Positions 1 to 64,000 of a stretch of 64,000 bases of DNA are shown here, one piece after another. Under the pieces are notes generated by a model. That model had not been told where the DNA came from and did not search any database. It saw only the letters and a program-made list of their open reading frames with translations. Positions within the stretch are counted from its first letter, which is position 1. The number at the start of each line of letters is the position of its first letter. Both the position numbers and the translations under genes were made by a program. Origin of the DNA: Candidatus Magasanikiibacteriota bacterium (GTDB taxonomy: Bacteria > Patescibacteriota > Patescibacteriia > Magasanikbacterales > UBA922); assembly GCA_016193335.1 (NCBI GenBank), contig JACPSK010000001.1:22716-86715 (forward strand), given 5' to 3'.

Positions 1-1917
1 AAAGTAATGGCAAATCCCTGTACAAAACTGCTGCCAAACCAAACCAAAAGCCCGCAGGTGATAAGCGTGGAAACATTACCGTCTCGTATAGATGACCAGG
101 CGCGGATAAATCCTTCCTCAATAGAAGTTTTGAGACTTTTGCCAGACCGCAATTCTTCTTTCATCCGCTCAAATATAAGCACATTAGCGTCCACAGCCAT
201 GCCAATGGAAAGAATAAAACCAGAAATTCCAGCCAAGGTGAGCGTTACTCCCATTACTTTAAATATCGCGAGGGTAAGAAAGGAATAAAGAAGCAAAGAT
301 ACGGCAGACAAAAGCCCGGGGAGACGATAGTACAAAACCATAAATAATACAATCAAAACGAGAGAAACAATACCCGCTTTGATACTCTGAGCAAGCGCTT
401 CTGAACCCAAACTGGCGCCAACAGCTTGCTGTGAAATAAGATTTATGGGAATAGGCAAAGCGCCGGCGTTTAATCTCTGGGACAAAAGCCTCGCTTCCTG
501 TATATTAAAACTCCCTGTTATAACGGCCTCGCCGTTTGAAATGGCTGTTTGCACGGTAGGAATGCTGATTGCCTCCCCGTCAAGAAAAATGGCTATGGGA
601 TCGCCCACGTGACGTTTGGTGATTTCTTCAAAGAGTTTCGCGCCTTCGCTGTCAAAACGCAAGGAAACCTGAATGGCGCCGGTGGTCTGTTGAGTAACCA
701 CTTCAGCGCGGTCCAGTTGTTTCCCCGAAAGACCCGTGGCTTTCCATTCACTTTGCGGAGGGACGATATCTGATTCGGATTTGCTGCGAACCAAAATACG
801 CCATAATTCATATTCTTTTTTCGTTTCTTCATTTGTCTTGTATATAATATGGTATCCGAACTGAGTTTCCACCGGCCCGATAATGTCACCGGTATTCGCG
901 TCAAAAACCGCCTGTTCAAAGGCCGGAACCATGGCGCCTTTTTTGAAAAAACCCAAAGATCCTCCTGTATTTTTATTTGATTCATCGCTCGAATTCTCAG
1001 CGGCCAACTCAGCAAAATTTTCCCCGTTCGCTTTATTGTAAATTTCCTCTGCCTTTTTAAAGGCTTCTTCTTTTGTATACACCGGATTTGAACAATTTTG
1101 AGCCCCCAAATAACAAATCAATATATGGCTGGCTTCCACTTCTTTTTGTCCTTCCCGCTCTTCTCCTCTCTTTAAGACATTGTAACCATCAAAACTTTTT
1201 ATCAATTCGGTACTGGTATCTTGGTTCTTAGACTTCTCAGCCCATTCATAGAGCGGAGCAGAAAGCGGAGTCTTTGGCAGATATTGTAAATATCCGCCAT
1301 TATTTTTGCTTGTTTGGTCTTCTGAGACTTCTCTGGCCACTTGTTCAAAATCTTCACCCTTTGCTATCCTTTTTAAAATACTGTCAGCGCGTTTTTCCGC
1401 GTCTTTATTGAATTCTTCCAACTGTTTGCGCTCTTCTTCTGTAAGAGAACGAGGAGCTTCAGTATTTTCTTCTTTAAATTCAAGAATCGGAGTTTCTCCT
1501 ATCATGTCTATAGCTTGGTGCACGTTGTTCAGGCCGGGAAGTTCTACCAGCAGCCTGTGACTGCTGCCAACCTGGGTGGTTTGTATGTTCGGTTCTCCTA
1601 CTCCCATACCATTTACTCTACGCTCTATCACGTCTCGTACACCTTCTACCGCGTCCTTGCGGCCGGAATCTTCTATGTTTTGCAAGTCTGCTTCATAGAC
1701 CAGGCTCACTCCGCCCTGAAGGTCAAGCCCAAGTTTAAAATTATTGTTCGGGAGCTCCGGCAGAGCTATTCCTATGTATGTTTTTGTCCACGAAACCGCT
1801 TTGTTGTAGAACCCGGGCATAACAAAAATACTCGAGGCCAAAAGCAGAGCGAATATGCCCACTATCCCCCAACGCAATTTTGATCTGATTTGTGCGGCGC
1901 TTTTTTTGTCTGCCATA
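1..1917 (-). CDS. secD: Protein translocase subunit SecD, C-terminally truncated by window edge; periplasmic head carries one complete and one partial parvulin-type PPIase-like segment
   Basis: Manual minus-strand translation from ATG at 1917: MADKKSAAQIRSKLRWGIVGIFALL (TM1), FKLGLDLQGGVSLVYEAD, LLVELPGLNN, IGETPILEFKEE, then ASHILICY...NTGGSLGFFKKGAMVPAFEQAVFDANTGDIIGPVETQFGYHIIYK (PpiC-like), then base domain and TM block ISGFILSIGMAVDANVLIFERMKEELRSGKS. The ORF is open at position 1, so it is absent from the ORF track. Confidence 0.8.
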
Positions 1918-2196
1918 AATTATCGAGGAGTAGTGTAGCAAAGCGAACAGAAGAGGTCAATATCTTTATGCACATAGATATATCAAGCTTTTAAATGCGT
2001 AAATTATTGACAAAACCGAGATTTTGTGATATAGTGTAATGTCGCAAAATTTGGGTTTTGTGAATTTATTTGTGTCCATCCCTTTACAATATATTTTTAG
2101 AAATTCTGCGAAGCCGGCCCGCTTCGCTCTCGCATTCGTTTTCGAATTTATTAAGAATATATTGTAAAGGGGTGGACTCTGATTCATTGAACGATT

Positions 2197-2709
2197 TTGT
2201 TGATGAGAGGGGGAAGGCAAATGGAGAGATCATCAGATAATGATCGCACTGAGTTCACTCGGCGACGCGGAACTTTGGTCTCTATGACCAAGTTTACGGC
2301 CGAGGACGAGGCCGATCATTACAACGACTTTAATGTCGGCGCCACCATGCTTGTAGCCCGAGACACGCCTCACGGGCACCGTGAATATGCCACATTCTCC
2401 GCGGCCAACATGAAGCCGCACCGGGATGTGGTGAAGCTCTGCGCCGAGCGCATTGCCTTTGCCTGCCTGCGAAAGGCGCGCTGGACCCACGTGGTAGCGA
2501 TCGTGGTTTGCGGCCCTCCTCGTAAGGAGGATACCACGGCCACCCTGTGGCCTTGCGAGGTCTGCCGGCCCTGGCTCGACGCCATGCCGGAAATTGATGA
2601 TGATACCATCCTCCTTTGTGCCCACAACGGCACTGAAGAAGAGATGAGCTGGGGCAAGCTCATGGAGCTACACCCCGAAGATCGACGCTGTTCAGACCAC
2701 GACGAATAG
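2197..2709 (+). CDS. CDA-fold zinc deaminase-like protein (cytidine/blasticidin-S deaminase type, C-A-E ... P-C-x-x-C) on a high-GC island
   Basis: Motifs CAERIAF and PCEVCRPW preceded by a beta-strand FNVGATMLV. GC and GC3 much higher than flanks. Likely true start at MERSS (2221). Confidence 0.55.
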   Translation: MLMRGGRQMERSSDNDRTEFTRRRGTLVSMTKFTAEDEADHYNDFNVGATMLVARDTPHGHREYATFSAANMKPHRDVVKLCAERIAFACLRKARWTHVVAIVVCGPPRKEDTTATLWPCEVCRPWLDAMPEIDDDTILLCAHNGTEEEMSWGKLMELHPEDRRCSDHDE

Positions 2710-2728
2710 CGCAAAAACCGCCAGCCAC

Positions 2729-4177
2729 TTACTGTGTTCCCGAAAATTCGGGGTCAGAGTAAGGAGCTAAAGGCGGTTTTTGTTTTAATAGCCAGACGGT
2801 AAACAAAGAACCTCTGCCATATTCACTTTCACAGCTTATCTTTCCTTTAAAATCTTTTTCCACCAATTCTTTGCTTATGGAAAGACCAAGTCCGGTTCCT
2901 TTGAAGGGCTCTTTGGTGGTAAACAGAGCTTCGAATATTTTGTGGCGTATTTCAGGTAAGATTCCCGAGCCATTGTCTCTTATTCCTATTTTTACATATT
3001 CGGCTTCCTCGTTTATATGAATCTTTATCTTTCTTTTTTGCACCGTATTCTCTACAAAAGCATCTATGGCGTTTGACAAAAGATTGCTTAATATCTGATT
3101 GCATTCCAAAGGATTGCCAAAAATCTGTTCCTGATAATCTGCAAATATAATGATTTCTATATTTTTTTCCTTAATTCTATGATCCAAGACATCCAAAATA
3201 GAATAAATTTCTTCAGCGACAGAAAAATATTCTCTTACGTTTTGTTTTGAAAGCTGTTTTTGAACTCCATTTACAAAATACTCCATCCTCTCGGCATTTT
3301 TCATGGCTCGAGCCAGTGTATTTTGTATCTCACGATTTGTTTCGGTGTCAGTTTTTTGGGCCTGTCTTAGATTGAGCGACAAAGCCATGAGCGGATTGAT
3401 GAAACTGTGAAAATATCCTGAAGCCGAACGTCCAAACTCAGCGAAACGATATAATTGAGACAATTTTTCAAGCTGGGCTTGCTTGAGCTCCTGAGTTCTT
3501 TCTTGGATTTTGATTTCCAATAAATCTCGTTCTTGTCTCAACTCAGCCTCACTTTTTCGAGCTCGCGCGAGTGACCGTTCTATTTCTCTGTTGTAGAGCC
3601 ATGAAACGATAAATATAATAAAAAAGGTAACCGCGCTTAAGAAAGAATCGCCATATCTGAACACTTCATCTTTCCAATAGAGCTGAGGCGGACTGATGTT
3701 TTGAATTTGTATAAAACTGAGAGTCAATAAGACAGATAAACATAAAACCGACATAAAAATGGAAAAACGGGTACCCACCAAAATTCCTGACATGATAATA
3801 ATTAAGGCATACATCAAGAGACCTTGAGGCAAATCCGCGCCCCAGGCGTACAAGGAATAACTGCTCGGTACGAAATATAAAAAAATAAAAAGATACGAAG
3901 ACAAAAAATGATAGCCCTTGCGTGACAAGATATATAAAACAACAAAGACACCCAGCAATGACGGAATGAGCCACCATGGCGCTCCCCTGCCCTCAATTTC
4001 GCCATGGAGCTTTATTATTCTGTAGAGCACATAGAGACCTGCCGAGCTCAGGAGAATAATGGATCCTGAAAGCAGGACATTGAGAATAAATTCACGGCGT
4101 CTGATATCCTCAGTGCTTCCTCGAGGTTTGATGCGTCTCATAAGGTTTCCCAAAAAAAGAGATGCGTAGGTTTGCAT
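2729..4177 (-). CDS. Sensor histidine kinase (multi-TM N-terminus, HisKA H-box, HATPase_c)
   Basis: FHSFINPLMAL H-box; GTGLGLSISKELVE G2 box; several hydrophobic helices at N-terminus. Confidence 0.8.
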   Translation of the reverse strand: MQTYASLFLGNLMRRIKPRGSTEDIRRREFILNVLLSGSIILLSSAGLYVLYRIIKLHGEIEGRGAPWWLIPSLLGVFVVLYILSRKGYHFLSSYLFIFLYFVPSSYSLYAWGADLPQGLLMYALIIIMSGILVGTRFSIFMSVLCLSVLLTLSFIQIQNISPPQLYWKDEVFRYGDSFLSAVTFFIIFIVSWLYNREIERSLARARKSEAELRQERDLLEIKIQERTQELKQAQLEKLSQLYRFAEFGRSASGYFHSFINPLMALSLNLRQAQKTDTETNREIQNTLARAMKNAERMEYFVNGVQKQLSKQNVREYFSVAEEIYSILDVLDHRIKEKNIEIIIFADYQEQIFGNPLECNQILSNLLSNAIDAFVENTVQKRKIKIHINEEAEYVKIGIRDNGSGILPEIRHKIFEALFTTKEPFKGTGLGLSISKELVEKDFKGKISCESEYGRGSLFTVWLLKQKPPLAPYSDPEFSGTQ

Positions 4178-4241
4178 TCAAGTATATGGTTAACCCCGAT
4201 AAAATCGGAGATTTGATCCCCACAGGGACTCATTCTACACG

Positions 4242-4282
4242 AAATTCCCCGCGCATGGAAAAACCGGCGCGGGGAATTTTCG
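4242..4282. terminator. GC-rich hairpin (aattccccgcgc...gcgcggggaatt) downstream of the polyprenyl synthase gene
   Basis: Perfect 12-bp inverted repeat seen in sequence. U-tract is weak. Confidence 0.35.
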
Positions 4283-4602
4283 AATAAATGCTAATTTTTA
4301 TGGTGCCCAGGGATTCATGGCAATGGATTTTGAGAAAGCGATTTTTTTGATATTCGCCTTGTTTCTCGCGTCCTTTGACATGAGGATTTCCCGAATGATT
4401 TCACTCATATAGTATATGTAAAAATGAATAAAATATTTACATCGACCTTTTTGGATAAACGGCTCACACTGCCCGCTGTATATGGAGGAACATTGTTTAT
4501 ATCTTTATAAACTTCTTCAAAATAAAATTTTTTGTATCTCAGAGGAAAAAAAGGCACAAATACATAGAGCCCTGGCTCTAACTTAACGGCAATATGAACA
4601 TT

Positions 4603-5571
4603 TCAACAATCAGCAATATAATCGGGTAAAATTTTTAGCAGATCAAACGCTTCTTTCCTATATCTTCTCTTTGAAAGCTCAGACAGACAGGCACGGGATT
4701 TTGTTATCTTCGTTTCGAATATATGCATCCGGTTCTTTGCGATCTTTTTCTTGGATAATTGATCTTCAAATTTTTTGGTGCCAGAGTTTAACGTATATCT
4801 TGCAATATCATCTTTAGTATCCTGAATATCATCTCTGATCTGATACGCAATGCCGCAAGATAGAGCGAATTCAGAAATACAAGAGCGTTCAGCATCTCTT
4901 ATTTTTGAACCGGCACAATACATGCCCAAGCAAAGAGGAAGTTCAAACGAATAATGCGCGGTTTTTAATGCGACGATTTTTTGATTATCTAAAATCTGTT
5001 TCTTGTTCACCTGAAAAAAAATATCCTGACCCTGGCCAAAAATCGTTTTAACAAGAATCATACTTACAAATTCGAATAAATACCCACTATTTTTTGTTTC
5101 AAAATTCTTTGAACCCAATAATTCAAAAGCCAAAACGCATAGCAAATCTCCGCACAAGATCGCCATCCGCGATCCAAAATATTCTTTTTCTGATGGAGAA
5201 AGACCCCCGAAAAATTGATGCTCCACGAAAGAGTAATGAGCACTCGGCCCGTCTCTTCTCGTCATGCTCCGGTCTATAATATCGTCGTGAATCAATAAAA
5301 AACTGTGGATCAATTCCATTGCTATAGAGGCCTTTAGGGCTTGGGCATTGGCATCTTCTTTGATCAATTCAAAACCCAAGCAAAACAAAAAACTTCTGAG
5401 CCGAGCCCCGCCGGAATCATGGAGCCGCTCTATTTCATTGAAAAAAAACGGCGAGACTTCAATATCAGCGTAACGATTTCTACATTCTGAAATAAATGTT
5501 TTATAAAGAGGATCAAAGTTTGCTTTATGCGCCGATAAAGCATCTTGGAATAATTTTCGTCCCTCGCTCAT
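4603..5571 (-). CDS. Polyprenyl (isoprenyl) diphosphate synthase, trans-IPPS family
   Basis: First Asp-rich motif LIHDDIIDRSMTRRDGPSAH and second motif QIRDDIQD. Confidence 0.8.
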   Translation of the reverse strand: MSEGRKLFQDALSAHKANFDPLYKTFISECRNRYADIEVSPFFFNEIERLHDSGGARLRSFLFCLGFELIKEDANAQALKASIAMELIHSFLLIHDDIIDRSMTRRDGPSAHYSFVEHQFFGGLSPSEKEYFGSRMAILCGDLLCVLAFELLGSKNFETKNSGYLFEFVSMILVKTIFGQGQDIFFQVNKKQILDNQKIVALKTAHYSFELPLCLGMYCAGSKIRDAERSCISEFALSCGIAYQIRDDIQDTKDDIARYTLNSGTKKFEDQLSKKKIAKNRMHIFETKITKSRACLSELSKRRYRKEAFDLLKILPDYIADC

Positions 5572-5693
5572 ATTTCAATATATAACATTAATTCTACAGA
5601 CGCATTATAAAAATTCGGAATTAATTTTTTCTAAACTTGATAAAGATTTAGATTCCGGGATTAAATTCTTGCAGTCCCATTTTTCCGCAAACA

Positions 5694-5734
5694 AAAAACC
5701 CCGTCCGGCAAATCCGCCGGACGGGGTTCTTCTT
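5694..5734 (-). terminator. Rho-independent terminator downstream of the high-GC gene 6017..7003
   Basis: ccccgtccggc...gccggacgggg hairpin followed by a T-run on the minus strand (uuuuuuguuugc). Confidence 0.6.
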
Positions 5735-6016
5735 AAATACACTATGCGAGTTACAGAGATTTCGACAACATAAATTGCTATTTCCCTTCGAACAAATCCG
5801 TTTGGCTTGCTTATTTCATTCGCCTTCTTCACGGCAGAGTGAAAAAATTCATGCCACTATTTCTTATACTGTGTTTAAGAAGTCTGTCAGTGCGCGGCCT
5901 GACCTTCGAGATCCTCCTTGGGGATCGCCCGCGCGCGAGTAGAGAACGTGGAAAGAACGGAAGGCTAGGCGCGAGGCGCGCCTAGGGGTGGAAGGAGCGG
6001 AGCCGAGGGCCGGGGC

Positions 6017-7003
6017 CTACTGGAGGAAGCCCCAGGCGTAGCCGTTCATCGTCGCGATGACGGGCTGGCCGCTCTGGGTCACGGCGATCAGCCAGGTCCC
6101 GGCCGGGAGCTCGTAGCGCATGTCGGACTTCTGGCCCGTGGTGACGTCGATGACGTCGATGATCGCCCCGGACTCGGAGTCGCCGTTGACGCCGAGCATC
6201 TCCTCGGTGGCCGAGTTCCAGGCCAGCGCGCTGTAGGAGACGTGCTGGCCGTTGTTCCAGGCCTTCTGGAGGTCCGCGATCCCGTTGGCGCTCAGGTAGA
6301 CCGTCTTGCCGTCGTTGAGCTCGGCGAGCACGGACACCTTCTTGCCGCCGAAGGCCTCGAGGGAGATGACCTGCGTGACGTCGTCCTGGGTGAAGCCCGC
6401 GCCGAGCCGCGAGATCGTCTTCGCGTCGATCTCGATGATGACCGGCTTGGCCTCGTTGCCGATACCGGCCATGTAGAGCCGGTGGCTGCTGCGGTCCTGG
6501 GCCACCGCGGTGACGCTGCGGAGGCCGAGGCGAGCCATGGCGGTCTCGGTCTTGTCCTCGAGCTGGCCGTCGTCCTTCTTGCGGAAGAACTGGACCTTGA
6601 CCTCGCCGCTCGTGCGGAAGGCGTCCACGTTGAAGGTCTGGCCGCTCTCCAGCTGGCCGAGACCGCTCTGCTCGATGTGCTCCGAGAGCTCGGCCGAGGT
6701 GACGGACTGGTCGTCGATCCCGAGGGTCACGATCACGAGGTCGTCCTTCGTGTAGGTCCGCCGGATGCGCGCGGCGATCGTCTCCTCGGGGCTGGCCGTC
6801 TTGCCGTCGCCGAGGTCGATCTGACCGAGCTTGTAGAGCGAGCCGGGGACCATCTCCTCCGTCGTGCCGTAGCCGAAGACGGTGAGCCGGTGGTCGAGGT
6901 TGCCCAGCCCCATGAGGGCCAGGCCGCGCTGGACATCGATGTCCACCTTGTTGATGCGACGACCCGTGATGGGCGCCGCGCTCTCGAGCATGAACGTGGT
7001 CAT
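6017..7003 (-). CDS. Hypothetical protein encoded on a high-GC (about 67%) island, no recognisable domain
   Basis: Only frame with balanced amino-acid composition (K, T, I, Y present). Strong GC3 bias. Other listed ORFs in this region are Arg/Ala-rich alternative-frame artefacts. Confidence 0.55.
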   Translation of the reverse strand: MTTFMLESAAPITGRRINKVDIDVQRGLALMGLGNLDHRLTVFGYGTTEEMVPGSLYKLGQIDLGDGKTASPEETIAARIRRTYTKDDLVIVTLGIDDQSVTSAELSEHIEQSGLGQLESGQTFNVDAFRTSGEVKVQFFRKKDDGQLEDKTETAMARLGLRSVTAVAQDRSSHRLYMAGIGNEAKPVIIEIDAKTISRLGAGFTQDDVTQVISLEAFGGKKVSVLAELNDGKTVYLSANGIADLQKAWNNGQHVSYSALAWNSATEEMLGVNGDSESGAIIDVIDVTTGQKSDMRYELPAGTWLIAVTQSGQPVIATMNGYAWGFLQ

Positions 7004-7164
7004 GATTTCTCCGTTTCCTAGTCATCAGACGAATCCCGCAGCGGGATGCCGCGAGAACGCGCGCAAGTATACGCTCCACAGAAATCAAGGTCAAGCCGTG
7101 CTGTGGATAAACACAAGCCTATCCAATAGCTCAATTGCGCGAAAAAGCCCAAAACACTCCATAG

Positions 7165-7193
7165 ATTGATTTTCGCGCTTTTTTCTGATATGA
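7165..7193 (+). promoter_or_regulatory. Sigma70-like promoter TTGATT-17-TATGAT upstream of mraY
   Basis: Hexamers with 17-nt spacer read directly, 16 bp upstream of the mraY ATG. Confidence 0.4.
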
Positions 7194-7208
7194 TGGCTCT
7201 CAGTCTAT

Positions 7209-8339
7209 ATGAGCATAGCTTTGGATTCTATTTTCAGTTTGCGTACTATTATCGGATACGCCATTTTTGCTTGTATTTTTGCTTTCCTTTGGTCCCCTCT
7301 TCTAAGCAAATTTCTATACACCTACAATCTCACCAGACGGCCTGAATACGACGCCACTTTGGCTATGGGCGCGAGACGCGGCAAAGTGGGAGTTCCTGTG
7401 ATGGGTGGTTTATTGGTCATTGTAACGGTGGCGGTTTTAACCGCAAGTTTTAATTGGGAACGAAAATTTACTTGGGTCCCCATCGGAGTAATGCTCCTAT
7501 CAGCCCTTCTCGGCGGTATTGATGATGTAATGAATATCTACGGCCATCAAAGAAGATCGAGAAAAATCAAACATATTTTACGCTTAATCAAAGTGCACAA
7601 AGAATTGAGGCAAAGAATCTGGCTTTCTATTACTCTCCCTTGGTCTATCTTCAAAAGAAGCTCGCTCTGGCTGGGCTCGCATCCGGGCAAAGGCATTCAT
7701 GTGCATGAAAAACTCCTTCTCCAATTTCTCGCCGGTTCCATTACCGCGTGGTGGATATATGTAAAACTTGGCGAACACTGGCGCACCATATTCATTCCTT
7801 TCGACGGATATATCAATATCGGGTGGTGGATTATTCCTCTCATTATTTTTTTTGTGATGTTCACGGCCAACGCGGTAAACGTGGCTGACGGCATGGACGG
7901 TTTGGCAGGCGGCTCGCTTATTAGCACCTTTGCGGCGCTCGCTCTTCTAAGCTGGCTCGAAGGATTCCAGGAAATCGCCATTCTCAACGCCACTACCGTA
8001 GGCGCGCTCATTAGCTATACGTATTTTAATATCAAGCCGGCCCGCTTCCAAATGGGAGACGTGGGGTCGCTCGGCCTGGGATCCCTCCTTGCCATCAACG
8101 CCATAGTCATAAATAAAATGCTGCTTCTTCCTTTTTTGGGTTTTATTTTTTATCTCGAACTCTTGAGCGTAATCATACAAGTGCTCGGCAGGCACCTTTT
8201 GAGAAGACGAATATTTAAAATGGCGCCCATCCACCATCATTTCGAAATACGAGGTTGGAGCGAAGAAAAAACCGTCATGCGTTTTTGGATTTTGCACGCG
8301 GGCTTTGTGCTCCTTGGAGTTTGGATAGCTTTATTGTAA
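7209..8339 (+). CDS. mraY: Phospho-N-acetylmuramoyl-pentapeptide transferase
   Basis: NAVNVADGMDGLAGG, PIHHHFE and multi-TM architecture. Carries an insertion (KIKHILRLIKVHKELRQ...). Confidence 0.9.
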   Translation: MSIALDSIFSLRTIIGYAIFACIFAFLWSPLLSKFLYTYNLTRRPEYDATLAMGARRGKVGVPVMGGLLVIVTVAVLTASFNWERKFTWVPIGVMLLSALLGGIDDVMNIYGHQRRSRKIKHILRLIKVHKELRQRIWLSITLPWSIFKRSSLWLGSHPGKGIHVHEKLLLQFLAGSITAWWIYVKLGEHWRTIFIPFDGYINIGWWIIPLIIFFVMFTANAVNVADGMDGLAGGSLISTFAALALLSWLEGFQEIAILNATTVGALISYTYFNIKPARFQMGDVGSLGLGSLLAINAIVINKMLLLPFLGFIFYLELLSVIIQVLGRHLLRRRIFKMAPIHHHFEIRGWSEEKTVMRFWILHAGFVLLGVWIALL

Positions 8340-8348
8340 ATTTTTAAG

Positions 8349-9011
8349 ATGTATCTTTCTTGGGGAACACATACCATTCAGTCTTTCAGAGAACATGAAA
8401 TAAATGCTCTATACGACGAGGGCTATCTGTTTACGCGACTTGAAAAAGGAATCATGAACAAAACAAGAAGCATACGGATAAAATGTCCTGATTTTTCGTG
8501 GAGCAGTGAAAATAGGAGAATCTTAAAAAAGACCGAAAGCTTGATGCTCAAAGAGCACCGGATACCTTATTCGGGGTATGATTGGCGAATCGCCAAAATG
8601 GCAAAAAATTTTTATGACACAAAATTTGGCGCAAAAACATTCAGCGCGAACAAAATAAAAGAATTGTTGACAAACAAAAAAACTACCAACTTCAATTTGT
8701 TGCTGGAATTTTATATAAATACCAAAAATACCGCAGAGGCTCTCGGCTACGCCATTTGCGCGGAAACAGAGGAACTCATACACTATGCCTATCCTTTTTA
8801 CAGACTTGATTCTGAAACATGTAATATGGGAATGGGCATGATGCTCCAAGCCATTGAATGGGCCCGTGGAAAAAATAAAAAATATATATATCTCGGTTCT
8901 GCCCAGCGCCCCGGGGATATTTACAAACTCCAATTCAAGGGTTTGGAGTGGTATGACGGACAAAAATGGCAAAGCGATGAAAACGCCTTAAAAACTCTGC
9001 TCAAAAACTAA
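8349..9011 (+). CDS. Arginyl/leucyl-tRNA--protein transferase family protein (ATE_C/Bpt-like, GNAT-like fold)
   Basis: C-terminal HYAYPFYRLDSETCNMGMGMMLQAIEWARGKNKKYIYLGSAQ...YKLQFKGLEWYDGQKW resembles the ATE_C/Bpt signature (FYDP..SlG...LGlpYlYLGY...YK..f.P.E). Confidence 0.45.
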   Translation: MYLSWGTHTIQSFREHEINALYDEGYLFTRLEKGIMNKTRSIRIKCPDFSWSSENRRILKKTESLMLKEHRIPYSGYDWRIAKMAKNFYDTKFGAKTFSANKIKELLTNKKTTNFNLLLEFYINTKNTAEALGYAICAETEELIHYAYPFYRLDSETCNMGMGMMLQAIEWARGKNKKYIYLGSAQRPGDIYKLQFKGLEWYDGQKWQSDENALKTLLKN

Positions 9012-9015
9012 ATCT

Positions 9016-9468
9016 ATGGATACCTTATCACCAGAAAAACGTGCCGAACAGGAGAGAGAAAGTATCGTCAGTTCTATTCTGGCCTCCGCTGAAAGAGAAC
9101 CCGCAGATAAAGACATCCCAAGCCTTGTGGTCTTCCGCTATGGCAGCAAAGAATTGGATCTGGTCTATTTTGCCGACAAAGGAACCTTCAGCACTGCGGT
9201 TGAGGGGTATGAAGATAGAGAGAGAAAACCAGAGGAAACACGTTTCTTGTATATGGCGGCGAAGAGAGCTATGCAAGAAATCGCGGATCGCTCTCAAACT
9301 GAAATAGAATACACTCTCGAAACCTCAAACGAAAAAATAGTCCCATTCGCCCAAAGTCACGGAAAAGAGATTTTTCGTTGGGATTCTGAAACGAAGGAAG
9401 AATTTGAAATAAAAAAGCGAGGAAAAGTTGATATTTGGTATTTCAAAAAAACATTCAAGCCACTTTGA
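9016..9468 (+). CDS. Hypothetical acidic protein
   Basis: ORF with good coding texture in an operon-like arrangement. No motif recognised. Confidence 0.4.
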   Translation: MDTLSPEKRAEQERESIVSSILASAEREPADKDIPSLVVFRYGSKELDLVYFADKGTFSTAVEGYEDRERKPEETRFLYMAAKRAMQEIADRSQTEIEYTLETSNEKIVPFAQSHGKEIFRWDSETKEEFEIKKRGKVDIWYFKKTFKPL

Positions 9469-9474
9469 TAAACT

Positions 9475-10875
9475 ATGGCGAGTATGAAAGTACATTTTAT
9501 AGGTATTTGCGGAGTGGCCATGAGCGCGCTCGCGAGCGCGCTCAGCAAGAAGGGATACGCTGTCAGCGGCAGCGACAAAGGATTCTTCCCTCCCATCTCA
9601 ACCCATCTCAACAAGGCGGGCATTATATTTTATCCGGGATGGCATGTAGAAAAAATGACAAAACAGGGAAATCCTGATCTTGTCATAGTGGGAAACGTCG
9701 CCGGTTCTGAAAATTCGGAATTGCTGTACGCGAAAAAACAAAAACTGAAATGCCTTTCATATCCCGAACTCATAGCAGAGCTTTTCGTAAAATCGCGGTC
9801 AATCGTCTGTGCCGGCACCTACGGAAAAACAAGCAGTAGCGCGCTTTTGGCCTGGATTTTTAGACAAGCGGGATATAAACCAAGCTATATGTTCGGGGGT
9901 TTGGCTTTAAACGACATGGAAGCGGCAGAATTGAATGAAAGTAATTGGAGCATTCTCGAAGGAGACGAATACAAAACCGCGCGTTGGGATGATTCAGCAA
10001 AATTTTTTCATTATGCCCCTACTCATCTTGTGTTAAGCGCTATTGAGTGGGATCACGCTGATATATATAAAGACAAAAAAAGTTATACAGACGTTTTTAA
10101 AAAACTTTTGTCATCAATCCCAAAGACAGGGCTGGTCTTGGCCGCTTCAGGAAAAGCTTCTATAGACGAAGTCTTGACCCAAACAAAAGCAAAAATACTG
10201 AGATACGGACCGGATCCCAGGGCTGATTATCAATATCTGAATCTATCGGTCAGTGCTCACGGTATGTCTTTTGAAATTCGCCAAGACGCAGAAAATCACT
10301 ATGTCAGAAGTCCCTTGATCTACGCCTATATGGCTGAAAATATTACCGGATGTTTCGCGCTCTCACGCGAACTAGGAATTGAACCGGCCAAAATACTCGA
10401 ATCCATTTTTTCATTCAAGGGTCTAAAACGGAGGATGGAAAAACGTTATGAAGGCGAAGTTACCCTGATTGATGACATAGCTCACTCTCCGGTAAAAGCC
10501 CAATCAGTACTCAAAAATCTGAGACACATTTACAAAGGAAAAATATACGCGGTGTTCGAACCAAATACCGGAAATCGGATGCCAAGCATGGCAGAATCCT
10601 ATCATAGAGCCTTCAAAAACGCTGACACGGTCGTGATACCTCGCCTCAGTATTCTGAAAAAAAATAAAGAATCTTCGGAAGAAGCATTCAACGCGGCAAC
10701 TCTGGCCAATCTTATAGCCCAAACTCACCCTGACGTTTTCGCGTTGGAAGATGATGACAGGCTTATTGATTTTCTGGTTGAAAGAACGAGGCCGGGAGAC
10801 GCCATTATATTTCTTGGAAGTCATGGCTTCCGCGGAATGATAGAAAAAACCATTGAAAAAATAAAGCGGCCATGA
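9475..10875 (+). CDS. mpl: Mpl-type Mur ligase (UDP-N-acetylmuramate:L-alanyl-gamma-D-glutamyl-meso-DAP ligase-like; MurC family)
   Basis: HFIGICGVAMSALA, GSDKGFFPPIST, GTYGKTSSSALLAWI and EGDEYKTARWDDSAKFFHYAPTHLVLSAIEWDHADIY closely parallel E. coli Mpl (ICGTFMGGLA, ANVYPPMST, EADEYDCAFFDKRSKFVHY...EFDHADIF). Confidence 0.7.
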   Translation: MASMKVHFIGICGVAMSALASALSKKGYAVSGSDKGFFPPISTHLNKAGIIFYPGWHVEKMTKQGNPDLVIVGNVAGSENSELLYAKKQKLKCLSYPELIAELFVKSRSIVCAGTYGKTSSSALLAWIFRQAGYKPSYMFGGLALNDMEAAELNESNWSILEGDEYKTARWDDSAKFFHYAPTHLVLSAIEWDHADIYKDKKSYTDVFKKLLSSIPKTGLVLAASGKASIDEVLTQTKAKILRYGPDPRADYQYLNLSVSAHGMSFEIRQDAENHYVRSPLIYAYMAENITGCFALSRELGIEPAKILESIFSFKGLKRRMEKRYEGEVTLIDDIAHSPVKAQSVLKNLRHIYKGKIYAVFEPNTGNRMPSMAESYHRAFKNADTVVIPRLSILKKNKESSEEAFNAATLANLIAQTHPDVFALEDDDRLIDFLVERTRPGDAIIFLGSHGFRGMIEKTIEKIKRP

Positions 10876-10884
10876 TGGCCGCGT

Positions 10885-11052
10885 TTACTTCCCTTCTTCC
10901 ACGATCTCAGTTTCCACCGACCCATCATCCATAAGCTTTGTTACTCCAAGCGTAATCCCGCAATGGTTGCATTCTATGACCATTTCCGGTTTCAGGTTTG
11001 GGTAGTTTGAGAGGTCTACTTGATTTTTGCATTCAGGACAGGTAAGATTCAT
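10885..11052 (-). CDS. LysW-like zinc-ribbon protein (55 aa) with acidic C-terminal tail
   Basis: Manual translation MNLTCPECKNQVDLSNYPNLKPEMVIECNHCGITLGVTKLMDDGSVETEIVEEGK. The CPEC...CNHCG spacing and acidic tail resemble the amino-group carrier LysW. It is under 60 aa, so absent from the ORF track. Confidence 0.45.
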   Translation of the reverse strand: MNLTCPECKNQVDLSNYPNLKPEMVIECNHCGITLGVTKLMDDGSVETEIVEEGK

Positions 11053-11159
11053 AGACTATTTATAAATTTATAATTTTTAAGTTAGAATTTTTAGTTGGAT
11101 TCTTGCGGCCTTTTTAACAAAACCATTGTAACACAGGAGAGAAACAAACTCAAATCTTT

Positions 11160-12056
11160 ATGAAAACACCCCAGCAATCATACCCTGAACTCGCCGCGGC
11201 TCTGGGTGTAGAAGAACTCTATCTAAAACGTGAAGACCTGCACAAATATCGTTCTCACAAAGGACGTTCCATACCCCTCATGATCAAACGATATCTGCGA
11301 GAAGGAAAAAATCATTTTGTCATATCATCCTCCGGCAACGCGGCTCTAGCCGCGGCCTTGACCGTGGAAAACCACAATAGAAACAACCCCGAAAAAACAA
11401 TCAGCTTGGATATTCTTGTAGGAACCGGCATCCAGATAGAAAAATTAAAAACACTAAATGAAATAGCGAATCAAGGAATCGGCATAAACATTAAGACCCT
11501 TGAGCGTCCCAAGCAAAGCGCCTTTCAAATGGCCAAGGAAGGCTCTGCTATTTTTTTACGCCAATCAACTGATGATCTCGCTTTGGAAGGCTATCTTTCA
11601 TTGGCAGATGAGCTATCCAAGATACCAAAACTGGAAGCAGTCTTTATACCAACCTCATCCGGAACCACCGCACAGGCTCTTGGCGAAGCTTTCGCAAGAA
11701 TGTCCAGATCCATCCAAATACACGTGCTCCAAACGAGCCGCTGCCATCCTATCGCGGAAATTTTTGACAAGGCCAACGAAGAGAACAAAAAAACGCCCTC
11801 CACATCAAAAGCAAAAGCCGTAGTGGACAAGGTGGCTCATCGCAAAAATAAAGTGGTGTACCTGGTCCAAGCAAGCGGCGGTTCGGGCTGGATACTCACG
11901 AACAATGAAATAGAAGAAGCACAAAATCTAGTCCGCGAAAAAACCGGTCTCTCAATTTCCGGAAACAGCGCCTTGTCTGTGGCAGGACTCAAAAAAGCCC
12001 TCGCTTCCGGATGGAATTGCAAAGGAACCGTGGTTTGTCTTATCACCGGAGCTTAG
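11160..12056 (+). CDS. PLP-dependent enzyme, fold-type II (threonine synthase/cysteine synthase-like)
   Basis: LYLKREDLHKYRSHKGRS corresponds to the K-REDL...SFKDRG PLP-lysine motif. GGSGWIL glycine loop. Confidence 0.6.
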   Translation: MKTPQQSYPELAAALGVEELYLKREDLHKYRSHKGRSIPLMIKRYLREGKNHFVISSSGNAALAAALTVENHNRNNPEKTISLDILVGTGIQIEKLKTLNEIANQGIGINIKTLERPKQSAFQMAKEGSAIFLRQSTDDLALEGYLSLADELSKIPKLEAVFIPTSSGTTAQALGEAFARMSRSIQIHVLQTSRCHPIAEIFDKANEENKKTPSTSKAKAVVDKVAHRKNKVVYLVQASGGSGWILTNNEIEEAQNLVREKTGLSISGNSALSVAGLKKALASGWNCKGTVVCLITGA

Positions 12057-12057
12057 C

Positions 12058-12762
12058 TCAAGACAAACTTTTCTGAGCTATACTTATAATATTGTTCCCT
12101 TTCTCTTTATCCGAAGGTGTTCCTTTTCTTATAAAATAATGTTCTTTTAATACAAAGCCGGCATCCACTATAAGGGCTCGAAGTTCATCCAGAGTAAAAC
12201 CATGGTAATAGCGTTCTCCCAATATCTTGCCACTTGCGTCCAACCATGGAACAATAAAATCAGTTTTCGATTCTTCCAAGGTCCACTTTCCTTTTTCCAC
12301 GTTTTTTCGCGCTGAATCTGAATACATATTCCAATTGGTCATAAGAAGCATTCCTCCGGGCCGCAAAATCCTGTATATCTCGCTTAGTGTTTTTCTTCTG
12401 TCTTCAGTATTTGGCAGATGATGAAAAGAAGCCACCGAAAGAGCCAGATCAAAAATCCGATCCTCAAATGGCAGAGAACGCATGTCCGCCACCATAAATC
12501 TTGCTCCGGGGACCCGTGCTCGCGCTATGTCCACAAGCTTTTCGCTTTGATCTATCCCCGTATAATTGATACCTTGATTTTTATCGCATAACTGGTATAC
12601 TCTCCCATTCCCAGAGCCAATGTCCAAGATGGAATATCCATCTCTTATAAAAGACCTAAAAACCTCAAGATCCTCCCACAGATCATTTCTTGAATCAGAA
12701 AAATAAACGGCTATTTCATTGTATACCTGCTTATTGTGTTTTACCAAGTCTGAGGAGCGCAT
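12058..12762 (-). CDS. Class I SAM-dependent methyltransferase
   Basis: Motif I ILDIGSGNGR, and PGGMLLM. Confidence 0.75.
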   Translation of the reverse strand: MRSSDLVKHNKQVYNEIAVYFSDSRNDLWEDLEVFRSFIRDGYSILDIGSGNGRVYQLCDKNQGINYTGIDQSEKLVDIARARVPGARFMVADMRSLPFEDRIFDLALSVASFHHLPNTEDRRKTLSEIYRILRPGGMLLMTNWNMYSDSARKNVEKGKWTLEESKTDFIVPWLDASGKILGERYYHGFTLDELRALIVDAGFVLKEHYFIRKGTPSDKEKGNNIISIAQKSLS

Positions 12763-12772
12763 ATATTCAGTT

Positions 12773-14488
12773 ATGATGGAAACAAAAAGCTTGCTAAGCG
12801 AAAAACAATTGAATACTGTCCTTGATCATATCATCACAAAAAAACCGAAAACCCGGTCTGATTTTGAATCGGCAAAACGAATTATATGCGGACGCATTGG
12901 CTGCGCTCAACCGCCAAATCGTTTTCTGCTCTCAGCCTACCAAAAACTCCTCAAAAAGAAAAGCATATCTTCCTCCACCTTTCTTGAGCCTTTTCTCAAA
13001 AAAGCAGAAGTACGCTCTATTTCCGGCATTGCCGTGGTTACTTCTCTTATAAAACCATACCTCTGCCCTGGCAAATGCGTGTATTGTCCTACTGAAGTTC
13101 GCATGCCAAAAAGTTATATTGCCACAGAACCGGCGGCCGCCAGAGCTTTGCGACTGAATTTTTCCCCTTATGAACAAATGAAACGGCGTGTGGAAATGCT
13201 CGAGATAAACGGACATAACACCGATAAAATAGAATTTATCATAAAAGGAGGGACCTGGAACGCTTACCCCATAAAATATCAATACTGGTTTATCTTGGAA
13301 TCTTTCAAAGCTTGTAATAATGTTAAAAGAAAAAAACCGACGAATCCTACGGAAGAACTACACTGGGCCTCTCGACCCTTGAAAGAACTTCAGAACGCCC
13401 TCAAAAAAGAACAAGCATACAATGAAAAAGCAAAACATCGCATTATAGGTCTTACGCTTGAAACCCGGCCAGACGCTATCGCCCCAAAAACAATATTCCA
13501 CATGCGGGAACAAGGATGCACGCGCATTGAGCTTGGGTTGCAAGCGCCGGACGACCGGATATTGAAGCTGGTCAATCGCGGACATACCGTAGATGATTTT
13601 CGCAAAGCCATTTGGCTCCTTCGAGAAGCCGGCTTTAAAGTGGACCTGCATATGATGCCGGATCTGCCGGGAACTACGCCAAAGCACGACGTGGAAATGT
13701 ACAAATTCTTATTTGAAGATCCTGCTTTGAGGCCTGACATGGTAAAAATATATCCCTGCACGGTCATCAAATCAGCCGAATTATTTACCTGGCTCGAAGA
13801 TGGCCGATACAAACCCTATAGTGGAAAAGAATTATTCGAGGCGCTCCTTGAGATGAAGTTGTCTACTCCGCCCTGGTGCCGAATTTCAAGATTGATCAGA
13901 GACATCCCGGCAAATGAAATCGAGGCTGGCAACAAAATAACGAACCTCCGTGAAGAATTGAGTACCGAACTTGCCCGGCGAGGTCTTTCCTGCGTTTGTA
14001 TACGTTGCCGCGAAATAGGGAGACAAAAACACAATATACCAGAAGACAGCCCCAGTCTCTTTGTTGACTTTTATGAAACCATAGGGGGCAGAGAATATTT
14101 TATCAGTTTTGAAGATTCTTCCCGAAAGGCCATACATGGGTTTTTGCGCTTGCGCGTTCCAAATAAATTCGCTGAAAAGGCTGGCTTTCTTCCTCCAACA
14201 TATCTGACAAACACAATAACAGAGCTCAAAAGCCTTTTGCCCGGAATCAAAAACAGCGCCTTTGTCCGAGAACTCCATGTGTACGACACGGCGCTTCGCA
14301 TTGGGATACGACAAAAAAATCTTTCTCAACACAAAGGCTTTGGCGCTCGTCTCCTCCATGAAGCCGAAACTATCGCCAGACAGCAAGGTTTTAAAAGCAT
14401 ATCCGTTATTTCAGGCGTCGGAGTACGAGCCTATTATCGTTCCAAGGGTTACAGAAAAACAGGCAGCTATATGACGAAAAAACTCTGA
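12773..14488 (+). CDS. Elp3-like radical SAM + GNAT protein (tRNA wobble-uridine modification type)
   Basis: CPGKCVYCP radical-SAM cysteine cluster, then C-terminal GNAT (HKGFGARLLHEAETIARQQGF). Track ORF starts at 12719 and overlaps the upstream gene, so the start is taken at the internal MMETKS. Confidence 0.7.
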   Translation: MMETKSLLSEKQLNTVLDHIITKKPKTRSDFESAKRIICGRIGCAQPPNRFLLSAYQKLLKKKSISSSTFLEPFLKKAEVRSISGIAVVTSLIKPYLCPGKCVYCPTEVRMPKSYIATEPAAARALRLNFSPYEQMKRRVEMLEINGHNTDKIEFIIKGGTWNAYPIKYQYWFILESFKACNNVKRKKPTNPTEELHWASRPLKELQNALKKEQAYNEKAKHRIIGLTLETRPDAIAPKTIFHMREQGCTRIELGLQAPDDRILKLVNRGHTVDDFRKAIWLLREAGFKVDLHMMPDLPGTTPKHDVEMYKFLFEDPALRPDMVKIYPCTVIKSAELFTWLEDGRYKPYSGKELFEALLEMKLSTPPWCRISRLIRDIPANEIEAGNKITNLREELSTELARRGLSCVCIRCREIGRQKHNIPEDSPSLFVDFYETIGGREYFISFEDSSRKAIHGFLRLRVPNKFAEKAGFLPPTYLTNTITELKSLLPGIKNSAFVRELHVYDTALRIGIRQKNLSQHKGFGARLLHEAETIARQQGFKSISVISGVGVRAYYRSKGYRKTGSYMTKKL

Positions 14489-14655
14489 AAATCCTGTTTC
14501 TATCTACCGGTGCCAATTTTGACGAAGTCCTGCTCAGAAACCCCGGCATAAGACCATACGATAAAACCCAAACTGTCTCTATAAAATGAACACATTTTGC
14601 TTTGCATAGAAAATAGTCGTGTGATAGCATACCCGACACAATTAATGCATGATTT

Positions 14656-15075
14656 TTGAATATGAAACTTCCTGCCGGATCATTCATAGCTTCAGGACCG
14701 GTTATTATAGAAAATAGAAGAGTTCTCCTCAATAAAGAACTGAAAAAAGACGGCAGTATCAGCCCTTGGTTTTTTCCAGGGGGCGAAGTTGAAGATTTTG
14801 ACCTTTCTCTCGAAGAAACCTGCGCCCGAGAGGCAAAGGAAGAAATGGGCATTGAAATACGCGGGCTAAAACCTTTAAGAACCATCCTGTTAAAAAATAC
14901 CGAGGGCTTTATCATTTTGGTTCATTTTTTGGCCGAAAGAAAAGGAGAAATAAAGCCCGGGCCTATGATAACAGACTGGGCTTGGCATCCCATCGATGCC
15001 TTGCCGAAGGATTGTGCTTCTAATGTGTATACTATTATAGAAGATTGTAAAAATATGTCTGACTTTGCTTTATGA
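14656..15075 (+). CDS. NUDIX hydrolase
   Basis: Nudix box GGEVEDFDLSLEETCAREAKEEMGIE. Confidence 0.8.
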   Translation: MNMKLPAGSFIASGPVIIENRRVLLNKELKKDGSISPWFFPGGEVEDFDLSLEETCAREAKEEMGIEIRGLKPLRTILLKNTEGFIILVHFLAERKGEIKPGPMITDWAWHPIDALPKDCASNVYTIIEDCKNMSDFAL

Positions 15076-15197
15076 TATTCGAATCGCTGGAACACAAATG
15101 AACATACAACGGTAAAATACTGAATGAACAAAACGTAGTTCATTCTGGTTATGCTTTCTCTCACAAAAAACTTTGAACCATCAACATAGTAGAACCT

Positions 15198-16553
15198 ATG
15201 AACAAACCCCATCTCCAACATCAAGATCCTGAAGTATACGAAATTCTGAAAAAAGAAGAACGCAAGCAACAGGAAAAATTATCCATGATCCCTTCCGAAA
15301 ATTTTACTTCCAAAGCGATAAGAGAAGTGGTAGGATCGATTTTCATGAATAAATATTCTGAAGGTTATCCGGACAAACGGTATTATGAAGGAAATTACAA
15401 CATAGATTCCTTGGAAAAAATCGCCATTCAGCGCGTCAAAAAATTATTCAAGCTTCCGGAAGATTGGGACGTAAATGTGCAGCCGCTTTCCGGTAGCCCC
15501 GCAAACCTTGCTGTGTATCTCGGGCTCTTGAACCCTGGAGACACGGTAATGGGTATGTATTTGCCCGACGGTGGGCACCTTTCTCACGGTTGGTCTTATG
15601 AACCAAAAGCAGAACAAGACCCCGATGAAATCGTATACAAAGGCGGCTCAAGAAAAGTAAACATAACTTCAAAATTCTATAAAACGATTCAATATAAGAC
15701 AGACCCCAAAACCCAACGTTTCGATTACGCGACAATAGAAAAAGTGGCCATGGAATATAAGCCAAAACTTCTTATCACCGGCGGCACCGCCTATCCTCGA
15801 GAAATCAATTATGAACGAATGGCTGAAATCGCAAAAAAAACGGGCGCGTATTATCTGGCCGACATAGCTCATGAAGCCGGCCTCGTTGCCGCGGGCGTGA
15901 ACAGTTCTCCGGTCGGCATAGCAGACGTAGTCACCTTTACTACTCACAAAACACTGCGTTGCAATAGAGGAGCCGTTATTGTTGGAAAAAGCGAACTCAT
16001 GAAAAAAATCGACCGAGCCATTTTCCCCGGTCTTCAGGGTGGTCCTCACAACCACAGCATAGCCGGAATAGCAGTGGGTCTTTTGGAGGCCATGCAGCCG
16101 GAATTTAAGCTTTACGCAAAACAAATTATACTCAATGCCCAAACCATGGCTTCTGAATTGGCCGATTTTGGATTTGAAATAGTATCCGGCGGGACAGACA
16201 AACACTTGGTTCTTATTAATCTCACCAACAAAGAACTTTTCGGCAAAACATACGCTCGAGCTTTGGATCACGCCGGAATCATTACAAACATGAATACCAT
16301 GCCTCAAGAAAAACGCTCTCCGGCCGACCCATCCGCCCTCAGAATCGGGACACCCTGGATCACTACACGAGGCATGAAAGAAACAGAGATGAAAACAATA
16401 GCCGCGTGGATGAATACAGTGATGGAAATCTGCAAGCCTTGGAAAAAATTAGAATTTGAACCGTTTGAGGACAAGGTTCGAGAATCCGGAGAGATCAAAA
16501 ACATAGCTGATGAAGTAAAAACACTCTGCGCAAAATTCCCTCTTGATATTTAA
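15198..16553 (+). CDS. glyA: Serine hydroxymethyltransferase (with a ~40-aa insertion)
   Basis: VTFTTHKTLRCNRGAVIV PLP-lysine motif; SLIPSENFTS-like N-terminus (MIPSENFTS). Confidence 0.9.
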   Translation: MNKPHLQHQDPEVYEILKKEERKQQEKLSMIPSENFTSKAIREVVGSIFMNKYSEGYPDKRYYEGNYNIDSLEKIAIQRVKKLFKLPEDWDVNVQPLSGSPANLAVYLGLLNPGDTVMGMYLPDGGHLSHGWSYEPKAEQDPDEIVYKGGSRKVNITSKFYKTIQYKTDPKTQRFDYATIEKVAMEYKPKLLITGGTAYPREINYERMAEIAKKTGAYYLADIAHEAGLVAAGVNSSPVGIADVVTFTTHKTLRCNRGAVIVGKSELMKKIDRAIFPGLQGGPHNHSIAGIAVGLLEAMQPEFKLYAKQIILNAQTMASELADFGFEIVSGGTDKHLVLINLTNKELFGKTYARALDHAGIITNMNTMPQEKRSPADPSALRIGTPWITTRGMKETEMKTIAAWMNTVMEICKPWKKLEFEPFEDKVRESGEIKNIADEVKTLCAKFPLDI

Positions 16554-16582
16554 AATTTTCCGTTTGGGTACACACGCACGGT

Positions 16583-17023
16583 ATGAAGCACATAGCTCAG
16601 TCTGCGCTTGAAATGGAACAATTCGGCAAAAAAAACGCAAAGTTTCTAAAAGGAGGCCATATTCTTCTTTTGCACGGTGAACTCGGCACAGGTAAAACAA
16701 CGCTCGTAAAAGGCATAGCTTGCGGTCTTGGTATTGTGGAAACCATCACCAGCCCTACTTTCGCCATTATGAACTTGTATACTCTCGCATCTCCAAAACA
16801 AGGCATAACAAAGCTCGTACATATAGACACATACCGCCTTGAACATGAAAAAGAACTCCTTGAAATAGGAGCACAGGATTATATAGGCGAAGATTCCACA
16901 CTTTGTATTATTGAATGGCCGGAAAAATTGACTACCATCTTGCAGGCTAAACTTTGCAAAGATATATTCCTATGCCATACGGAGGAAAAAAATTTCCGGG
17001 CCATAGAAACGAAAAATTTCTGA
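16583..17023 (+). CDS. tsaE: tRNA threonylcarbamoyladenosine biosynthesis ATPase TsaE
   Basis: LLHGELGTGKTTLVKGI P-loop, size and layout typical of YjeE. Confidence 0.75.
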   Translation: MKHIAQSALEMEQFGKKNAKFLKGGHILLLHGELGTGKTTLVKGIACGLGIVETITSPTFAIMNLYTLASPKQGITKLVHIDTYRLEHEKELLEIGAQDYIGEDSTLCIIEWPEKLTTILQAKLCKDIFLCHTEEKNFRAIETKNF

Positions 17024-17029
17024 TCCGTT

Positions 17030-18160
17030 TTATTTCTGATCCGTTTTATCTGTTGCCTGATCTTCTATATTAAACCAATACGTATATCCTTTTATAGCCA
17101 ATCGTTCTTTGAACTTGTGCCAGAGACTACGTTTGTGCCAACGCAGGTCATCCAATGATTTGGCAGAGTCCATCCAGCGCAGGGCGATTCGTTTGATTTT
17201 GCGCACGATACGCTTATCTTTTAGATGGATATTTGCTTCATAATTGTGGTAAAAACTCGGGTGGTCTATATTACTGCTTCCTATCATGGCCCAATCTTCG
17301 TCCACTATCAAACCTTTGCCGTGCATCATTTTCTTGAGCACATGGATGCGCACGCCGGCTTTTTTCAAGACAGCGAACCATGCATAAGCAGCATAAGTGG
17401 CCACGCGCAAATCGGTCCTGAGCGGAATGAGCAAATCCACGCGCACTCCTCTTTTTTTAGCCTCCCACAAAGCTTTCAGAAATTGAGCGTCCAAAAAATA
17501 ATAAGGAGAAAACAAAATAACCCGCTGTGAGGCCTTTCGTAAAGCTTCCAGATATCTTTTTCTCGTACGCGAATACTTTCCTCTGGGCTGATCATATATC
17601 ATTTTCATATTTTGTTGCTCAAGACCGGGACGAAACCGAGCGCTCCACAAAATATGCCGTATGTTTTCTTTGGCGCCTCCGGAGAGAAGATAGAGACGCG
17701 CGAATGAACGAAGCAAAGATTTAACCACTGTTCCACGAACACACATGTGCAAATCCAGCCAGTCGTTCATATCTTTCTGGATATTCACTCCTCCGATGAA
17801 GCCCAAGGCTTGATCTATAATCAGCACTTTTTGGTGCGTTCTGATAGAAAAACGCTTCCAAAAAGTCTTGTATCTGGGTTTGCGCTCCTGGAAAAGCAGG
17901 ACATCTATGCCTTTTTGCTTCAGCTGATTCACCCGCTTGCGGGAAAGGGCAAAACTTCCCCAATAATCTATAATAAGTTTTACCTCAAGCCCTTCTAGGG
18001 CTTTTTGTTCCAAGAGATCAAAAAATCGTGTGCCTACTTTATCATCAACGAAAATGTACACTTCCCAATAAATTGAAGAAGTGGCGTTTTGTATTGCCTT
18101 ATACATTGCTGTCCAGGCCTGTTCCGTGGTTTCGTAGACACTATAGGCTGATGTGGACAT
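17030..18160 (-). CDS. Phospholipase D family protein (cardiolipin synthase-like), two HKD motifs
   Basis: HQKVLIIDQ...GGVNI and HGKGLIVDEDWAMIGSSNID. Confidence 0.8.
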   Translation of the reverse strand: MSTSAYSVYETTEQAWTAMYKAIQNATSSIYWEVYIFVDDKVGTRFFDLLEQKALEGLEVKLIIDYWGSFALSRKRVNQLKQKGIDVLLFQERKPRYKTFWKRFSIRTHQKVLIIDQALGFIGGVNIQKDMNDWLDLHMCVRGTVVKSLLRSFARLYLLSGGAKENIRHILWSARFRPGLEQQNMKMIYDQPRGKYSRTRKRYLEALRKASQRVILFSPYYFLDAQFLKALWEAKKRGVRVDLLIPLRTDLRVATYAAYAWFAVLKKAGVRIHVLKKMMHGKGLIVDEDWAMIGSSNIDHPSFYHNYEANIHLKDKRIVRKIKRIALRWMDSAKSLDDLRWHKRSLWHKFKERLAIKGYTYWFNIEDQATDKTDQK

Positions 18161-18274
18161 AGAGACGCAAATTTATAATGTTCAATTTCTAATCTCGGAG
18201 TCTCATCCATAATTATAGATGAGTACCTTTTTCACCGTACCATGAAAGACGTCTTATTTCAAGCTCGCGCGAAA

Positions 18275-18946
18275 CTAAGATTTTCCGCTCATTTTGTATC
18301 CCCTACCTGGAATAGTATGTATAAGTTTATGTGGAGAAAAACCATCCACTTTTTTTCTTAAATAAGAAATATGAACATCCACCGTGTTTGTAAAAGGATC
18401 TATGTGCATGTCCCACACCTTTTCCAAAATAAAAGAACGCGTTAAAACCATTCCCACATGAATCATAAACAACTCTAGAAGAGCGAATTCTTTGTTTCTA
18501 AGCTTAATCTCTCTGCCGGAACGAGTAACTTTGTGAGCCGTGACGTCCAAACGAAGATCTTGCACTTCCAAAATGGAATTGTACACAACGCCGACTCGGC
18601 GTGTGAGCGCCCTTATTCTTGCTTCAAGTTCTTCAACTGAAAAGGGCTTGCAGACATAATCATCGCAAAATTCCAACATTTGGAGTTTTGCTTGTATTTC
18701 CATTTCTACACTGAGAGCGATAATGCGAACGGTCTTATTCTGCGCGCGGATCTTCTGCCCAATGTCTATACCGCTTAAGCCGGGCAAATGCAAATCGAGA
18801 ATAATAACATCATACACAGCCAAATAAGATTGACGCAGACCCTGTTCACCGTCAAAAGCCAAGTCTACGCTGTATGAAAAAGATTCCAAAGACTCTGCCA
18901 GACCTTTCGCGATGTCTGGATTATCTTCGATTACCAATACCCGCAT
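18275..18946 (-). CDS. OmpR-family two-component response regulator
   Basis: Receiver MRVLVIEDNPDIA...DVIILDLHLPG plus winged-helix C-terminal domain. Confidence 0.85.
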   Translation of the reverse strand: MRVLVIEDNPDIAKGLAESLESFSYSVDLAFDGEQGLRQSYLAVYDVIILDLHLPGLSGIDIGQKIRAQNKTVRIIALSVEMEIQAKLQMLEFCDDYVCKPFSVEELEARIRALTRRVGVVYNSILEVQDLRLDVTAHKVTRSGREIKLRNKEFALLELFMIHVGMVLTRSFILEKVWDMHIDPFTNTVDVHISYLRKKVDGFSPHKLIHTIPGRGYKMSGKS

Positions 18947-19035
18947 AAGACGATTTTACTGATTTAGATTTTTTTATTATAACAAAAAAAAGATTAAAAA
19001 AAGATTAATTTAGAGTCAAACTCCCAATTCCGATC

Positions 19036-19788
19036 TTATTCGATGAGGAGAAGGAACAACATGGCGATTACACCGAGTATAAAACCAAAAACCTGAGCTA
19101 TTGACTTTCTGATGTGCAATTCCTTGTGAAGTTCAGGTATCAAGTCCGAACCTGCCACATATATGAAAATCCCGGCTGACACAGCCAAAAAATATACTGA
19201 AAACGCCTCTACATAGCTGATAAACAAAAGCGCGAAAACAGCCCCAAGCATCGAGCCGAGAGCCACGATAAAATTGGCGAAAAGCGCTTTTTTTCTTGAA
19301 AATCCGCTATGTAAAAGCACGCCAAAGTCGCTTATTTCTTGGGGAATTTCATGGGCAAAAACAGCCAAAGTGGTAGCAATACCCACAGGCAAACTTACAA
19401 TGTAACTCGTGGCGATTATTAGACCATCCAAAAAATTGTGTACCAGATCGCCAATCAAATTGGTGATAGCCAAAGGATGAGTGTGCCCCTCTTCCCCTGA
19501 GGGGATATGACAATGATGCCAGTGAACGACTTTTTCAACTACAAACATAATCGTAATACCCGCAATGATGGAAAGAGACACAGCCAAACTAAAATCATGC
19601 TCTTCGAGAATTTCGGGCAACAAATGTATAAAAGTGTCGCCTATCAGAGCTCCCGCGGCCAGGCTTACCAGAAAAAAAATAATATATTTCAGCCGTTCCA
19701 AACTGAAAGATAAAAAAATAATGCCTACCAATGAAATAAGGCTCACCGCGAGTACGCTCAAAAGCGTATAAGTCCAGATTATAAGCAT
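19036..19788 (-). CDS. zupT: ZIP-family metal transporter
   Basis: HNFLDGL and HEIPQEISDF motifs, multi-TM. Confidence 0.8.
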   Translation of the reverse strand: MLIIWTYTLLSVLAVSLISLVGIIFLSFSLERLKYIIFFLVSLAAGALIGDTFIHLLPEILEEHDFSLAVSLSIIAGITIMFVVEKVVHWHHCHIPSGEEGHTHPLAITNLIGDLVHNFLDGLIIATSYIVSLPVGIATTLAVFAHEIPQEISDFGVLLHSGFSRKKALFANFIVALGSMLGAVFALLFISYVEAFSVYFLAVSAGIFIYVAGSDLIPELHKELHIRKSIAQVFGFILGVIAMLFLLLIE

Positions 19789-19907
19789 ACAGAATTATAT
19801 GTTTAATGTATCATTTTCGACTTCAGCAATCAATACCCTAAATGTCTACTCTTGACTCTATCCACAATTCCACTAATTCCTTGCTCCAACTTAAAAATTA
19901 AATCTAA

Positions 19908-19932
19908 AAAAGGCCCTAAGCCTTTTTTGTTT
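19908..19932 (-). terminator. Bidirectional rho-independent terminator after typA
   Basis: aaaaaaggccctaagccttttttg: stem flanked by A-run and T-run. Confidence 0.6.
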
Positions 19933-19982
19933 ATCTTTTGAGCCCATCTCAAAAATAATTTTGAGATGGCTCTAATTACTCT

Positions 19983-21767
19983 TTACTTCCTGCCTGCCCT
20001 TTTTCTATCATTTTCCGTGAGAAGCTGTTTGCGGATACGGATACTTTTGGGCGTTATTTCCAAATATTCGTCTTCAGCTATCATTTCGAGTCCCCTCTCG
20101 AGAGTTACTTTTACCGGAGGCGTAAGGTTAAGAGCCTCGTCTGTGCCGCTAGCCCGCATATTGGTGAGTTGTTTGCCTTTGATAGGGTTTACAGTCATAT
20201 CGTCCCCGTTGGACACGTTTCCCACCACCATGCCCTCATAAACTTCTATATTCGGACCAATATACATGGCTCCTCTGTTTTGCAAATTGGCAAGCGAATA
20301 ACCGAGAGCCTTGCCCGTGACCATGGAAATCATGGAGCCTACCGAACGTTTTTCTATCACACCAACATGGGGGCGGAAACCAATCGTACGACTTGCCATG
20401 ATTCCCTCTCCTCGAGTGTCCATAATAAATTGGTTCCGATATCCCAAGAGGCCTCGAGATGGAATTTCAAAAATCATGCGGACATGCCCGTCTTTGCTCT
20501 CCATATGCGTCATGTTTCCTTTGCGTTTTCCAAAACGCTCGATAACCACGCCCGAAGACTCATCCGGCGTGTCTATAATCACCTCTTCAAAAGGTTCCTG
20601 TTTCACTCCGTTTATTTCTTTTATAATGGCTTGCGGCTGGCTCACCTGGAGTTCAAAACCTTCTCTGGCCATTTGCTCGAGCAAAATCGCCAAATGCAAT
20701 TCCCCTCTTCCATATACCTTGAAACGATCCAATTCTGAAAAATCTATGTCCAAGCCGACATTGATCTCCAATTCTTTCTCCAAACGTTCACGAATCTGTC
20801 TGCTGGTGACAAATTTTCCCTCTTTTCCAGCGAAAGGAGAATTGTTTACAAAAAATTCCATTCCGATAGTCGGTTCATCCACATGAATGGCAGGCAATGA
20901 TTGCTGATCCTCACGTTTACAAATTGTTTCTCCAATGTCTATATCCGGTATTCCGGCGAGCATCACAATGTCTCCGGCTTCGGCCGTTTTTACCTCTATC
21001 GTTTCAAAACCTTTGAATTGCTGTAATTTTGTAATAGAACCTTTTCTGCTTTCCCCATTGGGTTTCTTTATAATCACCGATTCGCCCACAGACACACTGC
21101 CTTCATAAATTCTTCCTACGGCAAGACGGCCCACAAAATCATCATAACCCAAATTAAAGGGTTGCATGCGAAAGGGAGCTTCTGTGTCATGAGGAGCTTG
21201 GGGCACATGGGCCAAAATCATATCCAAAATCGGATTCATATTTTCCGATTTGTCTTCAAGCTTTGCTTTGGCTATACCTTGTTTTGCTATCGCGTAGCAA
21301 ATAGGAAAATTGAGCTGGTCATCGTTAGCTCCAAGATCCATAAAAAGCTCAAGCAGCTCTTCATGAACAATATCAGGCCTGGCCGCGGGTTTATCTATTT
21401 TATTGAGCACCACCAAAGGTTTAAGCCCCAATTCCAAAGACTTCTTAAGCACGAATTTTGTTTGCGGCATGGGACCTTCCTGGGCGTCCACTACGAGAAT
21501 AACCGCGTCTATAGAGCGCAAAACACGCTCCACCTCTGAACCAAAATCAGCATGTCCGGGAGTATCCACGATATTGATTTTGACGTCTTTATAAAATAAA
21601 GTGGTATTCTTGGCGTATATGGTAATGCCCCGTTCCTTTTCGAGCGCGTTGGAATCCATGCTTTTTGTCTCATCGTCTACCATGCCCGTCTGTCGTAAAA
21701 GCGCGTCCGTAATGGTGGTCTTGCCGTGGTCTACATGAGCGATGATAGCAATATTTCGTATGTCCAT
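19983..21767 (-). CDS. typA: Translational GTPase TypA/BipA
   Basis: [29 protein letters not shown]; length about 590 aa. Confidence 0.9.
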
Positions 21768-21884
21768 AAGTTAAAAAATCTCCCGCAGGAGAAATGTCTT
21801 TCACAAAGAGGATACCAGATAACAACTTTGCTGTCAAATGACTTTGCTGTCAAATGATTGAACAAAGAATGAACCAAGGGTAGA

Positions 21885-22045
21885 AAATTTTTACTTTATA
21901 ATTTATAATTTCTAAACAATTTCTATTCTCTTAATTTTTAATGACTGAGTCTACGGGGTATTTTTCGGATAGCGGCATTTCGTTTAGATCATTAAAAATG
22001 GTGTCATTAGAAATTGTTTAGAAATTATAAATTATAAAGTAAAAA
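21885..22045. repeat. Long hairpin: perfect ~39-bp terminal inverted repeats (aaatttttactttataatttataatttctaaacaatttc / its reverse complement) flanking ~85 bp; copy A of a repeated intergenic element
   Basis: Reverse-complement identity read directly. Core tattctcttaatttNtaatgRctgagtctRcg is shared with 37690..37840. A 17-bp tandem duplication (actttgctgtcaaatga x2) lies just upstream at 21826..21860. Confidence 0.6.
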
Positions 22046-22046
22046 T

Positions 22047-22616
22047 TTGACAAAGCAATTTCTTCTCTCTATGCTTGCCTCTATGCAAACAATCATATTA
22101 ACCATCCTTTTCCTTATACCACCTGCCTACCTCGTCTATCTTGTGGCGGTTTACGCGCGAACAAAAGTCCCCTATGTTCGTACTTCGCGGGCTCGTCTGC
22201 CGCTCATTATGAAAGAAATGAATATAGGTCCTGAAACCGTAATATACGATTTGGGCTGCGGCAAAGGCGATGTGCTTTTTGCGGCAGAAAAATTTCATCC
22301 AAAAAAATTAGTCGGTTTTGAGCTGTCGCCTCTTCACGCGTGGTATGGAAAAATAAAGGCTTGGCTATGCCGATCTAAGGTGCGCATTCATTGCCGTGAC
22401 TTTTTTGTGGCTGATATCAGCGAAGCGGATATTATTTATCTTTTTTTGGTACAGTCGGCAATAAATAAAGTCTGGCCAAAATTAAAAAAAGAAGCGAAGC
22501 CGGGGACCAAACTATTGGTCTTGTCCAGCAAGATCCCAGAGCTTACAGGACGCCGCGTGGTGACGATGAAGAATGGTTCAGCTGTTCCTGGCGGTATATA
22601 TGTGTATACGGTTTGA
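22047..22616 (+). CDS. Membrane-anchored class I SAM-dependent methyltransferase
   Basis: N-terminal TM helix, motif I VIYDLGCGKGDVL. True start may be at an internal Met, since a TTGACA-17-TATGCT promoter overlaps the listed start. Confidence 0.55.
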   Translation: MTKQFLLSMLASMQTIILTILFLIPPAYLVYLVAVYARTKVPYVRTSRARLPLIMKEMNIGPETVIYDLGCGKGDVLFAAEKFHPKKLVGFELSPLHAWYGKIKAWLCRSKVRIHCRDFFVADISEADIIYLFLVQSAINKVWPKLKKEAKPGTKLLVLSSKIPELTGRRVVTMKNGSAVPGGIYVYTV

Positions 22617-22667
22617 GTTGACAAGGCTACAATCACCAAAAAACAAACGAAGAATTCGGACTTTCTG

Positions 22668-25600
22668 TCACTTGATTAAAAAATCAAACATTGGTTTTTT
22701 GTCAGAAGACAAGCCCTTATACGTAAAAATATATTTTCTACGATTTTTGGCTTCATACACTATATTTTTATCTTTGCTCCACTGATCAGACACAGGCATA
22801 TTCATATTCTTATTTGTTTTTATTTTAACTAATCCTGTTTGGGAATTAAACTTATACATATCTATTAAAAAAACAATAGATCCATTTTCATAAAGAGCTT
22901 TTTGTCCGGCACAAATTTTATTCAAACCGATTTTCATTTTTAATGTCTCGGCGCAGTCAGCAACAGTGGGTTGTATTATATTGAATTCAAAATCAGCAAT
23001 TGTCCCCTTGCTACCCTTGTATATAAACGTATATATGTTTCCATCTCCCAACATATACTTCGCCGGTTTTCCGAGCGCCCATTCAGCACTCGCTGGCAAT
23101 CCGTCCAATTCAGATTCCATCTTATCCACCAGCATAATTTGAGAATCAAAATGATCTACAAACATCAAAAGTCTTTGATCCCCGTCTATATATTCGAGTT
23201 GCTGCTGAGGACACAATGTATTCGCACCTTTTTTTAAAACGAGATATTTGGCGCAAAAATTCCCGTCTTCATCGAATGACTCATCTTCCGGTATCGTTAT
23301 GATCCTGTCTATTTTATTGATAAGGTACGTTTTTTTAGAGCCACTCGGCCAATACACAAAAAGCTCTTTTATATCCGATGCTGTTTTTTTGCCCAATCCA
23401 AAATGCGCGATTCTTGGATCCTGCCCTCCAGATTGACGCGTTAAGAGTATTTGGTCGCTCGCCACTTGTCCATCAACAAAGCGCAGCTCCACGCGTGCTC
23501 CGATCGCGTCTCTATTGCTTTCGGCACCACGAAGACTAATTTGTAGCCAATGATGAGCTCCTCCTTTTTCATACAAAGAATTTTTATACAATTTATGATA
23601 CCACTTGGCCGTAGGTATATGCACGTCCAAATCGCCGTCACGATCATAATCTACCCAGACTGCGTTTGCGTCCCATGAATCATACTGATTGAATGTGCCT
23701 TGAACGCCCTCCAGCGCGGCGCGCTCTTCATAATCCTTGTGATTGCCCAGATCTCTAAATAGTCTATTGTATCCTTGCTTTGAATAGGTGAAAAAAATAT
23801 CAGGATTGCCGTCGTTATCATAATCTGTCCAGGTAATCGGACCCGCGCCCAGATGTGTTTCTGTCTTGGGAATGTAAGGACTCTGCATTTCAAAAAAAAT
23901 TTCGCCATTATAAGGCTGCATCGTGTTATTCACCAATATAGTATCAGTGGCAAAATCTTTCTCTAGGGTGGGCAATCGATCTTGGAGATAAATATCTATG
24001 TCTCCATCATTATCATAATCTTTAAAAGCAATATCGAGGTGATGAATACCTCCAGAACTTCCGGACACCTCAATCTTTTTTACGAACGAAAAAGATGAAC
24101 CGGACTGATTTTTAAATAAAAAGATACCATTCTTCTCCTCAGCGCTAGAAAAAGAACTTGACCCGAGTATGTCCAAAAAACCATCGTTGTCATAATCCAA
24201 AAAATATAGTCTATCCATCGTATGTGACAATCCCCCTACTAAGGTGTCTTCTTCAAAAATCCAAGGCTCTTTCTGGAAAAAAACTTTAATAGCAAAATAC
24301 GGAGGAACACCACCATAGATACCTGAGTCAACTATATCCAACAAGCCATTTTTATCTATATCAGCGATAGAAAAACTACTATAGCTATTAACATCCTCGT
24401 CAATGATTTTTTTGGAAAAATATCCTAACCCATTATTTTCCAGTATGAGCAACTGCTGATTTTTGGGAGTATCCACGATAGATAGATTGGCCACATCAGC
24501 AATAATATCCTGGTCTCCATCATTATCCATATCTGCCGTATGTACTCGTCTAACAATAAAATTTTCGTTAAAAATCGCGGCCTTTAATCCATTATAATCA
24601 GGCGGAATGTTGAAAAAACCCTTAGTATTAAAGGCAATAAAATACTGCATGGGGTCTTGGTCATGCTCTCCCACAAGTTCATCAATCCATTCATCCCCAT
24701 TCAACTGCGCCCAAATAACACCCCTGGCGTATCCAATCTTAAAAGGATTAATTATTGTATGGTTCTGTTCAATTCCCGCCTGTGCCGCGACATCTACGAA
24801 ATTACTGTCATTACCGGTCCCTACCACCTCTATGGGTGCCGCGGGGTTCTCCGCGTTGCTGAGAAAGCTGATGTTCCCTGATTCCACTGCTGCCTGTGTC
24901 GGAACAAATGAAAGCAACAAAGTAGTCTCGCCATATGCCGGTACGGAGAAAGGAAAATTTGTTTTTGACACGAAATGTGGATTATTGCTTTCCAATCCAG
25001 TAACAATCAAGGATTCACTCCCATGATTATACACTTCAACCTCATATGTTTGTTCAGACCCTATGGCAGAAAAAAAATCAATGTGATCCGGCGCATAAGA
25101 AATAAATGATGAAGGATTATCCAGGATTATACTCTCCATATCGAGCAGAGAATCAGCCCCGACACTGAATTCAATCGTTTTGTCGGCATGCCCTTTTTTA
25201 GAGAATTGCAATGAATAAGTCCCCGCAGGCAAGGCAAACTCGTATTGACCGTATTTATCCGTGTACAGCTCATACGACAAATTATTGAGCACAAGAGAGA
25301 TCCGGACAAATGGAACTCCCTTACCCACTGCGTTTTTGACGGTGCCATATACGGTCGCGTGGTTAAGCGCCAAATCTATGGCAGAAATAATATCTACAAT
25401 CCCGGCACCGGCATCCATATCTTTTCCATTATCAAATCCGACATTGACAGATGTAAATTGAAGAATCGATTTTATTTTTCCAGGGGAAAGATATGCCGTA
25501 TTTTTTTCAAAATAAGCTTGCTGGATAAGGGCAATCGCTCCTGTTACCATGGGAGCCGACATGGAAGTTCCGGAAAGTTCCTTATAGATGGCGCTTTCAA

Positions 25601-26948
25601 AACCTTCGTTGGGTTTATAATTTATGTATCCACCTTTTGGCACAGAAGACAATATGTTTGTTCCAGGTGCTGAAACATCTGGTTTTATATACTCTTCTCC
25701 CAAATAAACCGCAGGCCCTTTAGAACTTCCTGGATTGATTTCTCCATCTTCATCTGAATTGCCAACCAATAATAAAGGTGGGTATCTGTGTAGCCCTTTT
25801 ATAGAACCCGGTCCAGCGCCACCGGAATTTCCGGCCGAGAAAACCACGCTTATTCCCATATCCTCCAAAGCGTCAATCCAGTATGTCAATCCAGCAGTTA
25901 AACTGTTGATCCAAGAATTATTTACTACGATCGGATAATCATCGGTAGTAATATCATTATCCGGATTTGCCACCCACTCCAATGATGCGGGAGCGAAACC
26001 GCTTCGGGCAAACACATACGTTGAAGAAGGCGCCACGCCAATATATTTGTTCTCATCGACATTGGATTCTCCCTCTTTTGCCTCTCCTCCCAACACGATA
26101 CCGGCCACATGAGTACCATGAGAATTTGCGCTATAGGTAGGGGTTGAAATTTTATATCCGTCGAAAAACGCTAATTCTCCGGTGCCCGGACCGCTTTGTA
26201 TAGTATCCATTTTCCCTAGCAAAGCAGGGTGTTCCGCGTATATATCAGAATCAACAATGCCCACTCGAATCCCTTTTCCTGTGTATCCCTTTTCCCAAGC
26301 TTCAGGCGCTTTTATTGTTTCAGGGCCGTAAAAAGCCTTCGCGGCTGATTGGCTTTCTGCAAGGCCATCTGTTGCCTCGTCCGCCACTTCCTCGGCGTGC
26401 TCTATAATCGGGTACAGATCAATTATTTTAATGTCAGAGTTCGCGTTGAGACTAATAATCGTTTGAAATGAAATTTTGCCAGAAAATCCGCTTACCAGCG
26501 TGTACCAATGAAGATCGGTGATGTCGCCGTTTTGCTGTGCGCGGGCTATCAGGTTCTTGATTGAGTTTGTATCAGTATCTCTATCCAATTTTGCGGCCAC
26601 GTTTTGTTTGCGGCGGATAACTTCGCGATAATTACCCTGTACTCCTCGGGTGTCCGCCTGTTCTTCTAGGATGACCAACACATTATATGTTTGTTCTGGG
26701 GCACCTTCTAAAATTTGTTTTCTTAACTCAGGCGTAAGTTTTTCCAATGCATAAAGTGCGCTTTCATCTTCATACAAAATAAGTTCCTCATTCTCATCAG
26801 ATAAGTCTCTTCTTCCTTCTCTGTCATCTTGAGCAGGTGAGATACGCGAAAAACTTGCCACAGCGGCCAGCATGCTTATTCCCAAAAACATGCCAGCAAG
26901 CGCCAATTTCAAGTGAGTAGTTGTTTTTATGAGTTGTTTAGTCTCCAT
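22668..26948 (-). CDS. Giant secreted subtilisin-like (S8) serine peptidase with FG-GAP/VCBS-type repeats
   Basis: Signal peptide; S8 triad motifs VGIVDSDI, HGTHVAGIV, GTSMSAPMVTGAIALI; repeated D-x-D-x-D-G-D-x-D calcium-binding FG-GAP-like units (DMDNDGDQDII, DYDNDGDIDIY). Confidence 0.8.
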   Translation of the reverse strand: METKQLIKTTTHLKLALAGMFLGISMLAAVASFSRISPAQDDREGRRDLSDENEELILYEDESALYALEKLTPELRKQILEGAPEQTYNVLVILEEQADTRGVQGNYREVIRRKQNVAAKLDRDTDTNSIKNLIARAQQNGDITDLHWYTLVSGFSGKISFQTIISLNANSDIKIIDLYPIIEHAEEVADEATDGLAESQSAAKAFYGPETIKAPEAWEKGYTGKGIRVGIVDSDIYAEHPALLGKMDTIQSGPGTGELAFFDGYKISTPTYSANSHGTHVAGIVLGGEAKEGESNVDENKYIGVAPSSTYVFARSGFAPASLEWVANPDNDITTDDYPIVVNNSWINSLTAGLTYWIDALEDMGISVVFSAGNSGGAGPGSIKGLHRYPPLLLVGNSDEDGEINPGSSKGPAVYLGEEYIKPDVSAPGTNILSSVPKGGYINYKPNEGFESAIYKELSGTSMSAPMVTGAIALIQQAYFEKNTAYLSPGKIKSILQFTSVNVGFDNGKDMDAGAGIVDIISAIDLALNHATVYGTVKNAVGKGVPFVRISLVLNNLSYELYTDKYGQYEFALPAGTYSLQFSKKGHADKTIEFSVGADSLLDMESIILDNPSSFISYAPDHIDFFSAIGSEQTYEVEVYNHGSESLIVTGLESNNPHFVSKTNFPFSVPAYGETTLLLSFVPTQAAVESGNISFLSNAENPAAPIEVVGTGNDSNFVDVAAQAGIEQNHTIINPFKIGYARGVIWAQLNGDEWIDELVGEHDQDPMQYFIAFNTKGFFNIPPDYNGLKAAIFNENFIVRRVHTADMDNDGDQDIIADVANLSIVDTPKNQQLLILENNGLGYFSKKIIDEDVNSYSSFSIADIDKNGLLDIVDSGIYGGVPPYFAIKVFFQKEPWIFEEDTLVGGLSHTMDRLYFLDYDNDGFLDILGSSSFSSAEEKNGIFLFKNQSGSSFSFVKKIEVSGSSGGIHHLDIAFKDYDNDGDIDIYLQDRLPTLEKDFATDTILVNNTMQPYNGEIFFEMQSPYIPKTETHLGAGPITWTDYDNDGNPDIFFTYSKQGYNRLFRDLGNHKDYEERAALEGVQGTFNQYDSWDANAVWVDYDRDGDLDVHIPTAKWYHKLYKNSLYEKGGAHHWLQISLRGAESNRDAIGARVELRFVDGQVASDQILLTRQSGGQDPRIAHFGLGKKTASDIKELFVYWPSGSKKTYLINKIDRIITIPEDESFDEDGNFCAKYLVLKKGANTLCPQQQLEYIDGDQRLLMFVDHFDSQIMLVDKMESELDGLPASAEWALGKPAKYMLGDGNIYTFIYKGSKGTIADFEFNIIQPTVADCAETLKMKIGLNKICAGQKALYENGSIVFLIDMYKFNSQTGLVKIKTNKNMNMPVSDQWSKDKNIVYEAKNRRKYIFTYKGLSSDKKPMFDFLIK

Positions 26949-27042
26949 AAACTATGTAAAAACTTAATGCGCGTAGTATACACCAATACCGAACTCATTA
27001 CGAACGTATATTAGAATATACCAGCGTGATCTGAGGATCCAT

Positions 27043-28080
27043 CTATAAACCACCCTTAAATTCACCAACAATGGCTTCAAGCATGTCGTGAAAACTGATA
27101 ATGCCAACAACTTTGCTTGATGTTTTCTCAGTTATAAGCACAATGCTGATTGATGATCTTTTCAAGCGTTCAATAGCCACCAGCGAAGGTACGTCGGCAT
27201 CAATGCGCATAACCGGCTGTACCAATGATTTTAAATTCATATGTACCAACCCACTATCAAACAAATGGGTCAAAACATCTTTAGTTTCAATCGCTCCGAT
27301 GTTACGGTCGATATGTCCATCGCAAACCGGAAAAACTGACCTATCGCTGCCGGTTATTTTTTCTTTGATGACAGATAGCGTATCGTTTATATCCAACCAA
27401 ACCACTTCTTTGCCGGGTGTCATAAAATCCTTAATCGGCCTATTTCCCAAATGGAATATACTTTCTACCATTTTTTGTTCGGCCCTTTCAAACACACCGC
27501 TTTCTGCTCCTTCGGCAATCAATAATTTGATTTCCTCTTCGGTAACAATCTGTTCAGAAGCAGGCTTAATATGAAGCAGCTTAAGAAAAAAAGAAGTTGA
27601 CGCGCTCAAGAGTTTAACTGCCGGCGTGGTAATTTTCATTATCATTTTAACGGGACCGGCAACTCTTAGAGATAATTTCTCCGGATTGGAAAGAGCGATT
27701 TGTTTCGGAACCAACTCACCGACGACCAAAGAAAGAAATGTTATGGTAACAACGACAATCGCTACGCTTATCGGTTCACTGTAAGCCGAGATCATTGAAA
27801 ATTTCGCTAGCCATTGTTCCATGTGTTCGGCAACAGTGGCTCCGCCAAAAGCACCGGCGAATATCCCTATCATAGTAATGCCTATTTGAATTGTGGAAAG
27901 CATTTCCGGAGATTTGCGTGTTAAAAAGAGAGCGTCTTGAGCTTTTTTATTTCCCTGTTTGGAAAGATGCCTAAGACGACTTTTTTTGACGCTCAGCAAA
28001 GCTATTTCAGACAAGGAAAAATAACCATTGAGAATAACGAGAGCAATGATTAGAATTATTTCGATTAGTATAGTGGACAT
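27043..28080 (-). CDS. HlyC/CorC (CNNM) family transporter-associated protein, DUF21 + CBS pair + CorC_HlyC
   Basis: N-terminal TM/DUF21 block, CBS-like repeats, and C-terminal VVGIISFHDMLEAIVGE. Confidence 0.75.
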   Translation of the reverse strand: MSTILIEIILIIALVILNGYFSLSEIALLSVKKSRLRHLSKQGNKKAQDALFLTRKSPEMLSTIQIGITMIGIFAGAFGGATVAEHMEQWLAKFSMISAYSEPISVAIVVVTITFLSLVVGELVPKQIALSNPEKLSLRVAGPVKMIMKITTPAVKLLSASTSFFLKLLHIKPASEQIVTEEEIKLLIAEGAESGVFERAEQKMVESIFHLGNRPIKDFMTPGKEVVWLDINDTLSVIKEKITGSDRSVFPVCDGHIDRNIGAIETKDVLTHLFDSGLVHMNLKSLVQPVMRIDADVPSLVAIERLKRSSISIVLITEKTSSKVVGIISFHDMLEAIVGEFKGGL

Positions 28081-28176
28081 AAAAGACTTATTTTGTACCC
28101 GCCAATTCAGTGATTACCTTCATTTAAACATATTCTATTTTATTTTTAAAGATCCAGGTCCTGGCTCGCTTATCAA

Positions 28177-28225
28177 TTTTTGAAAGAAAAATATGCCTTA
28201 TTTCAGGCATATTTTTCTTTCAAAA
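28177..28225 (-). terminator. Long perfect hairpin (tttgaaagaaaaatatgcc / ggcatatttttctttcaaa) immediately 3' of the intron-containing tRNA
   Basis: 19-bp inverted repeat with 7-nt loop read directly. Confidence 0.5.
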
Positions 28226-28231
28226 ATTTCG

Positions 28232-28693
28232 CTCGGCGGGTGGGATTCGGACCCACGACCAATTGGTTACACCGTTCTTCCTGTTTCCAAGAAGGATGGA
28301 CTATATCATCACCCGCGCCGAAAACCTCCCGATACAATCGAGAAGAGCGCTAGGGTGCGAGGCACTTCCCCCGGCATAGGCCGGGGTACTCCCTTGCGGG
28401 ATAGTCTCTGAACCTTTATTAATGTCCGTCGGCTCCACAGGCTCGCCCTTTCAAGCTAACATTGATGGACTACCGACTCGCCTTTTGGCAAGACATTAAA
28501 ACTTGGCTGCTGATCACCCTCCCCTCCGCATCGGGTGGGGTTAGGGTTTCCAGTTCCGTATCTTATCACTAAAAGTGAAAAAGCACAGAATCCCGTTAAG
28601 AGCGGGACAATTCACCTCGTTTTCATCCCCGCATTTCTGCGAGGCGCTGCATTTTAGTCACAGCCAACTGCTCTACCACTGAGCTACCGCCGA
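28232..28693 (-). tRNA. tRNA gene interrupted by a ~390-nt group I intron in the anticodon loop (isotype unresolved: Thr-UGU, Asn-GUU or His-GUG depending on splice sites)
   Basis: 5' exon UCGGCGG-UA-GCUCAGUGGUAGAGC-A-GUUGG-CUGUGA; 3' exon A-CCAAU-UGGUC-GUGGGUCCGAAUCCCAC-CCGCCGA-G. The two ends form a perfect 7-bp acceptor stem. Intervening RNA has group I P7/R elements GGUAGUCC and CAGAGACUAUCC. Confidence 0.65.
28268..28657 (-). ncRNA. Group I intron (no internal ORF), boundaries +/- a few nt
   Basis: Conserved UCAGAGACUA (R) and GUAGUC (P7 5' strand) elements; flanked by tRNA exons. Confidence 0.55.
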
Positions 28694-29055
28694 ATGTCTA
28701 TATCCGCCTATAACGCTTCTCCCTGAAGCGAAAATAGGCTTCCAAACCGAAATAAGTGTATCACAAAAAGGAAAAAAGGTCAAAAACATGTATCCTTCAT
28801 TTCGAAAATTTTTAACCTTGAACCGGATACCATTCCCAGGGTGTATCTTCCAACAAAGGCGCAGGCTAAAATAATCTTGCAAAACAAGGTAAACATGTTA
28901 TGCTTGCTGAATCTTGGGTTTCGATAAAATCTCTATTCCTGTCTCCCCTATCTGCCGATCAGCGAGCTGATGGAGAAATTGACTCAAAAATATTTTTTAC
29001 CTAAACAACAACATTTTTGTATTAAAAAAGACTCTCTTCTAAGCAGATTCAAACT

Positions 29056-29553
29056 ATGCGAACATTAAACAGAAAATCGGAAAAAAATAATCAAAACAAA
29101 ACAGATCCTTTCATTACGGAAGAAAAATATCATGAACTCAAAAAAACGCTCGAGAAATTATATAAAACCAGACCAAAAGCCGCAGCCGAAGTCAGCTCAT
29201 TGGCAGAAATGGGTGATTTTTCGGAAAATGTGGAATATCAATTGGCCAAAGGCCGGCTCCGCGGTATCAATAACCGAATTTTGATGCTGGAACAACAGTT
29301 AAATCACGCTGTGATTATTTCTCCTCAGAAAAAAACCGACAGCGTCCGAATAGGACATCATGTCCGTATAGAAACAGAAGGCAAAAAAATTGATTATCTG
29401 ATACTGGGCTCGGCCGAAAGCAAACCGGAAAAAGGAATCATTTCTCATCTCTCCCCTCTCGGATCCGCGCTTCTCGGACACAAAGTTGGGGAAAGTGTCA
29501 CTTTGCGACTAGCTGAAAGAGAAATGGAATACAAAATACTCAAAATAGAGTAA
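29056..29553 (+). CDS. greA: Transcription elongation factor GreA
   Basis: Coiled-coil N-terminus with GDFSENVEYQLAKGRL; FKBP-like C-terminal domain; about 160 aa. Confidence 0.8.
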   Translation: MRTLNRKSEKNNQNKTDPFITEEKYHELKKTLEKLYKTRPKAAAEVSSLAEMGDFSENVEYQLAKGRLRGINNRILMLEQQLNHAVIISPQKKTDSVRIGHHVRIETEGKKIDYLILGSAESKPEKGIISHLSPLGSALLGHKVGESVTLRLAEREMEYKILKIE

Positions 29554-29643
29554 AAAAACAGAGGGTACCAAACCAAGCCTAATTATCATGAATCCCCTCG
29601 AAGTAAAAAGACTGCTCATTCATAAACAAAAACAAAACCTTTC

Positions 29644-29916
29644 TTAACCTTGCTGCCCGAGTTGTTCAAAATAGTTTTTCAGCTGTTTCTTTATATACTT
29701 ACGTCCGGAACCACCTTTCAAAAATTTCTCTCTGCCCAATGCATCCTGCTTATTCACATAGCACTCGAAATAAATCAGCTTCCATCCCGGTTTGATTGAG
29801 GTTGTTCGTGAGCCATTGCCGGAAAGATGATCAAACAATCTCCTCTTGAGATTTTTTGTAAAACCAATATACCAACTTTTATCTACTTTATTTTCTAAAA
29901 CGTAAACAAAGTACAT
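29644..29916 (-). CDS. Stand-alone GIY-YIG nuclease-domain protein
   Basis: MYFVYVLENKVDKSWYIGFTKNLKRRLFDH matches GIY...YIG...R...E/N topology. Confidence 0.7.
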   Translation of the reverse strand: MYFVYVLENKVDKSWYIGFTKNLKRRLFDHLSGNGSRTTSIKPGWKLIYFECYVNKQDALGREKFLKGGSGRKYIKKQLKNYFEQLGQQG

Positions 29917-30018
29917 AGCCCCTCCATCAATAAATTATAATTTGACTAGCTACGCAAAATTCGCTTCGCTCATCGCGTAGCACCGCGATAATTTGCTTTG
30001 CAAAATTATTTTGCGGTG

Positions 30019-30089
30019 CTCGGGGACAGGGATTCGAACCCCGATACGCAGCTTCAAAGGCTACTGTCCTACCATTAGACGATCCCCGA
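30019..30089 (-). tRNA. tRNA-Gln (anticodon UUG)
   Basis: UCGGGGA acceptor pairs perfectly with UCCCCGA; D-arm GUCUAAUGGUAGGAC; anticodon stem GUAGC/GCUGC with loop CUUUGAA; T-arm CGGGGUUCGAAUCCCUG. Confidence 0.75.
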
Positions 30090-30100
30090 ATCTGTGGCGA

Positions 30101-31006
30101 TTAGACCCTAAGATATTTTCTCATCGCGAGAGAACTGGTAAAAATGCAGAGAAGTAAAACCGCCAAAAACTGAAAACCAACGAGCTCCAGTATATGAGAC
30201 TTATAGTAGTTTGTCAATAAGCTGGGGGACCCAAAAATGGAAGAAAGATGAAGATCCAAAAAATTCAAGGCAAAATAAACGGCAATGCCCGAGAGAGAAA
30301 TACTCAAAACAGTGAAAAACAAAGACTCCACCACATAAGGGCCCCGAACATACCAATTTGAGGCTCCCACCAATTTTTTGATGCTTATTTCAACACGCTG
30401 GGTATAAATTGCCACTCTTACGGTGTTGAAAATGATAATAAAAGCAATAAGCGCGAAAAGGCTGGTCAGCATAAGAGTAAATCGTTCAACTTGGCTGGTA
30501 ATCGTAGTAATGCGTTCAATGGCTTTTTGAGTATCCGCGAAAGTCTTGGCCACAATGATATCTTCGTATTCCGGAATTTCCAAGGCTTTGATAACTGTTC
30601 CATAGTCTGCGGGTTCTTTGGTCTTTATAATTAAAGTGGGGCCGAGAGGGTTGGCTTCAAGCTCACCAAGCGAAGCTACGATAGCGGGTTTTTTTTCATA
30701 CGTCTTTCGAAATTGTTCCAGTGTGTCTTCTCTCGTCAAGAACGAAGTTTCTTTGATCTCTGGCAAGGAATTGACGTACTGAACTATTTCTTGGATGCTT
30801 GTATCCTCGGCAAGAGGATTAAAATGAATACTCACGTCAAGTTGTTCTTGAATGCCAGACACTGATTCTTGAGTGATAACTCTTACCACGAGCAAAGTAT
30901 TCACGGACAAAAGCATTAAGACCAAAATCAAAACAGTCATGCCCGACAGACTCAGATTTCTTCCCATGTCCTGAAATGAAAAAACTATAATACGAAACAT
31001 TGACAT
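30101..31006 (-). CDS. ftsX: Cell-division ABC transporter permease FtsX
   Basis: 4-TM FtsX-like permease with large extracytoplasmic loop. Directly downstream of ftsE. Confidence 0.75.
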   Translation of the reverse strand: MSMFRIIVFSFQDMGRNLSLSGMTVLILVLMLLSVNTLLVVRVITQESVSGIQEQLDVSIHFNPLAEDTSIQEIVQYVNSLPEIKETSFLTREDTLEQFRKTYEKKPAIVASLGELEANPLGPTLIIKTKEPADYGTVIKALEIPEYEDIIVAKTFADTQKAIERITTITSQVERFTLMLTSLFALIAFIIIFNTVRVAIYTQRVEISIKKLVGASNWYVRGPYVVESLFFTVLSISLSGIAVYFALNFLDLHLSSIFGSPSLLTNYYKSHILELVGFQFLAVLLLCIFTSSLAMRKYLRV

Positions 31007-31037
31007 AGCCGGTTCGCAAAATTAATATATATAATTC

Positions 31038-31718
31038 TTACAATTTGTATTTGCCCCTTTGTTCGTCTGAAACAATACGGCCGTCTTCCAAGGCAATAAC
31101 CCGTTTCTTGAGATGGTTCACAATCTCCCGATTATGAGTCACCAGAATAACCGTAGTGCCGAATTCATTAATTTTTTTTAAAATTTCTATAATTTCATGG
31201 GTATTGAGAGTATCGAGATTGCCCGTAGGTTCGTCTGCCACCAAAATTTTTGGTCTATGAACCAAGGAACGCGCGATGGCCACGCGTTGTTGTTCTCCCC
31301 CTGAGAGCTGATGAGGATAGCTTGACCCTTTGTGTCCAAGGCCCACCACTTCCAAAACTTTGGGGACTGCTTGATGAATACGTCCCCGAGCGCTGCCAGC
31401 CACTTCCAAAGCAAAAGCTATATTTTCCTCAACCGTTTTTTTGGCGAGAAGCTTAAAATCCTGAAAAATCACCCCTATCTGACGCCTAAGGAGGGGTATA
31501 TCGCGGTACCGTATTTTGGTTATATCCCAGCCGCCAATGCTCAGCGCGCCCTTATTGACCCTCTCTTCCGCGATAAGCAATTTGACCAAGGTGGTCTTGC
31601 CACTTCCGCTTTGGCCCACCACAGACACAAACTCACCGGCCTCTATATCCAAGCTAATGCCCTCAAGAGCAGGATGTTCTTTGACATAATATTTACTGAC
31701 GTTTGAGAGAGAGATCAT
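31038..31718 (-). CDS. ftsE: Cell-division ABC transporter ATP-binding protein FtsE
   Basis: Walker A GQSGSGKTTL, ABC signature LSGGEQQRVAIARSL, Walker B ILVADEPTGNLD. Confidence 0.85.
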   Translation of the reverse strand: MISLSNVSKYYVKEHPALEGISLDIEAGEFVSVVGQSGSGKTTLVKLLIAEERVNKGALSIGGWDITKIRYRDIPLLRRQIGVIFQDFKLLAKKTVEENIAFALEVAGSARGRIHQAVPKVLEVVGLGHKGSSYPHQLSGGEQQRVAIARSLVHRPKILVADEPTGNLDTLNTHEIIEILKKINEFGTTVILVTHNREIVNHLKKRVIALEDGRIVSDEQRGKYKL

Positions 31719-31906
31719 AGCTTTTTTGCTGAGATCAAATTAAACTCAGTATATCATACAGATTGCTTAACAAAAAGAGCATGAATCCCTGAGATTTGAG
31801 TCAATCTCTTATTCATGCTTTTTCTAAAAAAGTTATCCAAGCGATAGCATTCAACATGGGTACCTGACAGAGACAAAATTTTGTTTGTATGGTAGAAAAT
31901 TTTTAG

Positions 31907-31979
31907 AGCCGACCATGGGACTTGAACCCATAACCTTCGGTTTACGATACCGATGCTCTACCAGTTGAGCTAGGTCGGC
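31907..31979 (-). tRNA. tRNA-Thr (anticodon CGU)
   Basis: GCCGACC/GGUCGGC acceptor; D-arm GCUCAACUGGUAGAGC; anticodon stem UCGGU/ACCGA with loop AUCGUAA; T-arm AUGGGUUCAAGUCCCAU. Confidence 0.75.
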
Positions 31980-32024
31980 CTTGCAAATGGCGAAAAAGTA
32001 TCGGTAGCGATTGTAACACAAAAA

Positions 32025-32393
32025 TCAAACCCATTCAAGGCGAGGTATGATATCAATAGGAGGCTCTTCATAGGGATGAACTTCACGAATAGCACGCAAA
32101 ACACCAGTGAGCTTATCTTTGTGGCAAATGGTCTGTATAATTTCTTCTTCGACCACTTCTGAAACTCCCGGGCGTCCTATCGCCGGCCGAGCCCCTTCCA
32201 AAGGCAAAAATCTGCCTGTACAAGGAAAAGAAGCGCTACAATAGCGGTAATTCCCCTGTACACCGGCGCCGGCGTCTCCCATGGCCTGCCTCAAGGCTTC
32301 CGCATGGGTTTTTGGGACGCCAACCTGTAATTTCACAAAATCAGATTCTTTGAGCATGTAAAAAATCATTATTCTTTTTTCCCAGCTTCTCAA
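32025..32393 (-). CDS. Stand-alone Nif3/YqfO-type PII-like insert domain protein
   Basis: VGVPKTHAEALRQAMGDAGAG...GNYRYCSASFPCTGRFLPLEGARPAIG...LRAIREVHPYEEPPIDIIPL parallels the PII-like insertion of B. subtilis YqfO (AHPYEEVAYDIYPL). Confidence 0.45.
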   Translation of the reverse strand: MRSWEKRIMIFYMLKESDFVKLQVGVPKTHAEALRQAMGDAGAGVQGNYRYCSASFPCTGRFLPLEGARPAIGRPGVSEVVEEEIIQTICHKDKLTGVLRAIREVHPYEEPPIDIIPRLEWV

Positions 32394-32418
32394 AACAATT
32401 AACGCTTCAAACCAAAAC

Positions 32419-32706
32419 TTATTGAAGCATTTTCATGCGTAGGGCTTCAATGAGCGCGGGATCCTCAGGATTTTTAAGAGCCATCCTGCGCAGATTGGGG
32501 TTATTCTTAATCACGTGTTCAAAACGCTCGGCATGGCCTTCATCGACCCATCTTGTGTCTCCGGCTTCTGCCCCATAGCCCATGGTAGCGGCCAAGACAA
32601 CTTGACAAATATTGTATTCTTTGAGAGGCAGAGGGAGGACATTTTCTAACTCTTCTCTGTTTGGTTCAATTGGCCTCTCTGGAAAAACTTGCAGATTTTC
32701 TTCCAT
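32419..32706 (-). CDS. Hypothetical protein
   Basis: ORF only. Confidence 0.3.
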   Translation of the reverse strand: MEENLQVFPERPIEPNREELENVLPLPLKEYNICQVVLAATMGYGAEAGDTRWVDEGHAERFEHVIKNNPNLRRMALKNPEDPALIEALRMKMLQ

Positions 32707-32761
32707 ATTTTAGTTTATATTTGATTTGAATTGAAAACTCAGACGAGCATTATCTCACCTG

Positions 32762-32832
32762 AGCGGGATACGAGAATCGAACTCGCGTCTCTTGCTTGGG
32801 AAGCAAGCATACTGCCACTGTACTAATCCCGC
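32762..32832 (-). tRNA. tRNA-Gly (anticodon CCC)
   Basis: GCGGGAU/AUCCCGC acceptor; D-arm GUACAGUGGCAGUAU; anticodon stem CUUGC/GCAAG with loop UUCCCAA; T-arm CGAGUUCGAUUCUCG. Confidence 0.75.
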
Positions 32833-32857
32833 GTAAAGACAGGCAGAAAAAAATAGT

Positions 32858-33910
32858 CTAGCTTCCTGTCTCATCTTTTAGATTATCAACAGTACTCGTG
32901 GCGGTTTTATCAAAAATGTCTTCAAAGGGATTATGGATATTGGCGTAAAGCCGTATATCGGCCTCAGCCAATTTGCGATCCATAAAGGCGGAAAAATTCG
33001 AACTCAGTCTCTTTTCAAGCACTTCCACAATATGGAACCCAAAGGCAGTGCGAACCAGTGTTTGAGACAAAGAAGGAACTTCCATGCTGAACACAGCTTC
33101 TTCAAATTCAGGAATCATCTGACCTTTGCCAAACCAACCAAGATCTCCACCTTCTTGGCTCGTGCTGTCTGAACCGAATTCTTTTGCAAGAGTCTCGAAA
33201 GACTCACCGTCCTGTATTCGTCTTAAAACTTCTTTAGCTTTTTTTCCCACAGCAGCCTCGTCTTTCTCGGCGTCAACTTTAAATAAAATATGGCGAGCGT
33301 GAATCTGGAGAAGAGCCAGAGGATCACCTTCGACAAGCGGTATTTTTTGGACAGCTTCAGCAAGCTTCTGTTCTCTGAGCGTAGGCACGATCACATGATC
33401 TACAAAGGTATCCTCATCCCAGCCAAAATTTTGAGTCAGCTGATTTTGCAAAGTCTCTGCATCTGGAAATTGCGCGGCGAAAGTATCACGCTCAGATTGA
33501 ATTTCTTCAGGAGAAATCCGGACATCATAGTCCGCGGCCACTTGCTTGATGAGGGCGTTTACTATAAGCCTGCTCAATGCTCTGTCTGAATAATCTTGGT
33601 CCTTGAGCAGATTGGCTTCTCCCTGAGACGCGGAATAAACTCGAAGAGCATTGAGATCTGAGATATAGTCTGAATACAAAATGGGCGTTTTGTTTATTGA
33701 AGCCACGGGAAGACGAAGAAGCTCCGCGCCCTTTACCACAAAGACTTGTTGCTTCGCGGCGCGGACGCCGAAACTTATAACCGCAATCGAGATCAAGAGA
33801 GCCAAAAGAAGCATGCTCAAAAAACCTCCACCGAATACAAGCAATACAGAGGGAGAAAACGTTGAAGCAGAGGCTTTGGAATCTTGAGTGTCCTTTTTAG
33901 ATAAAACCAT
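32858..33910 (-). CDS. Membrane-anchored parvulin-type peptidyl-prolyl isomerase (PrsA/SurA-like)
   Basis: N-terminal TM helix; PpiC domain ARHILFKV...GGDLGWFGKGQMIPEFEEAVFSM...AFGFHIV. Confidence 0.8.
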   Translation of the reverse strand: MVLSKKDTQDSKASASTFSPSVLLVFGGGFLSMLLLALLISIAVISFGVRAAKQQVFVVKGAELLRLPVASINKTPILYSDYISDLNALRVYSASQGEANLLKDQDYSDRALSRLIVNALIKQVAADYDVRISPEEIQSERDTFAAQFPDAETLQNQLTQNFGWDEDTFVDHVIVPTLREQKLAEAVQKIPLVEGDPLALLQIHARHILFKVDAEKDEAAVGKKAKEVLRRIQDGESFETLAKEFGSDSTSQEGGDLGWFGKGQMIPEFEEAVFSMEVPSLSQTLVRTAFGFHIVEVLEKRLSSNFSAFMDRKLAEADIRLYANIHNPFEDIFDKTATSTVDNLKDETGS

Positions 33911-33930
33911 AAAACAATAGACAGATAAAA

Positions 33931-34338
33931 TTAAGGTTTGTGGCTAAAATAATACCACCATTTCCGCGGGTTGTCCAAGACCTCCCACTTTTTTTCTTCA
34001 TCCAAGGCCTGAGCATTTGTTTCCGGTTCCGGGCCAGAAACATTTTGTATAAAAATCACTTGTTCGTCCGGCTTTTTTAAATTAAGTTCTGTGCGGGCTT
34101 TTTCTTCCACAAAACGATCGCTCATCACAAAATCCAAGAAACGCAGAGATTCAAATTTTTTTTTCTCAAGAGAATCAATGTCTTCTTTAAGTTTTTTTAT
34201 TTCTTGACGCACTTTATAATCTTGATAATAAGCTCTGGCAAAACCGCCGGCAGTAAGTATTGCCAAAAACAAAGCCACCAGCAAAAATAATCGCGAGGTA
34301 AAAAATTTTTTGAATGGAGACTGCTTCTGGCGGCTCAT
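33931..34338 (-). CDS. FtsB/DivIC-like septum formation initiator (TM + coiled coil)
   Basis: Single TM helix then leucine-zipper-like EIKKLKEDIDSLEKKK. Size 135 aa. Confidence 0.5.
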   Translation of the reverse strand: MSRQKQSPFKKFFTSRLFLLVALFLAILTAGGFARAYYQDYKVRQEIKKLKEDIDSLEKKKFESLRFLDFVMSDRFVEEKARTELNLKKPDEQVIFIQNVSGPEPETNAQALDEEKKWEVLDNPRKWWYYFSHKP

Positions 34339-34340
34339 AT

Positions 34341-35057
34341 CTATTTTGTTTCTTCTATTTTAGCTTCTTTTCTCTTAAGAAGCTTCTCCGACATATCTCG
34401 TACCCGTTTGAGCTCTCCGGACTCTAGTTCATACAATTTTTCTATGATAAGATTCGCCACGTTTTCGCTGAACTCGTGCGCATGCTTCGTAAGATATCTC
34501 TCTTTGAATTCATGTATTACCTGTTGAACCCGCAGGGGCTCCTTAATGCCTTCCAGCCTCAAACGAGGGCTATCAGGACGATCTGACAAGGTGAGAGAAC
34601 CATAACGAAAAAGACTCTGGGATATGCCTTGTATTTTGCCGGACACTTCGTCGAGTTGATCATAGAGATATTCCACGATTTCACGCTGTAAAAAATTGTG
34701 CTGACGTAAAAGTATGACGCGATGAGTCGTGAGCACCAAAAGATTTTTCTTCCACAGCACGTAAAACCGAAATAAGGCAAGCAAACTGCCCAAAAGAACA
34801 AACGCAAAAAGTAGCTGGCCCCATCTTCCTTTGCTAAAAAGCCAAAACATGAAAAAGAAACTAAGCAAGATAAAAACCAAAGGAAGAGCCCAATGCCAAA
34901 ATAAACTAAGCCCATATTGCCTAAGGCTCATCAAAACTCGTTCTTGATCTTTTAAGGTTATATCTTTCATAAGGTCACGGCGCAGATTGATGGTGATGGA
35001 AAATTTTTTTGTTCTTTTTACAGCCAAGGTGAAAGCCTGTTCAATTGATGATCCCAA
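34341..35057 (-). CDS. Membrane protein with bacterial PH (bPH_2/YdbT-like) domain
   Basis: Two TM helices followed by VLTTHRVILLRQHNFLQREIVEYLYDQLDEV. Probable true start at the internal MKDITLKD (34970), because the listed start overlaps the GT4 gene by 40 nt. Confidence 0.5.
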   Translation of the reverse strand: MGSSIEQAFTLAVKRTKKFSITINLRRDLMKDITLKDQERVLMSLRQYGLSLFWHWALPLVFILLSFFFMFWLFSKGRWGQLLFAFVLLGSLLALFRFYVLWKKNLLVLTTHRVILLRQHNFLQREIVEYLYDQLDEVSGKIQGISQSLFRYGSLTLSDRPDSPRLRLEGIKEPLRVQQVIHEFKERYLTKHAHEFSENVANLIIEKLYELESGELKRVRDMSEKLLKRKEAKIEETK

Positions 35058-36151
35058 TTGAATTCCGAGGCTACTCTTTCACGGCCGGCCAAACCCAGAC
35101 GCTTGGCGAACATTTCGTCCTTCAAAAGACCCAAGAGCATGTCCGCCACGTTTTTGTGCTGAGCCGCTTGGACCACAAAGCCTGTTTTGGCGTGAACTAC
35201 CGCGTCTCTCACTCCTCCGCTGTCTCCGGCGATCACCGGCAATCCCGAAGCGGCAGCCTCCAAAAAAACCAAGCCTATCCCCTCTTCAAAACCATCATGA
35301 GGGTGAGTAAGGAGCATAAAAATGTCAGAAGACTGATAATACACTCTCAAATCCGCATGAGGAACTTCTCCAATAAAACGGACAATGTCTTGAAGATGCT
35401 GTTTTTGCACCAGTTGAACGAGAACATCATATTTTGGCCCGTCGCCAATGACAAGCCAGACCAGGGTGGGATATTTCTTTACCACTTCAGAAAGCACACT
35501 CACCATATTTGCAAAGCCTTTGCCTTCCACCAAGCGACCTATTGAAAGGATAACTTTCTTTCCTTCAAGAGCCAGAGTATCTTTAAGGGAAAGGCGTTCT
35601 TCCTCCGGGCTTTGTTCAAAAAAATAAGGTTCAGGACCCGGATACAGGACCATCGTTTTCTCTTTGAGCCGAGGCAGGGCTTGGAGAGCTCTTGACCTCA
35701 ATGATTCGCTGTTCACGATGAGCTGTTCAGAATGCCGCAGAACCTGCTGTAACATTATCTTTTTCCACGGATGTCTCAGAGCCGCGCCCAGATCTGTGCC
35801 ATGAGAAAAAACGAGATACGGTATCCGCATGAATTTTTTTACAAACCATGCCATATAGCCCACCGGAAGCATGTGGTGTATCATCAAAAGATCAATTTTT
35901 TCTTTGCGGCAAAGGAAAAAAAGCCTAAAACAGCCAAACAACCAGCGAGGCCAGGTAAAGCGGGGAGATAAAATATTTTTTCTTATAATTCTATAACCGC
36001 GAGAGGCGTCAAAATCCTTGGCTTCCTTATGAGGATTGGCCAACACAAGAACAGACGCGTTCTGTAGGCCTCTCGCAAGCTGATCCACATACGTGGCAAT
36101 CCCGCCTATCTGAGGCGGAAATTCCATACTAATGATAAGAACCTTTTTCAT
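35018..36151 (-). CDS. Glycosyltransferase family 4 (GT-B, RfaB-like)
   Basis: EGIGLVFLEAAASGLPVIAGDSGGVRDAV motif. Confidence 0.8.
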   Translation of the reverse strand: MKKVLIISMEFPPQIGGIATYVDQLARGLQNASVLVLANPHKEAKDFDASRGYRIIRKNILSPRFTWPRWLFGCFRLFFLCRKEKIDLLMIHHMLPVGYMAWFVKKFMRIPYLVFSHGTDLGAALRHPWKKIMLQQVLRHSEQLIVNSESLRSRALQALPRLKEKTMVLYPGPEPYFFEQSPEEERLSLKDTLALEGKKVILSIGRLVEGKGFANMVSVLSEVVKKYPTLVWLVIGDGPKYDVLVQLVQKQHLQDIVRFIGEVPHADLRVYYQSSDIFMLLTHPHDGFEEGIGLVFLEAAASGLPVIAGDSGGVRDAVVHAKTGFVVQAAQHKNVADMLLGLLKDEMFAKRLGLAGRERVASEFNWDHQLNRLSPWL

Positions 36152-36185
36152 ATGCGACTATTGTACCATGGATCTGGGCCTGTTT

Positions 36186-37619
36186 CTACGCCTTAAAAAG
36201 AGAAAGGAATTCGCGCAGTTCTTTTCTGGTCAGGCGGCCGGTGGCAAAGAGCATACATAAATACACCAAAAAACCCAAAGCAATGGAATAAAAAAGATGG
36301 ACATGCCGGGCGCTCCACCAAACCACGATTCCCATGACTAAAGCCGATAGTATGGTTGAAATAAGATGCCTGGCAATCAAAAGATGAGGTATGGGGGCAA
36401 GCCCTCTTGCGAATATGTAGCCGAGGATGCCAAGAAGAATATTAGCTCCCAAAGCAGAAAACGCCGCTCCCGTGGCCCCCAAGCGGGGAATCAAAAACAT
36501 ATTGGCGCTTATGTTGAAGACGAGAACAAGGGCGGTAATGGCAGTTTGAACATTTTGTCTTGAACAAGCATTCAAAAAAGCGCCGATAGGAAAACTGACG
36601 AAAGAAAATACCAGACTGATAATGAGAATTTTCAGAGGGACGACGGAAGGAATGAATTCGCTGGTAAAAGCGAAAACTACAATCTGATCGGCCAAAAGAT
36701 ATATGCCGGTAGAAATGGGTAAGGCCACCATAAACAAAAAAGACAGACTTTGTTCAAAGCTCTGAGCCAATTTGCTTTTATCGTGTTCAAAGTATTCGCT
36801 AAAGCGAGGATACAAAGCCGCGATCAGGCCGAGAGGAATAAATTGAAAGGCAAAGGTTATTTTTGATGGAGTTGAATAAAACCCAACTTCCGCGGCGGTG
36901 GCGAGTTTTTTTAGCAAAATGACATCAGCGTAAGAATACAATCTTCCGCATACAGCGGCCAGCCCAAAAGGCAGAGCTATAAGGGCCAAAGTTCTGAGGA
37001 GTTTTCGGTTCTGCCTTATTTCAAATCTTAGACCAAAACGTCTCATGGCAATAAAGGCGGCATACAGCACATTCAAAGCCGAAGTGATACTGAAAGCCAG
37101 TATCAAAAATATGAGCGGCATTCCGAATTTCAAAAAAATAAATCCCAGAATCAAGGTAAGCAATTGCACTGTTGGTAATGACAAGGCTTCATAGCGAAGA
37201 TTGTTATGAATTCTCAGAACCCCATACAAAGTAAGATGCAAAGAGTCGAGAAGCATGGTAAGACCGGAAAGATAGACAAGCGCTTTAAATTGTCCCTCAA
37301 AACCAAGGACTTCCAAACTTACAACAAGAGCTATATAGCTTAAAATACCAAGAAATATTTTTATGAAAAGAACATTGGAAAAAAGTTCCTGGGTCCGCGA
37401 TCTGTCTTTGGAAGCCTCTCTAATAAAGACATTAGTAAAACCAAGATCAGCGAAAATAACAAATATCGTAGTCATGGCGAGAGCCGCGGTATAAAGACCC
37501 AATTTTTCCGCCCCCAGTTCACGGGCGAGAATAGTAAAATAGGTCAGAGAGATCAACTTCTGTCCTACTGAAGCCCCTATCATGAAGCTCGTATTTTTTG
37601 CTACGGAAACAATGGACAT
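36186..37619 (-). CDS. MOP-superfamily polysaccharide/lipid-linked oligosaccharide flippase (Wzx/MurJ-like)
   Basis: About 14 predicted TM helices, PST-family layout. Confidence 0.7.
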   Translation of the reverse strand: MSIVSVAKNTSFMIGASVGQKLISLTYFTILARELGAEKLGLYTAALAMTTIFVIFADLGFTNVFIREASKDRSRTQELFSNVLFIKIFLGILSYIALVVSLEVLGFEGQFKALVYLSGLTMLLDSLHLTLYGVLRIHNNLRYEALSLPTVQLLTLILGFIFLKFGMPLIFLILAFSITSALNVLYAAFIAMRRFGLRFEIRQNRKLLRTLALIALPFGLAAVCGRLYSYADVILLKKLATAAEVGFYSTPSKITFAFQFIPLGLIAALYPRFSEYFEHDKSKLAQSFEQSLSFLFMVALPISTGIYLLADQIVVFAFTSEFIPSVVPLKILIISLVFSFVSFPIGAFLNACSRQNVQTAITALVLVFNISANMFLIPRLGATGAAFSALGANILLGILGYIFARGLAPIPHLLIARHLISTILSALVMGIVVWWSARHVHLFYSIALGFLVYLCMLFATGRLTRKELREFLSLFKA

Positions 37620-37689
37620 ATACTTATTCTAAGCCATGCAAGGCCGCAAATCAACTCCCCCAGAGATAGCCGCTGAAAACAACAATTTG

Positions 37690-37840
37690 AAATTTATAAT
37701 TTATAATCAATTTTTATTCTCTTAATTTCTAATGGCTGAGTCTGCGCAGTATCTCTCAGATCACAGTATTTTGTTTAAATCAAAATGATATTATGTCATT
37801 ATAAAAAGGGTTAAAAATTAGAAATTATACATTGAAAATT
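37690..37840. repeat. Copy B of the intergenic hairpin element (ttataatttataat...tattctcttaatttctaatggctgagtctgcg...tgtcatta...ttagaaattata), right arm degenerate
   Basis: Sequence identity to the 21885..22045 core seen directly. Confidence 0.5.
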
Positions 37841-37972
37841 ACCTCAGGATTATTGAACGTTTTTTGTGAACTGAAAAATCCCCTTTTTGGAGGAGATTCT
37901 TTCATTTCTGACCTGGAAACGCGAATAGACATCCGAATCAGGAAGATACAAAAAAATCTTCCAAGAAAAACT

Positions 37973-38392
37973 TCAACGTTTTCTCCACTGTCTGCCTCTT
38001 CTTGCTCTGCGCAGACCTGATTTTTTCCGTTCTTTTACGCGAGCGTCTCTGGTCAAGAAACCTTCAGCTCTCAATACGGGTTTAAAATCTTCGTTCCATC
38101 TTACCAAGGCTCTGGCTATGCCATGTCTCACCGCTTGCGCCTGAGACATGTGTCCGCCGCCCACAACCCGAACCGTTACGTCAAAACCGCTTTCTTTGCC
38201 TACACTTTTGAGCGGAGCAAGAACGGTCTGCTGGTTGAAGGCCTTTGGAAAATATATTTTAAAAGGCTTATCATTTACCGTAATCGCGCCTGATCCATTG
38301 GGATGCAAACGCACACGCGCTGAAGATGTCTTTCTCCTTCCAACCGCCCGCTCAAATGACGCAGCTTCTTTTTGTATGAGATTTTTTGCCAT
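37973..38392 (-). CDS. rpsI: 30S ribosomal protein S9
   Basis: GGGHMSQAQAVRHGIARAL and C-terminal ...RRGRQWRKR. Confidence 0.9.
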   Translation of the reverse strand: MAKNLIQKEAASFERAVGRRKTSSARVRLHPNGSGAITVNDKPFKIYFPKAFNQQTVLAPLKSVGKESGFDVTVRVVGGGHMSQAQAVRHGIARALVRWNEDFKPVLRAEGFLTRDARVKERKKSGLRRARRGRQWRKR

Positions 38393-38440
38393 ATAGGTAC
38401 TAGTGTGCTCTCTGGTGAGATATATGCTCAGAAAATATTA

Positions 38441-38815
38441 TTATTTTATAGTAAGCCGTTTCATCATATGGTCGCGAAGCTTATTTTTTGGAAGCATGCC
38501 ATATATCGCACGTTTCAAAACCTCGGCAGGATTGCTGAGAAATATTTTTTTGAGAGGGGTCCTCTTCAAACCGCCCGGATGACTTGTATGATGAAGATAA
38601 TCTTTCTGAGCAAGTTTTTTCCCGGTAAAAAGGACTTTAGCCGCGTTTTTTATTATTACAAAATCTCCGCCGTCTCTATTGCTCTCATAAGAAGCTTTGT
38701 TCTTTCCTTGCAAAGCGCGAGCCGCCTGTGAAGCCGCCCGACCGGGAGCGATTCCGGACGCGTCTATTTCGATGGTGTTTCGTTGTATCGGAGTATTCAT
38801 ACGAAAATAATTCAT
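38441..38815 (-). CDS. rplM: 50S ribosomal protein L13
   Basis: Family-typical sequence and gene order upstream of rpsI. Confidence 0.85.
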   Translation of the reverse strand: MNYFRMNTPIQRNTIEIDASGIAPGRAASQAARALQGKNKASYESNRDGGDFVIIKNAAKVLFTGKKLAQKDYLHHTSHPGGLKRTPLKKIFLSNPAEVLKRAIYGMLPKNKLRDHMMKRLTIK

Positions 38816-38839
38816 TGATGGTATGATCTATCTCGTCTT

Positions 38840-39190
38840 TTAAATAAATTCTACACGCACGATGTCCGCTTTGTCATTTGATCTGAAACCAAGCTTGGTA
38901 GTACGCGTATAACCGCCTGAACGTTCTTTATAACGAGGAGCTATGTCTTGCATCAGTCTCTTCACTGCTTTCCCGGTATATAAAGCTTTCATGATGCCCT
39001 CTTTATCAACTTGCCTGTTTCTTTTTGCCTTGCTCACCAAAGGTTCCACATAGCGTTTAAGCGCTTTTGCTTTTGTCTTTGTGGTGACAATTCCGCCGTG
39101 CAAAATAAGGCTTTCCGCAAGGCCGCGAATCAACGCGTCGCGTTGAGCTTTTTCTCTGCCTAATGTTATTTTTTTGCTATGGTGTCTCAT
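38840..39190 (-). CDS. rplQ: 50S ribosomal protein L17
   Basis: MRHHSKKITLGR...LHGGIVTTKTKAK. Confidence 0.9.
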   Translation of the reverse strand: MRHHSKKITLGREKAQRDALIRGLAESLILHGGIVTTKTKAKALKRYVEPLVSKAKRNRQVDKEGIMKALYTGKAVKRLMQDIAPRYKERSGGYTRTTKLGFRSNDKADIVRVEFI

Positions 39191-39223
39191 AGGTGTGCTT
39201 GGACTTCTAAACGAGGTTCATTA

Positions 39224-39982
39224 TTATTCTTCAGGAAGTTCTTCTTTTGATTCATCTGTCTCTGATTCTGTTTTTTCACCGGCCTCTCCAGTCGGCCCGG
39301 CATGTTTGAACAACATAAAATAATCCATCAAAATGTCAACCGCCTGTTCCACTGCTTCTTTCACTGCCACCGTACCGTTGGTTTCTATATTAAGCGTTAA
39401 TTTCTCAAAATCAGTAATGTCTCCGACGCGGGTATAATCGATATCATAGCCCACGTCTTTCACCGGCGAATAAAAAGAATCAACCAAAATCGTGCCCAAA
39501 TCCAAATGTTTACTTTCTTTTTCTGAGGCAGGTATATAACCCAGACCTTTGCCTATAATTATTTCCATGGACAATGTTTTGCTCGGGTCAGTGATCGTGG
39601 CAATTTTTTGTTTTGGATTTACCAATTCGAGGTCAGCATTTTTGTCGAAATCAGCGGCCGTCACTTCGCCTAGCCCTTTTTTGCTAAGGGATAAACGAAT
39701 AGGTTCGTTGGAAAAAGATTTAACAGCCAACTGTTTTAAATTCAGGATAATCTCAACGACGTCTTCTTGGACTCCTTTTATGGCTGAAAATTCATGCTGA
39801 ACGCCATCAATCTTTACCGCTTCTACCGCAGCGCCTGGAATGGAAGACAAAAGAACTCTCCGAAGAGCATTGCCTATGGATGTCCCATAGCCCTGATGGC
39901 AAGGACTCATGACCACTGTTCCAAGGTTTGAACCTTCTTCCTGTGTAAATTCGACGCTGGTGGGTAAAAATATTTTTTCCAT
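39224..39982 (-). CDS. rpoA: DNA-directed RNA polymerase subunit alpha, N-terminal domain only (no alpha-CTD)
   Basis: GYGTSIGNALRRVLLSSIPGAAV; ends after about 250 aa in an acidic tail ESETDESKEELPEE. Confidence 0.85.
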   Translation of the reverse strand: MEKIFLPTSVEFTQEEGSNLGTVVMSPCHQGYGTSIGNALRRVLLSSIPGAAVEAVKIDGVQHEFSAIKGVQEDVVEIILNLKQLAVKSFSNEPIRLSLSKKGLGEVTAADFDKNADLELVNPKQKIATITDPSKTLSMEIIIGKGLGYIPASEKESKHLDLGTILVDSFYSPVKDVGYDIDYTRVGDITDFEKLTLNIETNGTVAVKEAVEQAVDILMDYFMLFKHAGPTGEAGEKTESETDESKEELPEE

Positions 39983-40032
39983 AATGATTGCATTACGGGA
40001 CAGGTCTGCAAAAAGCAGGTCGCCCTCCTAAA

Positions 40033-40656
40033 TTAACGGGACGAATAATATTCAATGATAAGTTTGATATCAAATAATTTTTCAAAATCATCGGCTTGGG
40101 GAAGGCTGAGCACTTTGCCTGACATAAGAGCAGGGTTCAAAGCAAGCCAGGAAGCGACATCAACTTTTGCAAGCCGTTCAGAAAGACCTTCAAAAATTTT
40201 CTTGGTTTTTTTGCTTGCTTTTATTCCTATTTCGTCCCCTACCTTAACCGTGTGGGAAGGTATATTCATTTTTTTGCCGTTCACGACAAACAAGCCATGA
40301 TTCACCATTTGTCTGGCCTGTGCTCTCGTGCCGGCAAATCCCATGCGGTATACCACATTGTCCAATCTCATTTCAAGAAGGCGCTGAACAGCCACGCTTG
40401 AGTCACCTTTCAGACGGCTTGCCTTCTGAACATAAGAGCGAAATTGACGTTCTCTGAGGCCATAGATGTATTTCGCCTTCTGTTTTTCGATGAGTTGTTT
40501 TCCAAAACTTGAAACTGAAGAGCGTTTGTAAGTGGCGCCATGGACGCCCGGTTTTTGTTGCAATCTCCGCGCTACCTTCGTGGCATTTGTCTTTAAACCC
40601 AAATGCAGTCCAAAACGGCGGGCTATTTTATTTTTCGGTCCTGTATATTTTCCCAT
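40033..40656 (-). CDS. rpsD: 30S ribosomal protein S4
   Basis: MGKYTGPKNKIARRFG N-terminus and S4 domain. Confidence 0.9.
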   Translation of the reverse strand: MGKYTGPKNKIARRFGLHLGLKTNATKVARRLQQKPGVHGATYKRSSVSSFGKQLIEKQKAKYIYGLRERQFRSYVQKASRLKGDSSVAVQRLLEMRLDNVVYRMGFAGTRAQARQMVNHGLFVVNGKKMNIPSHTVKVGDEIGIKASKKTKKIFEGLSERLAKVDVASWLALNPALMSGKVLSLPQADDFEKLFDIKLIIEYYSSR

Positions 40657-40680
40657 AGAAAAAAATAATACCTCTGCTAT

Positions 40681-41079
40681 TTATACTCTCCTGCGCTTGG
40701 GCGGTCTGCATCCGTTATGTGGAATCGGGGTTATATCTTTTACCGACAAAACCTGAACACCATTGGCGTTCAAAGCGCGAATCGCGCCTTCTCTGCCACC
40801 GCCAATTCCTTTTACCAATACATTCACTTCTTTTAAACCGGTCACCTTTACATCATCCACAACCTTTTTAACCACTTTGCTCGCCGCATAAGGAGTTGCC
40901 TTTTTAGGACCTTTAAATCCTACGTTTCCAGAACTCGCCCAAGCCAAAACATCTCCGTTTTGGTCGGTAATGGTAACGATGGTATTATTGAAAGAAGCCT
41001 GTATATAGACTCTCCCATGAGAGACATGTTTAATCAGTTTCTTTTTCTTTTTGTTACCTGTCTTCTCTGTCTTTGCCAT
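40681..41079 (-). CDS. rpsK: 30S ribosomal protein S11
   Basis: GRVYIQASFNNTIVTITDQNGDVLAWASSG. Confidence 0.9.
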   Translation of the reverse strand: MAKTEKTGNKKKKKLIKHVSHGRVYIQASFNNTIVTITDQNGDVLAWASSGNVGFKGPKKATPYAASKVVKKVVDDVKVTGLKEVNVLVKGIGGGREGAIRALNANGVQVLSVKDITPIPHNGCRPPKRRRV

Positions 41080-41136
41080 AGCAATGTAAAACTATTAAAT
41101 TCTCCGCGTTGGTGAGCGCGGGATATAGCAGTACTT

Positions 41137-41523
41137 TTAGGTCTTTTGAGCAGGCCCTTTCTTTCCGCTTGGCGCAAGATTACGCTTATTGCCGCGCACG
41201 GTCCTTGAATTGGTTTTTGTCCGTTGTCCCCGCACCGGCAAGTTGCGGCTGTGACGTACTCCTCGATAGCATTTTATATCTTTAAGACGCTTGATGTTCG
41301 CTCGCACTTCCCGTCTCAAATCTCCTTCAGTTTTGTATTTCTGTTCCATGATACTGCGAATCCGGTCTTCTTGTTCTTGAGTCAAATCTTTTACCCGTGT
41401 ATTCTCATCTATGGACGCGGCCTTCAAAATAGAACGCGCCGCGCTCTCGCCGATACCATAGACATATGTTAATGAAATTACGACTCGTTTTTGTTTTGGA
41501 ATTGTCACTCCTGCGACTCTCAT
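41137..41523 (-). CDS. rpsM: 30S ribosomal protein S13 (start taken at internal MRVAGVTIP)
   Basis: [25 protein letters not shown]. The listed ORF extends 32 codons further upstream, which would overlap rpmJ spacing. Confidence 0.85.
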
Positions 41524-41560
41524 ACTTAGAGGTATAAATGCTAATAATGTTAGGCAAAGC

Positions 41561-41698
41561 TCAGGCGCTTTTAATCCGCTGTTTTGTTCCTTGACGTTGC
41601 TTATGTCTGGTATTTTCACAGATTACAAAGACCACTCCCCGTCTTCGAACAATTTTACAGTTATTGCAACGTTTTTTTACTGAAGAGCGCACCTTCAT
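41561..41698 (-). CDS. rpmJ: 50S ribosomal protein L36 (with 8-aa C-terminal extension)
   Basis: [37 protein letters not shown]. Confidence 0.85.
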
Positions 41699-41781
41699 AA
41701 GTCTTCTTGGATAAAAAAATACCAACCACTGCCGCGATATCAACCCCCAACCTAGTCAGGGTACACCGCACTGGTTGATTG

Positions 41782-42000
41782 TTAGAGTCTAAACGTAATA
41801 CGTCCTTTTGTTAAATCGTATGGTGTCAATTCCACCTTTACTTCGTCTCCAATCCCGAGTCTGATTCGGTTCATGCGCATTTTTCCCGATAAGTGAGCTA
41901 TGACCTCGTGATCGTTTTCCAATTTAACTCGGAATTTCCCGGCCGGAAGAAGTTCTTCTACAAAACCCCTTACTTCCAGCACCGTATCTTTTTTCCCCAT
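41782..42000 (-). CDS. infA: Translation initiation factor IF-1
   Basis: 72-aa S1-like OB fold: [36 protein letters not shown]. Confidence 0.9.
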
Positions 42001-42123
42001 GTTTCAAATAATTTAACTGGCAGTATTTTAACTTATATATAAAATAGTGTCAAGTGGCTTAAGAAAACGCGAAAAAACAGATATTTGGCTAAATTTAGAT
42101 GTTTTAGGAGATATCTCTCTATC

Positions 42124-42546
42124 TTATTCACATGGCACGACCTCATCTTTGTATACCCAGTATTTAAAAAGCAAAAAATTCCAGCTTACCGCCACCATAA
42201 TGGTGCATATCCTGACCAAGCGATAATCAAAATCAAAAACACCGTTAAATACATACATACTGGCTACTGAAAAAGAATAATTGAATACAGAGAGTATAAG
42301 ATAACGGACCAATTGTTTGTGGGGCAGAGAGACACTCTTGAAAGACCAATATTTGTTTAAGGTAAAATTGTAGGCCATGAGAAGAGCTTGATTAAAAAAT
42401 ACAGCCATAGTCGGAGAAAGGCTCAAAAATTCTTTAAAAACAATGAGCGTGCCCATATCTATAAATACACCACTCGTGCCTACGACCGTATATTTAAAAA
42501 ATTCATAACGCAGGGTCCAACAAAAACGTAATACCCGTTTTACCAT
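42124..42546 (-). CDS. GtrA-family membrane protein
   Basis: 4-TM layout, FFKYTVVGTSGVFIDMG. Confidence 0.65.
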   Translation of the reverse strand: MVKRVLRFCWTLRYEFFKYTVVGTSGVFIDMGTLIVFKEFLSLSPTMAVFFNQALLMAYNFTLNKYWSFKSVSLPHKQLVRYLILSVFNYSFSVASMYVFNGVFDFDYRLVRICTIMVAVSWNFLLFKYWVYKDEVVPCE

Positions 42547-42557
42547 AAAGACAAAAA

Positions 42558-44477
42558 TTAACTCAGAACGGCTTTTATCCGGCGAAGCCCGGCTCCCACT
42601 GATTCTTCTTTGGTGATTTTAAAATGGCCGAGAACCCCCGTGTGCTCCACATGCGGACCTCCGCAGAATTCACGGCTAAATGTTTCGGCATCTGGATCGG
42701 CTTCGGCCTTTTGATTTTGATCTCCTACGGTATAGATTTTTACTTTATCTCCATAATTCTCCTCAAAAAGCCCGATAGCGCCTTTTTTTCTGGCCTCTTC
42801 CACGCTCATCATTTCAAAACTAACCCGATAATCCCTCTGAATAGCCGCGTTTACCAAATGTTCAAGCTCCTTAATTTGTTCATCAGTCAACTTGTCCGGA
42901 TGGGCAAAATCAAAACGCAGACGTTCGGGCGTGATATTGCTTCCTTTCTGCGTGGCATGTCTTCCCAACACTTTTATCGTAGCGGCATGCAATAAATGGG
43001 TGGCCGTATGATATTTGACGCTCATCTCGCTATGATCGGCAAGACCGCCTTTGAATTTTTTTTCCGAACCGGATCTCGATATGTTCTGATGCTTTTCTTT
43101 CTCAAAATCAAAGGTCTTTATATCCACTTTCAAAGCATGTTCCCGAGCGAGTTCTTCGGTAAGTTCTATGGGGAAACCGTAGGTCTGGTATAGATCAAAG
43201 GCCTGCTCTCCGCTTATCTCAGAATCAGGGGCCAATCCTCCCGTCAAATCCGCAAAACGCTTCATGCCCTTTTCCAAAGTGCGAGCAAATTTGGCTTCTT
43301 CTTTTTCTAACTCCAAAATAATATGTCCTGAACGCTCAAAAAGAGCGGGATATGCTTTTTTGTATGTCTCTATGTACACGCGAGCTACCATAGCGCTAAA
43401 CTGGCCCTGTATTCCAAGCTTATGAGCAAAACGCACAGAACGCCGTATGAGACGGCGCACAAAATAGCCTTGGTCTTTGTTCGATGGAAAAGCGTTGTCA
43501 GCGATCAAAAAAACGGCGGCTCTCAGATGATCGAGAATGACTCGAAAAGCAAAAGAATCTTCTCGATCCTTACCATATATTTTGCCTGAAAGATTCTCAA
43601 GAACTACCAGAGCCTCAGCAAATACGTCTATTCTAAATATATCCATATCATCATTCAAAGCCGCCGCCATTCGCTCCAAGCCGCCGCCAAAATCTACATT
43701 CCGCTGGGCTAATTTCTCAAATCCATTCGCCGTTTTCTTGTATTCCATAAACACGCTATTGCCGATTTCCAAAAACCGACCGCAATCGCAATTTACATGG
43801 CAAGGCTTGTCTTTCCATCGTGATATTTGGTGAAGACCCAAGGCCTCGCCAAAATCCCAAAACATTTCCGTATCAGGTCCTCCGGGCTCGCCCTCAGGCA
43901 TGTTTTCCGGTTTCCCTGATCTGCTCCACCAATTTTTTGTTTCGTCGTAATAAAAAATGCGACCGCCTTGCATGCCGTCACGCTCGGAAAAATCCACAAT
44001 CTCAGCCTCTATTCCTTTTCCTTGATATAATATTTTCCATAAACCCGCCGATTCTTGGTCTTTCGGAATGTTCAGATCTTCATTTCCGCGAAAACAGGTT
44101 ACATACAAGCGTTTGGGATCAAGACCCAGTCTGTCGCATACAAATTCAAAAATCCAGGGGATCTGCTCTTGTTTAAAATAATCCCCCAAAGACCAATTGC
44201 CAAGCATTTCAAAAAATACCGTGTGTCTATTGTCTCCCACATCGTCTATATCTTGAGCGCGAAAACATTTTTGACTATCCGCGAGTCTGGTGCCTGAAGG
44301 ATGAACTTCTCCCAAAAGATAGGGCACCATAGGTTGCATGCCAGATCCCGTAAACAAAGTACTCGGATCATTTTCAGGAAGCAGAGAAGCGGAAGGCAGT
44401 ATTTCATGCCCTCTTTCTTTGTAAAAAGATACATAAGCTTGTCTGATCTGATCTGCGGTCTTCATAAATGACAACAT
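42558..44477 (-). CDS. alaS: Alanine--tRNA ligase, short form (catalytic + tRNA-recognition + editing core; no C-terminal C-Ala domain)
   Basis: N-terminal ADQIRQAYVSFYKERGHEILPSASLLPENDPSTLFTGSGMQPMVPY, HxxxH-type editing region and FCGGPHVEHTGVLGHFKI. 639 aa versus about 870 aa for the canonical enzyme. Confidence 0.85.
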   Translation of the reverse strand: MLSFMKTADQIRQAYVSFYKERGHEILPSASLLPENDPSTLFTGSGMQPMVPYLLGEVHPSGTRLADSQKCFRAQDIDDVGDNRHTVFFEMLGNWSLGDYFKQEQIPWIFEFVCDRLGLDPKRLYVTCFRGNEDLNIPKDQESAGLWKILYQGKGIEAEIVDFSERDGMQGGRIFYYDETKNWWSRSGKPENMPEGEPGGPDTEMFWDFGEALGLHQISRWKDKPCHVNCDCGRFLEIGNSVFMEYKKTANGFEKLAQRNVDFGGGLERMAAALNDDMDIFRIDVFAEALVVLENLSGKIYGKDREDSFAFRVILDHLRAAVFLIADNAFPSNKDQGYFVRRLIRRSVRFAHKLGIQGQFSAMVARVYIETYKKAYPALFERSGHIILELEKEEAKFARTLEKGMKRFADLTGGLAPDSEISGEQAFDLYQTYGFPIELTEELAREHALKVDIKTFDFEKEKHQNISRSGSEKKFKGGLADHSEMSVKYHTATHLLHAATIKVLGRHATQKGSNITPERLRFDFAHPDKLTDEQIKELEHLVNAAIQRDYRVSFEMMSVEEARKKGAIGLFEENYGDKVKIYTVGDQNQKAEADPDAETFSREFCGGPHVEHTGVLGHFKITKEESVGAGLRRIKAVLS

Positions 44478-44485
44478 ATCTTAAC

Positions 44486-44779
44486 TCAGGGAGTGAATTC
44501 GTCTATAAGAACAACCAGCTGATCTTTGAGACCGACGGTGTCCCCTGTTTCCGGAAAATCATTCCAAGACAGCAAAGCGTAGTCCACAGTATCATCAAAT
44601 CTGATTCCTGTCCGCGAAGCTGCTTTTCGGATGAGAATTCTTCGCAATTCTTCACCCAAATTGTCCCAAAACCATTGAGCATTTTCCGTTTTTCTCTCCT
44701 GCTCGCCTAATTCAGGACGGACTGGTTCTGAATCAGAGGGCCTATCAAAATGAAGATACTCGTTGCTATCGTTCTGCAT
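44486..44779 (-). CDS. Hypothetical small acidic protein
   Basis: ORF only. Confidence 0.3.
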   Translation of the reverse strand: MQNDSNEYLHFDRPSDSEPVRPELGEQERKTENAQWFWDNLGEELRRILIRKAASRTGIRFDDTVDYALLSWNDFPETGDTVGLKDQLVVLIDEFTP

Positions 44780-44795
44780 AATAATGTATATTCTT

Positions 44796-45869
44796 CTAAA
44801 TAAATCCTCCTCCCAGGCATTCCCCTCTATGATAAAAAACCGCAGATTGTCCGGGACTGATGGCCTTTTGAGGCTGCTGAAACCGCAGGATTCCGTTATT
44901 TTCCAAAGTCACACTCTGAAGATCCTGCCGATGTCGCAAACGCACTTCACAGTGTAACGGAAATTCTGGCTCTTGTCCACAAATCCAATGAATGTCCTTC
45001 AGACAAATTTCTTTTTTAAATAATAAAGGATTGTCTTCTCTTCCCACCAAAAGCCTGTTCCGTTCAAAATCTTTATCCAACACAAAAAGAGGCTCTCCGC
45101 CACCGCTTTGTTCAAAACCATGTCTCTGGCCAATGGTGTAAAAGGCGAGTCCTTCGTGTTGTCCTATAACTTCGCCGCTCTCGCAAAATACAATATCGCC
45201 CGGGTTCTTTGCTATCTTTTTTTGCAAAAACTCTTTCATGGGAACTTCTCCCACAAAGCAAATGCCCATGCTCTCCTCTTTTTCAGCGGTGGGGAGTTGA
45301 AATTGCCTGGCCAGCTCTCGCACTTCTTGTTTGTTGTACCTGCCAATCGGAAATACCGCGCGGGAAAGCTGACTTTGATTGAGCTGGTGTAAAAAATAAG
45401 TCTGGTCTTTGTCCCCGTCTTTTGCCATCATCAATCTAAAAATAGAGTCCCCGTCCTGTTTTCGTTCTTCATTGATATTCGCGTAATGGCCCGTGGCCAA
45501 TTGTTCAAAGCCCAATTCCTGAACTTTTTCAAGCCAGACCCCGAATTTTATGAATGAATTGCACAAAACATCGGGATTCGGAGTCCTGCCGGCTCTGTAT
45601 TCGGAAAACATCTGATCCAAAACCAGAGACCTGTATTGCCGAGTAAAATCAATTTTAATGAGACCTATGCCAAGACATGCGGCCACCCGAAGGGCGTCCT
45701 GGTAATCTGCGGTATAGCAGGGCAGACCGTAGCGATCATGCTCAACAAAATTCACCATGAAGGCCCCCGTAACATCATAACCCCGTTCCACCAGCAGAGC
45801 CGCGGCCACAGATGAGTCTACACCGCCGGACATGGCCACCAGGATTTTTTTATTTTTGTTCTTCTTCAC
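44796..45869 (-). CDS. mnmA: tRNA-specific 2-thiouridylase MnmA
   Basis: PP-loop KILVAMSGGVDSSVAAALL, CNSFIKFGVW. Confidence 0.9.
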   Translation of the reverse strand: MKKNKNKKILVAMSGGVDSSVAAALLVERGYDVTGAFMVNFVEHDRYGLPCYTADYQDALRVAACLGIGLIKIDFTRQYRSLVLDQMFSEYRAGRTPNPDVLCNSFIKFGVWLEKVQELGFEQLATGHYANINEERKQDGDSIFRLMMAKDGDKDQTYFLHQLNQSQLSRAVFPIGRYNKQEVRELARQFQLPTAEKEESMGICFVGEVPMKEFLQKKIAKNPGDIVFCESGEVIGQHEGLAFYTIGQRHGFEQSGGGEPLFVLDKDFERNRLLVGREDNPLLFKKEICLKDIHWICGQEPEFPLHCEVRLRHRQDLQSVTLENNGILRFQQPQKAISPGQSAVFYHRGECLGGGFI

Positions 45870-46501
45870 AAGACGATCGGCTTAATTTGCTCTTTCAAAA
45901 ATGTTTTATAAAACGTGTTGACCGGCTCCATCAATTTTTGTTCTTCTATGATGCGCTTCGCAGTTTCGGTTCTTATCCAATACAAGCAGTCATATTCAAA
46001 ACGCATGTCTTGTTGGATTTTTTCCTTATCTCCGTTTCTGTATTCAGTAATTCGCTGTATCCCTATTTCACCGAACAAATCCAATTTATCCGCGTCACGC
46101 AAAATCCAGGCCAATTCATAGTCATCGGCCGCGTTGTTCCAATGATAGCGAACCGTGTACAAAAGAGCTATCTTTTGCTCCCTGCCCAAAATCTTGAAAC
46201 GATCATCCTCATTGAACCAGGCACGCAAGAGTTCATAAGAAAATTCGTGATGGCTCAGCTTTCTTTTTTCTGCTTTATAATGTTCAATGGCTCTGCCTAT
46301 ATCGTGTACAAGACCGGCCAACTCACACAAGTATACATCTTTATATCCTTCACCCTCTGCTATCACTACCGCATGTTCGGCCACTCGTTCGGCATGATCG
46401 AGGTTGTGCCCTTTCACCGGATAGTCTTGAAAGAGCTTGGCTACTTTTTCTCTGGCAGAATGTACCAGTTCGGCTTGGACGATGGAATAATCTTTTTTCA
46501 T
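45866..46501 (-). CDS. HD-domain phosphohydrolase
   Basis: H...HD motif (HNLDHAERV...GLVHDIGR). Confidence 0.7.
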   Translation of the reverse strand: MKKDYSIVQAELVHSAREKVAKLFQDYPVKGHNLDHAERVAEHAVVIAEGEGYKDVYLCELAGLVHDIGRAIEHYKAEKRKLSHHEFSYELLRAWFNEDDRFKILGREQKIALLYTVRYHWNNAADDYELAWILRDADKLDLFGEIGIQRITEYRNGDKEKIQQDMRFEYDCLYWIRTETAKRIIEEQKLMEPVNTFYKTFLKEQIKPIVL

Positions 46502-46655
46502 ATATTACTTACAACTTAAATCAAAAGACATTCAAGCAGGGCTCATTGTAACAAAACCAAAACAGAAATCAAGAAATACCCCGAAAGGTATTCCAGATTT
46601 GTCATTTTCTATATTACTAATTTCAAAATTTTCCACCAATTACCGTATCGTATCC

Positions 46656-47756
46656 TCAGAGCCCACGGAACAAAGGTAACCCATTGTCCGGACTCACCGG
46701 AACATACACCGTGCCTTCTCGATCCTTGAGATTCTGTATGTACAAATAATGCAGATAATTTTGAGTGAGACTTTCATTGATGATTTTTTGCGCGTCGCGC
46801 TGTCCTTGCGCCTCCACTCGCTTGCGTTCCGCTTCCTTCAATTCTCGGTCAAGCAAAAAATCATAACGTTCTGCTTCTTGTTCTGCCTGAAGTTTTTGTT
46901 GGATGCTTTCAGCCAAGTTGGCTGGCAACTGTACATGTCTCAGCAAAACTTCTTCCATTTCAATGCCTCTTTGTTCAAGACGTCTTTTGAGCCCATCTAA
47001 AATTTGGGTCGCCGCCTCTTCGCGTTTTTCCGAGTAAATATCTTTGGCTTCGTATTGAGCTATAATCTCCCGTATCATGCTCCTGATCTGCGGACGTATA
47101 ATGATTTCATCATAGTCCAGTCCTACTTCTCTATATAAGTCAGAAGCTTTGTCTTCTATGAGATGATACAAAACCGTTATGTCGAGATCAACACTCAGAC
47201 CTTCTTTGGTAAGAGCGGATATGGCATCGGAACCAACGCGCCTCCCCTCCCCTTGAGCCACGCTCATAGTATATTCCTGGGTGCGGATTATCATCTTCGT
47301 GACTTTTACGAGAGGATTTTTGAGATGGAAACCGGAACGAAATTCCTTGTCTCTCACTTTACCAAAAAAAGACTGCACGCCTGTTTCTCCCGCTTCCACG
47401 ACCACCCAAAAACTGCTCGCAAAAATAATGCCAAAAAAAATAAAAAAAGAAAACAAAATCCCCCACTTTATCCTCCTCTTTTTATCCGGGTTTATGATAT
47501 TCATAGATGCGGTTACATTAAATTTGTTATTATCGTGAGCTGAATGGGAAGAATTAAAAGCTTGCCCGGCTTTTCGAAAAGAAGCAAACAAGGATCCTGA
47601 CCACATTTTGAAAGCAGGGTGATGTTCTCGCAAAACAAAAAAAAGAACCGCAATGCCGATGAACACAAAAAAACCAGATCCACTGAATATCCCCAAGAAC
47701 AATAGTATAAACCCGGCTCCGAGGCCTCGATTCAGTGGTGAAAATGATTTATGCAT
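46656..47756 (-). CDS. SPFH/band-7 (prohibitin/HflC-like) membrane protein
   Basis: N-terminal TM then band-7 domain and coiled coil (QQKLQAEQEAERYDF). Confidence 0.7.
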   Translation of the reverse strand: MHKSFSPLNRGLGAGFILLFLGIFSGSGFFVFIGIAVLFFVLREHHPAFKMWSGSLFASFRKAGQAFNSSHSAHDNNKFNVTASMNIINPDKKRRIKWGILFSFFIFFGIIFASSFWVVVEAGETGVQSFFGKVRDKEFRSGFHLKNPLVKVTKMIIRTQEYTMSVAQGEGRRVGSDAISALTKEGLSVDLDITVLYHLIEDKASDLYREVGLDYDEIIIRPQIRSMIREIIAQYEAKDIYSEKREEAATQILDGLKRRLEQRGIEMEEVLLRHVQLPANLAESIQQKLQAEQEAERYDFLLDRELKEAERKRVEAQGQRDAQKIINESLTQNYLHYLYIQNLKDREGTVYVPVSPDNGLPLFRGL

Positions 47757-47758
47757 GT

Positions 47759-48727
47759 TTATGCTTTAAGCGTGGTGATAGGTCGGCTCTGGGTTATGTA
47801 AAATGAATTTCCCTCGCGAGCCCATTCAATATCACAGGGAAAACCATAATATTCTTCTATCTTTTTACAAATTCCGGCAAGTTCAATAATATCTTTCCCC
47901 TGTAATTTTTGTTTCTTTCCGGCCTCAAAGGTTTCTACCCATTCATTTGATTCTTTTGATTCTTCATGTTCTCCCATTTTATCTTTTCTGAGCAGCTGTT
48001 TTTCTTGATGAGAAACGCTAATATCAAGAATCATCATATCCGCTTTATCCACGACGTAGCTGTCCGGAGTGATCTGTCCACTTACCAGGGCTTCGCCAAG
48101 ACCAAGGCCCGCTTCTATGATCATCTGGTTTTTATCTTCAATAACCGGGTGCACGGTAAAGGCAACACCCGAAACTTCCGACTGAATCATTCTTTGAATG
48201 ACTACCGCCACTGAAACCGGAGTGTCATGCAGTTTTTTTTCAAAACGATAAAAAATGGCTCTGGGAGTAAACAAAGAAGACCAACATTGTTTAACGCGAT
48301 CCAGTAAATCCGTCTGGTTTGTGTTCAAAAAAGTATCCAACTCCCCTGCCCAGCTTGCTATTTCACTGTCTTCGGCAGTGGCGCTGGAACGCACAGCCAC
48401 ATAGGCCGCGCCAAGCTCTTGATAAGCCTGCAGGATCTCTTCGGACAAGTCTTTTGGCAGGGCGGCGTCGTGGATAAGATCTCTTATCACGTTGGCTGCC
48501 TTGTCTACAGAATTTATGTCTTCAGGGTTCACTTCTTTGAGCCTAGCCTCTATTTCTCCGGCAAGATCAGTTTCATCGATAAAACGATCAAAGGCTGAGG
48601 AAATCAGCACAAAACCAGGAGGCACTGATAAGCCTGCTTTTGTTAATTCTCCTAGAGAAGCGCCTTTCCCCCCTGCGAGGCGAACATCTTTTTTCGAGAT
48701 TTCGGTAAACGATTTTAGATATTTCAT
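47759..48727 (-). CDS. Stand-alone PPDK_N nucleotide-binding (ATP-grasp-like) domain protein of the PEP synthase/pyruvate phosphate dikinase/rifampin phosphotransferase family; no His domain
   Basis: GGKGASLGEL...SVPPGFVLIS, VAVRSSATAEDSEIASWAGELDTFLN, VAVVIQRMIQSEVSGVAFTVHP, FPCDIEWAREGNSFYITQSRPIT. Confidence 0.8.
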   Translation of the reverse strand: MKYLKSFTEISKKDVRLAGGKGASLGELTKAGLSVPPGFVLISSAFDRFIDETDLAGEIEARLKEVNPEDINSVDKAANVIRDLIHDAALPKDLSEEILQAYQELGAAYVAVRSSATAEDSEIASWAGELDTFLNTNQTDLLDRVKQCWSSLFTPRAIFYRFEKKLHDTPVSVAVVIQRMIQSEVSGVAFTVHPVIEDKNQMIIEAGLGLGEALVSGQITPDSYVVDKADMMILDISVSHQEKQLLRKDKMGEHEESKESNEWVETFEAGKKQKLQGKDIIELAGICKKIEEYYGFPCDIEWAREGNSFYITQSRPITTLKA

Positions 48728-48975
48728 GAATACAGCATAGCAGAAAAAATTGACAAAAACAAGAAAAAAGGATATGTCAGGAATGGCACACCAGGGCTGC
48801 CAATAGGGGTCTGTACTTTTCTCGGCAGCTCTACATAACCTGCTCTTTTGTCCTCATAGACTGCGGACGCGCCGATAAACGGTTCTCACCTTTACCGTTT
48901 GGCGCGTCCGCTTCCCACCACTCATAAAATATCTTCTTTTCAGACAAGCCCAAAATTCGCTTGTACGAATTTTGG

Positions 48976-49383
48976 TCAGGATCCAAATTTAACCTCATGT
49001 TTTTTTTCGAAACTTCGCATGAATTTCTTAAAACTCAAGCTGTCTTTGGCAAAGGCATTCCCGTCTTCTTGAACTTTATTTTCCAAATTTTTAAGCCGTT
49101 CATTATTATCTTCTACTGTCATTTGGATACCCATCAAACGTCCATTGACCGATGCGAGATTTATTTCAAGTTCTGAGACGTTTTGTTTTAACACAGAGAC
49201 ATCCTGCTTGAGGACAGAGACATCCCGCTTCAACACAGATACATCAGCTTCCACGATATTGAGGCTGGACTGCATGGCGGCATTGTCTTTTATAAAAACC
49301 ACGATTTCTAATATTTCATCAATTTTTTTGCCAAAATTTTCAAACATACAAACCTCCTTAAAAATTATACCTTCCATTATCAA
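48976..49383 (-). CDS. Small coiled-coil protein, paralog of 58597..58932; contains three tandem 21-nt (heptad DVSVLKx) repeats
   Basis: N-terminus FENFGKKIDEILEIVVFIKDNAA matches FEEKLNDILDIVIFIKDTAA of the paralog. Repeats at about 49195..49262. Confidence 0.5.
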   Translation of the reverse strand: MIMEGIIFKEVCMFENFGKKIDEILEIVVFIKDNAAMQSSLNIVEADVSVLKRDVSVLKQDVSVLKQNVSELEINLASVNGRLMGIQMTVEDNNERLKNLENKVQEDGNAFAKDSLSFKKFMRSFEKKHEVKFGS

Positions 49384-49470
49384 GCAAGCATATTTTCAGG
49401 TCAAGGACAAAGATTAAATTTTGGTAAATCTTATTTCGGAAGACCCTCGATATCCAAAAAACTCAGTGTC

Positions 49471-50991
49471 TCAATTTTGAGTGCGCAGAGCTTCTATACA
49501 AAGCTCAAAATCATTCCATATCTGTTCGACTTCTACGGCACTGTGGCCTATAACCGTACAACCAAATTTCCCAAAATCTTTCATGGGACTAATCATATGC
49601 ATAAAAACACCGCTTTTTTTCTTATGATTAAAATCAAGTCCTGTCATTTTGATCTGTCCAATAAGTCGTGTCGGCTCTATCCGCCTTAGCCAATCTTGTC
49701 TGCCAAAAGCTTCGGATGCCTTGTAATAGATGTCGCCTTGTTCGGATTCCAAGATGCCTCTTTTTTCATTATATACGGCCTCTGTAAGATACTTCACCCA
49801 AAAATAGGTGTGATTTGTGCCTCCTTTGCGGGCGTTTATTTCCACCGGCCACAAAGACCAAGGTTCTCGCGCATTTTTTCTGCTCAACAAAAAATCCACG
49901 GCTATTATCCCCAAAGCTCCGCGCCTTCTCGTCTCCTTGACAATTTTCAGTCCGGCGTCAACAATAAACTTTTGATATGTGAAATCCGCTGGAAATTTAA
50001 CACCCACATAATCCAAACCCTCCAATATCTGGTCATGAGTGGCAAGAGCTCGAATAGAATGATCAGGTAAAATTTCAAACTGCGCGCTTGGCGAAATTTT
50101 TATAGGCTCATCAATAAATACTTCCACGACCGCGCCCTGCTCGGCGCACGCACGTTCAAAAATAAAAAAATCTTGGCGTATACCTTTCTTAAGAGCCTTT
50201 TTAAATGTTTCAAAAGAAATGAAATTTTGAATTGAAAATTTGACAATGCCGTGTCCCGCGCCTCCACGATTTAGTTTGAGCAGATAATTTTTTACTTTTT
50301 GTTTTTTAGCAAGCTTCTGTAGGACATCATAAGCATGCTCCAAGGAAAAAATATCTTTCTCTCCTGGTATCAGATCCAAACCCGCCTTGGAAAAAACGTC
50401 ACGAGCTTCTGATTTGCTGTTCAAAGCCAAGGACGAATCTGTTAAACCGTATAGCGGAATCTGAAGAAGCACCGCAAGTCTGATTTCCTCAACATTCACT
50501 TGAAAAAATTCAACAAAGGCAGGCTGATTGTATTGTTCGATTGTCTCTTTGATTTTTTTAACATATTCGGAATTGTTCAATATGACTTCTGTAAGTGATT
50601 TCCCTTTTTTTGTGGGTATAGTTAAGATATCAAAACGTCCGCGTAATTCAGGCCTGTCCATTCCTGTAACTTTTGCAAGATGATCAAAAAAATAATCAAC
50701 AATGCAAGGCTCAAAACCTTCCGACAAAACGGCGATCACATGAGTTTTCGGCTGTTTCAAAAAATACGCGAAATACAAATAGCGTTCTTCGTAAAAAACA
50801 GAACCTTCAAATTCCCGCAAAATAAACTTATCAAAAGAAATGCTTGGAATAATCACTAAAGTCCTTCCGCCAGAATAATCTGGTTCTACAATATCGAAAT
50901 TTTTTGCAAGGTCAAACATAAGATGCGGGAAATTGAATCTACAAAAATATAAAGAAACTGTCATGAAATCATGGCTATGGCCATATTTCAC
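49471..50991 (-). CDS. ATP-grasp fold protein (unassigned subfamily)
   Basis: KLNRGGAGHGIVKF and AVDFLLSRKNAREPWSLWPVEINARKGGTNHTY resemble ATP-grasp large-domain strands. Confidence 0.45.
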   Translation of the reverse strand: MKYGHSHDFMTVSLYFCRFNFPHLMFDLAKNFDIVEPDYSGGRTLVIIPSISFDKFILREFEGSVFYEERYLYFAYFLKQPKTHVIAVLSEGFEPCIVDYFFDHLAKVTGMDRPELRGRFDILTIPTKKGKSLTEVILNNSEYVKKIKETIEQYNQPAFVEFFQVNVEEIRLAVLLQIPLYGLTDSSLALNSKSEARDVFSKAGLDLIPGEKDIFSLEHAYDVLQKLAKKQKVKNYLLKLNRGGAGHGIVKFSIQNFISFETFKKALKKGIRQDFFIFERACAEQGAVVEVFIDEPIKISPSAQFEILPDHSIRALATHDQILEGLDYVGVKFPADFTYQKFIVDAGLKIVKETRRRGALGIIAVDFLLSRKNAREPWSLWPVEINARKGGTNHTYFWVKYLTEAVYNEKRGILESEQGDIYYKASEAFGRQDWLRRIEPTRLIGQIKMTGLDFNHKKKSGVFMHMISPMKDFGKFGCTVIGHSAVEVEQIWNDFELCIEALRTQN

Positions 50992-51034
50992 AAAATCAAA
51001 CTAAACTATCCCCTTTGCGATCTCATATTTTATT

Positions 51035-52537
51035 TCACAATTTTCTCACCAAGCCCGCGTAGCCGTCTACTTCCACCATGTCGCCGTCCTTTAATACATC
51101 TCTCGCGAAGCGCGTTTGTATCACGCAGGGGATGCCGGCCTCTCGGGCCAAAGTGGCGGGGTGGGAGGTAATGCCATGGCCGCCGTCGCAGACTATGGCG
51201 CTCGCTTTTATAATAGCCGTGGAAAAACTGGGAACCACTTGCACACTCACGATTACATCTCCCTTTTCAACTTTATGACATTCGTCGGGATTCATCACGA
51301 TTTTAACAGGACCCTGTGCTTTGCCGGGGGAAACCGGCATGCCGGTAAATTCCGTCATCCGAGGGTCTGCGACACAAAATTCTTTATAAAATTTCTCTGC
51401 TTCTTCTCCGGTCGTCAGCTCCGTTTCTTTCCCTTCTCGTGCCCGCCACAGAGACAAAGTCATCTGTTCATTTACTTCATCCGAAAGATTCTCTCCATCA
51501 AGCAAAGCACGTCTCAGTTGGTCGGTTTTCAAAAAACGAACCTGCTTGAGAGCCAAATGAGCGCGTTTGCCGATTTCTTTAAGTACCGGATCAAAATGGT
51601 ACAAAGATTCAGCCACATAACGCTTGCGTAATTCTTTTAGATGCGCCGCGTCGCGCATGGCTTGAAATAATCCCGCTTCTTCTTTATTCAAAGCTAAAGT
51701 GCTCGTGTATTCTGTCTGTTTGTCTTCAATTTCCTGTAAATCATTGAGTAACATTTTGTGTTCTTCTCGGGGGTCTTGGCCAAGAAGCTCTTTAAGAAGT
51801 TTCACGATACTTGGAATATCTAAGACAGGATCCTCATAATCACGCGTAACCCAATAATAGGCTTCAAGATGTTGTTGCATTAAGGCATACAAAGATGCGT
51901 CACTTTGCAGATCCTTGAGAGTGGCATCGAGCAGAGTCTTCTTCCATCGGTGATTGTTTGCTATCTGTATAGCCAATTCAAGCAAAGCCTTTCTATGCAC
52001 CGTGGATACCATTGCCGAGGGTTGTTTGGTTAAAATATTGAGCATCTCCGAAGCTTGTGAAGGATTATCTGAAATTCTTTTTTCAATAATCTTATACAAC
52101 TCTTCATTCAGATAGTCTTCCATAATCCAGATCGTGCCATAACTTGTGTACACGATTTTATACAACCCTTCATATTCGAGCCAGGCATTGTATAATTCTT
52201 CATTTGAGAAGGAACGCAAATCTTTGCTGGAAATACGTTTACAAAATTCAACGAGAATTGTTCCATTTTTATTCTGTAAATCAACAAAACGCGCGTACAT
52301 CCCGGGGTCTTTATGCAGAAGCTCCACAATATGTCGTCCGATCTCTTCAAAACTTTTGGCATCGTGGAAATAAATACCGAGCCTGTCTTTATATATCATC
52401 ATGGTATCTTTGAGATTCATGTCCACATATTCGTGGAGCATTTCAGTCATACCCTCCAGAGACATATAATTCGGGAACGGGCTGATGCGCTGACGCTGTG
52501 AAAGTAAAATCCATTTCCCGCTCTGTTGTTTCGTCAT
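51035..52537 (-). CDS. PEP-utilizer phosphohistidine (swivel) domain protein with ~400-aa helical N-terminal domain, paralog 1 (RPH substrate-binding + His-like)
   Basis: C-terminus GGHGITSHPATLAREAGIPCVIQTRFARDVLKDGDMVEVDGYAGLVRKL. Confidence 0.7.
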   Translation of the reverse strand: MTKQQSGKWILLSQRQRISPFPNYMSLEGMTEMLHEYVDMNLKDTMMIYKDRLGIYFHDAKSFEEIGRHIVELLHKDPGMYARFVDLQNKNGTILVEFCKRISSKDLRSFSNEELYNAWLEYEGLYKIVYTSYGTIWIMEDYLNEELYKIIEKRISDNPSQASEMLNILTKQPSAMVSTVHRKALLELAIQIANNHRWKKTLLDATLKDLQSDASLYALMQQHLEAYYWVTRDYEDPVLDIPSIVKLLKELLGQDPREEHKMLLNDLQEIEDKQTEYTSTLALNKEEAGLFQAMRDAAHLKELRKRYVAESLYHFDPVLKEIGKRAHLALKQVRFLKTDQLRRALLDGENLSDEVNEQMTLSLWRAREGKETELTTGEEAEKFYKEFCVADPRMTEFTGMPVSPGKAQGPVKIVMNPDECHKVEKGDVIVSVQVVPSFSTAIIKASAIVCDGGHGITSHPATLAREAGIPCVIQTRFARDVLKDGDMVEVDGYAGLVRKL

Positions 52538-52556
52538 AATATTAAAAATGCTTTAT

Positions 52557-53402
52557 TTACTCAATTTTGGGTTGTAGACGAGTTTCTATATCCTTTCCCC
52601 ACACGGAGAAAGTGGGATTTTCATTCAAAGAAAAATCAACCTTAAAGCCCTCCGCGTTCTCTATACCGCCTCCGCGTTCAACCGGAGTGAGACCCGTACG
52701 GGCGCTCACCACAGCATCAATGGCAGTGGCATTGGCAGCGCTCACTACGACAATGCGTTTCCCTGGTCCAAGCTGCTTCGCGAGCATAGCCACTCTCTTC
52801 TCGGCCAGCGCTATTCCTTCCTCAACGCGAGCATTCACCTGTTCCGGTCTTTCAACTTCATCGGGCCAGTCGGCAAGAAACCAGGTAGCTACACGCTTAT
52901 CTTGGATAGTTTCTGGAATGCCTAAGGCTCTGTGACGTTCTGGATCGTCCAATTGCGCTTTATACTCATCCGGTATATTGGCGGCGCCAATATCTCTGCG
53001 CGAGCGAGACTTTGGCTCGTCAATCGTACGCAATCCTTCATGCTGCGCATGCATCTCGCCTGTTTGCGGATCCCAACGCATTTTTATTGGTGAAAAAAAT
53101 GTAAATCCACCCTCCTTCAACCGTTCCGCGACACGCATGACAGAAAGTTCTGCGCGCGGATTCCCACTGTCGAAAACCTGAATAATATCCTTGTCCGGGT
53201 CCAATTCACTCATCAAACGTTCTGCCGCCTGATCCAGCTGTGATTCTCCTTCCGGCGTCAAACCACGCTTGGGGTTTGTTTTATCTTTTGTAGTTTCTCC
53301 ATGACGCAAAACATAAGCAGTCATTACCGGCATTTCACGCCTTATTTCTCGATATTCACGAGGAACTTCACCATGGGCGCCGTCTGGCATAGTATAATTC
53401 AC
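52557..53402 (-). CDS. Histidine phosphatase superfamily (phosphoglycerate-mutase-like) protein
   Basis: RHG motif YVLRHGETT near N-terminus. GC looks elevated (about 50%) versus neighbours. Confidence 0.55.
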   Translation of the reverse strand: MNYTMPDGAHGEVPREYREIRREMPVMTAYVLRHGETTKDKTNPKRGLTPEGESQLDQAAERLMSELDPDKDIIQVFDSGNPRAELSVMRVAERLKEGGFTFFSPIKMRWDPQTGEMHAQHEGLRTIDEPKSRSRRDIGAANIPDEYKAQLDDPERHRALGIPETIQDKRVATWFLADWPDEVERPEQVNARVEEGIALAEKRVAMLAKQLGPGKRIVVVSAANATAIDAVVSARTGLTPVERGGGIENAEGFKVDFSLNENPTFSVWGKDIETRLQPKIE

Positions 53403-53495
53403 TAAAATATTGACTTATGTAATAAAAATTTCTCAGATGTACCTCTGCTCGCGTCAAGTATATAAACCTTTTATGTTTAAGACAAGAAAGAACCT

Positions 53496-54101
53496 TTACC
53501 CGCCACAGACCTTATATATACGCGCTATCGCATCTCCCACGTTTTTGTACAAAATAGTCCGGGCTCCCATTCGTTTTGGTTCTTTCAAATTAGCCTCCTG
53601 GTCATCAATGTAAAGCATCTCTTCCGGTTTGACGCGAAAACGCTGACAGAGAAAATACATCGTCTCGGATTTTGCTTTTGGCAATCGATATTCCCATGTA
53701 TTGATCATATTCTTTGAACCAAACACTTTCCAGACTTCGGGGAATAAAACGCGTGTATCGGCCCATTGACTCCGCATATTTTTGGTAAGAATGATAATGC
53801 GGTACTTATTTTTTAATCGCTTTGCGCAATGCAGTATGGGCTTGTTTACTGAAAGCAAACTATAATGCAAATTTCGCAATTCTTTAATGGTTAAAGGTAA
53901 ACTCAAATCCTGTATGGTCCGTGTCCATGCCTCAGTTTGAGTGATTTCCCGCAAAGCCGCCCTGTTTACATATTTTGTGTACATGACTTCATATACCCGC
54001 TCGTATGGAATGCTGAGACGGCGAGACAGAGCTCTGGCCGTGGCCACATAACCACCTTTAAAAATCACACCATGAGCGTCGAAGATGATAAGCTTAATCA
54101 T
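53496..54101 (-). CDS. HAD-like hydrolase (variant motif I D-A-H)
   Basis: LIIFDAHGVIF motif I-like and YIDDQEANL motif IV. Confidence 0.45.
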   Translation of the reverse strand: MIKLIIFDAHGVIFKGGYVATARALSRRLSIPYERVYEVMYTKYVNRAALREITQTEAWTRTIQDLSLPLTIKELRNLHYSLLSVNKPILHCAKRLKNKYRIIILTKNMRSQWADTRVLFPEVWKVFGSKNMINTWEYRLPKAKSETMYFLCQRFRVKPEEMLYIDDQEANLKEPKRMGARTILYKNVGDAIARIYKVCGG

Positions 54102-54234
54102 AAACTCATATAATTAATCGGCCAACATATAAAATTACAATCAATTTCACAGCCTTTCTGTAGCAGACTGAGGGAGTAAGGGATACATTTTTTCATGACA
54201 AGTCGCATTGACTTTAGATTCAGTATATCCCAGA

Positions 54235-55749
54235 TCACAGCTTTCTGACTATCCCTCTGCGCGCGTCCACTTCCACCATGTCACCGTCTTTCAGCACCTT
54301 TGTAGCGATCTTAGTGCCTATCACGCAAGGAATCCCAAGTTCCCGAGAAACAATGGCCGCGTGGCAGGTAATGCCGCCCATGTCGGTAACAATGGCGGCA
54401 GCCTTTTTCATGGCTGACACGATTTCCGGGATGGTCATTTCAGACACCAGTATATCGCCCTTCTCCATTTTAACCATCTCTTTGGTGCTATTTATGATTT
54501 TCACAGAACCTGTGGCCATTCCAGCAAAGGCGATCTGTCCGCTTAGCTCAGTGACGTTCTCTGTATCAGTCTTTTCTTCTTGATCAATCCTCATGCGTGC
54601 TTTCAGTCCTCTCGCCGCTTCTCCGCTCACAAACTCAGCCTGTTCTGTATTAGCGTCAAGAAACAACAAGGAATATTCACTCCGTTCACGCAAAAGCTCG
54701 GCGTCTGTTCCGCCCTTCATCAATGCTTCTTTTAATTCGTCGGGCAAAAGAAAGGGAATATGCTCCATGCTTACATACAAACGACGAGCGGCTTCCCGCA
54801 GTATCCGATGAAGCGTGTACCAAGACATATACTGGTGTTCCTTGCTCCACCCACGCTGAAACATAAAATCTTTGGCAATACGGAATACGGCGCGATACTG
54901 CGCATCCATGTTTAAGAGAGAATATAGACGATCCTGTTCACGTAATGTATTCTTCAATTGATCCTCATGCGCCTTGATCTGTTCTACAATATGAATTTCA
55001 ACGCCTGCGTTCAAAATTTCATTCACATGAGAAATAATATCTTTTTGGGTCCAGGCCGGCCCTACACAGCCAAAAGCCAAAAAAGCATATTTTTGGGTAT
55101 GTTCGATAATAGTCGGATCTTCTGGAGATAAAGAGATCTCGCCCCTCTCGGCTCTCTGAGCAAGTTTAAGCGTATCAATATGCTCTTGACTGATAAGGGT
55201 GTGATCCGTGGGTGTAGTAAGTGTAGAGAGGGTTACTCCGGGGCTTATGGCAAGTCCTCTTTCTTTTATTATTCTCTCTAAATAATCCAGCAAAAAAATA
55301 CTAAAAGCCTCGAAATGCAAATCCATATTCCAGGCGATCGCTCTAATGACATGCAAACGTTGCATCGGATGATATAATTCATCAAAGAGCTCTATCAGTT
55401 CTCTGTTCGTGAGCGATTTTATATCTGTGTTATGAACAATTTTTTTATGCAATTCTTGGATGCGAGGAACCAAAACCGTATTTGATTCATGATGCAGATC
55501 ATCAATCCATTCCGGACGATTCAAAATGGTTTGAATACTGTGTTCAGCGGTCTGTCTCCATTCTGCCCCGATTTGATACATGTTGGTAAGAATTCCCTGA
55601 TATTCATATATGCCTCTAAGAGGCGGTTCCATGCCAAAAGATTTGTTTGAAACAATAAGAGGAGTAAGCAAATGCAGAGGAGGATACTTATGCAGTTTTT
55701 CAATCAAAAGCCAGTGTTCGGATAAAAACGCGGTATGCAGATTGTTCAT
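54235..55749 (-). CDS. PEP-utilizer phosphohistidine domain protein, paralog 2
   Basis: C-terminus GGITCHAAIVSRELGIPCVIGTKIATKVLKDGDMVEVDARRGIVRKL. Confidence 0.7.
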   Translation of the reverse strand: MNNLHTAFLSEHWLLIEKLHKYPPLHLLTPLIVSNKSFGMEPPLRGIYEYQGILTNMYQIGAEWRQTAEHSIQTILNRPEWIDDLHHESNTVLVPRIQELHKKIVHNTDIKSLTNRELIELFDELYHPMQRLHVIRAIAWNMDLHFEAFSIFLLDYLERIIKERGLAISPGVTLSTLTTPTDHTLISQEHIDTLKLAQRAERGEISLSPEDPTIIEHTQKYAFLAFGCVGPAWTQKDIISHVNEILNAGVEIHIVEQIKAHEDQLKNTLREQDRLYSLLNMDAQYRAVFRIAKDFMFQRGWSKEHQYMSWYTLHRILREAARRLYVSMEHIPFLLPDELKEALMKGGTDAELLRERSEYSLLFLDANTEQAEFVSGEAARGLKARMRIDQEEKTDTENVTELSGQIAFAGMATGSVKIINSTKEMVKMEKGDILVSEMTIPEIVSAMKKAAAIVTDMGGITCHAAIVSRELGIPCVIGTKIATKVLKDGDMVEVDARRGIVRKL

Positions 55750-55884
55750 AAAACAGTTTGAAATTTGTTAGTCATCCAGCTTAGAATTCCACTAAATGGG
55801 TTACCTTACCTGGAAAAATGTTAACGCGGGTTTTCGAAAAAACTGATACAAGGTTCATTTTACGATTTTCTCGCATCGCGAAAC

Positions 55885-57411
55885 TCAGAGTCTCTCAACT
55901 TTCCCATGAGTCGCGTCAACGCGTACTTTATCCCCATCGGCTAGCAAGCGCGTGACGTTTTTGACCCCTACCACACAAGGAATATTCAATTCACGGCTGA
56001 CAATTGCCGCGTGGCAGGTAACTCCCCCGTCTTCGGTGACTATAGCTCCGGCCTTTCGCATGGCAGGCAATAAACTGGGGAAAGTAGTATGCGCCAACAT
56101 GATATCGCCTTCATTCATTTTGTCCATTTCAGCGACCGTGTTGACAACCTTTACCTTAGCCACGATGTCGCCCGGGCAGGCACAGCTGCCTTGCAGTTCA
56201 TCGGCGTCTGATTCAAGTTCTTTTTCAAATTCAAGACTTTGTACAAAAAACTCCGCGGCTTCGCCGGTCAGTATATTTTGCCTGCCGTCAATATAGCTGA
56301 GTACGCTAAAAGCTCTGCGCTCGTTTACTATATGCGTATCCATATGTCCGCTCTTCAGAGCTCGGTTAAACTCTTCTTCAGTGAGATGATTAATTTGCGT
56401 CAATGAAACGCAGAGACGCCGAGCGGCCTCTTTGCGAAGCAGATCCATACAATAAAATCCGTAAAACATGGCGTATTTCCGAAAATCTTTGAGCCAAATG
56501 ATATCTCGAGCCACTCCGAGGAAATATCCTGTCTGCTCAGAAATCGGCAGTCGGTTTAGCAGTTGCTTCTGTTTTTCTTTGATGACCTCGTTTCTTTCCT
56601 CAGCTTCCCGAAGCGTCGAGGCCGCGTCTTGGCCGGAAGCAAAAAAATCCGCTAAAGCATACAAATAATGTTCAAGATGATAAGCCGGGCCAACGTATGT
56701 GTACGGCGTCCAACGCCATTTCTTGTAATGTTCAATAAGTAAACTGCGGCGTTCTTCGGCCATAGTCTCAAAACGCGCCTCTATTCCTTTTTTTGTATCA
56801 AATATATTTTTGGTATAAGCATCTTTGCCAATGGTTAGAGCCAGTCTCAAAAAATCGGTTTCTTCTGCCTGCGAAAAATTCTGTTCGCTTGGCGTGGTGA
56901 GCACGGTGTAGGCGCGCATAAGCTCTTCGTCATCATATCCGGACAAGTCATGTTTTAATTTTTCTATGATGTGTTTGGCGAGCAATTCACCATCGCTATC
57001 CACAAACCAGGTCGTGGAAACCGCGATCAGATGCCCTTCAATTTGCAAACGAGAGAGACGCGCGCTCATCTCTATGATCTCCTCATTGCTCAAGGTTCCG
57101 ATGTCTTTGGACTCTACCAGTCGGGCATAGGCTATATATTCTTTGTTAATTTTTCTGCACTGCTCGTGGATGCTTCGTACCCATGCCGGTTCATGTTTAA
57201 TCTTTTCTAAGACAGCCTTTATATACACGGTCATTTGATCGGCCGGAAAATAGGCGTCCGCGCCTTGATCTTTGTATATGATAATTCCGTCCTTTAACGT
57301 ATTGAGGAGCTCCGTTCGTTCTGCATATAAGATAATATCCCGAGGCAAATAATGCATGACCTTATAGTCGAGCAAACCCGGAATCATGGAAAAATTTTTC
57401 CGCCAAGCCAT
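55885..57411 (-). CDS. PEP-utilizer phosphohistidine domain protein, paralog 3
   Basis: C-terminus GGVTCHAAIVSRELNIPCVVGVKNVTRLLADGDKVRVDATHGKVERL. Confidence 0.7.
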   Translation of the reverse strand: MAWRKNFSMIPGLLDYKVMHYLPRDIILYAERTELLNTLKDGIIIYKDQGADAYFPADQMTVYIKAVLEKIKHEPAWVRSIHEQCRKINKEYIAYARLVESKDIGTLSNEEIIEMSARLSRLQIEGHLIAVSTTWFVDSDGELLAKHIIEKLKHDLSGYDDEELMRAYTVLTTPSEQNFSQAEETDFLRLALTIGKDAYTKNIFDTKKGIEARFETMAEERRSLLIEHYKKWRWTPYTYVGPAYHLEHYLYALADFFASGQDAASTLREAEERNEVIKEKQKQLLNRLPISEQTGYFLGVARDIIWLKDFRKYAMFYGFYCMDLLRKEAARRLCVSLTQINHLTEEEFNRALKSGHMDTHIVNERRAFSVLSYIDGRQNILTGEAAEFFVQSLEFEKELESDADELQGSCACPGDIVAKVKVVNTVAEMDKMNEGDIMLAHTTFPSLLPAMRKAGAIVTEDGGVTCHAAIVSRELNIPCVVGVKNVTRLLADGDKVRVDATHGKVERL

Positions 57412-57445
57412 ATGAACATAATGGTATACAATATGTTTGACAAAA

Positions 57446-57474
57446 GCAAGAAAAAATGCTATACTAAGCTGTTA
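57446..57474 (+). promoter_or_regulatory. Consensus sigma70-type promoter TTGACA-17-TATACT upstream of the high-GC gene 57652..58368
   Basis: ttgacaaaagcaagaaaaaatgctatact read directly. AT-rich, host-like. Confidence 0.5.
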
Positions 57475-57651
57475 TTCTTCAATATATACATTCTGCTTAT
57501 TCAAGCAGAATTTTATCGTTTATTTTGAGTCTGTCTCTGGTCTTAATAAACTAAGGCAAAAGACAGGCCCAAAACGCGCGCCTGCTTCGGGCTGAGCTAC
57601 CCTCTCTCAAGGGTGCTGAAGCAGAATCTCACAACGACAAGGGAGAAAAAC

Positions 57652-58368
57652 ATGGCCTTGGCCAAGGTGTCCGTCTACGACTTGCGTCACTATGAGAGGC
57701 AGAAGGGTTGTCCCGGTCAACCCCCGACCTTGTACGGGGAACTGACCTGCCGCGTGTTGCGAGAGATTTTGCTCGGGCGCAGGGCGCTCGAGGACATGCT
57801 GGTCTTGACCAGTCCGCAGGAGCGGGCCTGGGGGACCGGGCGCCTCGTTGCCTCGCCTGAGGCCGAGATGGGCCACTTTGACATGCGGAAGATGAACTGG
57901 CTCGAGAGCGCCACCACGCGCCTCATGGATGGCGGCAAGGAGCTCACCGAGCTAGCCGGCCGCTTCGGGGTCAGTGTCGAGCAGGCGCTCATGGTCCTGC
58001 CCCAGTTCGCGAGCCTTGTTTGCGACTGGACCGTGGAGGCCTTCTTCGGCCTCACGGGTGCCATCGCGGATGGCGAGCACCAGAACGTCTTGATGTTCTC
58101 GCATGGCGGGCAGGTGGATGCCCGAGCCATTTTCATGAAGAAGTTCAAGGCAGAGCCGGGCATGAAGCCGCAGAACTTGAAGCCGATGCTCGACATGCGC
58201 TTCCTGAACGGCCGCTGCGCCGACACCTGCGAGGGCTACGTCTACGACCTCCAGGTGGACACCGCGGCCGGCCTCATCGAGCGGGTCTTCGATGTTCAGC
58301 GCATCGAGCTCCCGGCCCAGTTCAAGGCACTGGGGGGCGGCGCCCTGGACCGCCTGCTCGCCGGCTGA
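57652..58368 (+). CDS. Hypothetical protein on a high-GC island (start at MALAKV with GGGAGA RBS)
   Basis: GC3-rich codon usage unlike flanks. Sole plus-strand gene within a minus-strand cluster. Confidence 0.5.
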   Translation: MALAKVSVYDLRHYERQKGCPGQPPTLYGELTCRVLREILLGRRALEDMLVLTSPQERAWGTGRLVASPEAEMGHFDMRKMNWLESATTRLMDGGKELTELAGRFGVSVEQALMVLPQFASLVCDWTVEAFFGLTGAIADGEHQNVLMFSHGGQVDARAIFMKKFKAEPGMKPQNLKPMLDMRFLNGRCADTCEGYVYDLQVDTAAGLIERVFDVQRIELPAQFKALGGGALDRLLAG

Positions 58369-58559
58369 TCTTTTCCGCGGCCGCCAAATCTAGCCCGATT
58401 CGGGCAGATACCTATCCGGCGGCCGCGCTTCGCCCCTCCTTTTCGACTGCTCTTTGGAGCGCGTCCCAATAATCGGTCCCTACCACTACCGATGGACGCG
58501 CTCTTCCCACCTCTTATGCGTTTTGTCTTTATCCGCTCCATAAGACGCTTGAGAAGTAA

Positions 58560-58590
58560 AAACATCCGGCTAAGCCGGATGTTTTTTGTT
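58560..58590. terminator. Bidirectional rho-independent terminator (aaaaacatccggctaagccggatgttttttg)
   Basis: Perfect stem flanked by an A-run and a T-run. Confidence 0.6.
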
Positions 58591-58596
58591 GATTTT

Positions 58597-58932
58597 CTAT
58601 GATTCTGATTTCTGCACTTCCAGACGCTTGACTCGTTTTTTCAAAACCACTATTTCTCTGGCAAACAAACCGCCGTCTTCATGGACTTTTGTTTCAAGAT
58701 TTTCAAAGCGAATATCGATTTTATCCAAGGTATAATGAACTTGGGAGAGTTCAGCTTTCACAGAACACATATCTTCGTTAAGAATTGAGACCTGTTGTTG
58801 CAAAACCGAAGTATCGGCTTTAAGTTCGCTTCTCAATTCCCGGATATCCTCTTTTGTCGCCGCAGTATCCTTTATGAAAATGACAATATCCAATATATCA
58901 TTTAATTTCTCTTCAAACATCTCTGACGTCAT
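58597..58932 (-). CDS. Small coiled-coil protein, paralog of 48976..49383
   Basis: Shared N-terminal FEEKLNDILDIVIFIKDTAA motif; heptad-rich. Confidence 0.5.
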   Translation of the reverse strand: MTSEMFEEKLNDILDIVIFIKDTAATKEDIRELRSELKADTSVLQQQVSILNEDMCSVKAELSQVHYTLDKIDIRFENLETKVHEDGGLFAREIVVLKKRVKRLEVQKSES

Positions 58933-59030
58933 AATAGTATTCCTCCCTTCTATACTTCACAGCTAGCAGTGAAGTACTTCAGTGTAAATTAATAGTACAA
59001 TTCCAATAATACTTCAGACATCACTGCCTA

Positions 59031-60569
59031 TCAAGGCAAAAGATTAAATTTTTCTAATCTACGTACTATACCAAGCGCGGTGTCTACTTCCACCATATCA
59101 CCATCTTTCAATATTTTTGTCGCGCATCTTGTACCTACAATGCAAGGCAGACCCAGCTCTCTCGACACAATGGCCGCGTGCGAGAGCAAACCGCCTTCAT
59201 CCGTTACAATGGCCCCGGCACGTTCCATGGCTGGCACAAGAAGCGGATTTGTTGCCGAAGCCACCAAAATATCGCCCCGCTCCAATCGTTCCGCGTTTTT
59301 ATTCGTAAGCACAATACAAACTCTGCCCTCACAAGGCAAGGCGCTTTTCGAGGCGACCTGACCCTTCAATTCTTTCACCATATCATACTCTTCGTAACGC
59401 AGCTCATCTTTCTTATATTCAATCAGATCAGCCCCCACATATACCATAATCGTCTTGTCATCGAGCACAATGCTCGGGTCCTTTGCTCGAGCCTCGAGAT
59501 CCTCTGAATTGACTTCCAAAACGCCAGCCTTAAGAGATCGCAATAATTCCTCACCCCGAAGATTCACCAGCTTAATATAGGAAATATCAAAGTCATTCGC
59601 AAGGCGTTGAAATAAAGTACTAAACGTATGCACCGCGTAAGCGTAAGAAGCCTCAGCATTATTGGAAGCCGCCGCCCAAGCGGCCGCTGAATTAATATGC
59701 TTTAAAGTTACGTCTGATAAACCGAGGATATCTCGAAGCAGAAATCCTTTTTTGCTCATGCGTTTCGCTTCCTCGATTTTTTTTCGCTCTTTATCCAAAC
59801 CTTTTTTTATTAAATCCCGCACGCGATTTGTTAAGACTTCTCTATCGTATCCACTGCCATGCAAGAGATACCTGCCCAAATGAGCAAACATAGCGAGATG
59901 AGCATCCACTCTTCGATTGAATTCTTCATTCATACCATGGGATTCGGCATATTCAGCCAACTCACACAAGGCAATTCGTTCCAGTTGGTATTCCGAGCTC
60001 TCGGGAAGTTGTAATAAGTCGTTAAAATATTCATTTTGTTTCAGGACATCGCCTTCAGATTCTGCAATGGCTTTTAAAATAATATCAGAGAGAATGCGGT
60101 TGACCATCACATAGTGATAGGCATATGCCCACTGCGACCTCGTAGTCAACAAAAATCCTTCCATAGCCGTATAAATACTTGTTGAATCAGCCCGACTAAA
60201 ATCCGTATCTTTGTATGTGTCCGCATGTGAACGCACTCGCCGCATGCGCGCATTATAATCATGAGCATAATCCACCAGTATGCCCGGGCTGGATAATTCT
60301 AGATTCCGTAGATATTCAATGTAATCATCGTATGTCCTTTTCGAAAACCAACGCGCGCCGTCCAGCTGCCGATACTCACAGGGTTCATATTCTGTTTGTT
60401 TTTCGTATAATCCAAGCAAGCCATGGCGATAGGCTTCCATGACCGTATCAATCAAAAGCACTGGATGCGGATCGCCGCGACGCGCGACTTCAACCCAAAA
60501 CGTCATATAAACCTGTTTATATTTTACGAATAATTCCTCTTTTCGCGTCCACTTCCACGGTATCGCCAT
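59031..60569 (-). CDS. PEP-utilizer phosphohistidine domain protein, paralog 4 (start trimmed to MAIPWKW to avoid 92-nt overlap with paralog 5)
   Basis: C-terminus GGLLSHAAIVSRELGLPCIVGTRCATKILKDGDMVEVDTALGIVRRL. Confidence 0.65.
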   Translation of the reverse strand: MAIPWKWTRKEELFVKYKQVYMTFWVEVARRGDPHPVLLIDTVMEAYRHGLLGLYEKQTEYEPCEYRQLDGARWFSKRTYDDYIEYLRNLELSSPGILVDYAHDYNARMRRVRSHADTYKDTDFSRADSTSIYTAMEGFLLTTRSQWAYAYHYVMVNRILSDIILKAIAESEGDVLKQNEYFNDLLQLPESSEYQLERIALCELAEYAESHGMNEEFNRRVDAHLAMFAHLGRYLLHGSGYDREVLTNRVRDLIKKGLDKERKKIEEAKRMSKKGFLLRDILGLSDVTLKHINSAAAWAAASNNAEASYAYAVHTFSTLFQRLANDFDISYIKLVNLRGEELLRSLKAGVLEVNSEDLEARAKDPSIVLDDKTIMVYVGADLIEYKKDELRYEEYDMVKELKGQVASKSALPCEGRVCIVLTNKNAERLERGDILVASATNPLLVPAMERAGAIVTDEGGLLSHAAIVSRELGLPCIVGTRCATKILKDGDMVEVDTALGIVRRLEKFNLLP

Positions 60570-62037
60570 CTTTGAGGACTTGAGCCACTTGTTTCGCGCC
60601 GATAACACAGGGTATCCCCAATTCTCTGCTCACGATGGCCGCGTGCGAGGTAACCCCGCCCTGTTCGGTTACAATCGCGCCGGCACGTTTCATGGCAGGC
60701 AACAAATCTGGATCAGTGGAAATGGATACCAAAATGTCGCCATCTCGCAATTTTTTCATGTCACCCGCCCGAAATATCAACGCCACTTTACCCTTCGCGT
60801 ATCCCGGAGACGCCACCTGTCCTCTAAATTCGCTGAGTGAGATATCGACCTTCTCGAACGTTTGCTTCATAATTTCTTCAGCCTCTTTCCCGGACAAAAT
60901 AATTTCCTTGCCTTGCTCCGCGTAATACGCGCAGCGCTCGGTTCGTTTTTGAAGTTCCTCAGCATTACATTCATGACGCAATAACATAGCTTCCACTTCA
61001 TTCGGAACCGCGAAGCGAAGTTGCTTTACCGAAAGCTCCATCCGCAATGCAATTTCTTTAAGCACTCGATCCATCTGATAAAGCGCATATAGTTGGGCAT
61101 AACGCCGATATATTTTTGTTACCATAAAATCGCCGAACACAGAGCACAATCTCCTGAGGTCAAGATTGGCGTGTATACGTTCAAAAAGCGCCTCTCGATT
61201 TTGAGCGGCTTCTTTCAAACGTTCTTCATTATTTTTTCGTATCTGCGAGGCTGATATGCCTTTCGAAAAAATATCTTTCAGCTCTCGCACAAGCATTTCA
61301 AGTGTATTTTCACCTGCCACGAAAATATATTTTGTGTAGTGATATTTTTCACGATGCTGTTCCAGCATGGCCCGCACGGAATCATTCAATGAAACAAAAA
61401 TCTTGGCCAGATTTTTTTCCAAAAACAATTTTTTCTGAGCAAGATCTTTTTCTATTTCAACCGCTATTTGCAAAAGTTCGTCCTGTTCTGTATATATCAA
61501 AGATCTTTTTGTCGGCTGAGTAAGCGTAACAAAATATTCCGGTATCATTTCGTCTGCTCCCATAACGGAAGAACGGAGCATCTCTAATACACGATTCGTA
61601 AAATTATTGTGAAACATGTCCGACGCGGGAGGAATCCAACACCATGTATAATATTCCTGGTGCGCGTCAAAATGACCCTTGTATATCCGCCATAATTGTT
61701 CGTTCGACAATTCTTTCAGCCCATCTTTTGACGGAATTTTTTCGCAATATGAACGCAAGCTATCGGCCTCTCGGATTATTTCTCTATTTATGGTATGGCC
61801 ATAATCCGGTTCCTTTATGATTCTATTCACCAGATGTTCACCCATTTCATATGAATCGCGATCGTCGAAATAAAACCACAGTTCATAGCCCCGAAAACCC
61901 GCGAGTACTTTGCCGTATGCCCGTCCTGTGTGCCTGCCGAATAAATGTACAAAAGAATTGAGCCATATATAAGAAAAAAACAGATCAATATCTTTGATAT
62001 GCTCACCAAGAATCCATGGCCTGTCTTCTCCGATCAT
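60517..62037 (-). CDS. PEP-utilizer phosphohistidine domain protein, paralog 5
   Basis: C-terminus GGVTSHAAIVSRELGIPCVIGAKQVAQVLKDGDTVEVDAKRGIIRKI. Confidence 0.7.
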   Translation of the reverse strand: MIGEDRPWILGEHIKDIDLFFSYIWLNSFVHLFGRHTGRAYGKVLAGFRGYELWFYFDDRDSYEMGEHLVNRIIKEPDYGHTINREIIREADSLRSYCEKIPSKDGLKELSNEQLWRIYKGHFDAHQEYYTWCWIPPASDMFHNNFTNRVLEMLRSSVMGADEMIPEYFVTLTQPTKRSLIYTEQDELLQIAVEIEKDLAQKKLFLEKNLAKIFVSLNDSVRAMLEQHREKYHYTKYIFVAGENTLEMLVRELKDIFSKGISASQIRKNNEERLKEAAQNREALFERIHANLDLRRLCSVFGDFMVTKIYRRYAQLYALYQMDRVLKEIALRMELSVKQLRFAVPNEVEAMLLRHECNAEELQKRTERCAYYAEQGKEIILSGKEAEEIMKQTFEKVDISLSEFRGQVASPGYAKGKVALIFRAGDMKKLRDGDILVSISTDPDLLPAMKRAGAIVTEQGGVTSHAAIVSRELGIPCVIGAKQVAQVLKDGDTVEVDAKRGIIRKI

Positions 62038-62086
62038 ATCTGTCTTTGTGCTTGAGAATCCTTCAGCATGATTCTAAGGCAGGTAA

Positions 62087-62500
62087 TTAAGGAACTCTCT
62101 TGGTGTAAGTCGCGTCAAACTCAAAACCGGCGAAAGAAGTCAAAACCAAAATTTCAAGAAGAGAGAGATAAAATTTCGGGTCCGCGTAAAATTGTAAAAA
62201 TAAATCTTTGAAGTTGCTTCCGAGGTAGGCTGAAATGGATCCAATCACCAAGAGATCAAGAAAAAAACCGACTATGAGGGTGAGAATGCCCAACATGAAT
62301 CCTTTTTTCAAGGAAGGGGCGTCAACCCTAAAATACCATTTGGAAAGCAACAAGGTCAAAGGAATGGCAAGTACCCAAAACACGGCGTATTCTCTGAACC
62401 CAAACACAGGAATTCCTGATACGATTTGTATTAATGCAAGTACTATAAATGAAAAAACGTAGAAGAAAACACCAAAACACAAAGCTCTTTTATAGTTCAT
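62087..62500 (-). CDS. Hypothetical 4-TM membrane protein
   Basis: Hydrophobic helices only. Confidence 0.35.
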   Translation of the reverse strand: MNYKRALCFGVFFYVFSFIVLALIQIVSGIPVFGFREYAVFWVLAIPLTLLLSKWYFRVDAPSLKKGFMLGILTLIVGFFLDLLVIGSISAYLGSNFKDLFLQFYADPKFYLSLLEILVLTSFAGFEFDATYTKRVP

Positions 62501-62518
62501 ACACCAAAAAAATTAAAA

Positions 62519-64000
62519 CTAATCAAAACTAATAATCTGATCAGCCTGGATCTTTTGTCCGGCTAGAGAAGGAGGCTTGGAGTCGGAATTCTCAGCAAAA
62601 GAACTCTTTGTCCGGGGAAGAACAACTTTCGCTGGTTCTATATTTTGTTTTTCTTGAAGACTACTCTGATTTTGATTTTCTCCGCCATAATCCTGAGTTT
62701 TGTTTGGAGAAAATCCTTGAGCCATAGCCCCGCTGGCCTGCGTGCCCGCCCCTGGTCCTTGCTTCCGTTTTCGGTTCCGTTTTCGCTTCCTCTTTTTCTT
62801 GTCCTGATTTTGAGGCTGAGGATCCTCAACCTTCTGTTGTGGAAAGCCGCTTTCTTCCCTGAGCGAAGGCGATGCTTCATTCTTGACTGCGGGCGGAAGC
62901 CTTGGCTCTTGTTGTAAACCTAAAAGCTGATCAGATCGTCCAAAATTAGATTCGGGTTCAGACCTCTTGTTCTCAACGCGAGAAGACCGAATCTCGGGTT
63001 TGTCAGGCTGTCTGAACTCGGGTTTCTGAACGCCTGCCGCCTGCATGAGTGCTTCTCTGTCTTCTTTGGGTAAAAGATCTCTCAATGAGACGGCCTTGTT
63101 TTGTTTTTGATCCGGTCGTTCCGGTTTTGGAATGACAAGAGGTTTAGCCTGTTTCGGGCGCTCGTCTAATTCATCGTCTTCAGTGTCAATTTCATCTTCA
63201 TCGCCATCTTCGTCTTCTTGCAATTCTCCAAGACCGCTCCAACGTAAAATCTTTTGCTCTATAACATCTCGCTGTTTGGCGTAGCGTTCGCGGGACACGC
63301 GTATGACTTTTTCCGCCGAACCGGTGGGTTTGCCAATGGGCGGCATGGTTTTGGCGCTAAAAGGCTGAGAAGCCACCCCATCTATCATGAGTTTGAGAAT
63401 AACGTCATATTTGGCAAGATTAACTACGTCTTCTTCAGTAAAAGTGGGAGTGAACTCTTTGGTTAGTGTCTCTGAATCAGCGCCGCCCACTCTAAAGGTC
63501 ACAATGGTGCCCACATTCCCGAACACCGCGTCAGCCACTATTTCATCAAGCTGCATAATATATTGATGGGCCATGATCAGGCTCAGTCTATATTTTCTCG
63601 CCTCAGATAAAATATTGGCAAAACTGGGAGTGGCGAAATTTTGAAATTCATCGACATAGAGAAAGAAATCCACGCGATCCTCTTCCGGTGTGTCCACCCG
63701 TTCCATGGCCGCAAGCTGGATTTTGGTGATAAGCATGCCTCCCAAAAGCCTGCTATTGTCTTCTCCAATCCGTCCTTTGGACAGATTCATGATCAAAATT
63801 TTTCCAGAATCCATGATCTCGCGTATGTTGATGGTGGATTTCACCTGAGCCACCATATTGCGGATAACCGAAGCGGACAAAAATTGCCCTATTTTATTTT
63901 GAATCGGAGCAACGGCTTCTTGCTGATAACGATCGTTGTAATTGGCGAATTCATTTTGCCAAAATGATTTTATAACCGGATCATGGAGTTTTTTGACCAC
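62519..64000 (-). CDS. TraG/TraD/VirD4-like (or HerA/DUF87-like) AAA ATPase C-terminal region with long acidic then KR-rich low-complexity tail; N-terminus beyond window
   Basis: FLYVDEFQNFATPSFANILSEARKYRLSLIMAHQYIMQL (Walker B DE ... RKY ... Q sensor) typical of T4 coupling proteins. Tail EDEDGDEDEIDTEDDELDE...KKKRKRKRNRKRK. Confidence 0.45.
   Translation of the reverse strand: MVKKLHDPVIKSFWQNEFANYNDRYQQEAVAPIQNKIGQFLSASVIRNMVAQVKSTINIREIMDSGKILIMNLSKGRIGEDNSRLLGGMLITKIQLAAMERVDTPEEDRVDFFLYVDEFQNFATPSFANILSEARKYRLSLIMAHQYIMQLDEIVADAVFGNVGTIVTFRVGGADSETLTKEFTPTFTEEDVVNLAKYDVILKLMIDGVASQPFSAKTMPPIGKPTGSAEKVIRVSRERYAKQRDVIEQKILRWSGLGELQEDEDGDEDEIDTEDDELDERPKQAKPLVIPKPERPDQKQNKAVSLRDLLPKEDREALMQAAGVQKPEFRQPDKPEIRSSRVENKRSEPESNFGRSDQLLGLQQEPRLPPAVKNEASPSLREESGFPQQKVEDPQPQNQDKKKRKRKRNRKRKQGPGAGTQASGAMAQGFSPNKTQDYGGENQNQSSLQEKQNIEPAKVVLPRTKSSFAENSDSKPPSLAGQKIQADQIISFD

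Follow-up and report, generated by a model that had tools for sequence, protein, structure and literature searches.

A contig from Candidatus Magasanikbacteria, a bacterium with a tiny genome, carries on its minus strand one gene for a stand-alone PPDK_N ATP-grasp protein and five paralogous genes of ~500 aa, each ending in a swivel domain with a conserved histidine. We consider it probable that together they encode a two-component small-molecule dikinase of the rifampin phosphotransferase (RPH), HpeHI and PpsAB kind, in a form in which one ATP-grasp protein would serve many acceptors.

Organization of the gene cluster

All genes that the initial annotation had placed in the cluster are present on the minus strand (Table 1), and no further open reading frame with a swivel or PPDK_N domain was found across the 64-kb stretch of DNA analysed (the window). 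The interleaved genes had been named as an ATP-grasp protein, an RHG phosphatase, a HAD hydrolase and two coiled-coil paralogs; these were all recovered, but a phosphatase-family gene on the plus strand had been missed.

Table 1. Features of the dikinase-like array in the window
Feature	Position	Strand	Remarks
ATP-grasp PPDK_N component	47759..48727	-	array's last gene
CC1, small coiled-coil protein, CC2 paralog	48976..49383	-	coiled-coil-type weak matches only
BesA-like ATP-grasp ligase	49471..50991	-	NF042917, PF24923
W1 acceptor (H-type)	51035..52537	-	PF00391 1.4e-15
RHG histidine phosphatase (branch 1), weakly SixA-like	52557..53402	-	PF00300 1.2e-05 (His_Phos_1)
HAD-family hydrolase	53496..54101	-	PF00702 9.9e-08
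W2 acceptor (H-type)	54235..55749	-	PF00391 1.9e-25
W3 acceptor (H-type)	55885..57411	-	PF00391 4.1e-26
GC-rich histidine-phosphatase/phosphoglycerate-mutase-family gene	57652..58368	+	motifs LRHYE, FSHGG
Palindromic hairpin, candidate bidirectional terminator	58558..58586	.	perfect 14-bp palindrome
CC2, small coiled-coil protein, CC1 paralog, locus tag HYY51_00435	58597..58932	-	
W4 acceptor (H-type), most divergent	59031..60569	-	PF00391 9.6e-24
W5 acceptor (H-type), 'core' type	60517..62037	-	array's first gene

The start of W4 is ambiguous (ATG at 60569 or GTG at 60608); the gene shares at least 53 nt with the end of W5. Comparison with CC2 points to a Met at ~49347 as the likely true start of CC1. 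Exact matches to the longest-ORF translations of the ATP-grasp component, the RHG phosphatase, CC1 and W4 were absent from the protein collection, so these four may have been given different starts in the deposited annotation. The GC-rich ORF (65% GC, GC3 0.88) forms its own transcription unit on the opposite strand, with a promoter-like site at 57437-57465 (11/12 matches). The hairpin, with an A-run on one side and a T-run on the other, sits between this ORF and the convergent CC2; it probably terminates transcription in both directions, dividing the array into two or more transcripts.

The accessory genes differ in how often they recur in other arrays. HAD homologs were found in 12 of 82 loci and are the commonest accessory of these arrays; the HAD gene lies directly upstream of a W1-type gene in L011, L040 and L065, and in L056 a single protein combines the HAD domain with a W1-type acceptor, a fusion that ties the phosphatase to the system. 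Motif I of the HAD protein reads D-A-H and lacks the usual Asp+2 general acid. The RHG phosphatase has its RHG motif, a weak match to SixA (TIGR00249, 1.2e-05) and homologs in L040, L066 and L056. The GC-rich ORF, named 'phosphoglycerate mutase family protein' by NCBI, has an ortholog at the same position in L084, and a homolog fused to an RHG phosphatase stands beside the array in L056; the ORF belongs to the system. CC1 and CC2 are paralogous (phmmer 4.7e-17), with a homolog inside the L065 array. The ligase resembles BesA over residues 42-470 (NF042917, 1.9e-33; PF24923, 1.6e-15). It had been listed among the interleaved genes, but none of the other 82 loci scanned contains a homolog, and it is an accessory or mere neighbour rather than a recurrent member.

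The ATP-grasp component and its five acceptors

Pfam recognized PPDK_N alone in the ATP-grasp protein (PF01326, E 1.6e-91, profile positions 2-313 of 328), as had been proposed. The alternative that the gene is a pseudogene fragment of one of the paralogs fails, because it is intact and belongs to a strongly conserved stand-alone family. Nearly all of the best 120 matches listed are stand-alone proteins of about 310-385 aa, mostly 61-70% identical to the window protein (three at 87-100%). Within these matches the component is more strongly conserved than any acceptor, which fits a hub with many partners. Its PDB matches were PEP synthase (8a8e, 8.1e-71), RPH (5fbs, 3.1e-56) and a 387-aa chain (9goj, 1.9e-48). 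Four of the ATP-site residues of RPH-Lm tested by mutagenesis, K22, R117, T136 and E297 (PMC4844700), are kept, as is the QSRP motif. On sequence grounds, the component is the equivalent of HpeI/PpsB and of the RPH ATP-grasp domain.

The description of the paralogs as helical N-terminal domains joined to a swivel histidine was likewise borne out. Each has one C-terminal PF00391 domain (E 1.4e-15 to 5.3e-27), and Pfam recognizes nothing else in them. They align over their full length, with the catalytic His and the motif GG-x-T/L-S/C-H-A/P-A...RE invariant; the swivel His domain of W1 has the variant motif GGHGITSHPATLAREAGIP. Pairwise identity is 37-59% in the swivel domains and 13-21% in the N-domains. 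In W4, the N-domain is 13-16% identical to those of the other paralogs and the Thr before the His is lost (GGLLSH); its subfamily has one clear representative, P0345. The W5-type is the most widely conserved.

AlphaFold models of two paralogs (pLDDT 92-93) had RPH as their sole full-length structural match. For W1 (AF2 model, pLDDT 93.4, pTM 0.90), the top six Foldseek matches were all RPH-Lm (E 1.8e-14), with a TMq of 0.54-0.56 in four of them and 0.36-0.38 in two G527Y mutant entries. Profile alignments link the C-terminal parts to RPH as well: positions 189-509 of the W5-family profile align to RPH 528-866 (E 3e-28), and residues 264-507 of W3 to the NCBIfam RPH-type model PRK06241.1-2 (E 2.1e-27). 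A profile of the N-domain only found no match among PDB sequences, so the RPH homology of the first ~190 residues rests on the predicted folds. The models support the suggested kinship of the N-terminal domains with the rifampin-binding domain of RPH. The counterparts of the RPH catalytic block R666-E667-x-x-K670 are K-E-L-R-K in W1 and K-D-F-R-K in W3; in these low-identity alignments W2 and W5 lack the acid residue, and in W4 the block as a whole cannot be recognized. Some of the paralogs may work differently or be inactive.

Arrays and fusions in CPR and DPANN genomes

The proposed co-occurrence in other genomes was surveyed in 48 CPR/DPANN loci, each 15 kb or longer, with genes counted within ±10 kb, and multi-acceptor arrays were found. 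The median number of acceptor genes per locus was 4 and the maximum 12. Adjacent acceptor genes lie on the same strand in 147 of 150 pairs, with a median gap of 4 nt, and PPDK_N is usually the last gene of the array. A PPDK_N gene was present within ±10 kb in only 15 of the 48 loci; a second ATP-grasp may be encoded elsewhere in the genome. At the scope of the locus, rather than the whole genome, arrays of 2-12 acceptor genes never contained more than one stand-alone PPDK_N.

Natural gene fusions (Rosetta-stone evidence) show a similar arrangement within single proteins. An uninterrupted ORF of 2309 aa, in the order H-H-H-PPDK_N-H, contains one ATP-grasp and four acceptor modules, all four with an intact His motif, and a protein of 1217 aa has the order PPDK_N-H-H. 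Together with the limit of one stand-alone PPDK_N per locus, these fusions support the idea of one ATP module serving several acceptors. Related genomes have between 1 and 12 paralogs and differ in the set of subfamilies, and a minimal system of one acceptor, PPDK_N and HAD exists (L013).

Proposed mechanism and relation to known dikinases

Domain content, folds, conservation of catalytic residues and of the array layout, and the fusions of genes are observed; phosphotransfer from the one ATP-grasp protein to all five acceptors, the dikinase stoichiometry and the part played by the phosphatases are inferred. The ATP-grasp protein would bind ATP and pass the beta,gamma-pyrophosphoryl group to the swivel His of whichever acceptor docks on it, the conserved swivel domain being the presumed common docking surface. 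The gamma-phosphate would leave as Pi, and the swivel domain would return to its own helical RPH-like substrate domain and deliver the beta-phosphate to a bound small molecule, with the net reaction ATP + X -> AMP + Pi + X-P. The substrate domains of the acceptors have hardly any sequence similarity to one another, so the expectation is that every acceptor phosphorylates a different compound. Substrates of the known relatives are hydroxylated aromatic or secondary-metabolite compounds; nothing suggests rifampin as a substrate here. The targets of the HAD hydrolase and of both histidine-phosphatase-family proteins would be either the phosphorylated products or the phospho-His, which they would reset. 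A kinase and a phosphatase working as a pair would run a futile cycle if no step came in between, and no such step is evident in the window.

The three interleaved phosphatase genes, the SixA-like (phosphohistidine phosphatase) match and a HAD lacking Asp+2, which would suit an unusual phospho-donor, could also be read as a regulatory phosphocarrier or histidine-kinase-like system. The charged acceptors would then act on proteins or regulate metabolic enzymes in a phospho-dependent manner, and RHG and HAD would reset the phospho-His; VadK, a PPDK-derived autophosphorylating regulatory kinase, offers a precedent (PMC13400623). We regard this as rather unlikely, and the phosphorelay offered by the initial annotation stays a minority alternative. 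The full-length fold match, substrate-binding domain included, is to a small-molecule kinase, whose phosphate-handling block is kept in W1 and W3. Up to 12 paralogs with strongly diverged 'pocket' domains suit many ligands better than many regulatory targets, and the characterized split relatives are all small-molecule kinases (PMC12167813).

It is distinctly improbable that the paralogs are subunits of one large hetero-oligomeric enzyme acting on a single substrate or polymer, like multimeric PEP synthases. Co-directional, tightly packed and often overlapping genes, the natural fusions with several modules per chain and the reported HpeH dimers (PMC12167813) would agree with such a complex, whereas the shifting paralog number and subfamily sets are unlike fixed subunits, one acceptor suffices in L013, and every paralog keeps its own catalytic His.

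Very improbable, too, is a single productive pair of the ATP-grasp and the W5 'core' acceptor, with the other paralogs as decaying duplicates, decoys or unrelated proteins. The far greater conservation of the W5-type and the state of W4, without a recognizable RPH catalytic block or the Thr, speak for this explanation. However, all five ORFs are intact with the catalytic His, and each paralog has its own ortholog subfamily in other genomes, W2 among the representatives included. Orthologs in the related genome of L084 are 84% (W2) and 82% (W3) identical, and the W1 subfamily (ortholog L001e, 526 bits) is conserved jointly with its usual HAD partner. This indicates purifying selection, not decay; neither a dN/dS near 1 in the non-core paralogs nor loss of the His in many orthologs was seen. 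The idea that the genes encode, in split form, a PEP synthase or pyruvate phosphate dikinase for central carbon metabolism is effectively refuted: the ATP-grasp and swivel sequences are nearest to archaeal-type PEP synthases (8a8e, 1.9e-44 for the swivel) and PEP synthase models are the top NCBIfam matches, but every NCBIfam score falls well short of the cut-off for its family, the fold of the second substrate domain is that of RPH, and Pfam found no PEP/pyruvate-binding TIM-barrel (PF02896) in the cluster or the whole window.

The initial interpretation is partly supported, and its mechanistic side holds up within the limits of what sequence, fold and comparative genomics are able to test. 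The split itself had been taken as undescribed, wrongly: HpeHI, CreHI and PpsAB (phenylphosphate synthase) are published two-component dikinases with the same domain split, and HpeH alone catalyses phosphotransfer between substrates, its His mutant being dead (PMC12167813). They have in common with the array a ~320-390-aa homolog of the RPH ATP-grasp domain, a second protein in which a C-terminal swivel His domain follows an RPH-like helical substrate domain, the conserved signature T/S-x-x-G-G-x-x-x-H and the swivel mechanism to be expected. In Actinobacteria and Proteobacteria they occur as 1:1 gene pairs within operons for aromatic catabolism, whereas the ratio here is 1:5 (elsewhere up to 12) and the hosts are CPR/DPANN. 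The acceptors are also shorter (~500 versus ~640 aa, 71 kDa), match PpsA-type NCBIfam models (PRK08296) in the swivel region only and retain the PEP-synthase-type Thr before the His, and the array has embedded phosphatase genes and contains no carboxylase or aromatic-pathway genes.

Other relatives are more distant. RPH (5HV1, 5FBS; PMC4844700) shares the acceptor fold, the ATP-grasp residues and part of the R-E-x-x-K block, but is a single ~865-aa polypeptide to which the acceptors are 14-17% identical. PEP synthase and pyruvate phosphate dikinase have the closest ATP-grasp and swivel sequences, with the GG-x-T-S/C-H-A-A motif; the array differs in its split genes, the missing TIM-barrel and a swivel C-terminal to the RPH-like helical domain. 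The prodiginine ligases PigC, RedH and HapC, like other fused enzymes of the RPH family, fall into the same superfamily by NCBIfam matches and use ATP-grasp and swivel for small-molecule activation, but PigC, RedH and HapC are fused ~880-aa proteins of secondary-metabolite clusters, and the array proteins score far below their cut-offs. VadK (Rv1127c; PMC13400623), of the same broad family and also diverted from central metabolism, is a single PPDK-derived polypeptide that regulates through protein interactions, with neither an RPH-like substrate domain nor arrays. A literature search for one-to-many dikinase arrays found no paper. What appears to be new is limited to the one-to-many form of the array and its spread across CPR/DPANN; such arrays are common in these ultra-small bacteria and archaea.

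Gene content of the array

The array region (47.7-62.0 kb of the window, on a 686-kb contig of a Candidatus Magasanikbacteria MAG; locus tags HYY51_00390 to HYY51_00445) is made up of tightly packed minus-strand genes, with a GC-rich gene of the histidine phosphatase family as the one plus-strand exception. The initial annotation had described a gene encoding only the PPDK_N ATP-grasp domain and five paralogs of ~500 aa, here called acceptors (W1-W5), in which a helical N-terminal domain (N-domain) is joined to a C-terminal swivel domain carrying the phosphohistidine. Each domain assignment was borne out by Pfam: PF01326 matched with E 1.6e-91 and spanned the entire 322-aa PPDK_N protein, and the swivel domain (PF00391) was detected in the five acceptors with E-values of 1e-15 to 5e-27. 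A profile count of ORFs gave no further swivel or PPDK_N ORF in the 64-kb window, and the arrangement is therefore confirmed as real and far beyond chance.

Genes of the array, in the direction of minus-strand transcription
Feature	Position	Strand	Remarks
Acceptor W5	60517-62037	-	First in transcription direction
Acceptor W4	59031-60569	-	53-nt overlap with W5
Coiled-coil protein CC2	58597-58932	-	
GC-rich gene	57652-58368	+	
Acceptor W3	55885-57411	-	
Acceptor W2	54235-55749	-	PF00391 swivel domain (Pfam)
HAD hydrolase	53496-54101	-	
RHG histidine phosphatase	52557-53402	-	Weakly SixA-like
Acceptor W1	51035-52537	-	
BesA-like ATP-grasp ligase	49471-50991	-	
Coiled-coil protein CC1	48976-49383	-	
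PPDK_N-only gene	47759-48727	-	Last in transcription direction

Along its whole length, the stand-alone PPDK_N protein aligned with the ATP-grasp domain of PEP synthase (8a8e, 8.1e-71) and with that of the rifampin phosphotransferase (RPH) RPH-Lm (3e-56), and it also matched the stand-alone 387-aa chain 9goj (1.9e-48). The residues corresponding to K22, R117, T136, and E297 of RPH, whose roles have been described (PMC4844700), are kept, as is the QSRP motif. Nearly all of the best 120 matches listed are stand-alone proteins of about 310-385 aa, most of them 61-70% identical to the window protein. The possibility that this gene is a pseudogene fragment, raised with the original description, was rejected in view of its intact, complete domain and these conserved stand-alone relatives.

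Convergent genes are separated at 58558-58586 by a perfect 14-bp palindrome that carries an A-run and a T-run. Judged from its sequence, this hairpin probably acts as a bidirectional terminator, so that the array would be transcribed in separate pieces. Of the sigma-70-like sites in the region, the best (57437-57465, 11/12 matches) is located 5' of the plus-strand GC-rich gene. An Rfam scan of the window returned three tRNAs, all outside the cluster. Against the PADLOC component models, the PPDK_N protein, acceptors, phosphatase, and ATP-grasp protein remained without a match, and the small protein produced nothing beyond coiled-coil noise. Genes for a small membrane protein (62087-62500, minus strand) and a type IV secretion coupling-protein-like product (TraG-D_C/TrwB; 62519-64000, minus strand) lie immediately upstream of the array. 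The coupling-protein gene keeps this position in four other distinct loci scanned (L001, L040, L041, and L065; L002 duplicates L001), and MnmA is encoded downstream of the array in both the window and L001. Elsewhere in the window, a 1426-aa protein with subtilase (S8), FG-GAP, CarboxypepD_reg, and ASPIC/UnbV domains (22668-26948, minus strand) is a large protease that is probably surface-associated.

Acceptor paralogs and their relation to rifampin phosphotransferase

The five acceptors align over their full length and are 13-21% identical in the first ~400 residues and 37-59% identical in the swivel domain, where the catalytic His is invariant. This residue, in a T/S-x-x-G-G-x-x-x-H context, was also present in nine paralogs from two other genomes. 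AlphaFold models were confident for both W5 (pLDDT 92.5, pTM 0.89) and W1 (pLDDT 93.4, pTM 0.90). When these were compared with solved structures using Foldseek, RPH-Lm entries were the only full-length matches for either model (E 1e-13 to 1e-14 and TMq 0.54-0.58 for four of them), whereas proteins having only the swivel domain in common reached a TMq of about 0.2. A W5-family profile of 53 sequences likewise aligned its positions 189-509 with RPH 528-866. The predicted folds thus agree with the RPH-like character proposed at the outset, the helical domain resembling the rifampin-binding domain. A profile of the five N-domains alone gave no match to PDB sequences at E <= 1; the case for homology between the N-terminal half and RPH is therefore based on the predicted folds and the extended profile alignments.

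Identity between the acceptors and RPH is 14-17%, a level at which residue-by-residue alignment of the pocket is unreliable. The RPH block Y-R666-E667-Y-P-K670 aligned with K-E-L-R-K in W1 and K-D-F-R-K in W3, with R-G-W-S-K in W2 and K-I-Y-R-R in W5, which share only the basic residues of the block, and with S-N-N-A-E in W4. On a cautious reading, adopted because the alignments are of low identity (13-21%), this phosphate-handling block may be kept in W1 and W3, half-kept in W2 and W5, and lost in W4.

Each window acceptor has its own ortholog subfamily in other genomes. These lineages are old and have been maintained, and the sets in which they occur together vary from genome to genome. Concerted evolution of the swivel domains within one genome was considered and rejected, since the swivel domain of W5 shares 64-69% identity with its orthologs but only 39-59% with its array neighbours.

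Arrays, fusions, and accessory genes in CPR and DPANN genomes

More than 2,100 homologs of W5 were found, and the named ones among the matches listed belong to Patescibacteria and DPANN archaea. When 1.84 billion representatives were searched, the N-domain profile recovered 3,414 clusters (50% identity), mostly single-module proteins of ~500 aa. In GTDB species genomes, a scan found 79 loci, about 35 of them labelled as CPR and about 25 as DPANN or other archaea. A few are automated MAGs that bear implausible labels, and records such as ‘uncultured Gammaproteobacteria’, ‘Methanosarcinales’, and ‘Rhizobium’ (L005, L041, L046, L053, L055, L074, L083, L008, L010, L039, and L036) are probably mislabelled because their gene content and synteny look CPR or DPANN. 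Saccharibacteria, a group for which transformation and Tn-seq are available, also have acceptor arrays (L017, L021, L022, and L044). A phage origin was rejected as far as IMG/VR was covered: among the 600 pattern-matched stretches listed from it, there were two matches, both swivel-only.

ORFs matching the swivel and PPDK_N profiles were counted within ±10 kb in those 48 loci that are 15 kb or longer. The median number of acceptor genes was 4 and the maximum 12, with at least two in 35, at least four in 27, and at least eight in 8 of the 48 loci. Adjacent acceptor genes were co-directional in 147 of 150 pairs; the median gap was 4 nt, and 41% of the pairs overlapped. L046, with 12 acceptors, has 11 consecutive acceptor genes occupying 16 kb. 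A stand-alone PPDK_N gene was present in 15/48 loci, never more than once per locus, and tended to be the last gene (the window, L001, L003, L055, and L064). It stands beside 5 acceptors in the window, 10 in L055, and 9 in L064. The co-occurrence of a single PPDK_N gene with multiple acceptors recurs in other CPR/DPANN loci; the initial annotation had suggested looking for it in CPR genomes. One-to-one forms also occur, such as the minimal archaeal locus L013, which consists of an HTH regulator, an acceptor, PPDK_N, and a HAD gene. An HTH_10-family regulator gene lies immediately upstream of the single acceptor in several DPANN loci (L013, L014, L019, and L035 listed), and a PIN_3-domain gene is placed between the PPDK_N and acceptor genes in L018 and L021.

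The 150 best N-domain representatives included 12 double and 2 triple acceptor fusions, one PPDK_N-H-H fusion of 1217 aa (H, acceptor module), and one H-H-H-PPDK_N-H fusion of 2309 aa. The last is encoded at locus L087 (2012-8941; GCA_053531335.1, JAIYRC010000040.1) by an ORF that is uninterrupted in the standard code and contains four intact catalytic His motifs. It represents the strongest available evidence for one ATP-grasp domain working with several acceptor modules. The genomic surroundings of this fusion look archaeal.

HAD genes were the commonest accessory of the arrays (12/82 loci) and lie directly upstream of a W1-type gene in L011, L040, and L065. The window HAD and its homologs from L011, L025, L040, L041, L065, and L083 retain the nucleophile Asp as well as motifs II-IV. 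At the position of the Asp+2 general acid/base they have Tyr, His, Asn, Thr, Ser, or Gly instead (the window motif reads D-A-H), which, going by the motif, is unusual for a plain phosphatase. The Parcubacteria locus L056 encodes two fusions next to its PPDK_N gene, at 4253-6505 (plus strand) and 6516-8180 (minus strand): one joins a HAD domain to a W1-type acceptor, and the other joins an RHG phosphatase to a homolog of the GC-rich ORF. The BesA-like ATP-grasp ligase was rejected as a core component, its homologs being absent from all other scanned loci, and is treated as an accessory or neighbour found in the window only.

The GC-rich ORF, which lies in an island at 57551-58600, has 65% GC and a GC3 of 0.88, compared with 43% GC for the genome and a GC3 of about 0.48 for the flanking genes. 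Its ortholog occupies the same place in L084 (3563-4270), from a related genome, and has a GC3 of 0.93. The two orthologs are 60.5% identical, compared with 82-84% for the flanking acceptor genes; the protein is thus evolving fast, yet its gene has kept the extreme GC3. The explanations that the ORF is assembly junk or was inserted very recently from a foreign source were rejected, since it is a called gene, occurs on 7 contigs, has the same-place ortholog in L084, and has a homolog fused to an RHG phosphatase beside another array. Pairwise BLAST gave no similarity between its product and the other RHG phosphatase of the window. Two further islands join the phosphatase gene as examples of isolated genes with GC-rich composition in this genome. 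One (5801-7150) contains a single ORF (HYY51_00150; 6017-7003, minus strand; GC3 0.98) encoding a 328-aa hypothetical protein that has no Pfam match and is found on 9 contigs of the collection; the other, milder one (2201-2750) has an ORF resembling cytidine deaminase by eye (CAE...PCxxC).

Relation to two-component dikinases and proposed function

The split of ATP-grasp and acceptor domains had been taken as undescribed, but it is already published. HpeHI, described in 2025, was grouped with CreHI and PpsAB in a subfamily of two-component small-molecule dikinases, in which HpeI is the counterpart of the RPH ATP-grasp domain and HpeH that of the RIF-binding and swivel domains; the His mutant is inactive, and HpeH alone transfers phosphate between substrates (PMC12167813). 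The window system shares this separation of an ATP-grasp protein from an RPH-like helical/swivel protein, whereas RPH itself combines ATP-grasp, RIF-binding, and swivel domains in a single polypeptide. HpeHI-type systems have one acceptor gene per ATP-grasp gene, in contrast to ratios of 1:5 in the window and 1:10 in L055. While HpeH, CreH, and PpsA are about 45% identical to each other, the window acceptors are not close relatives, as PpsA-type NCBIfam models (PRK08296.x) matched mainly the C-terminal swivel region (about 100-145 residues), far below their cut-offs. The RPH model NF041857 scored 49-275 bits against a cut-off of 999. No report of CPR or DPANN dikinase arrays was found in the literature searched, and a CPR resistome survey lists just a few ‘rph’ matches (PMC8651080). 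The one-to-many array form, the phosphatase partners, and the CPR/DPANN spread thus appear undescribed in the literature searched.

By homology with RPH and HpeHI, the ATP-grasp protein would bind ATP and pyrophosphorylate the swivel His of a docked acceptor, with the gamma-phosphate released as Pi. The swivel would then return to its own helical domain and phosphorylate a bound small molecule, giving the overall dikinase reaction ATP + X -> AMP + Pi + X-P, for which both components would be needed. The conserved swivel would provide a common interface and the diverged helical domains differing specificities, while the phosphatases may process the phosphorylated products or return the phospho-His to its free state. 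No acceptor is as well conserved as the ATP-grasp protein, which fits the role of a hub. The initial interpretation, one ATP-grasp module serving several acceptors, is judged largely right; the novelty ascribed to the split was not.

Less probably, the components could form a regulatory phosphocarrier system, for which VadK offers a precedent (PMC13400623) and the weak SixA-likeness of the RHG phosphatase a further argument. They might also constitute one hetero-oligomeric enzyme, or a single productive pair whose remaining copies are decaying. A split PEP synthase is effectively excluded: archaeal-type PEP synthase is the nearest relative of the ATP-grasp and swivel domains, but the PEP/pyruvate-binding TIM-barrel (PF02896) that defines PEP synthase and PPDK was absent from every gene scanned, and NCBIfam PEP synthase models scored 80-329 bits against cut-offs of 598-740.

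On the favoured dikinase reading, the known substrates of characterised relatives are phenolics, rifamycins, pyrroles, and flavonoid-like compounds. Genomic neighbours, sugar-metabolism genes among them, were rejected as a guide to the substrate: PfkB kinase was present in 7 loci, TrmB in 5, transketolase in 4, and PGI/G6PD in 1, a weak co-location and too little to name one.

CPR and DPANN genomes are about 0.5-1 Mb in size and contain very few recognisable metabolic enzymes, yet many still devote 8-18 kb to such arrays, which is costly for tiny genomes. The N-domain family is currently misannotated: its members are labelled ‘PEP-utilizing enzyme’ or ‘hypothetical’ and nothing more, and they are at risk of being taken for PEP synthase in metabolic reconstructions. 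If one ATP-grasp protein does charge many acceptors, which is directly testable with a few recombinant proteins, this would be a simple natural design for kinase multiplexing, useful in enzyme engineering, and would give access to an unexplored side of the physiology of ultra-small symbionts, in nutrient scavenging or detoxification. We tentatively raise the possibility, which we consider rather doubtful at present, that CPR and DPANN share a lineage-wide modular ‘phosphorylation platform’, in which one ATP-grasp energiser serves a changeable set of up to a dozen compound-specific acceptor modules. It might be their main small-molecule kinase repertoire, in place of conventional kinases missing from these metabolically minimal symbionts, or else a resistome that provides chemical defence against metabolites of the host or the community, with modules and phosphatases exchanged between genomes and even between both domains of life.

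Follow-up and report, generated by a model that had tools for sequence, protein, structure and literature searches.

In two-component small-molecule dikinases such as HpeHI, the ATP-grasp protein is separate from a second protein that combines substrate binding with the swivel histidine (PMC12167813). CreHI and the phenylphosphate synthase PpsAB are divided in the same way. The phosphorylated intermediate of the Hpe pathway loses its phosphate at a later step (PMC12167813). A further enzyme close to the system described here is the single-chain rifampin phosphotransferase RPH (PMC4844700). The locus described below lies in a 64-kb stretch of DNA (the window), with an overall GC content of 43.4%. 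Its source is a GC-poor groundwater bacterium, Candidatus Magasanikbacteria.

As in HpeHI, CreHI and PpsAB, the ATP-grasp component (PPDK_N) in the window is encoded apart from the substrate-binding and swivel-histidine components (PEP-utilizers), and both kinds of gene lie in one cluster (Table 1). The ATP-grasp protein matches the corresponding domain of the Listeria rifampin phosphotransferase 5hv6 (E=1e-56), whereas the 508-aa swivel paralogue matches RPH residues 620-865 and bears a TCH histidine motif. By homology the cluster is thus a predicted RPH/HpeHI-like two-component dikinase. However, several features set it apart from HpeHI, CreHI, PpsAB and RPH. One ATP-grasp gene is accompanied by five swivel paralogues with about 29% mutual identity, two histidine-phosphatase-like genes and a HAD gene are conserved partners, and the host is metabolically reduced. 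The swivel subunits have about 500 aa, compared with 71 kDa for HpeH. One of the two histidine-phosphatase-like proteins (RHGE type) is homologous to the product of a gene that adjoins an RHY-type gene in locus L010. The other, of RHY type, is the subject of this study.

Table 1. Predicted features of the dikinase cluster and of the transcription unit within it (positions in the window)
Feature	Position	Strand	Remarks
Stand-alone ATP-grasp (PPDK_N) component of split dikinase	47759-48727	-	Pfam E=1.6e-91
Swivel-histidine (PEP-utilizers) paralogue 1	51035-52537	-	
Second histidine-phosphatase-like protein, RHGE type	52557-53402	-	weakly SixA-like
HAD hydrolase	53496-54101	-	conserved partner in the L008 and L010 clusters
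Swivel-histidine paralogues 2 and 3 (504 and 508 aa)	54235-57411	-	L007 orthologues 84% and 82% identical
Sigma-70-type promoter TTGACA-17 nt-TATACT, TG extended -10	57437-57465	+	11/12 match
Structured 5' leader, about 180 nt	57472-57651	+	fold z=-4.6 vs shuffles
CDS, divergent histidine-phosphatase-superfamily protein, RHY type, 238 aa	57652-58368	+	GC3 0.88
GC-rich structured 3' UTR	58369-58557	+	hairpins 58377-58428, 58456-58504, 58509-58557
Bidirectional intrinsic terminator	58558-58586	.	stem then T run; common to convergent gene 58597-58932
Swivel-histidine paralogues 4 and 5	59031-62037	-	

The RHY-type gene is an open reading frame whose product begins with MALAKV, and a Shine-Dalgarno sequence GGGAGA (57641-57646) lies 5 nt upstream of its ATG, as the original prediction had stated. 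It is the only credible plus-strand gene between 30101 and 64000, in a long minus-strand block; here too the prediction was right.

The protein matched no Pfam or NCBIfam profile even at E<=10, and nothing meaningful was found in PADLOC, PHROGs or the PDB sequences. Those PDB sequence matches that appeared were of low complexity, to designed repeat proteins. An exhaustive HMMER search, however, yielded nine remote full-length relatives (E=1e-14 to 1e-5), and membership in His_Phos_1 (PF00300) follows at the profile level through them. Three reach the Pfam gathering score (P0007 with 27.0, P0010 with 28.2 and P0008 with 21.7 bits), whereas the orthologue P0002 attains 11.7 bits against a cut-off of 21.7. 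Searched against the PDB, the family profile picked out chains of Sts-1, PGM, CobC and SixA (E=3e-4 to 1e-2). AF2 gave a pLDDT of 35 with a two-sequence alignment and became informative only when the nine remote relatives were added; the 11-sequence alignment gave a pLDDT of 88.6 and a pTM of 0.88. The predicted model has the PGM-like alpha/beta/alpha fold, and all top 50 Foldseek hits share it.

Conserved residues are R12-H13, S54-P-Q-x-R58, H151 and E194. All 11 sequences have R58 and H151, and nearly all have R12 and H13; R58 and H151 align with the SPxxR arginine and the SHGG-type histidine of Sts-1. Thus, by alignment, the catalytic core is present (arginine and histidine of the RHG motif, second arginine, second histidine), with the glycine of RHG replaced by tyrosine. 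Together these results place the gene product, as a highly divergent member, in the histidine-phosphatase (PGM/SixA/PhoE) superfamily. The homology and structure searches proposed in the original prediction gave an answer through the relatives, AF2 and Foldseek, but not through a direct Pfam match.

In comparison with branch 1 of the superfamily (PF00300: dPGM, PhoE, CobC, TIGAR, Sts-1, SixA), the protein has RHY instead of RHG, some relatives having RHC or RHH at this position. An extra helical segment is inserted at about residues 82-140, the TCEG motif that contains E194 is invariant, and the protein misses every curated sequence threshold. It does not fit the SixA type of phosphohistidine phosphatase: there is no match to the equivalog TIGR00249, and the compact domain of about 160 aa is not found. 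The family, which is tied to the dikinase cluster, has 11 representatives only, and the window protein, 23-27% identical to every other member, sits on a long branch.

The composition of the gene differs sharply from that of its surroundings. Its GC content is 0.65 (0.65 and 0.42 at the first and second codon positions), and its GC3 exceeds that of the 54 other ORFs of the window (0.428±0.043) with z=10.4. At 200-nt resolution only three segments of the window keep a GC content of over 56% across more than 400 nt (2251-2700, 5851-7100 and 57551-58550); the original prediction of a GC3-rich island, one of three, was correct. It had also named a gradual GC change as evidence against itself, but the edges are abrupt at gene scale: GC rises from 0.28 to 0.64 on the left and falls from 0.70 to 0.42 on the right, each within about 200 nt. 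The amino acid composition is shifted as well (GARP/FYMINK 1.57, versus about 0.8 for the neighbours). The ribosomal-protein genes and rpoA have a GC3 of 0.39-0.42, indicating that GC-ending codons are not the preferred codons of this organism; on this ground translational optimisation was rejected as the cause of the high GC3.

Long chance ORFs are common in GC-rich DNA, and here the antisense strand has ORFs of 169 and 264 aa. The gene could be a chance-open frame in non-coding DNA, or the island an assembly chimera or contamination. However, both island junctions are base-for-base identical to the window in six independent Logan contigs, so the locus is not an assembly chimera, and its synteny recurs in a different study. 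GC3 lies far above GC2, the amino acid alignment contains whole-codon indels, and dN/dS is 0.4. The confident AF2 model with a known fold and the conserved catalytic residues speak against chance as well, and we regard an artefact as effectively refuted.

Sharp islands of GC content and codon usage are routinely taken as horizontal transfer. The gene resembles acquired islands in its sharp compositional break, in forming a one-gene cassette that brings its promoter and terminator along, and in having further islands nearby. Unlike them, it comes without mobility genes, repeats or amelioration signature, and without a donor in the collections searched. Moreover, a diverged relative carries an orthologue at the corresponding site, and low-GC genomes have family members that are native to this kind of cluster. 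The orthologue, P0002 in locus L007 from a different study, is likewise placed next to the swivel genes for 504 and 508 aa. Between the two loci the flanking genes have diverged to a near-saturated dS of 1.1-1.3 (dN 0.09-0.10), and the island gene has a dS of 0.80 and a dN of 0.33.

In L008, L010/L011/L017, L014 and L015, remote relatives adjoin PPDK_N and three to six PEP-utilizers genes, in most cases with an orientation opposite to that of the dikinase cluster. The exceptions are L012/L013 with a different context; L009 and L018 cover too little sequence for a judgement. The GC contents of L008 and L010 are ordinary, and in a neighbour-joining tree the window protein is nearest to cluster-associated proteins of ordinary composition from low-GC genomes. 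Since most family members with enough context adjoin a split dikinase cluster, the gene is native to it.

Neither terminal nor direct repeats were found at the edges of any of the three islands, so that a mobile element was rejected, and no integrase or tRNA lies at the edges of the island studied here, the nearest tRNAs being 25 kb away. A defence system was rejected too, as the PADLOC matches were coiled-coil noise only. No GC-rich donor homologue was present among 5.8 billion clusters or 1.84 billion representatives. A homologue search with the proteins of all three islands, and searches of GTDB genomes, plasmids, phages and IMG/VR, gave nothing closer to the window protein, and the JGI metagenomes only P0007 orthologues. 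Hence the gene belongs natively to the dikinase cluster, as an accessory gene kept by vertical descent. In contrast to the first proposal, it is neither an orphan nor a recent foreign insertion. The proposed tie to the PEP-utilizer system is supported by the same neighbourhood in at least four other genome lineages, but as an old association and not as inserted cargo.

The signals around the gene delimit what reads as a self-contained transcription unit from 57437 to 58586. The sequence of the promoter had been predicted correctly, but it lies at 57437-57465 instead of 57446-57474; its -10 element ends 186 nt before the ATG, which would place the transcription start at about 57472. In L007 the promoter is kept as TTGACA-17-TATATT. 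Counting both strands, the 64 kb have only five sites with at least 11/12 matches, this one included; among the remaining ones are the promoters of tRNA-Gln, the S13 ribosomal-protein gene and island 1. The unit looks strongly expressed, as judged from these signals.

The leader, whose motif is unique within the window, folds into hairpins at 57490-57511, 57523-57575 and 57582-57624. The second of these is about 95% identical in L007 and thus more conserved than the coding sequence, although part of this conservation may belong to a divergent promoter of the minus-strand gene 55885-57411. At the other end, the bidirectional terminator placed by the prediction at 58560-58590 is real, with its stem mapping to 58558-58586. 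In L007 the stem has a different sequence but retains its pairing by compensatory change, and five pairs are changed on both sides in the alignment of 3' UTR and terminator. The UTRs as a whole are more conserved than the coding sequence. Rfam covariance models gave no gathering-score match in the leader or 3' UTR, and chance-level matches only at E<=10; a riboswitch or other known RNA was therefore rejected.

At the four-fold degenerate sites of the island gene, window and L007 have 44 identical positions, 24 G<->C differences and 8 GC<->AT differences, compared with 167, 25 and 116 in the flanks (Fisher p=1e-9). GC->AT change in the island is thus suppressed about 3-fold, and synonymous change is not mainly GC->AT as amelioration would have it. 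This argument comes from one orthologue pair with 76 four-fold sites, whose substitutions cannot be polarised. Because the differences are dominated by G<->C, the GC-richness appears, from these two sequences, to be actively maintained and not an un-ameliorated relic. Family members in three different clades have their GC raised by 0.12-0.23 over their own flanks.

An ancient replacement of the native cluster gene in the common ancestor of window and L007, with native promoter and terminator left in place, by a version of about 65-70% GC from an unsampled GC-rich organism, followed by slow amelioration, would account for several observations. GC1, GC2 and the amino acid composition are shifted together with GC3, as is expected too from an origin in a GC-rich genome, and the edges are abrupt and the branch is long. 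There are two further GC islands in the window, one of them (island 2) with a GC3 of 0.98, and between island 1 and its orthologue the substitutions follow the usual pattern of the host, which is compatible with amelioration. However, a substitution model derived from the flanks predicts a GC4 of 0.78 even from an all-GC ancestor, with mostly GC<->AT differences, whereas 0.91 and 0.96 and mostly G<->C differences are observed. The recurrent GC elevation in three clades, the edges free of repeats, integrase and tRNA, and the lack of a GC-rich homologue in the cluster, plasmid, phage, viral, GTDB and JGI collections are also difficult to reconcile with such a replacement, which we consider unlikely but by no means negligible.

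Two of the three GC islands in the 64 kb are true orphans, which resembles a habit of acquisition and counts against our main explanation. A donor signature common to the three islands, as the original prediction envisaged, was not convincingly found; the dinucleotide-signature distances, which are noisy, were 111-222 between islands and 105±36 from host to host.

Alternatively, the gene could have been repeatedly imported or converted from a GC-rich copy elsewhere, for example on an unsampled plasmid or phage or in a co-resident relative. The alleles of the two lineages would then have diverged against a GC-rich background, both the G<->C-dominated divergence and the retained GC would be accounted for, and the more conserved UTRs could have acted as recombination anchors. 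Yet the same metagenomes, like the other collections searched, yielded neither a second copy nor a GC-rich relative, and the donor would also need the AT-rich promoter and UTRs of native type. We regard this as improbable.

On balance we therefore favour, as the somewhat more probable explanation, a native accessory phosphatase gene of the cluster whose GC is maintained in place. From its neighbourhood and fold, the protein would remove phosphate installed by the dikinase, either from small-molecule products or from the swivel phospho-histidine, and would thereby reset or tune the dikinase system. The extreme GC would be a lineage-specific state of the coding sequence and the UTR hairpins that has persisted since the split from the relative (flank dS about 1.1-1.3). 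Channelling of synonymous change into G<->C, with GC->AT suppressed, would imply a fixation bias in place, i. e. selection on mRNA or DNA or GC-biased gene conversion. Our best guess, a weak one, is selection for a GC-rich, nuclease-resistant, long-lived transcript. Selection for a specific mRNA structure inside the coding sequence was rejected, as the two orthologues disagree in their excess of RNA structure (z=-3.3 in the window, z=-0.35 in L007).

To our knowledge there is no established mechanism for a gene-specific GC drive of such size in bacteria. Literature searches for such islands in CPR, Patescibacteria or Magasanikbacteria gave nothing relevant. GC-biased gene conversion or selection for GC in bacteria is reportedly the subject of Hildebrand et al. 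2010 and Raghavan et al. 2012. Like the process described by Lassalle et al. 2015 (PMC4450053), the pattern found here is a synonymous fixation bias to G and C against AT-biased mutation. The effects reported there are much smaller, however, being genome- or region-wide and amounting to a few GC3 points, whereas here a single gene lies about 45 GC3 points above its neighbours.

A more general possibility, to which we give somewhat less than an even chance, is that a gene-specific force in this bacterium and some of its relatives holds individual strongly promoted, fast-evolving genes at a GC3 of at least 0.9 although the genome around them has 43% GC. It might act through selection for GC-rich, long-lived mRNAs, or through GC-biased gene conversion that is local and unusually strong. 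If this is true, a sharp compositional island in such a genome would not have to be foreign DNA, and the rare histidine phosphatase of a one-to-many split dikinase would be the clearest example of a GC-holding force. Should the apparent maintenance of GC in this gene during the turnover of its synonymous sites be upheld with more orthologues, nature would have provided a clean test of the non-mutational forces that act on base composition in bacteria, where selection and biased gene conversion have long been debated, and a warning for composition-based calls of horizontal transfer in the reduced genomes of uncultivated bacteria.

For the family, the analysis defines a very rare clade of histidine phosphatases, marked by the RHY motif. 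It also defines a conserved module in which a single ATP-grasp protein is joined by many swivel-histidine paralogues, by two histidine phosphatases and by a HAD protein. With this module the two-component small-molecule dikinases, which were recognised only recently, reach into the Candidate Phyla Radiation. Its gene content suggests that this module may have a built-in dephosphorylation arm.

The window, part of a Candidatus Magasanikbacteria genome (Candidate Phyla Radiation), has a GC content of 43.4%, and at 200-nt resolution just three of its segments exceed 56% GC over more than 400 nt (2251-2700, 5851-7100 and 57551-58550). The gene in the third segment, here called the island gene, has the GC-rich composition, start and ribosome-binding site that had been predicted. 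Its GC1, GC2 and GC3 are 0.65, 0.42 and 0.88, the last at z=10.4 against a background of 0.428±0.043 (54 other window ORFs), and its amino acid usage gives a GARP/FYMINK ratio of 1.57 versus about 0.8 in the neighbours. The GC content rises from 0.28 to 0.64 on entering and falls from 0.70 to 0.42 on leaving, each over about 200 nt, hence abruptly rather than gradually, as proposed. At both junctions the window matches six independent Logan assemblies base for base. Thus the island is not a chimera.

The transcription unit of the island gene can be followed from promoter to terminator (see table). The sequence of the predicted promoter is present, its position 9 nt away from the 57446-57474 assigned to it. 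Only five promoter sites with at least 11 of 12 matches occur in 64 kb; the others include those of tRNA-Gln, the S13-S11-S4-rpoA operon and island 1. Because its promoter belongs to the same class as those of tRNA and ribosomal-protein genes, the unit is probably strongly transcribed. The expected bidirectional terminator was found as well, and between 30101 and 64000 every other credible gene lies on the minus strand, which leaves the island gene as the only plus-strand gene. The minus strand of its leader (57567-57592) carries a hairpin that resembles a terminator and has a run of T; this hairpin overlaps the leader segment conserved in L007 (see below) and might keep antisense transcripts from running through the island.

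Features of the three GC-rich islands and the split dikinase cluster
Feature	Position	Strand	Remarks
Island 1 promoter	2007-2035		TTGACA-17-TATAGT with TG, near-consensus
Island 1 leader inverted repeat	2063-2099/2152-2188		37-nt arms
Island 1 CDS	2221-2709		162 aa, GC-rich; weakly cytidine-deaminase-like, motifs CAE...PCxxC
Island 2 3' UTR, ending at terminator	5694-5731 (unit 5694-7093)	minus	about 290 nt
Island 2 CDS	7003-6017	minus	328 aa, GC3 0.98
Island 2 promoter		minus	TTGACC-17-TATACT
Stand-alone ATP-grasp (PPDK_N)	47759-48727	minus	
Second ATP-grasp-like protein	49471-50991	minus	
Five ~500-aa swivel paralogues	51035, 54235, 55885, 59031, 60517	minus	C-terminal PEP-utilizers swivel domain
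Second histidine-phosphatase-like gene	52557-53402	minus	RHGE motif, weak SixA match
HAD hydrolase	53496-54101	minus	
Island gene promoter	57437-57465	plus	TTGACA, 17 nt, TATACT, with TG extended -10
Island gene ribosome-binding site		plus	GGGAGA, 5 nt 5' of ATG
Island gene CDS	57652-58368	plus	238 aa, N-terminus MALAKV; inside third GC-rich segment
Island gene terminator	58558-58586 (stem)	bidirectional	followed by T run; shared with convergent gene 58597-58932

Searched alone, the island protein gave nothing in curated libraries or PDB sequences, and a word-indexed search of 5.8 billion clusters returned only the protein itself and one relative, P0002 (about 61-62% identity). HMMER, run exhaustively against 1.84 billion representatives with a profile of these two sequences as the query, yielded nine further full-length relatives (E=1e-14 to 1e-5, 23-27% identity). 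Homology and structure searches, as suggested in the original prediction, thus led to a family of 11 members with a predicted histidine-phosphatase fold. Three of the nine remote relatives attain the Pfam His_Phos_1 gathering score; the family profile matches Sts-1/UBASH3B, PGM, CobC and SixA chains; AlphaFold2 on the 11-sequence alignment gave a pLDDT of 88.6 and a pTM of 0.88; and the alignment shows no variation at R58, H151 and E194 and almost none at R12 and H13. On these grounds the island protein belongs to the histidine-phosphatase superfamily; the model has the fold, and the sequence the catalytic residues. With RHY instead of RHG, a helical insertion and a very small family, it is a new and very divergent member of this known superfamily.

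The genes around the island encode a split dikinase. In Listeria rifampin phosphotransferase (RPH; 5hv6), the ATP-grasp domain corresponds to the PPDK_N protein (E=1e-56), and residues 620-865, which in the RPH domain layout (PMC4844700) cover the rifampin-binding and swivel domains, correspond to the 508-aa swivel paralogue. The window cluster has the split architecture of HpeHI, CreHI and phenylphosphate synthase (PMC12167813). In contrast to these systems, it has one ATP-grasp component for five swivel paralogues, which share only about 29% identity with each other. It is a new variant of a known split-dikinase system, and the one-to-many module, with three to six swivel paralogues, is also present in the loci L008, L010/L011 and L015. 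Among the cluster genes lie three small ORFs (48976-49383, 58597-58932, 62087-62500; 111-137 aa) of a coiled-coil-like kind; they could be assigned to no family and gave only spurious coiled-coil matches, e. g. to DndD/PbeC. The longest ORF of swivel paralogue 4 (59031-60608, GTG start at 60608, 525 aa) overlaps paralogue 5 (60517-62037) by 92 nt and is probably over-extended, since the public gene call has 491 aa and starts near 60506. Directly past the cluster lies a TraG/VirD4-like type IV coupling protein (62519-64000), which is cut by the window end and has 672 aa in contig L001.

The proposed tie of the island gene to the phosphotransfer cluster is supported by its relatives. P0006 (L008) adjoins PPDK_N, HAD and three PEP-utilizers genes. 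P0007 (L010/L011/L017) is divergent from PPDK_N, with HAD and five PEP-utilizers genes following; P0010 (L015) is likewise divergent from PPDK_N, with six PEP-utilizers genes following; and P0009 (L014) adjoins PPDK_N. The linkage of the family to the split dikinase cluster is conserved, and the lone opposite-strand placement is a conserved trait and no sign of insertion. In L010, the gene (8825-9688) directly downstream of the RHY-type gene is homologous to the second phosphatase-like gene of the window (29% identity, E=4e-20). Thus the two phosphatase-like proteins are a conserved pair, whose genes have moved apart in the lineage of the window. The island protein would hydrolyse the phosphate that the dikinase installs. 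Its target could be the phospho-histidine of the swivel domains, following a SixA-like logic. Alternatively, it could act on phosphorylated small-molecule products; the Hpe pathway, in which a phosphorylated intermediate is dephosphorylated later (PMC12167813), would be the precedent.

Family members in distant genomes have retained the same 5' layout (L008 5850-6003, L010 7840-8003, L018 400-567, L014 2495-2759, L009 1-195). A near-consensus promoter with TTGACA is followed by two hairpins, a small one close to the 5' end and a long one, which has 13-19 bp in minimum-free-energy folds; a CA-rich linker leads to the start codon. Between genomes the long hairpin varies in sequence and retains its pairing. 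This suggests that the leader is a structural element absent from Rfam, either a stabiliser or a processing site.

In L007, a locus from a different sequencing project, P0002 has an orthologue of the 508-aa swivel gene on one side and one of the 111-aa gene on the other. Identity to the window is 84% and 82% for flanking proteins (dS 1.32/1.14, dN 0.09/0.10); for the island gene dS is 0.80 and dN 0.33. As the window swivel paralogues share only 29% identity, the flanking genes are true orthologues. The L007 copy is likewise GC-rich (GC 0.67, GC3 0.93, flanks 0.44), and it has kept the promoter, a stretch of the leader (57523-57600, about 95% identical), a hairpin in the 3' UTR and the terminator, several of the changes being compensatory. 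The island gene is a long-term resident of this site. The original prediction of a foreign orphan cargo gene was contradicted by this orthologue, by the relatives in similar clusters and by the lack of a GC-rich homologue in any collection searched.

The GC-richness could still be that of un-ameliorated foreign DNA, and the shift of GC1, GC2 and amino acid usage along with GC3 speaks for this. In conserved codons, the four-fold degenerate sites of the window were compared with those of L007. In the island gene, 44 of 76 sites were the same, 24 differed by G↔C, 8 by GC↔AT and none by A↔T; the counts for the 317 sites of the two flanking genes were 167, 25, 116 and 9. The island gene has a non-host substitution spectrum (Fisher p=1e-9, odds ratio 14). 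A reversible substitution model fitted to the flank sites and started from an all-GC ancestor expects a GC4 of 0.78 per descendant with 11% G↔C and 33% GC↔AT differences. Observed were GC4 values of 0.91 and 0.96, with 32% G↔C and 11% GC↔AT, a departure that argues against un-ameliorated foreign DNA. The native highly expressed genes S9, L13, S4, S11, S13 and RpoA have a GC3 of 0.39-0.42, so GC-ending codons are not preferred in this organism. Within the family, the gene exceeds its flanks in GC by 0.22 in the window, 0.23 in L007, 0.13 in L009 and 0.12 in L014; the other five loci show +0.04, +0.03, +0.03, +0.02 and -0.01. The elevated copies are spread over three separate neighbour-joining clades. 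Those of L009 (196-921, GC 0.57 vs 0.44 in the surroundings) and L014 (2760-3518, 0.53 vs 0.41), both remote members with 26% identity to the island protein, are moderate GC islands limited to the CDS. The L009 gene adjoins DUF6922 and AbiEii genes, and no dikinase cluster is visible on its 2.4-kb contig. Repeats, an integrase or a tRNA were not found at the island edges.

Island 1 behaves differently from the third island. Its orthologue on contig L016 (1-953) is 83% identical, with promoter, leader and terminator arranged alike and a GC3 of 0.69 (island 1, 0.67). The synonymous pattern is host-like, with 6 G↔C versus 17 GC↔AT differences, which for this island is compatible with amelioration. 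For the island 2 protein, searches of 5.8 billion clusters, of plasmids and phages and of IMG/VR returned no homologue, and it has no Pfam or PHROG match. From dinucleotide signatures, which were noisy, no donor common to the three islands emerged.

Together, the substitution spectrum, the GC4 excess, the codon preference, the GC of the family, the missing donor and the clean edges favour, as far as sequence comparison goes, an in-place fixation bias rather than un-ameliorated foreign DNA; the argument draws on one orthologue pair, few sites and unpolarised substitutions, with the ordinary pattern of island 1 as a further caveat. One may speculate that selection for transcripts that last longer or resist nucleases acts on the GC-rich body and the hairpin-rich UTRs. 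GC-biased gene conversion would be the alternative driver, yet its known effects in bacteria are far smaller (PMC4450053). The excess of CDS structure over synonymous shuffles (z=-3.3 in the window copy, -0.35 in L007) disagrees between the copies and thus lends no support to a specific CDS fold. What is unusual about the island gene is that its extreme GC content is both persistent and gene-specific.
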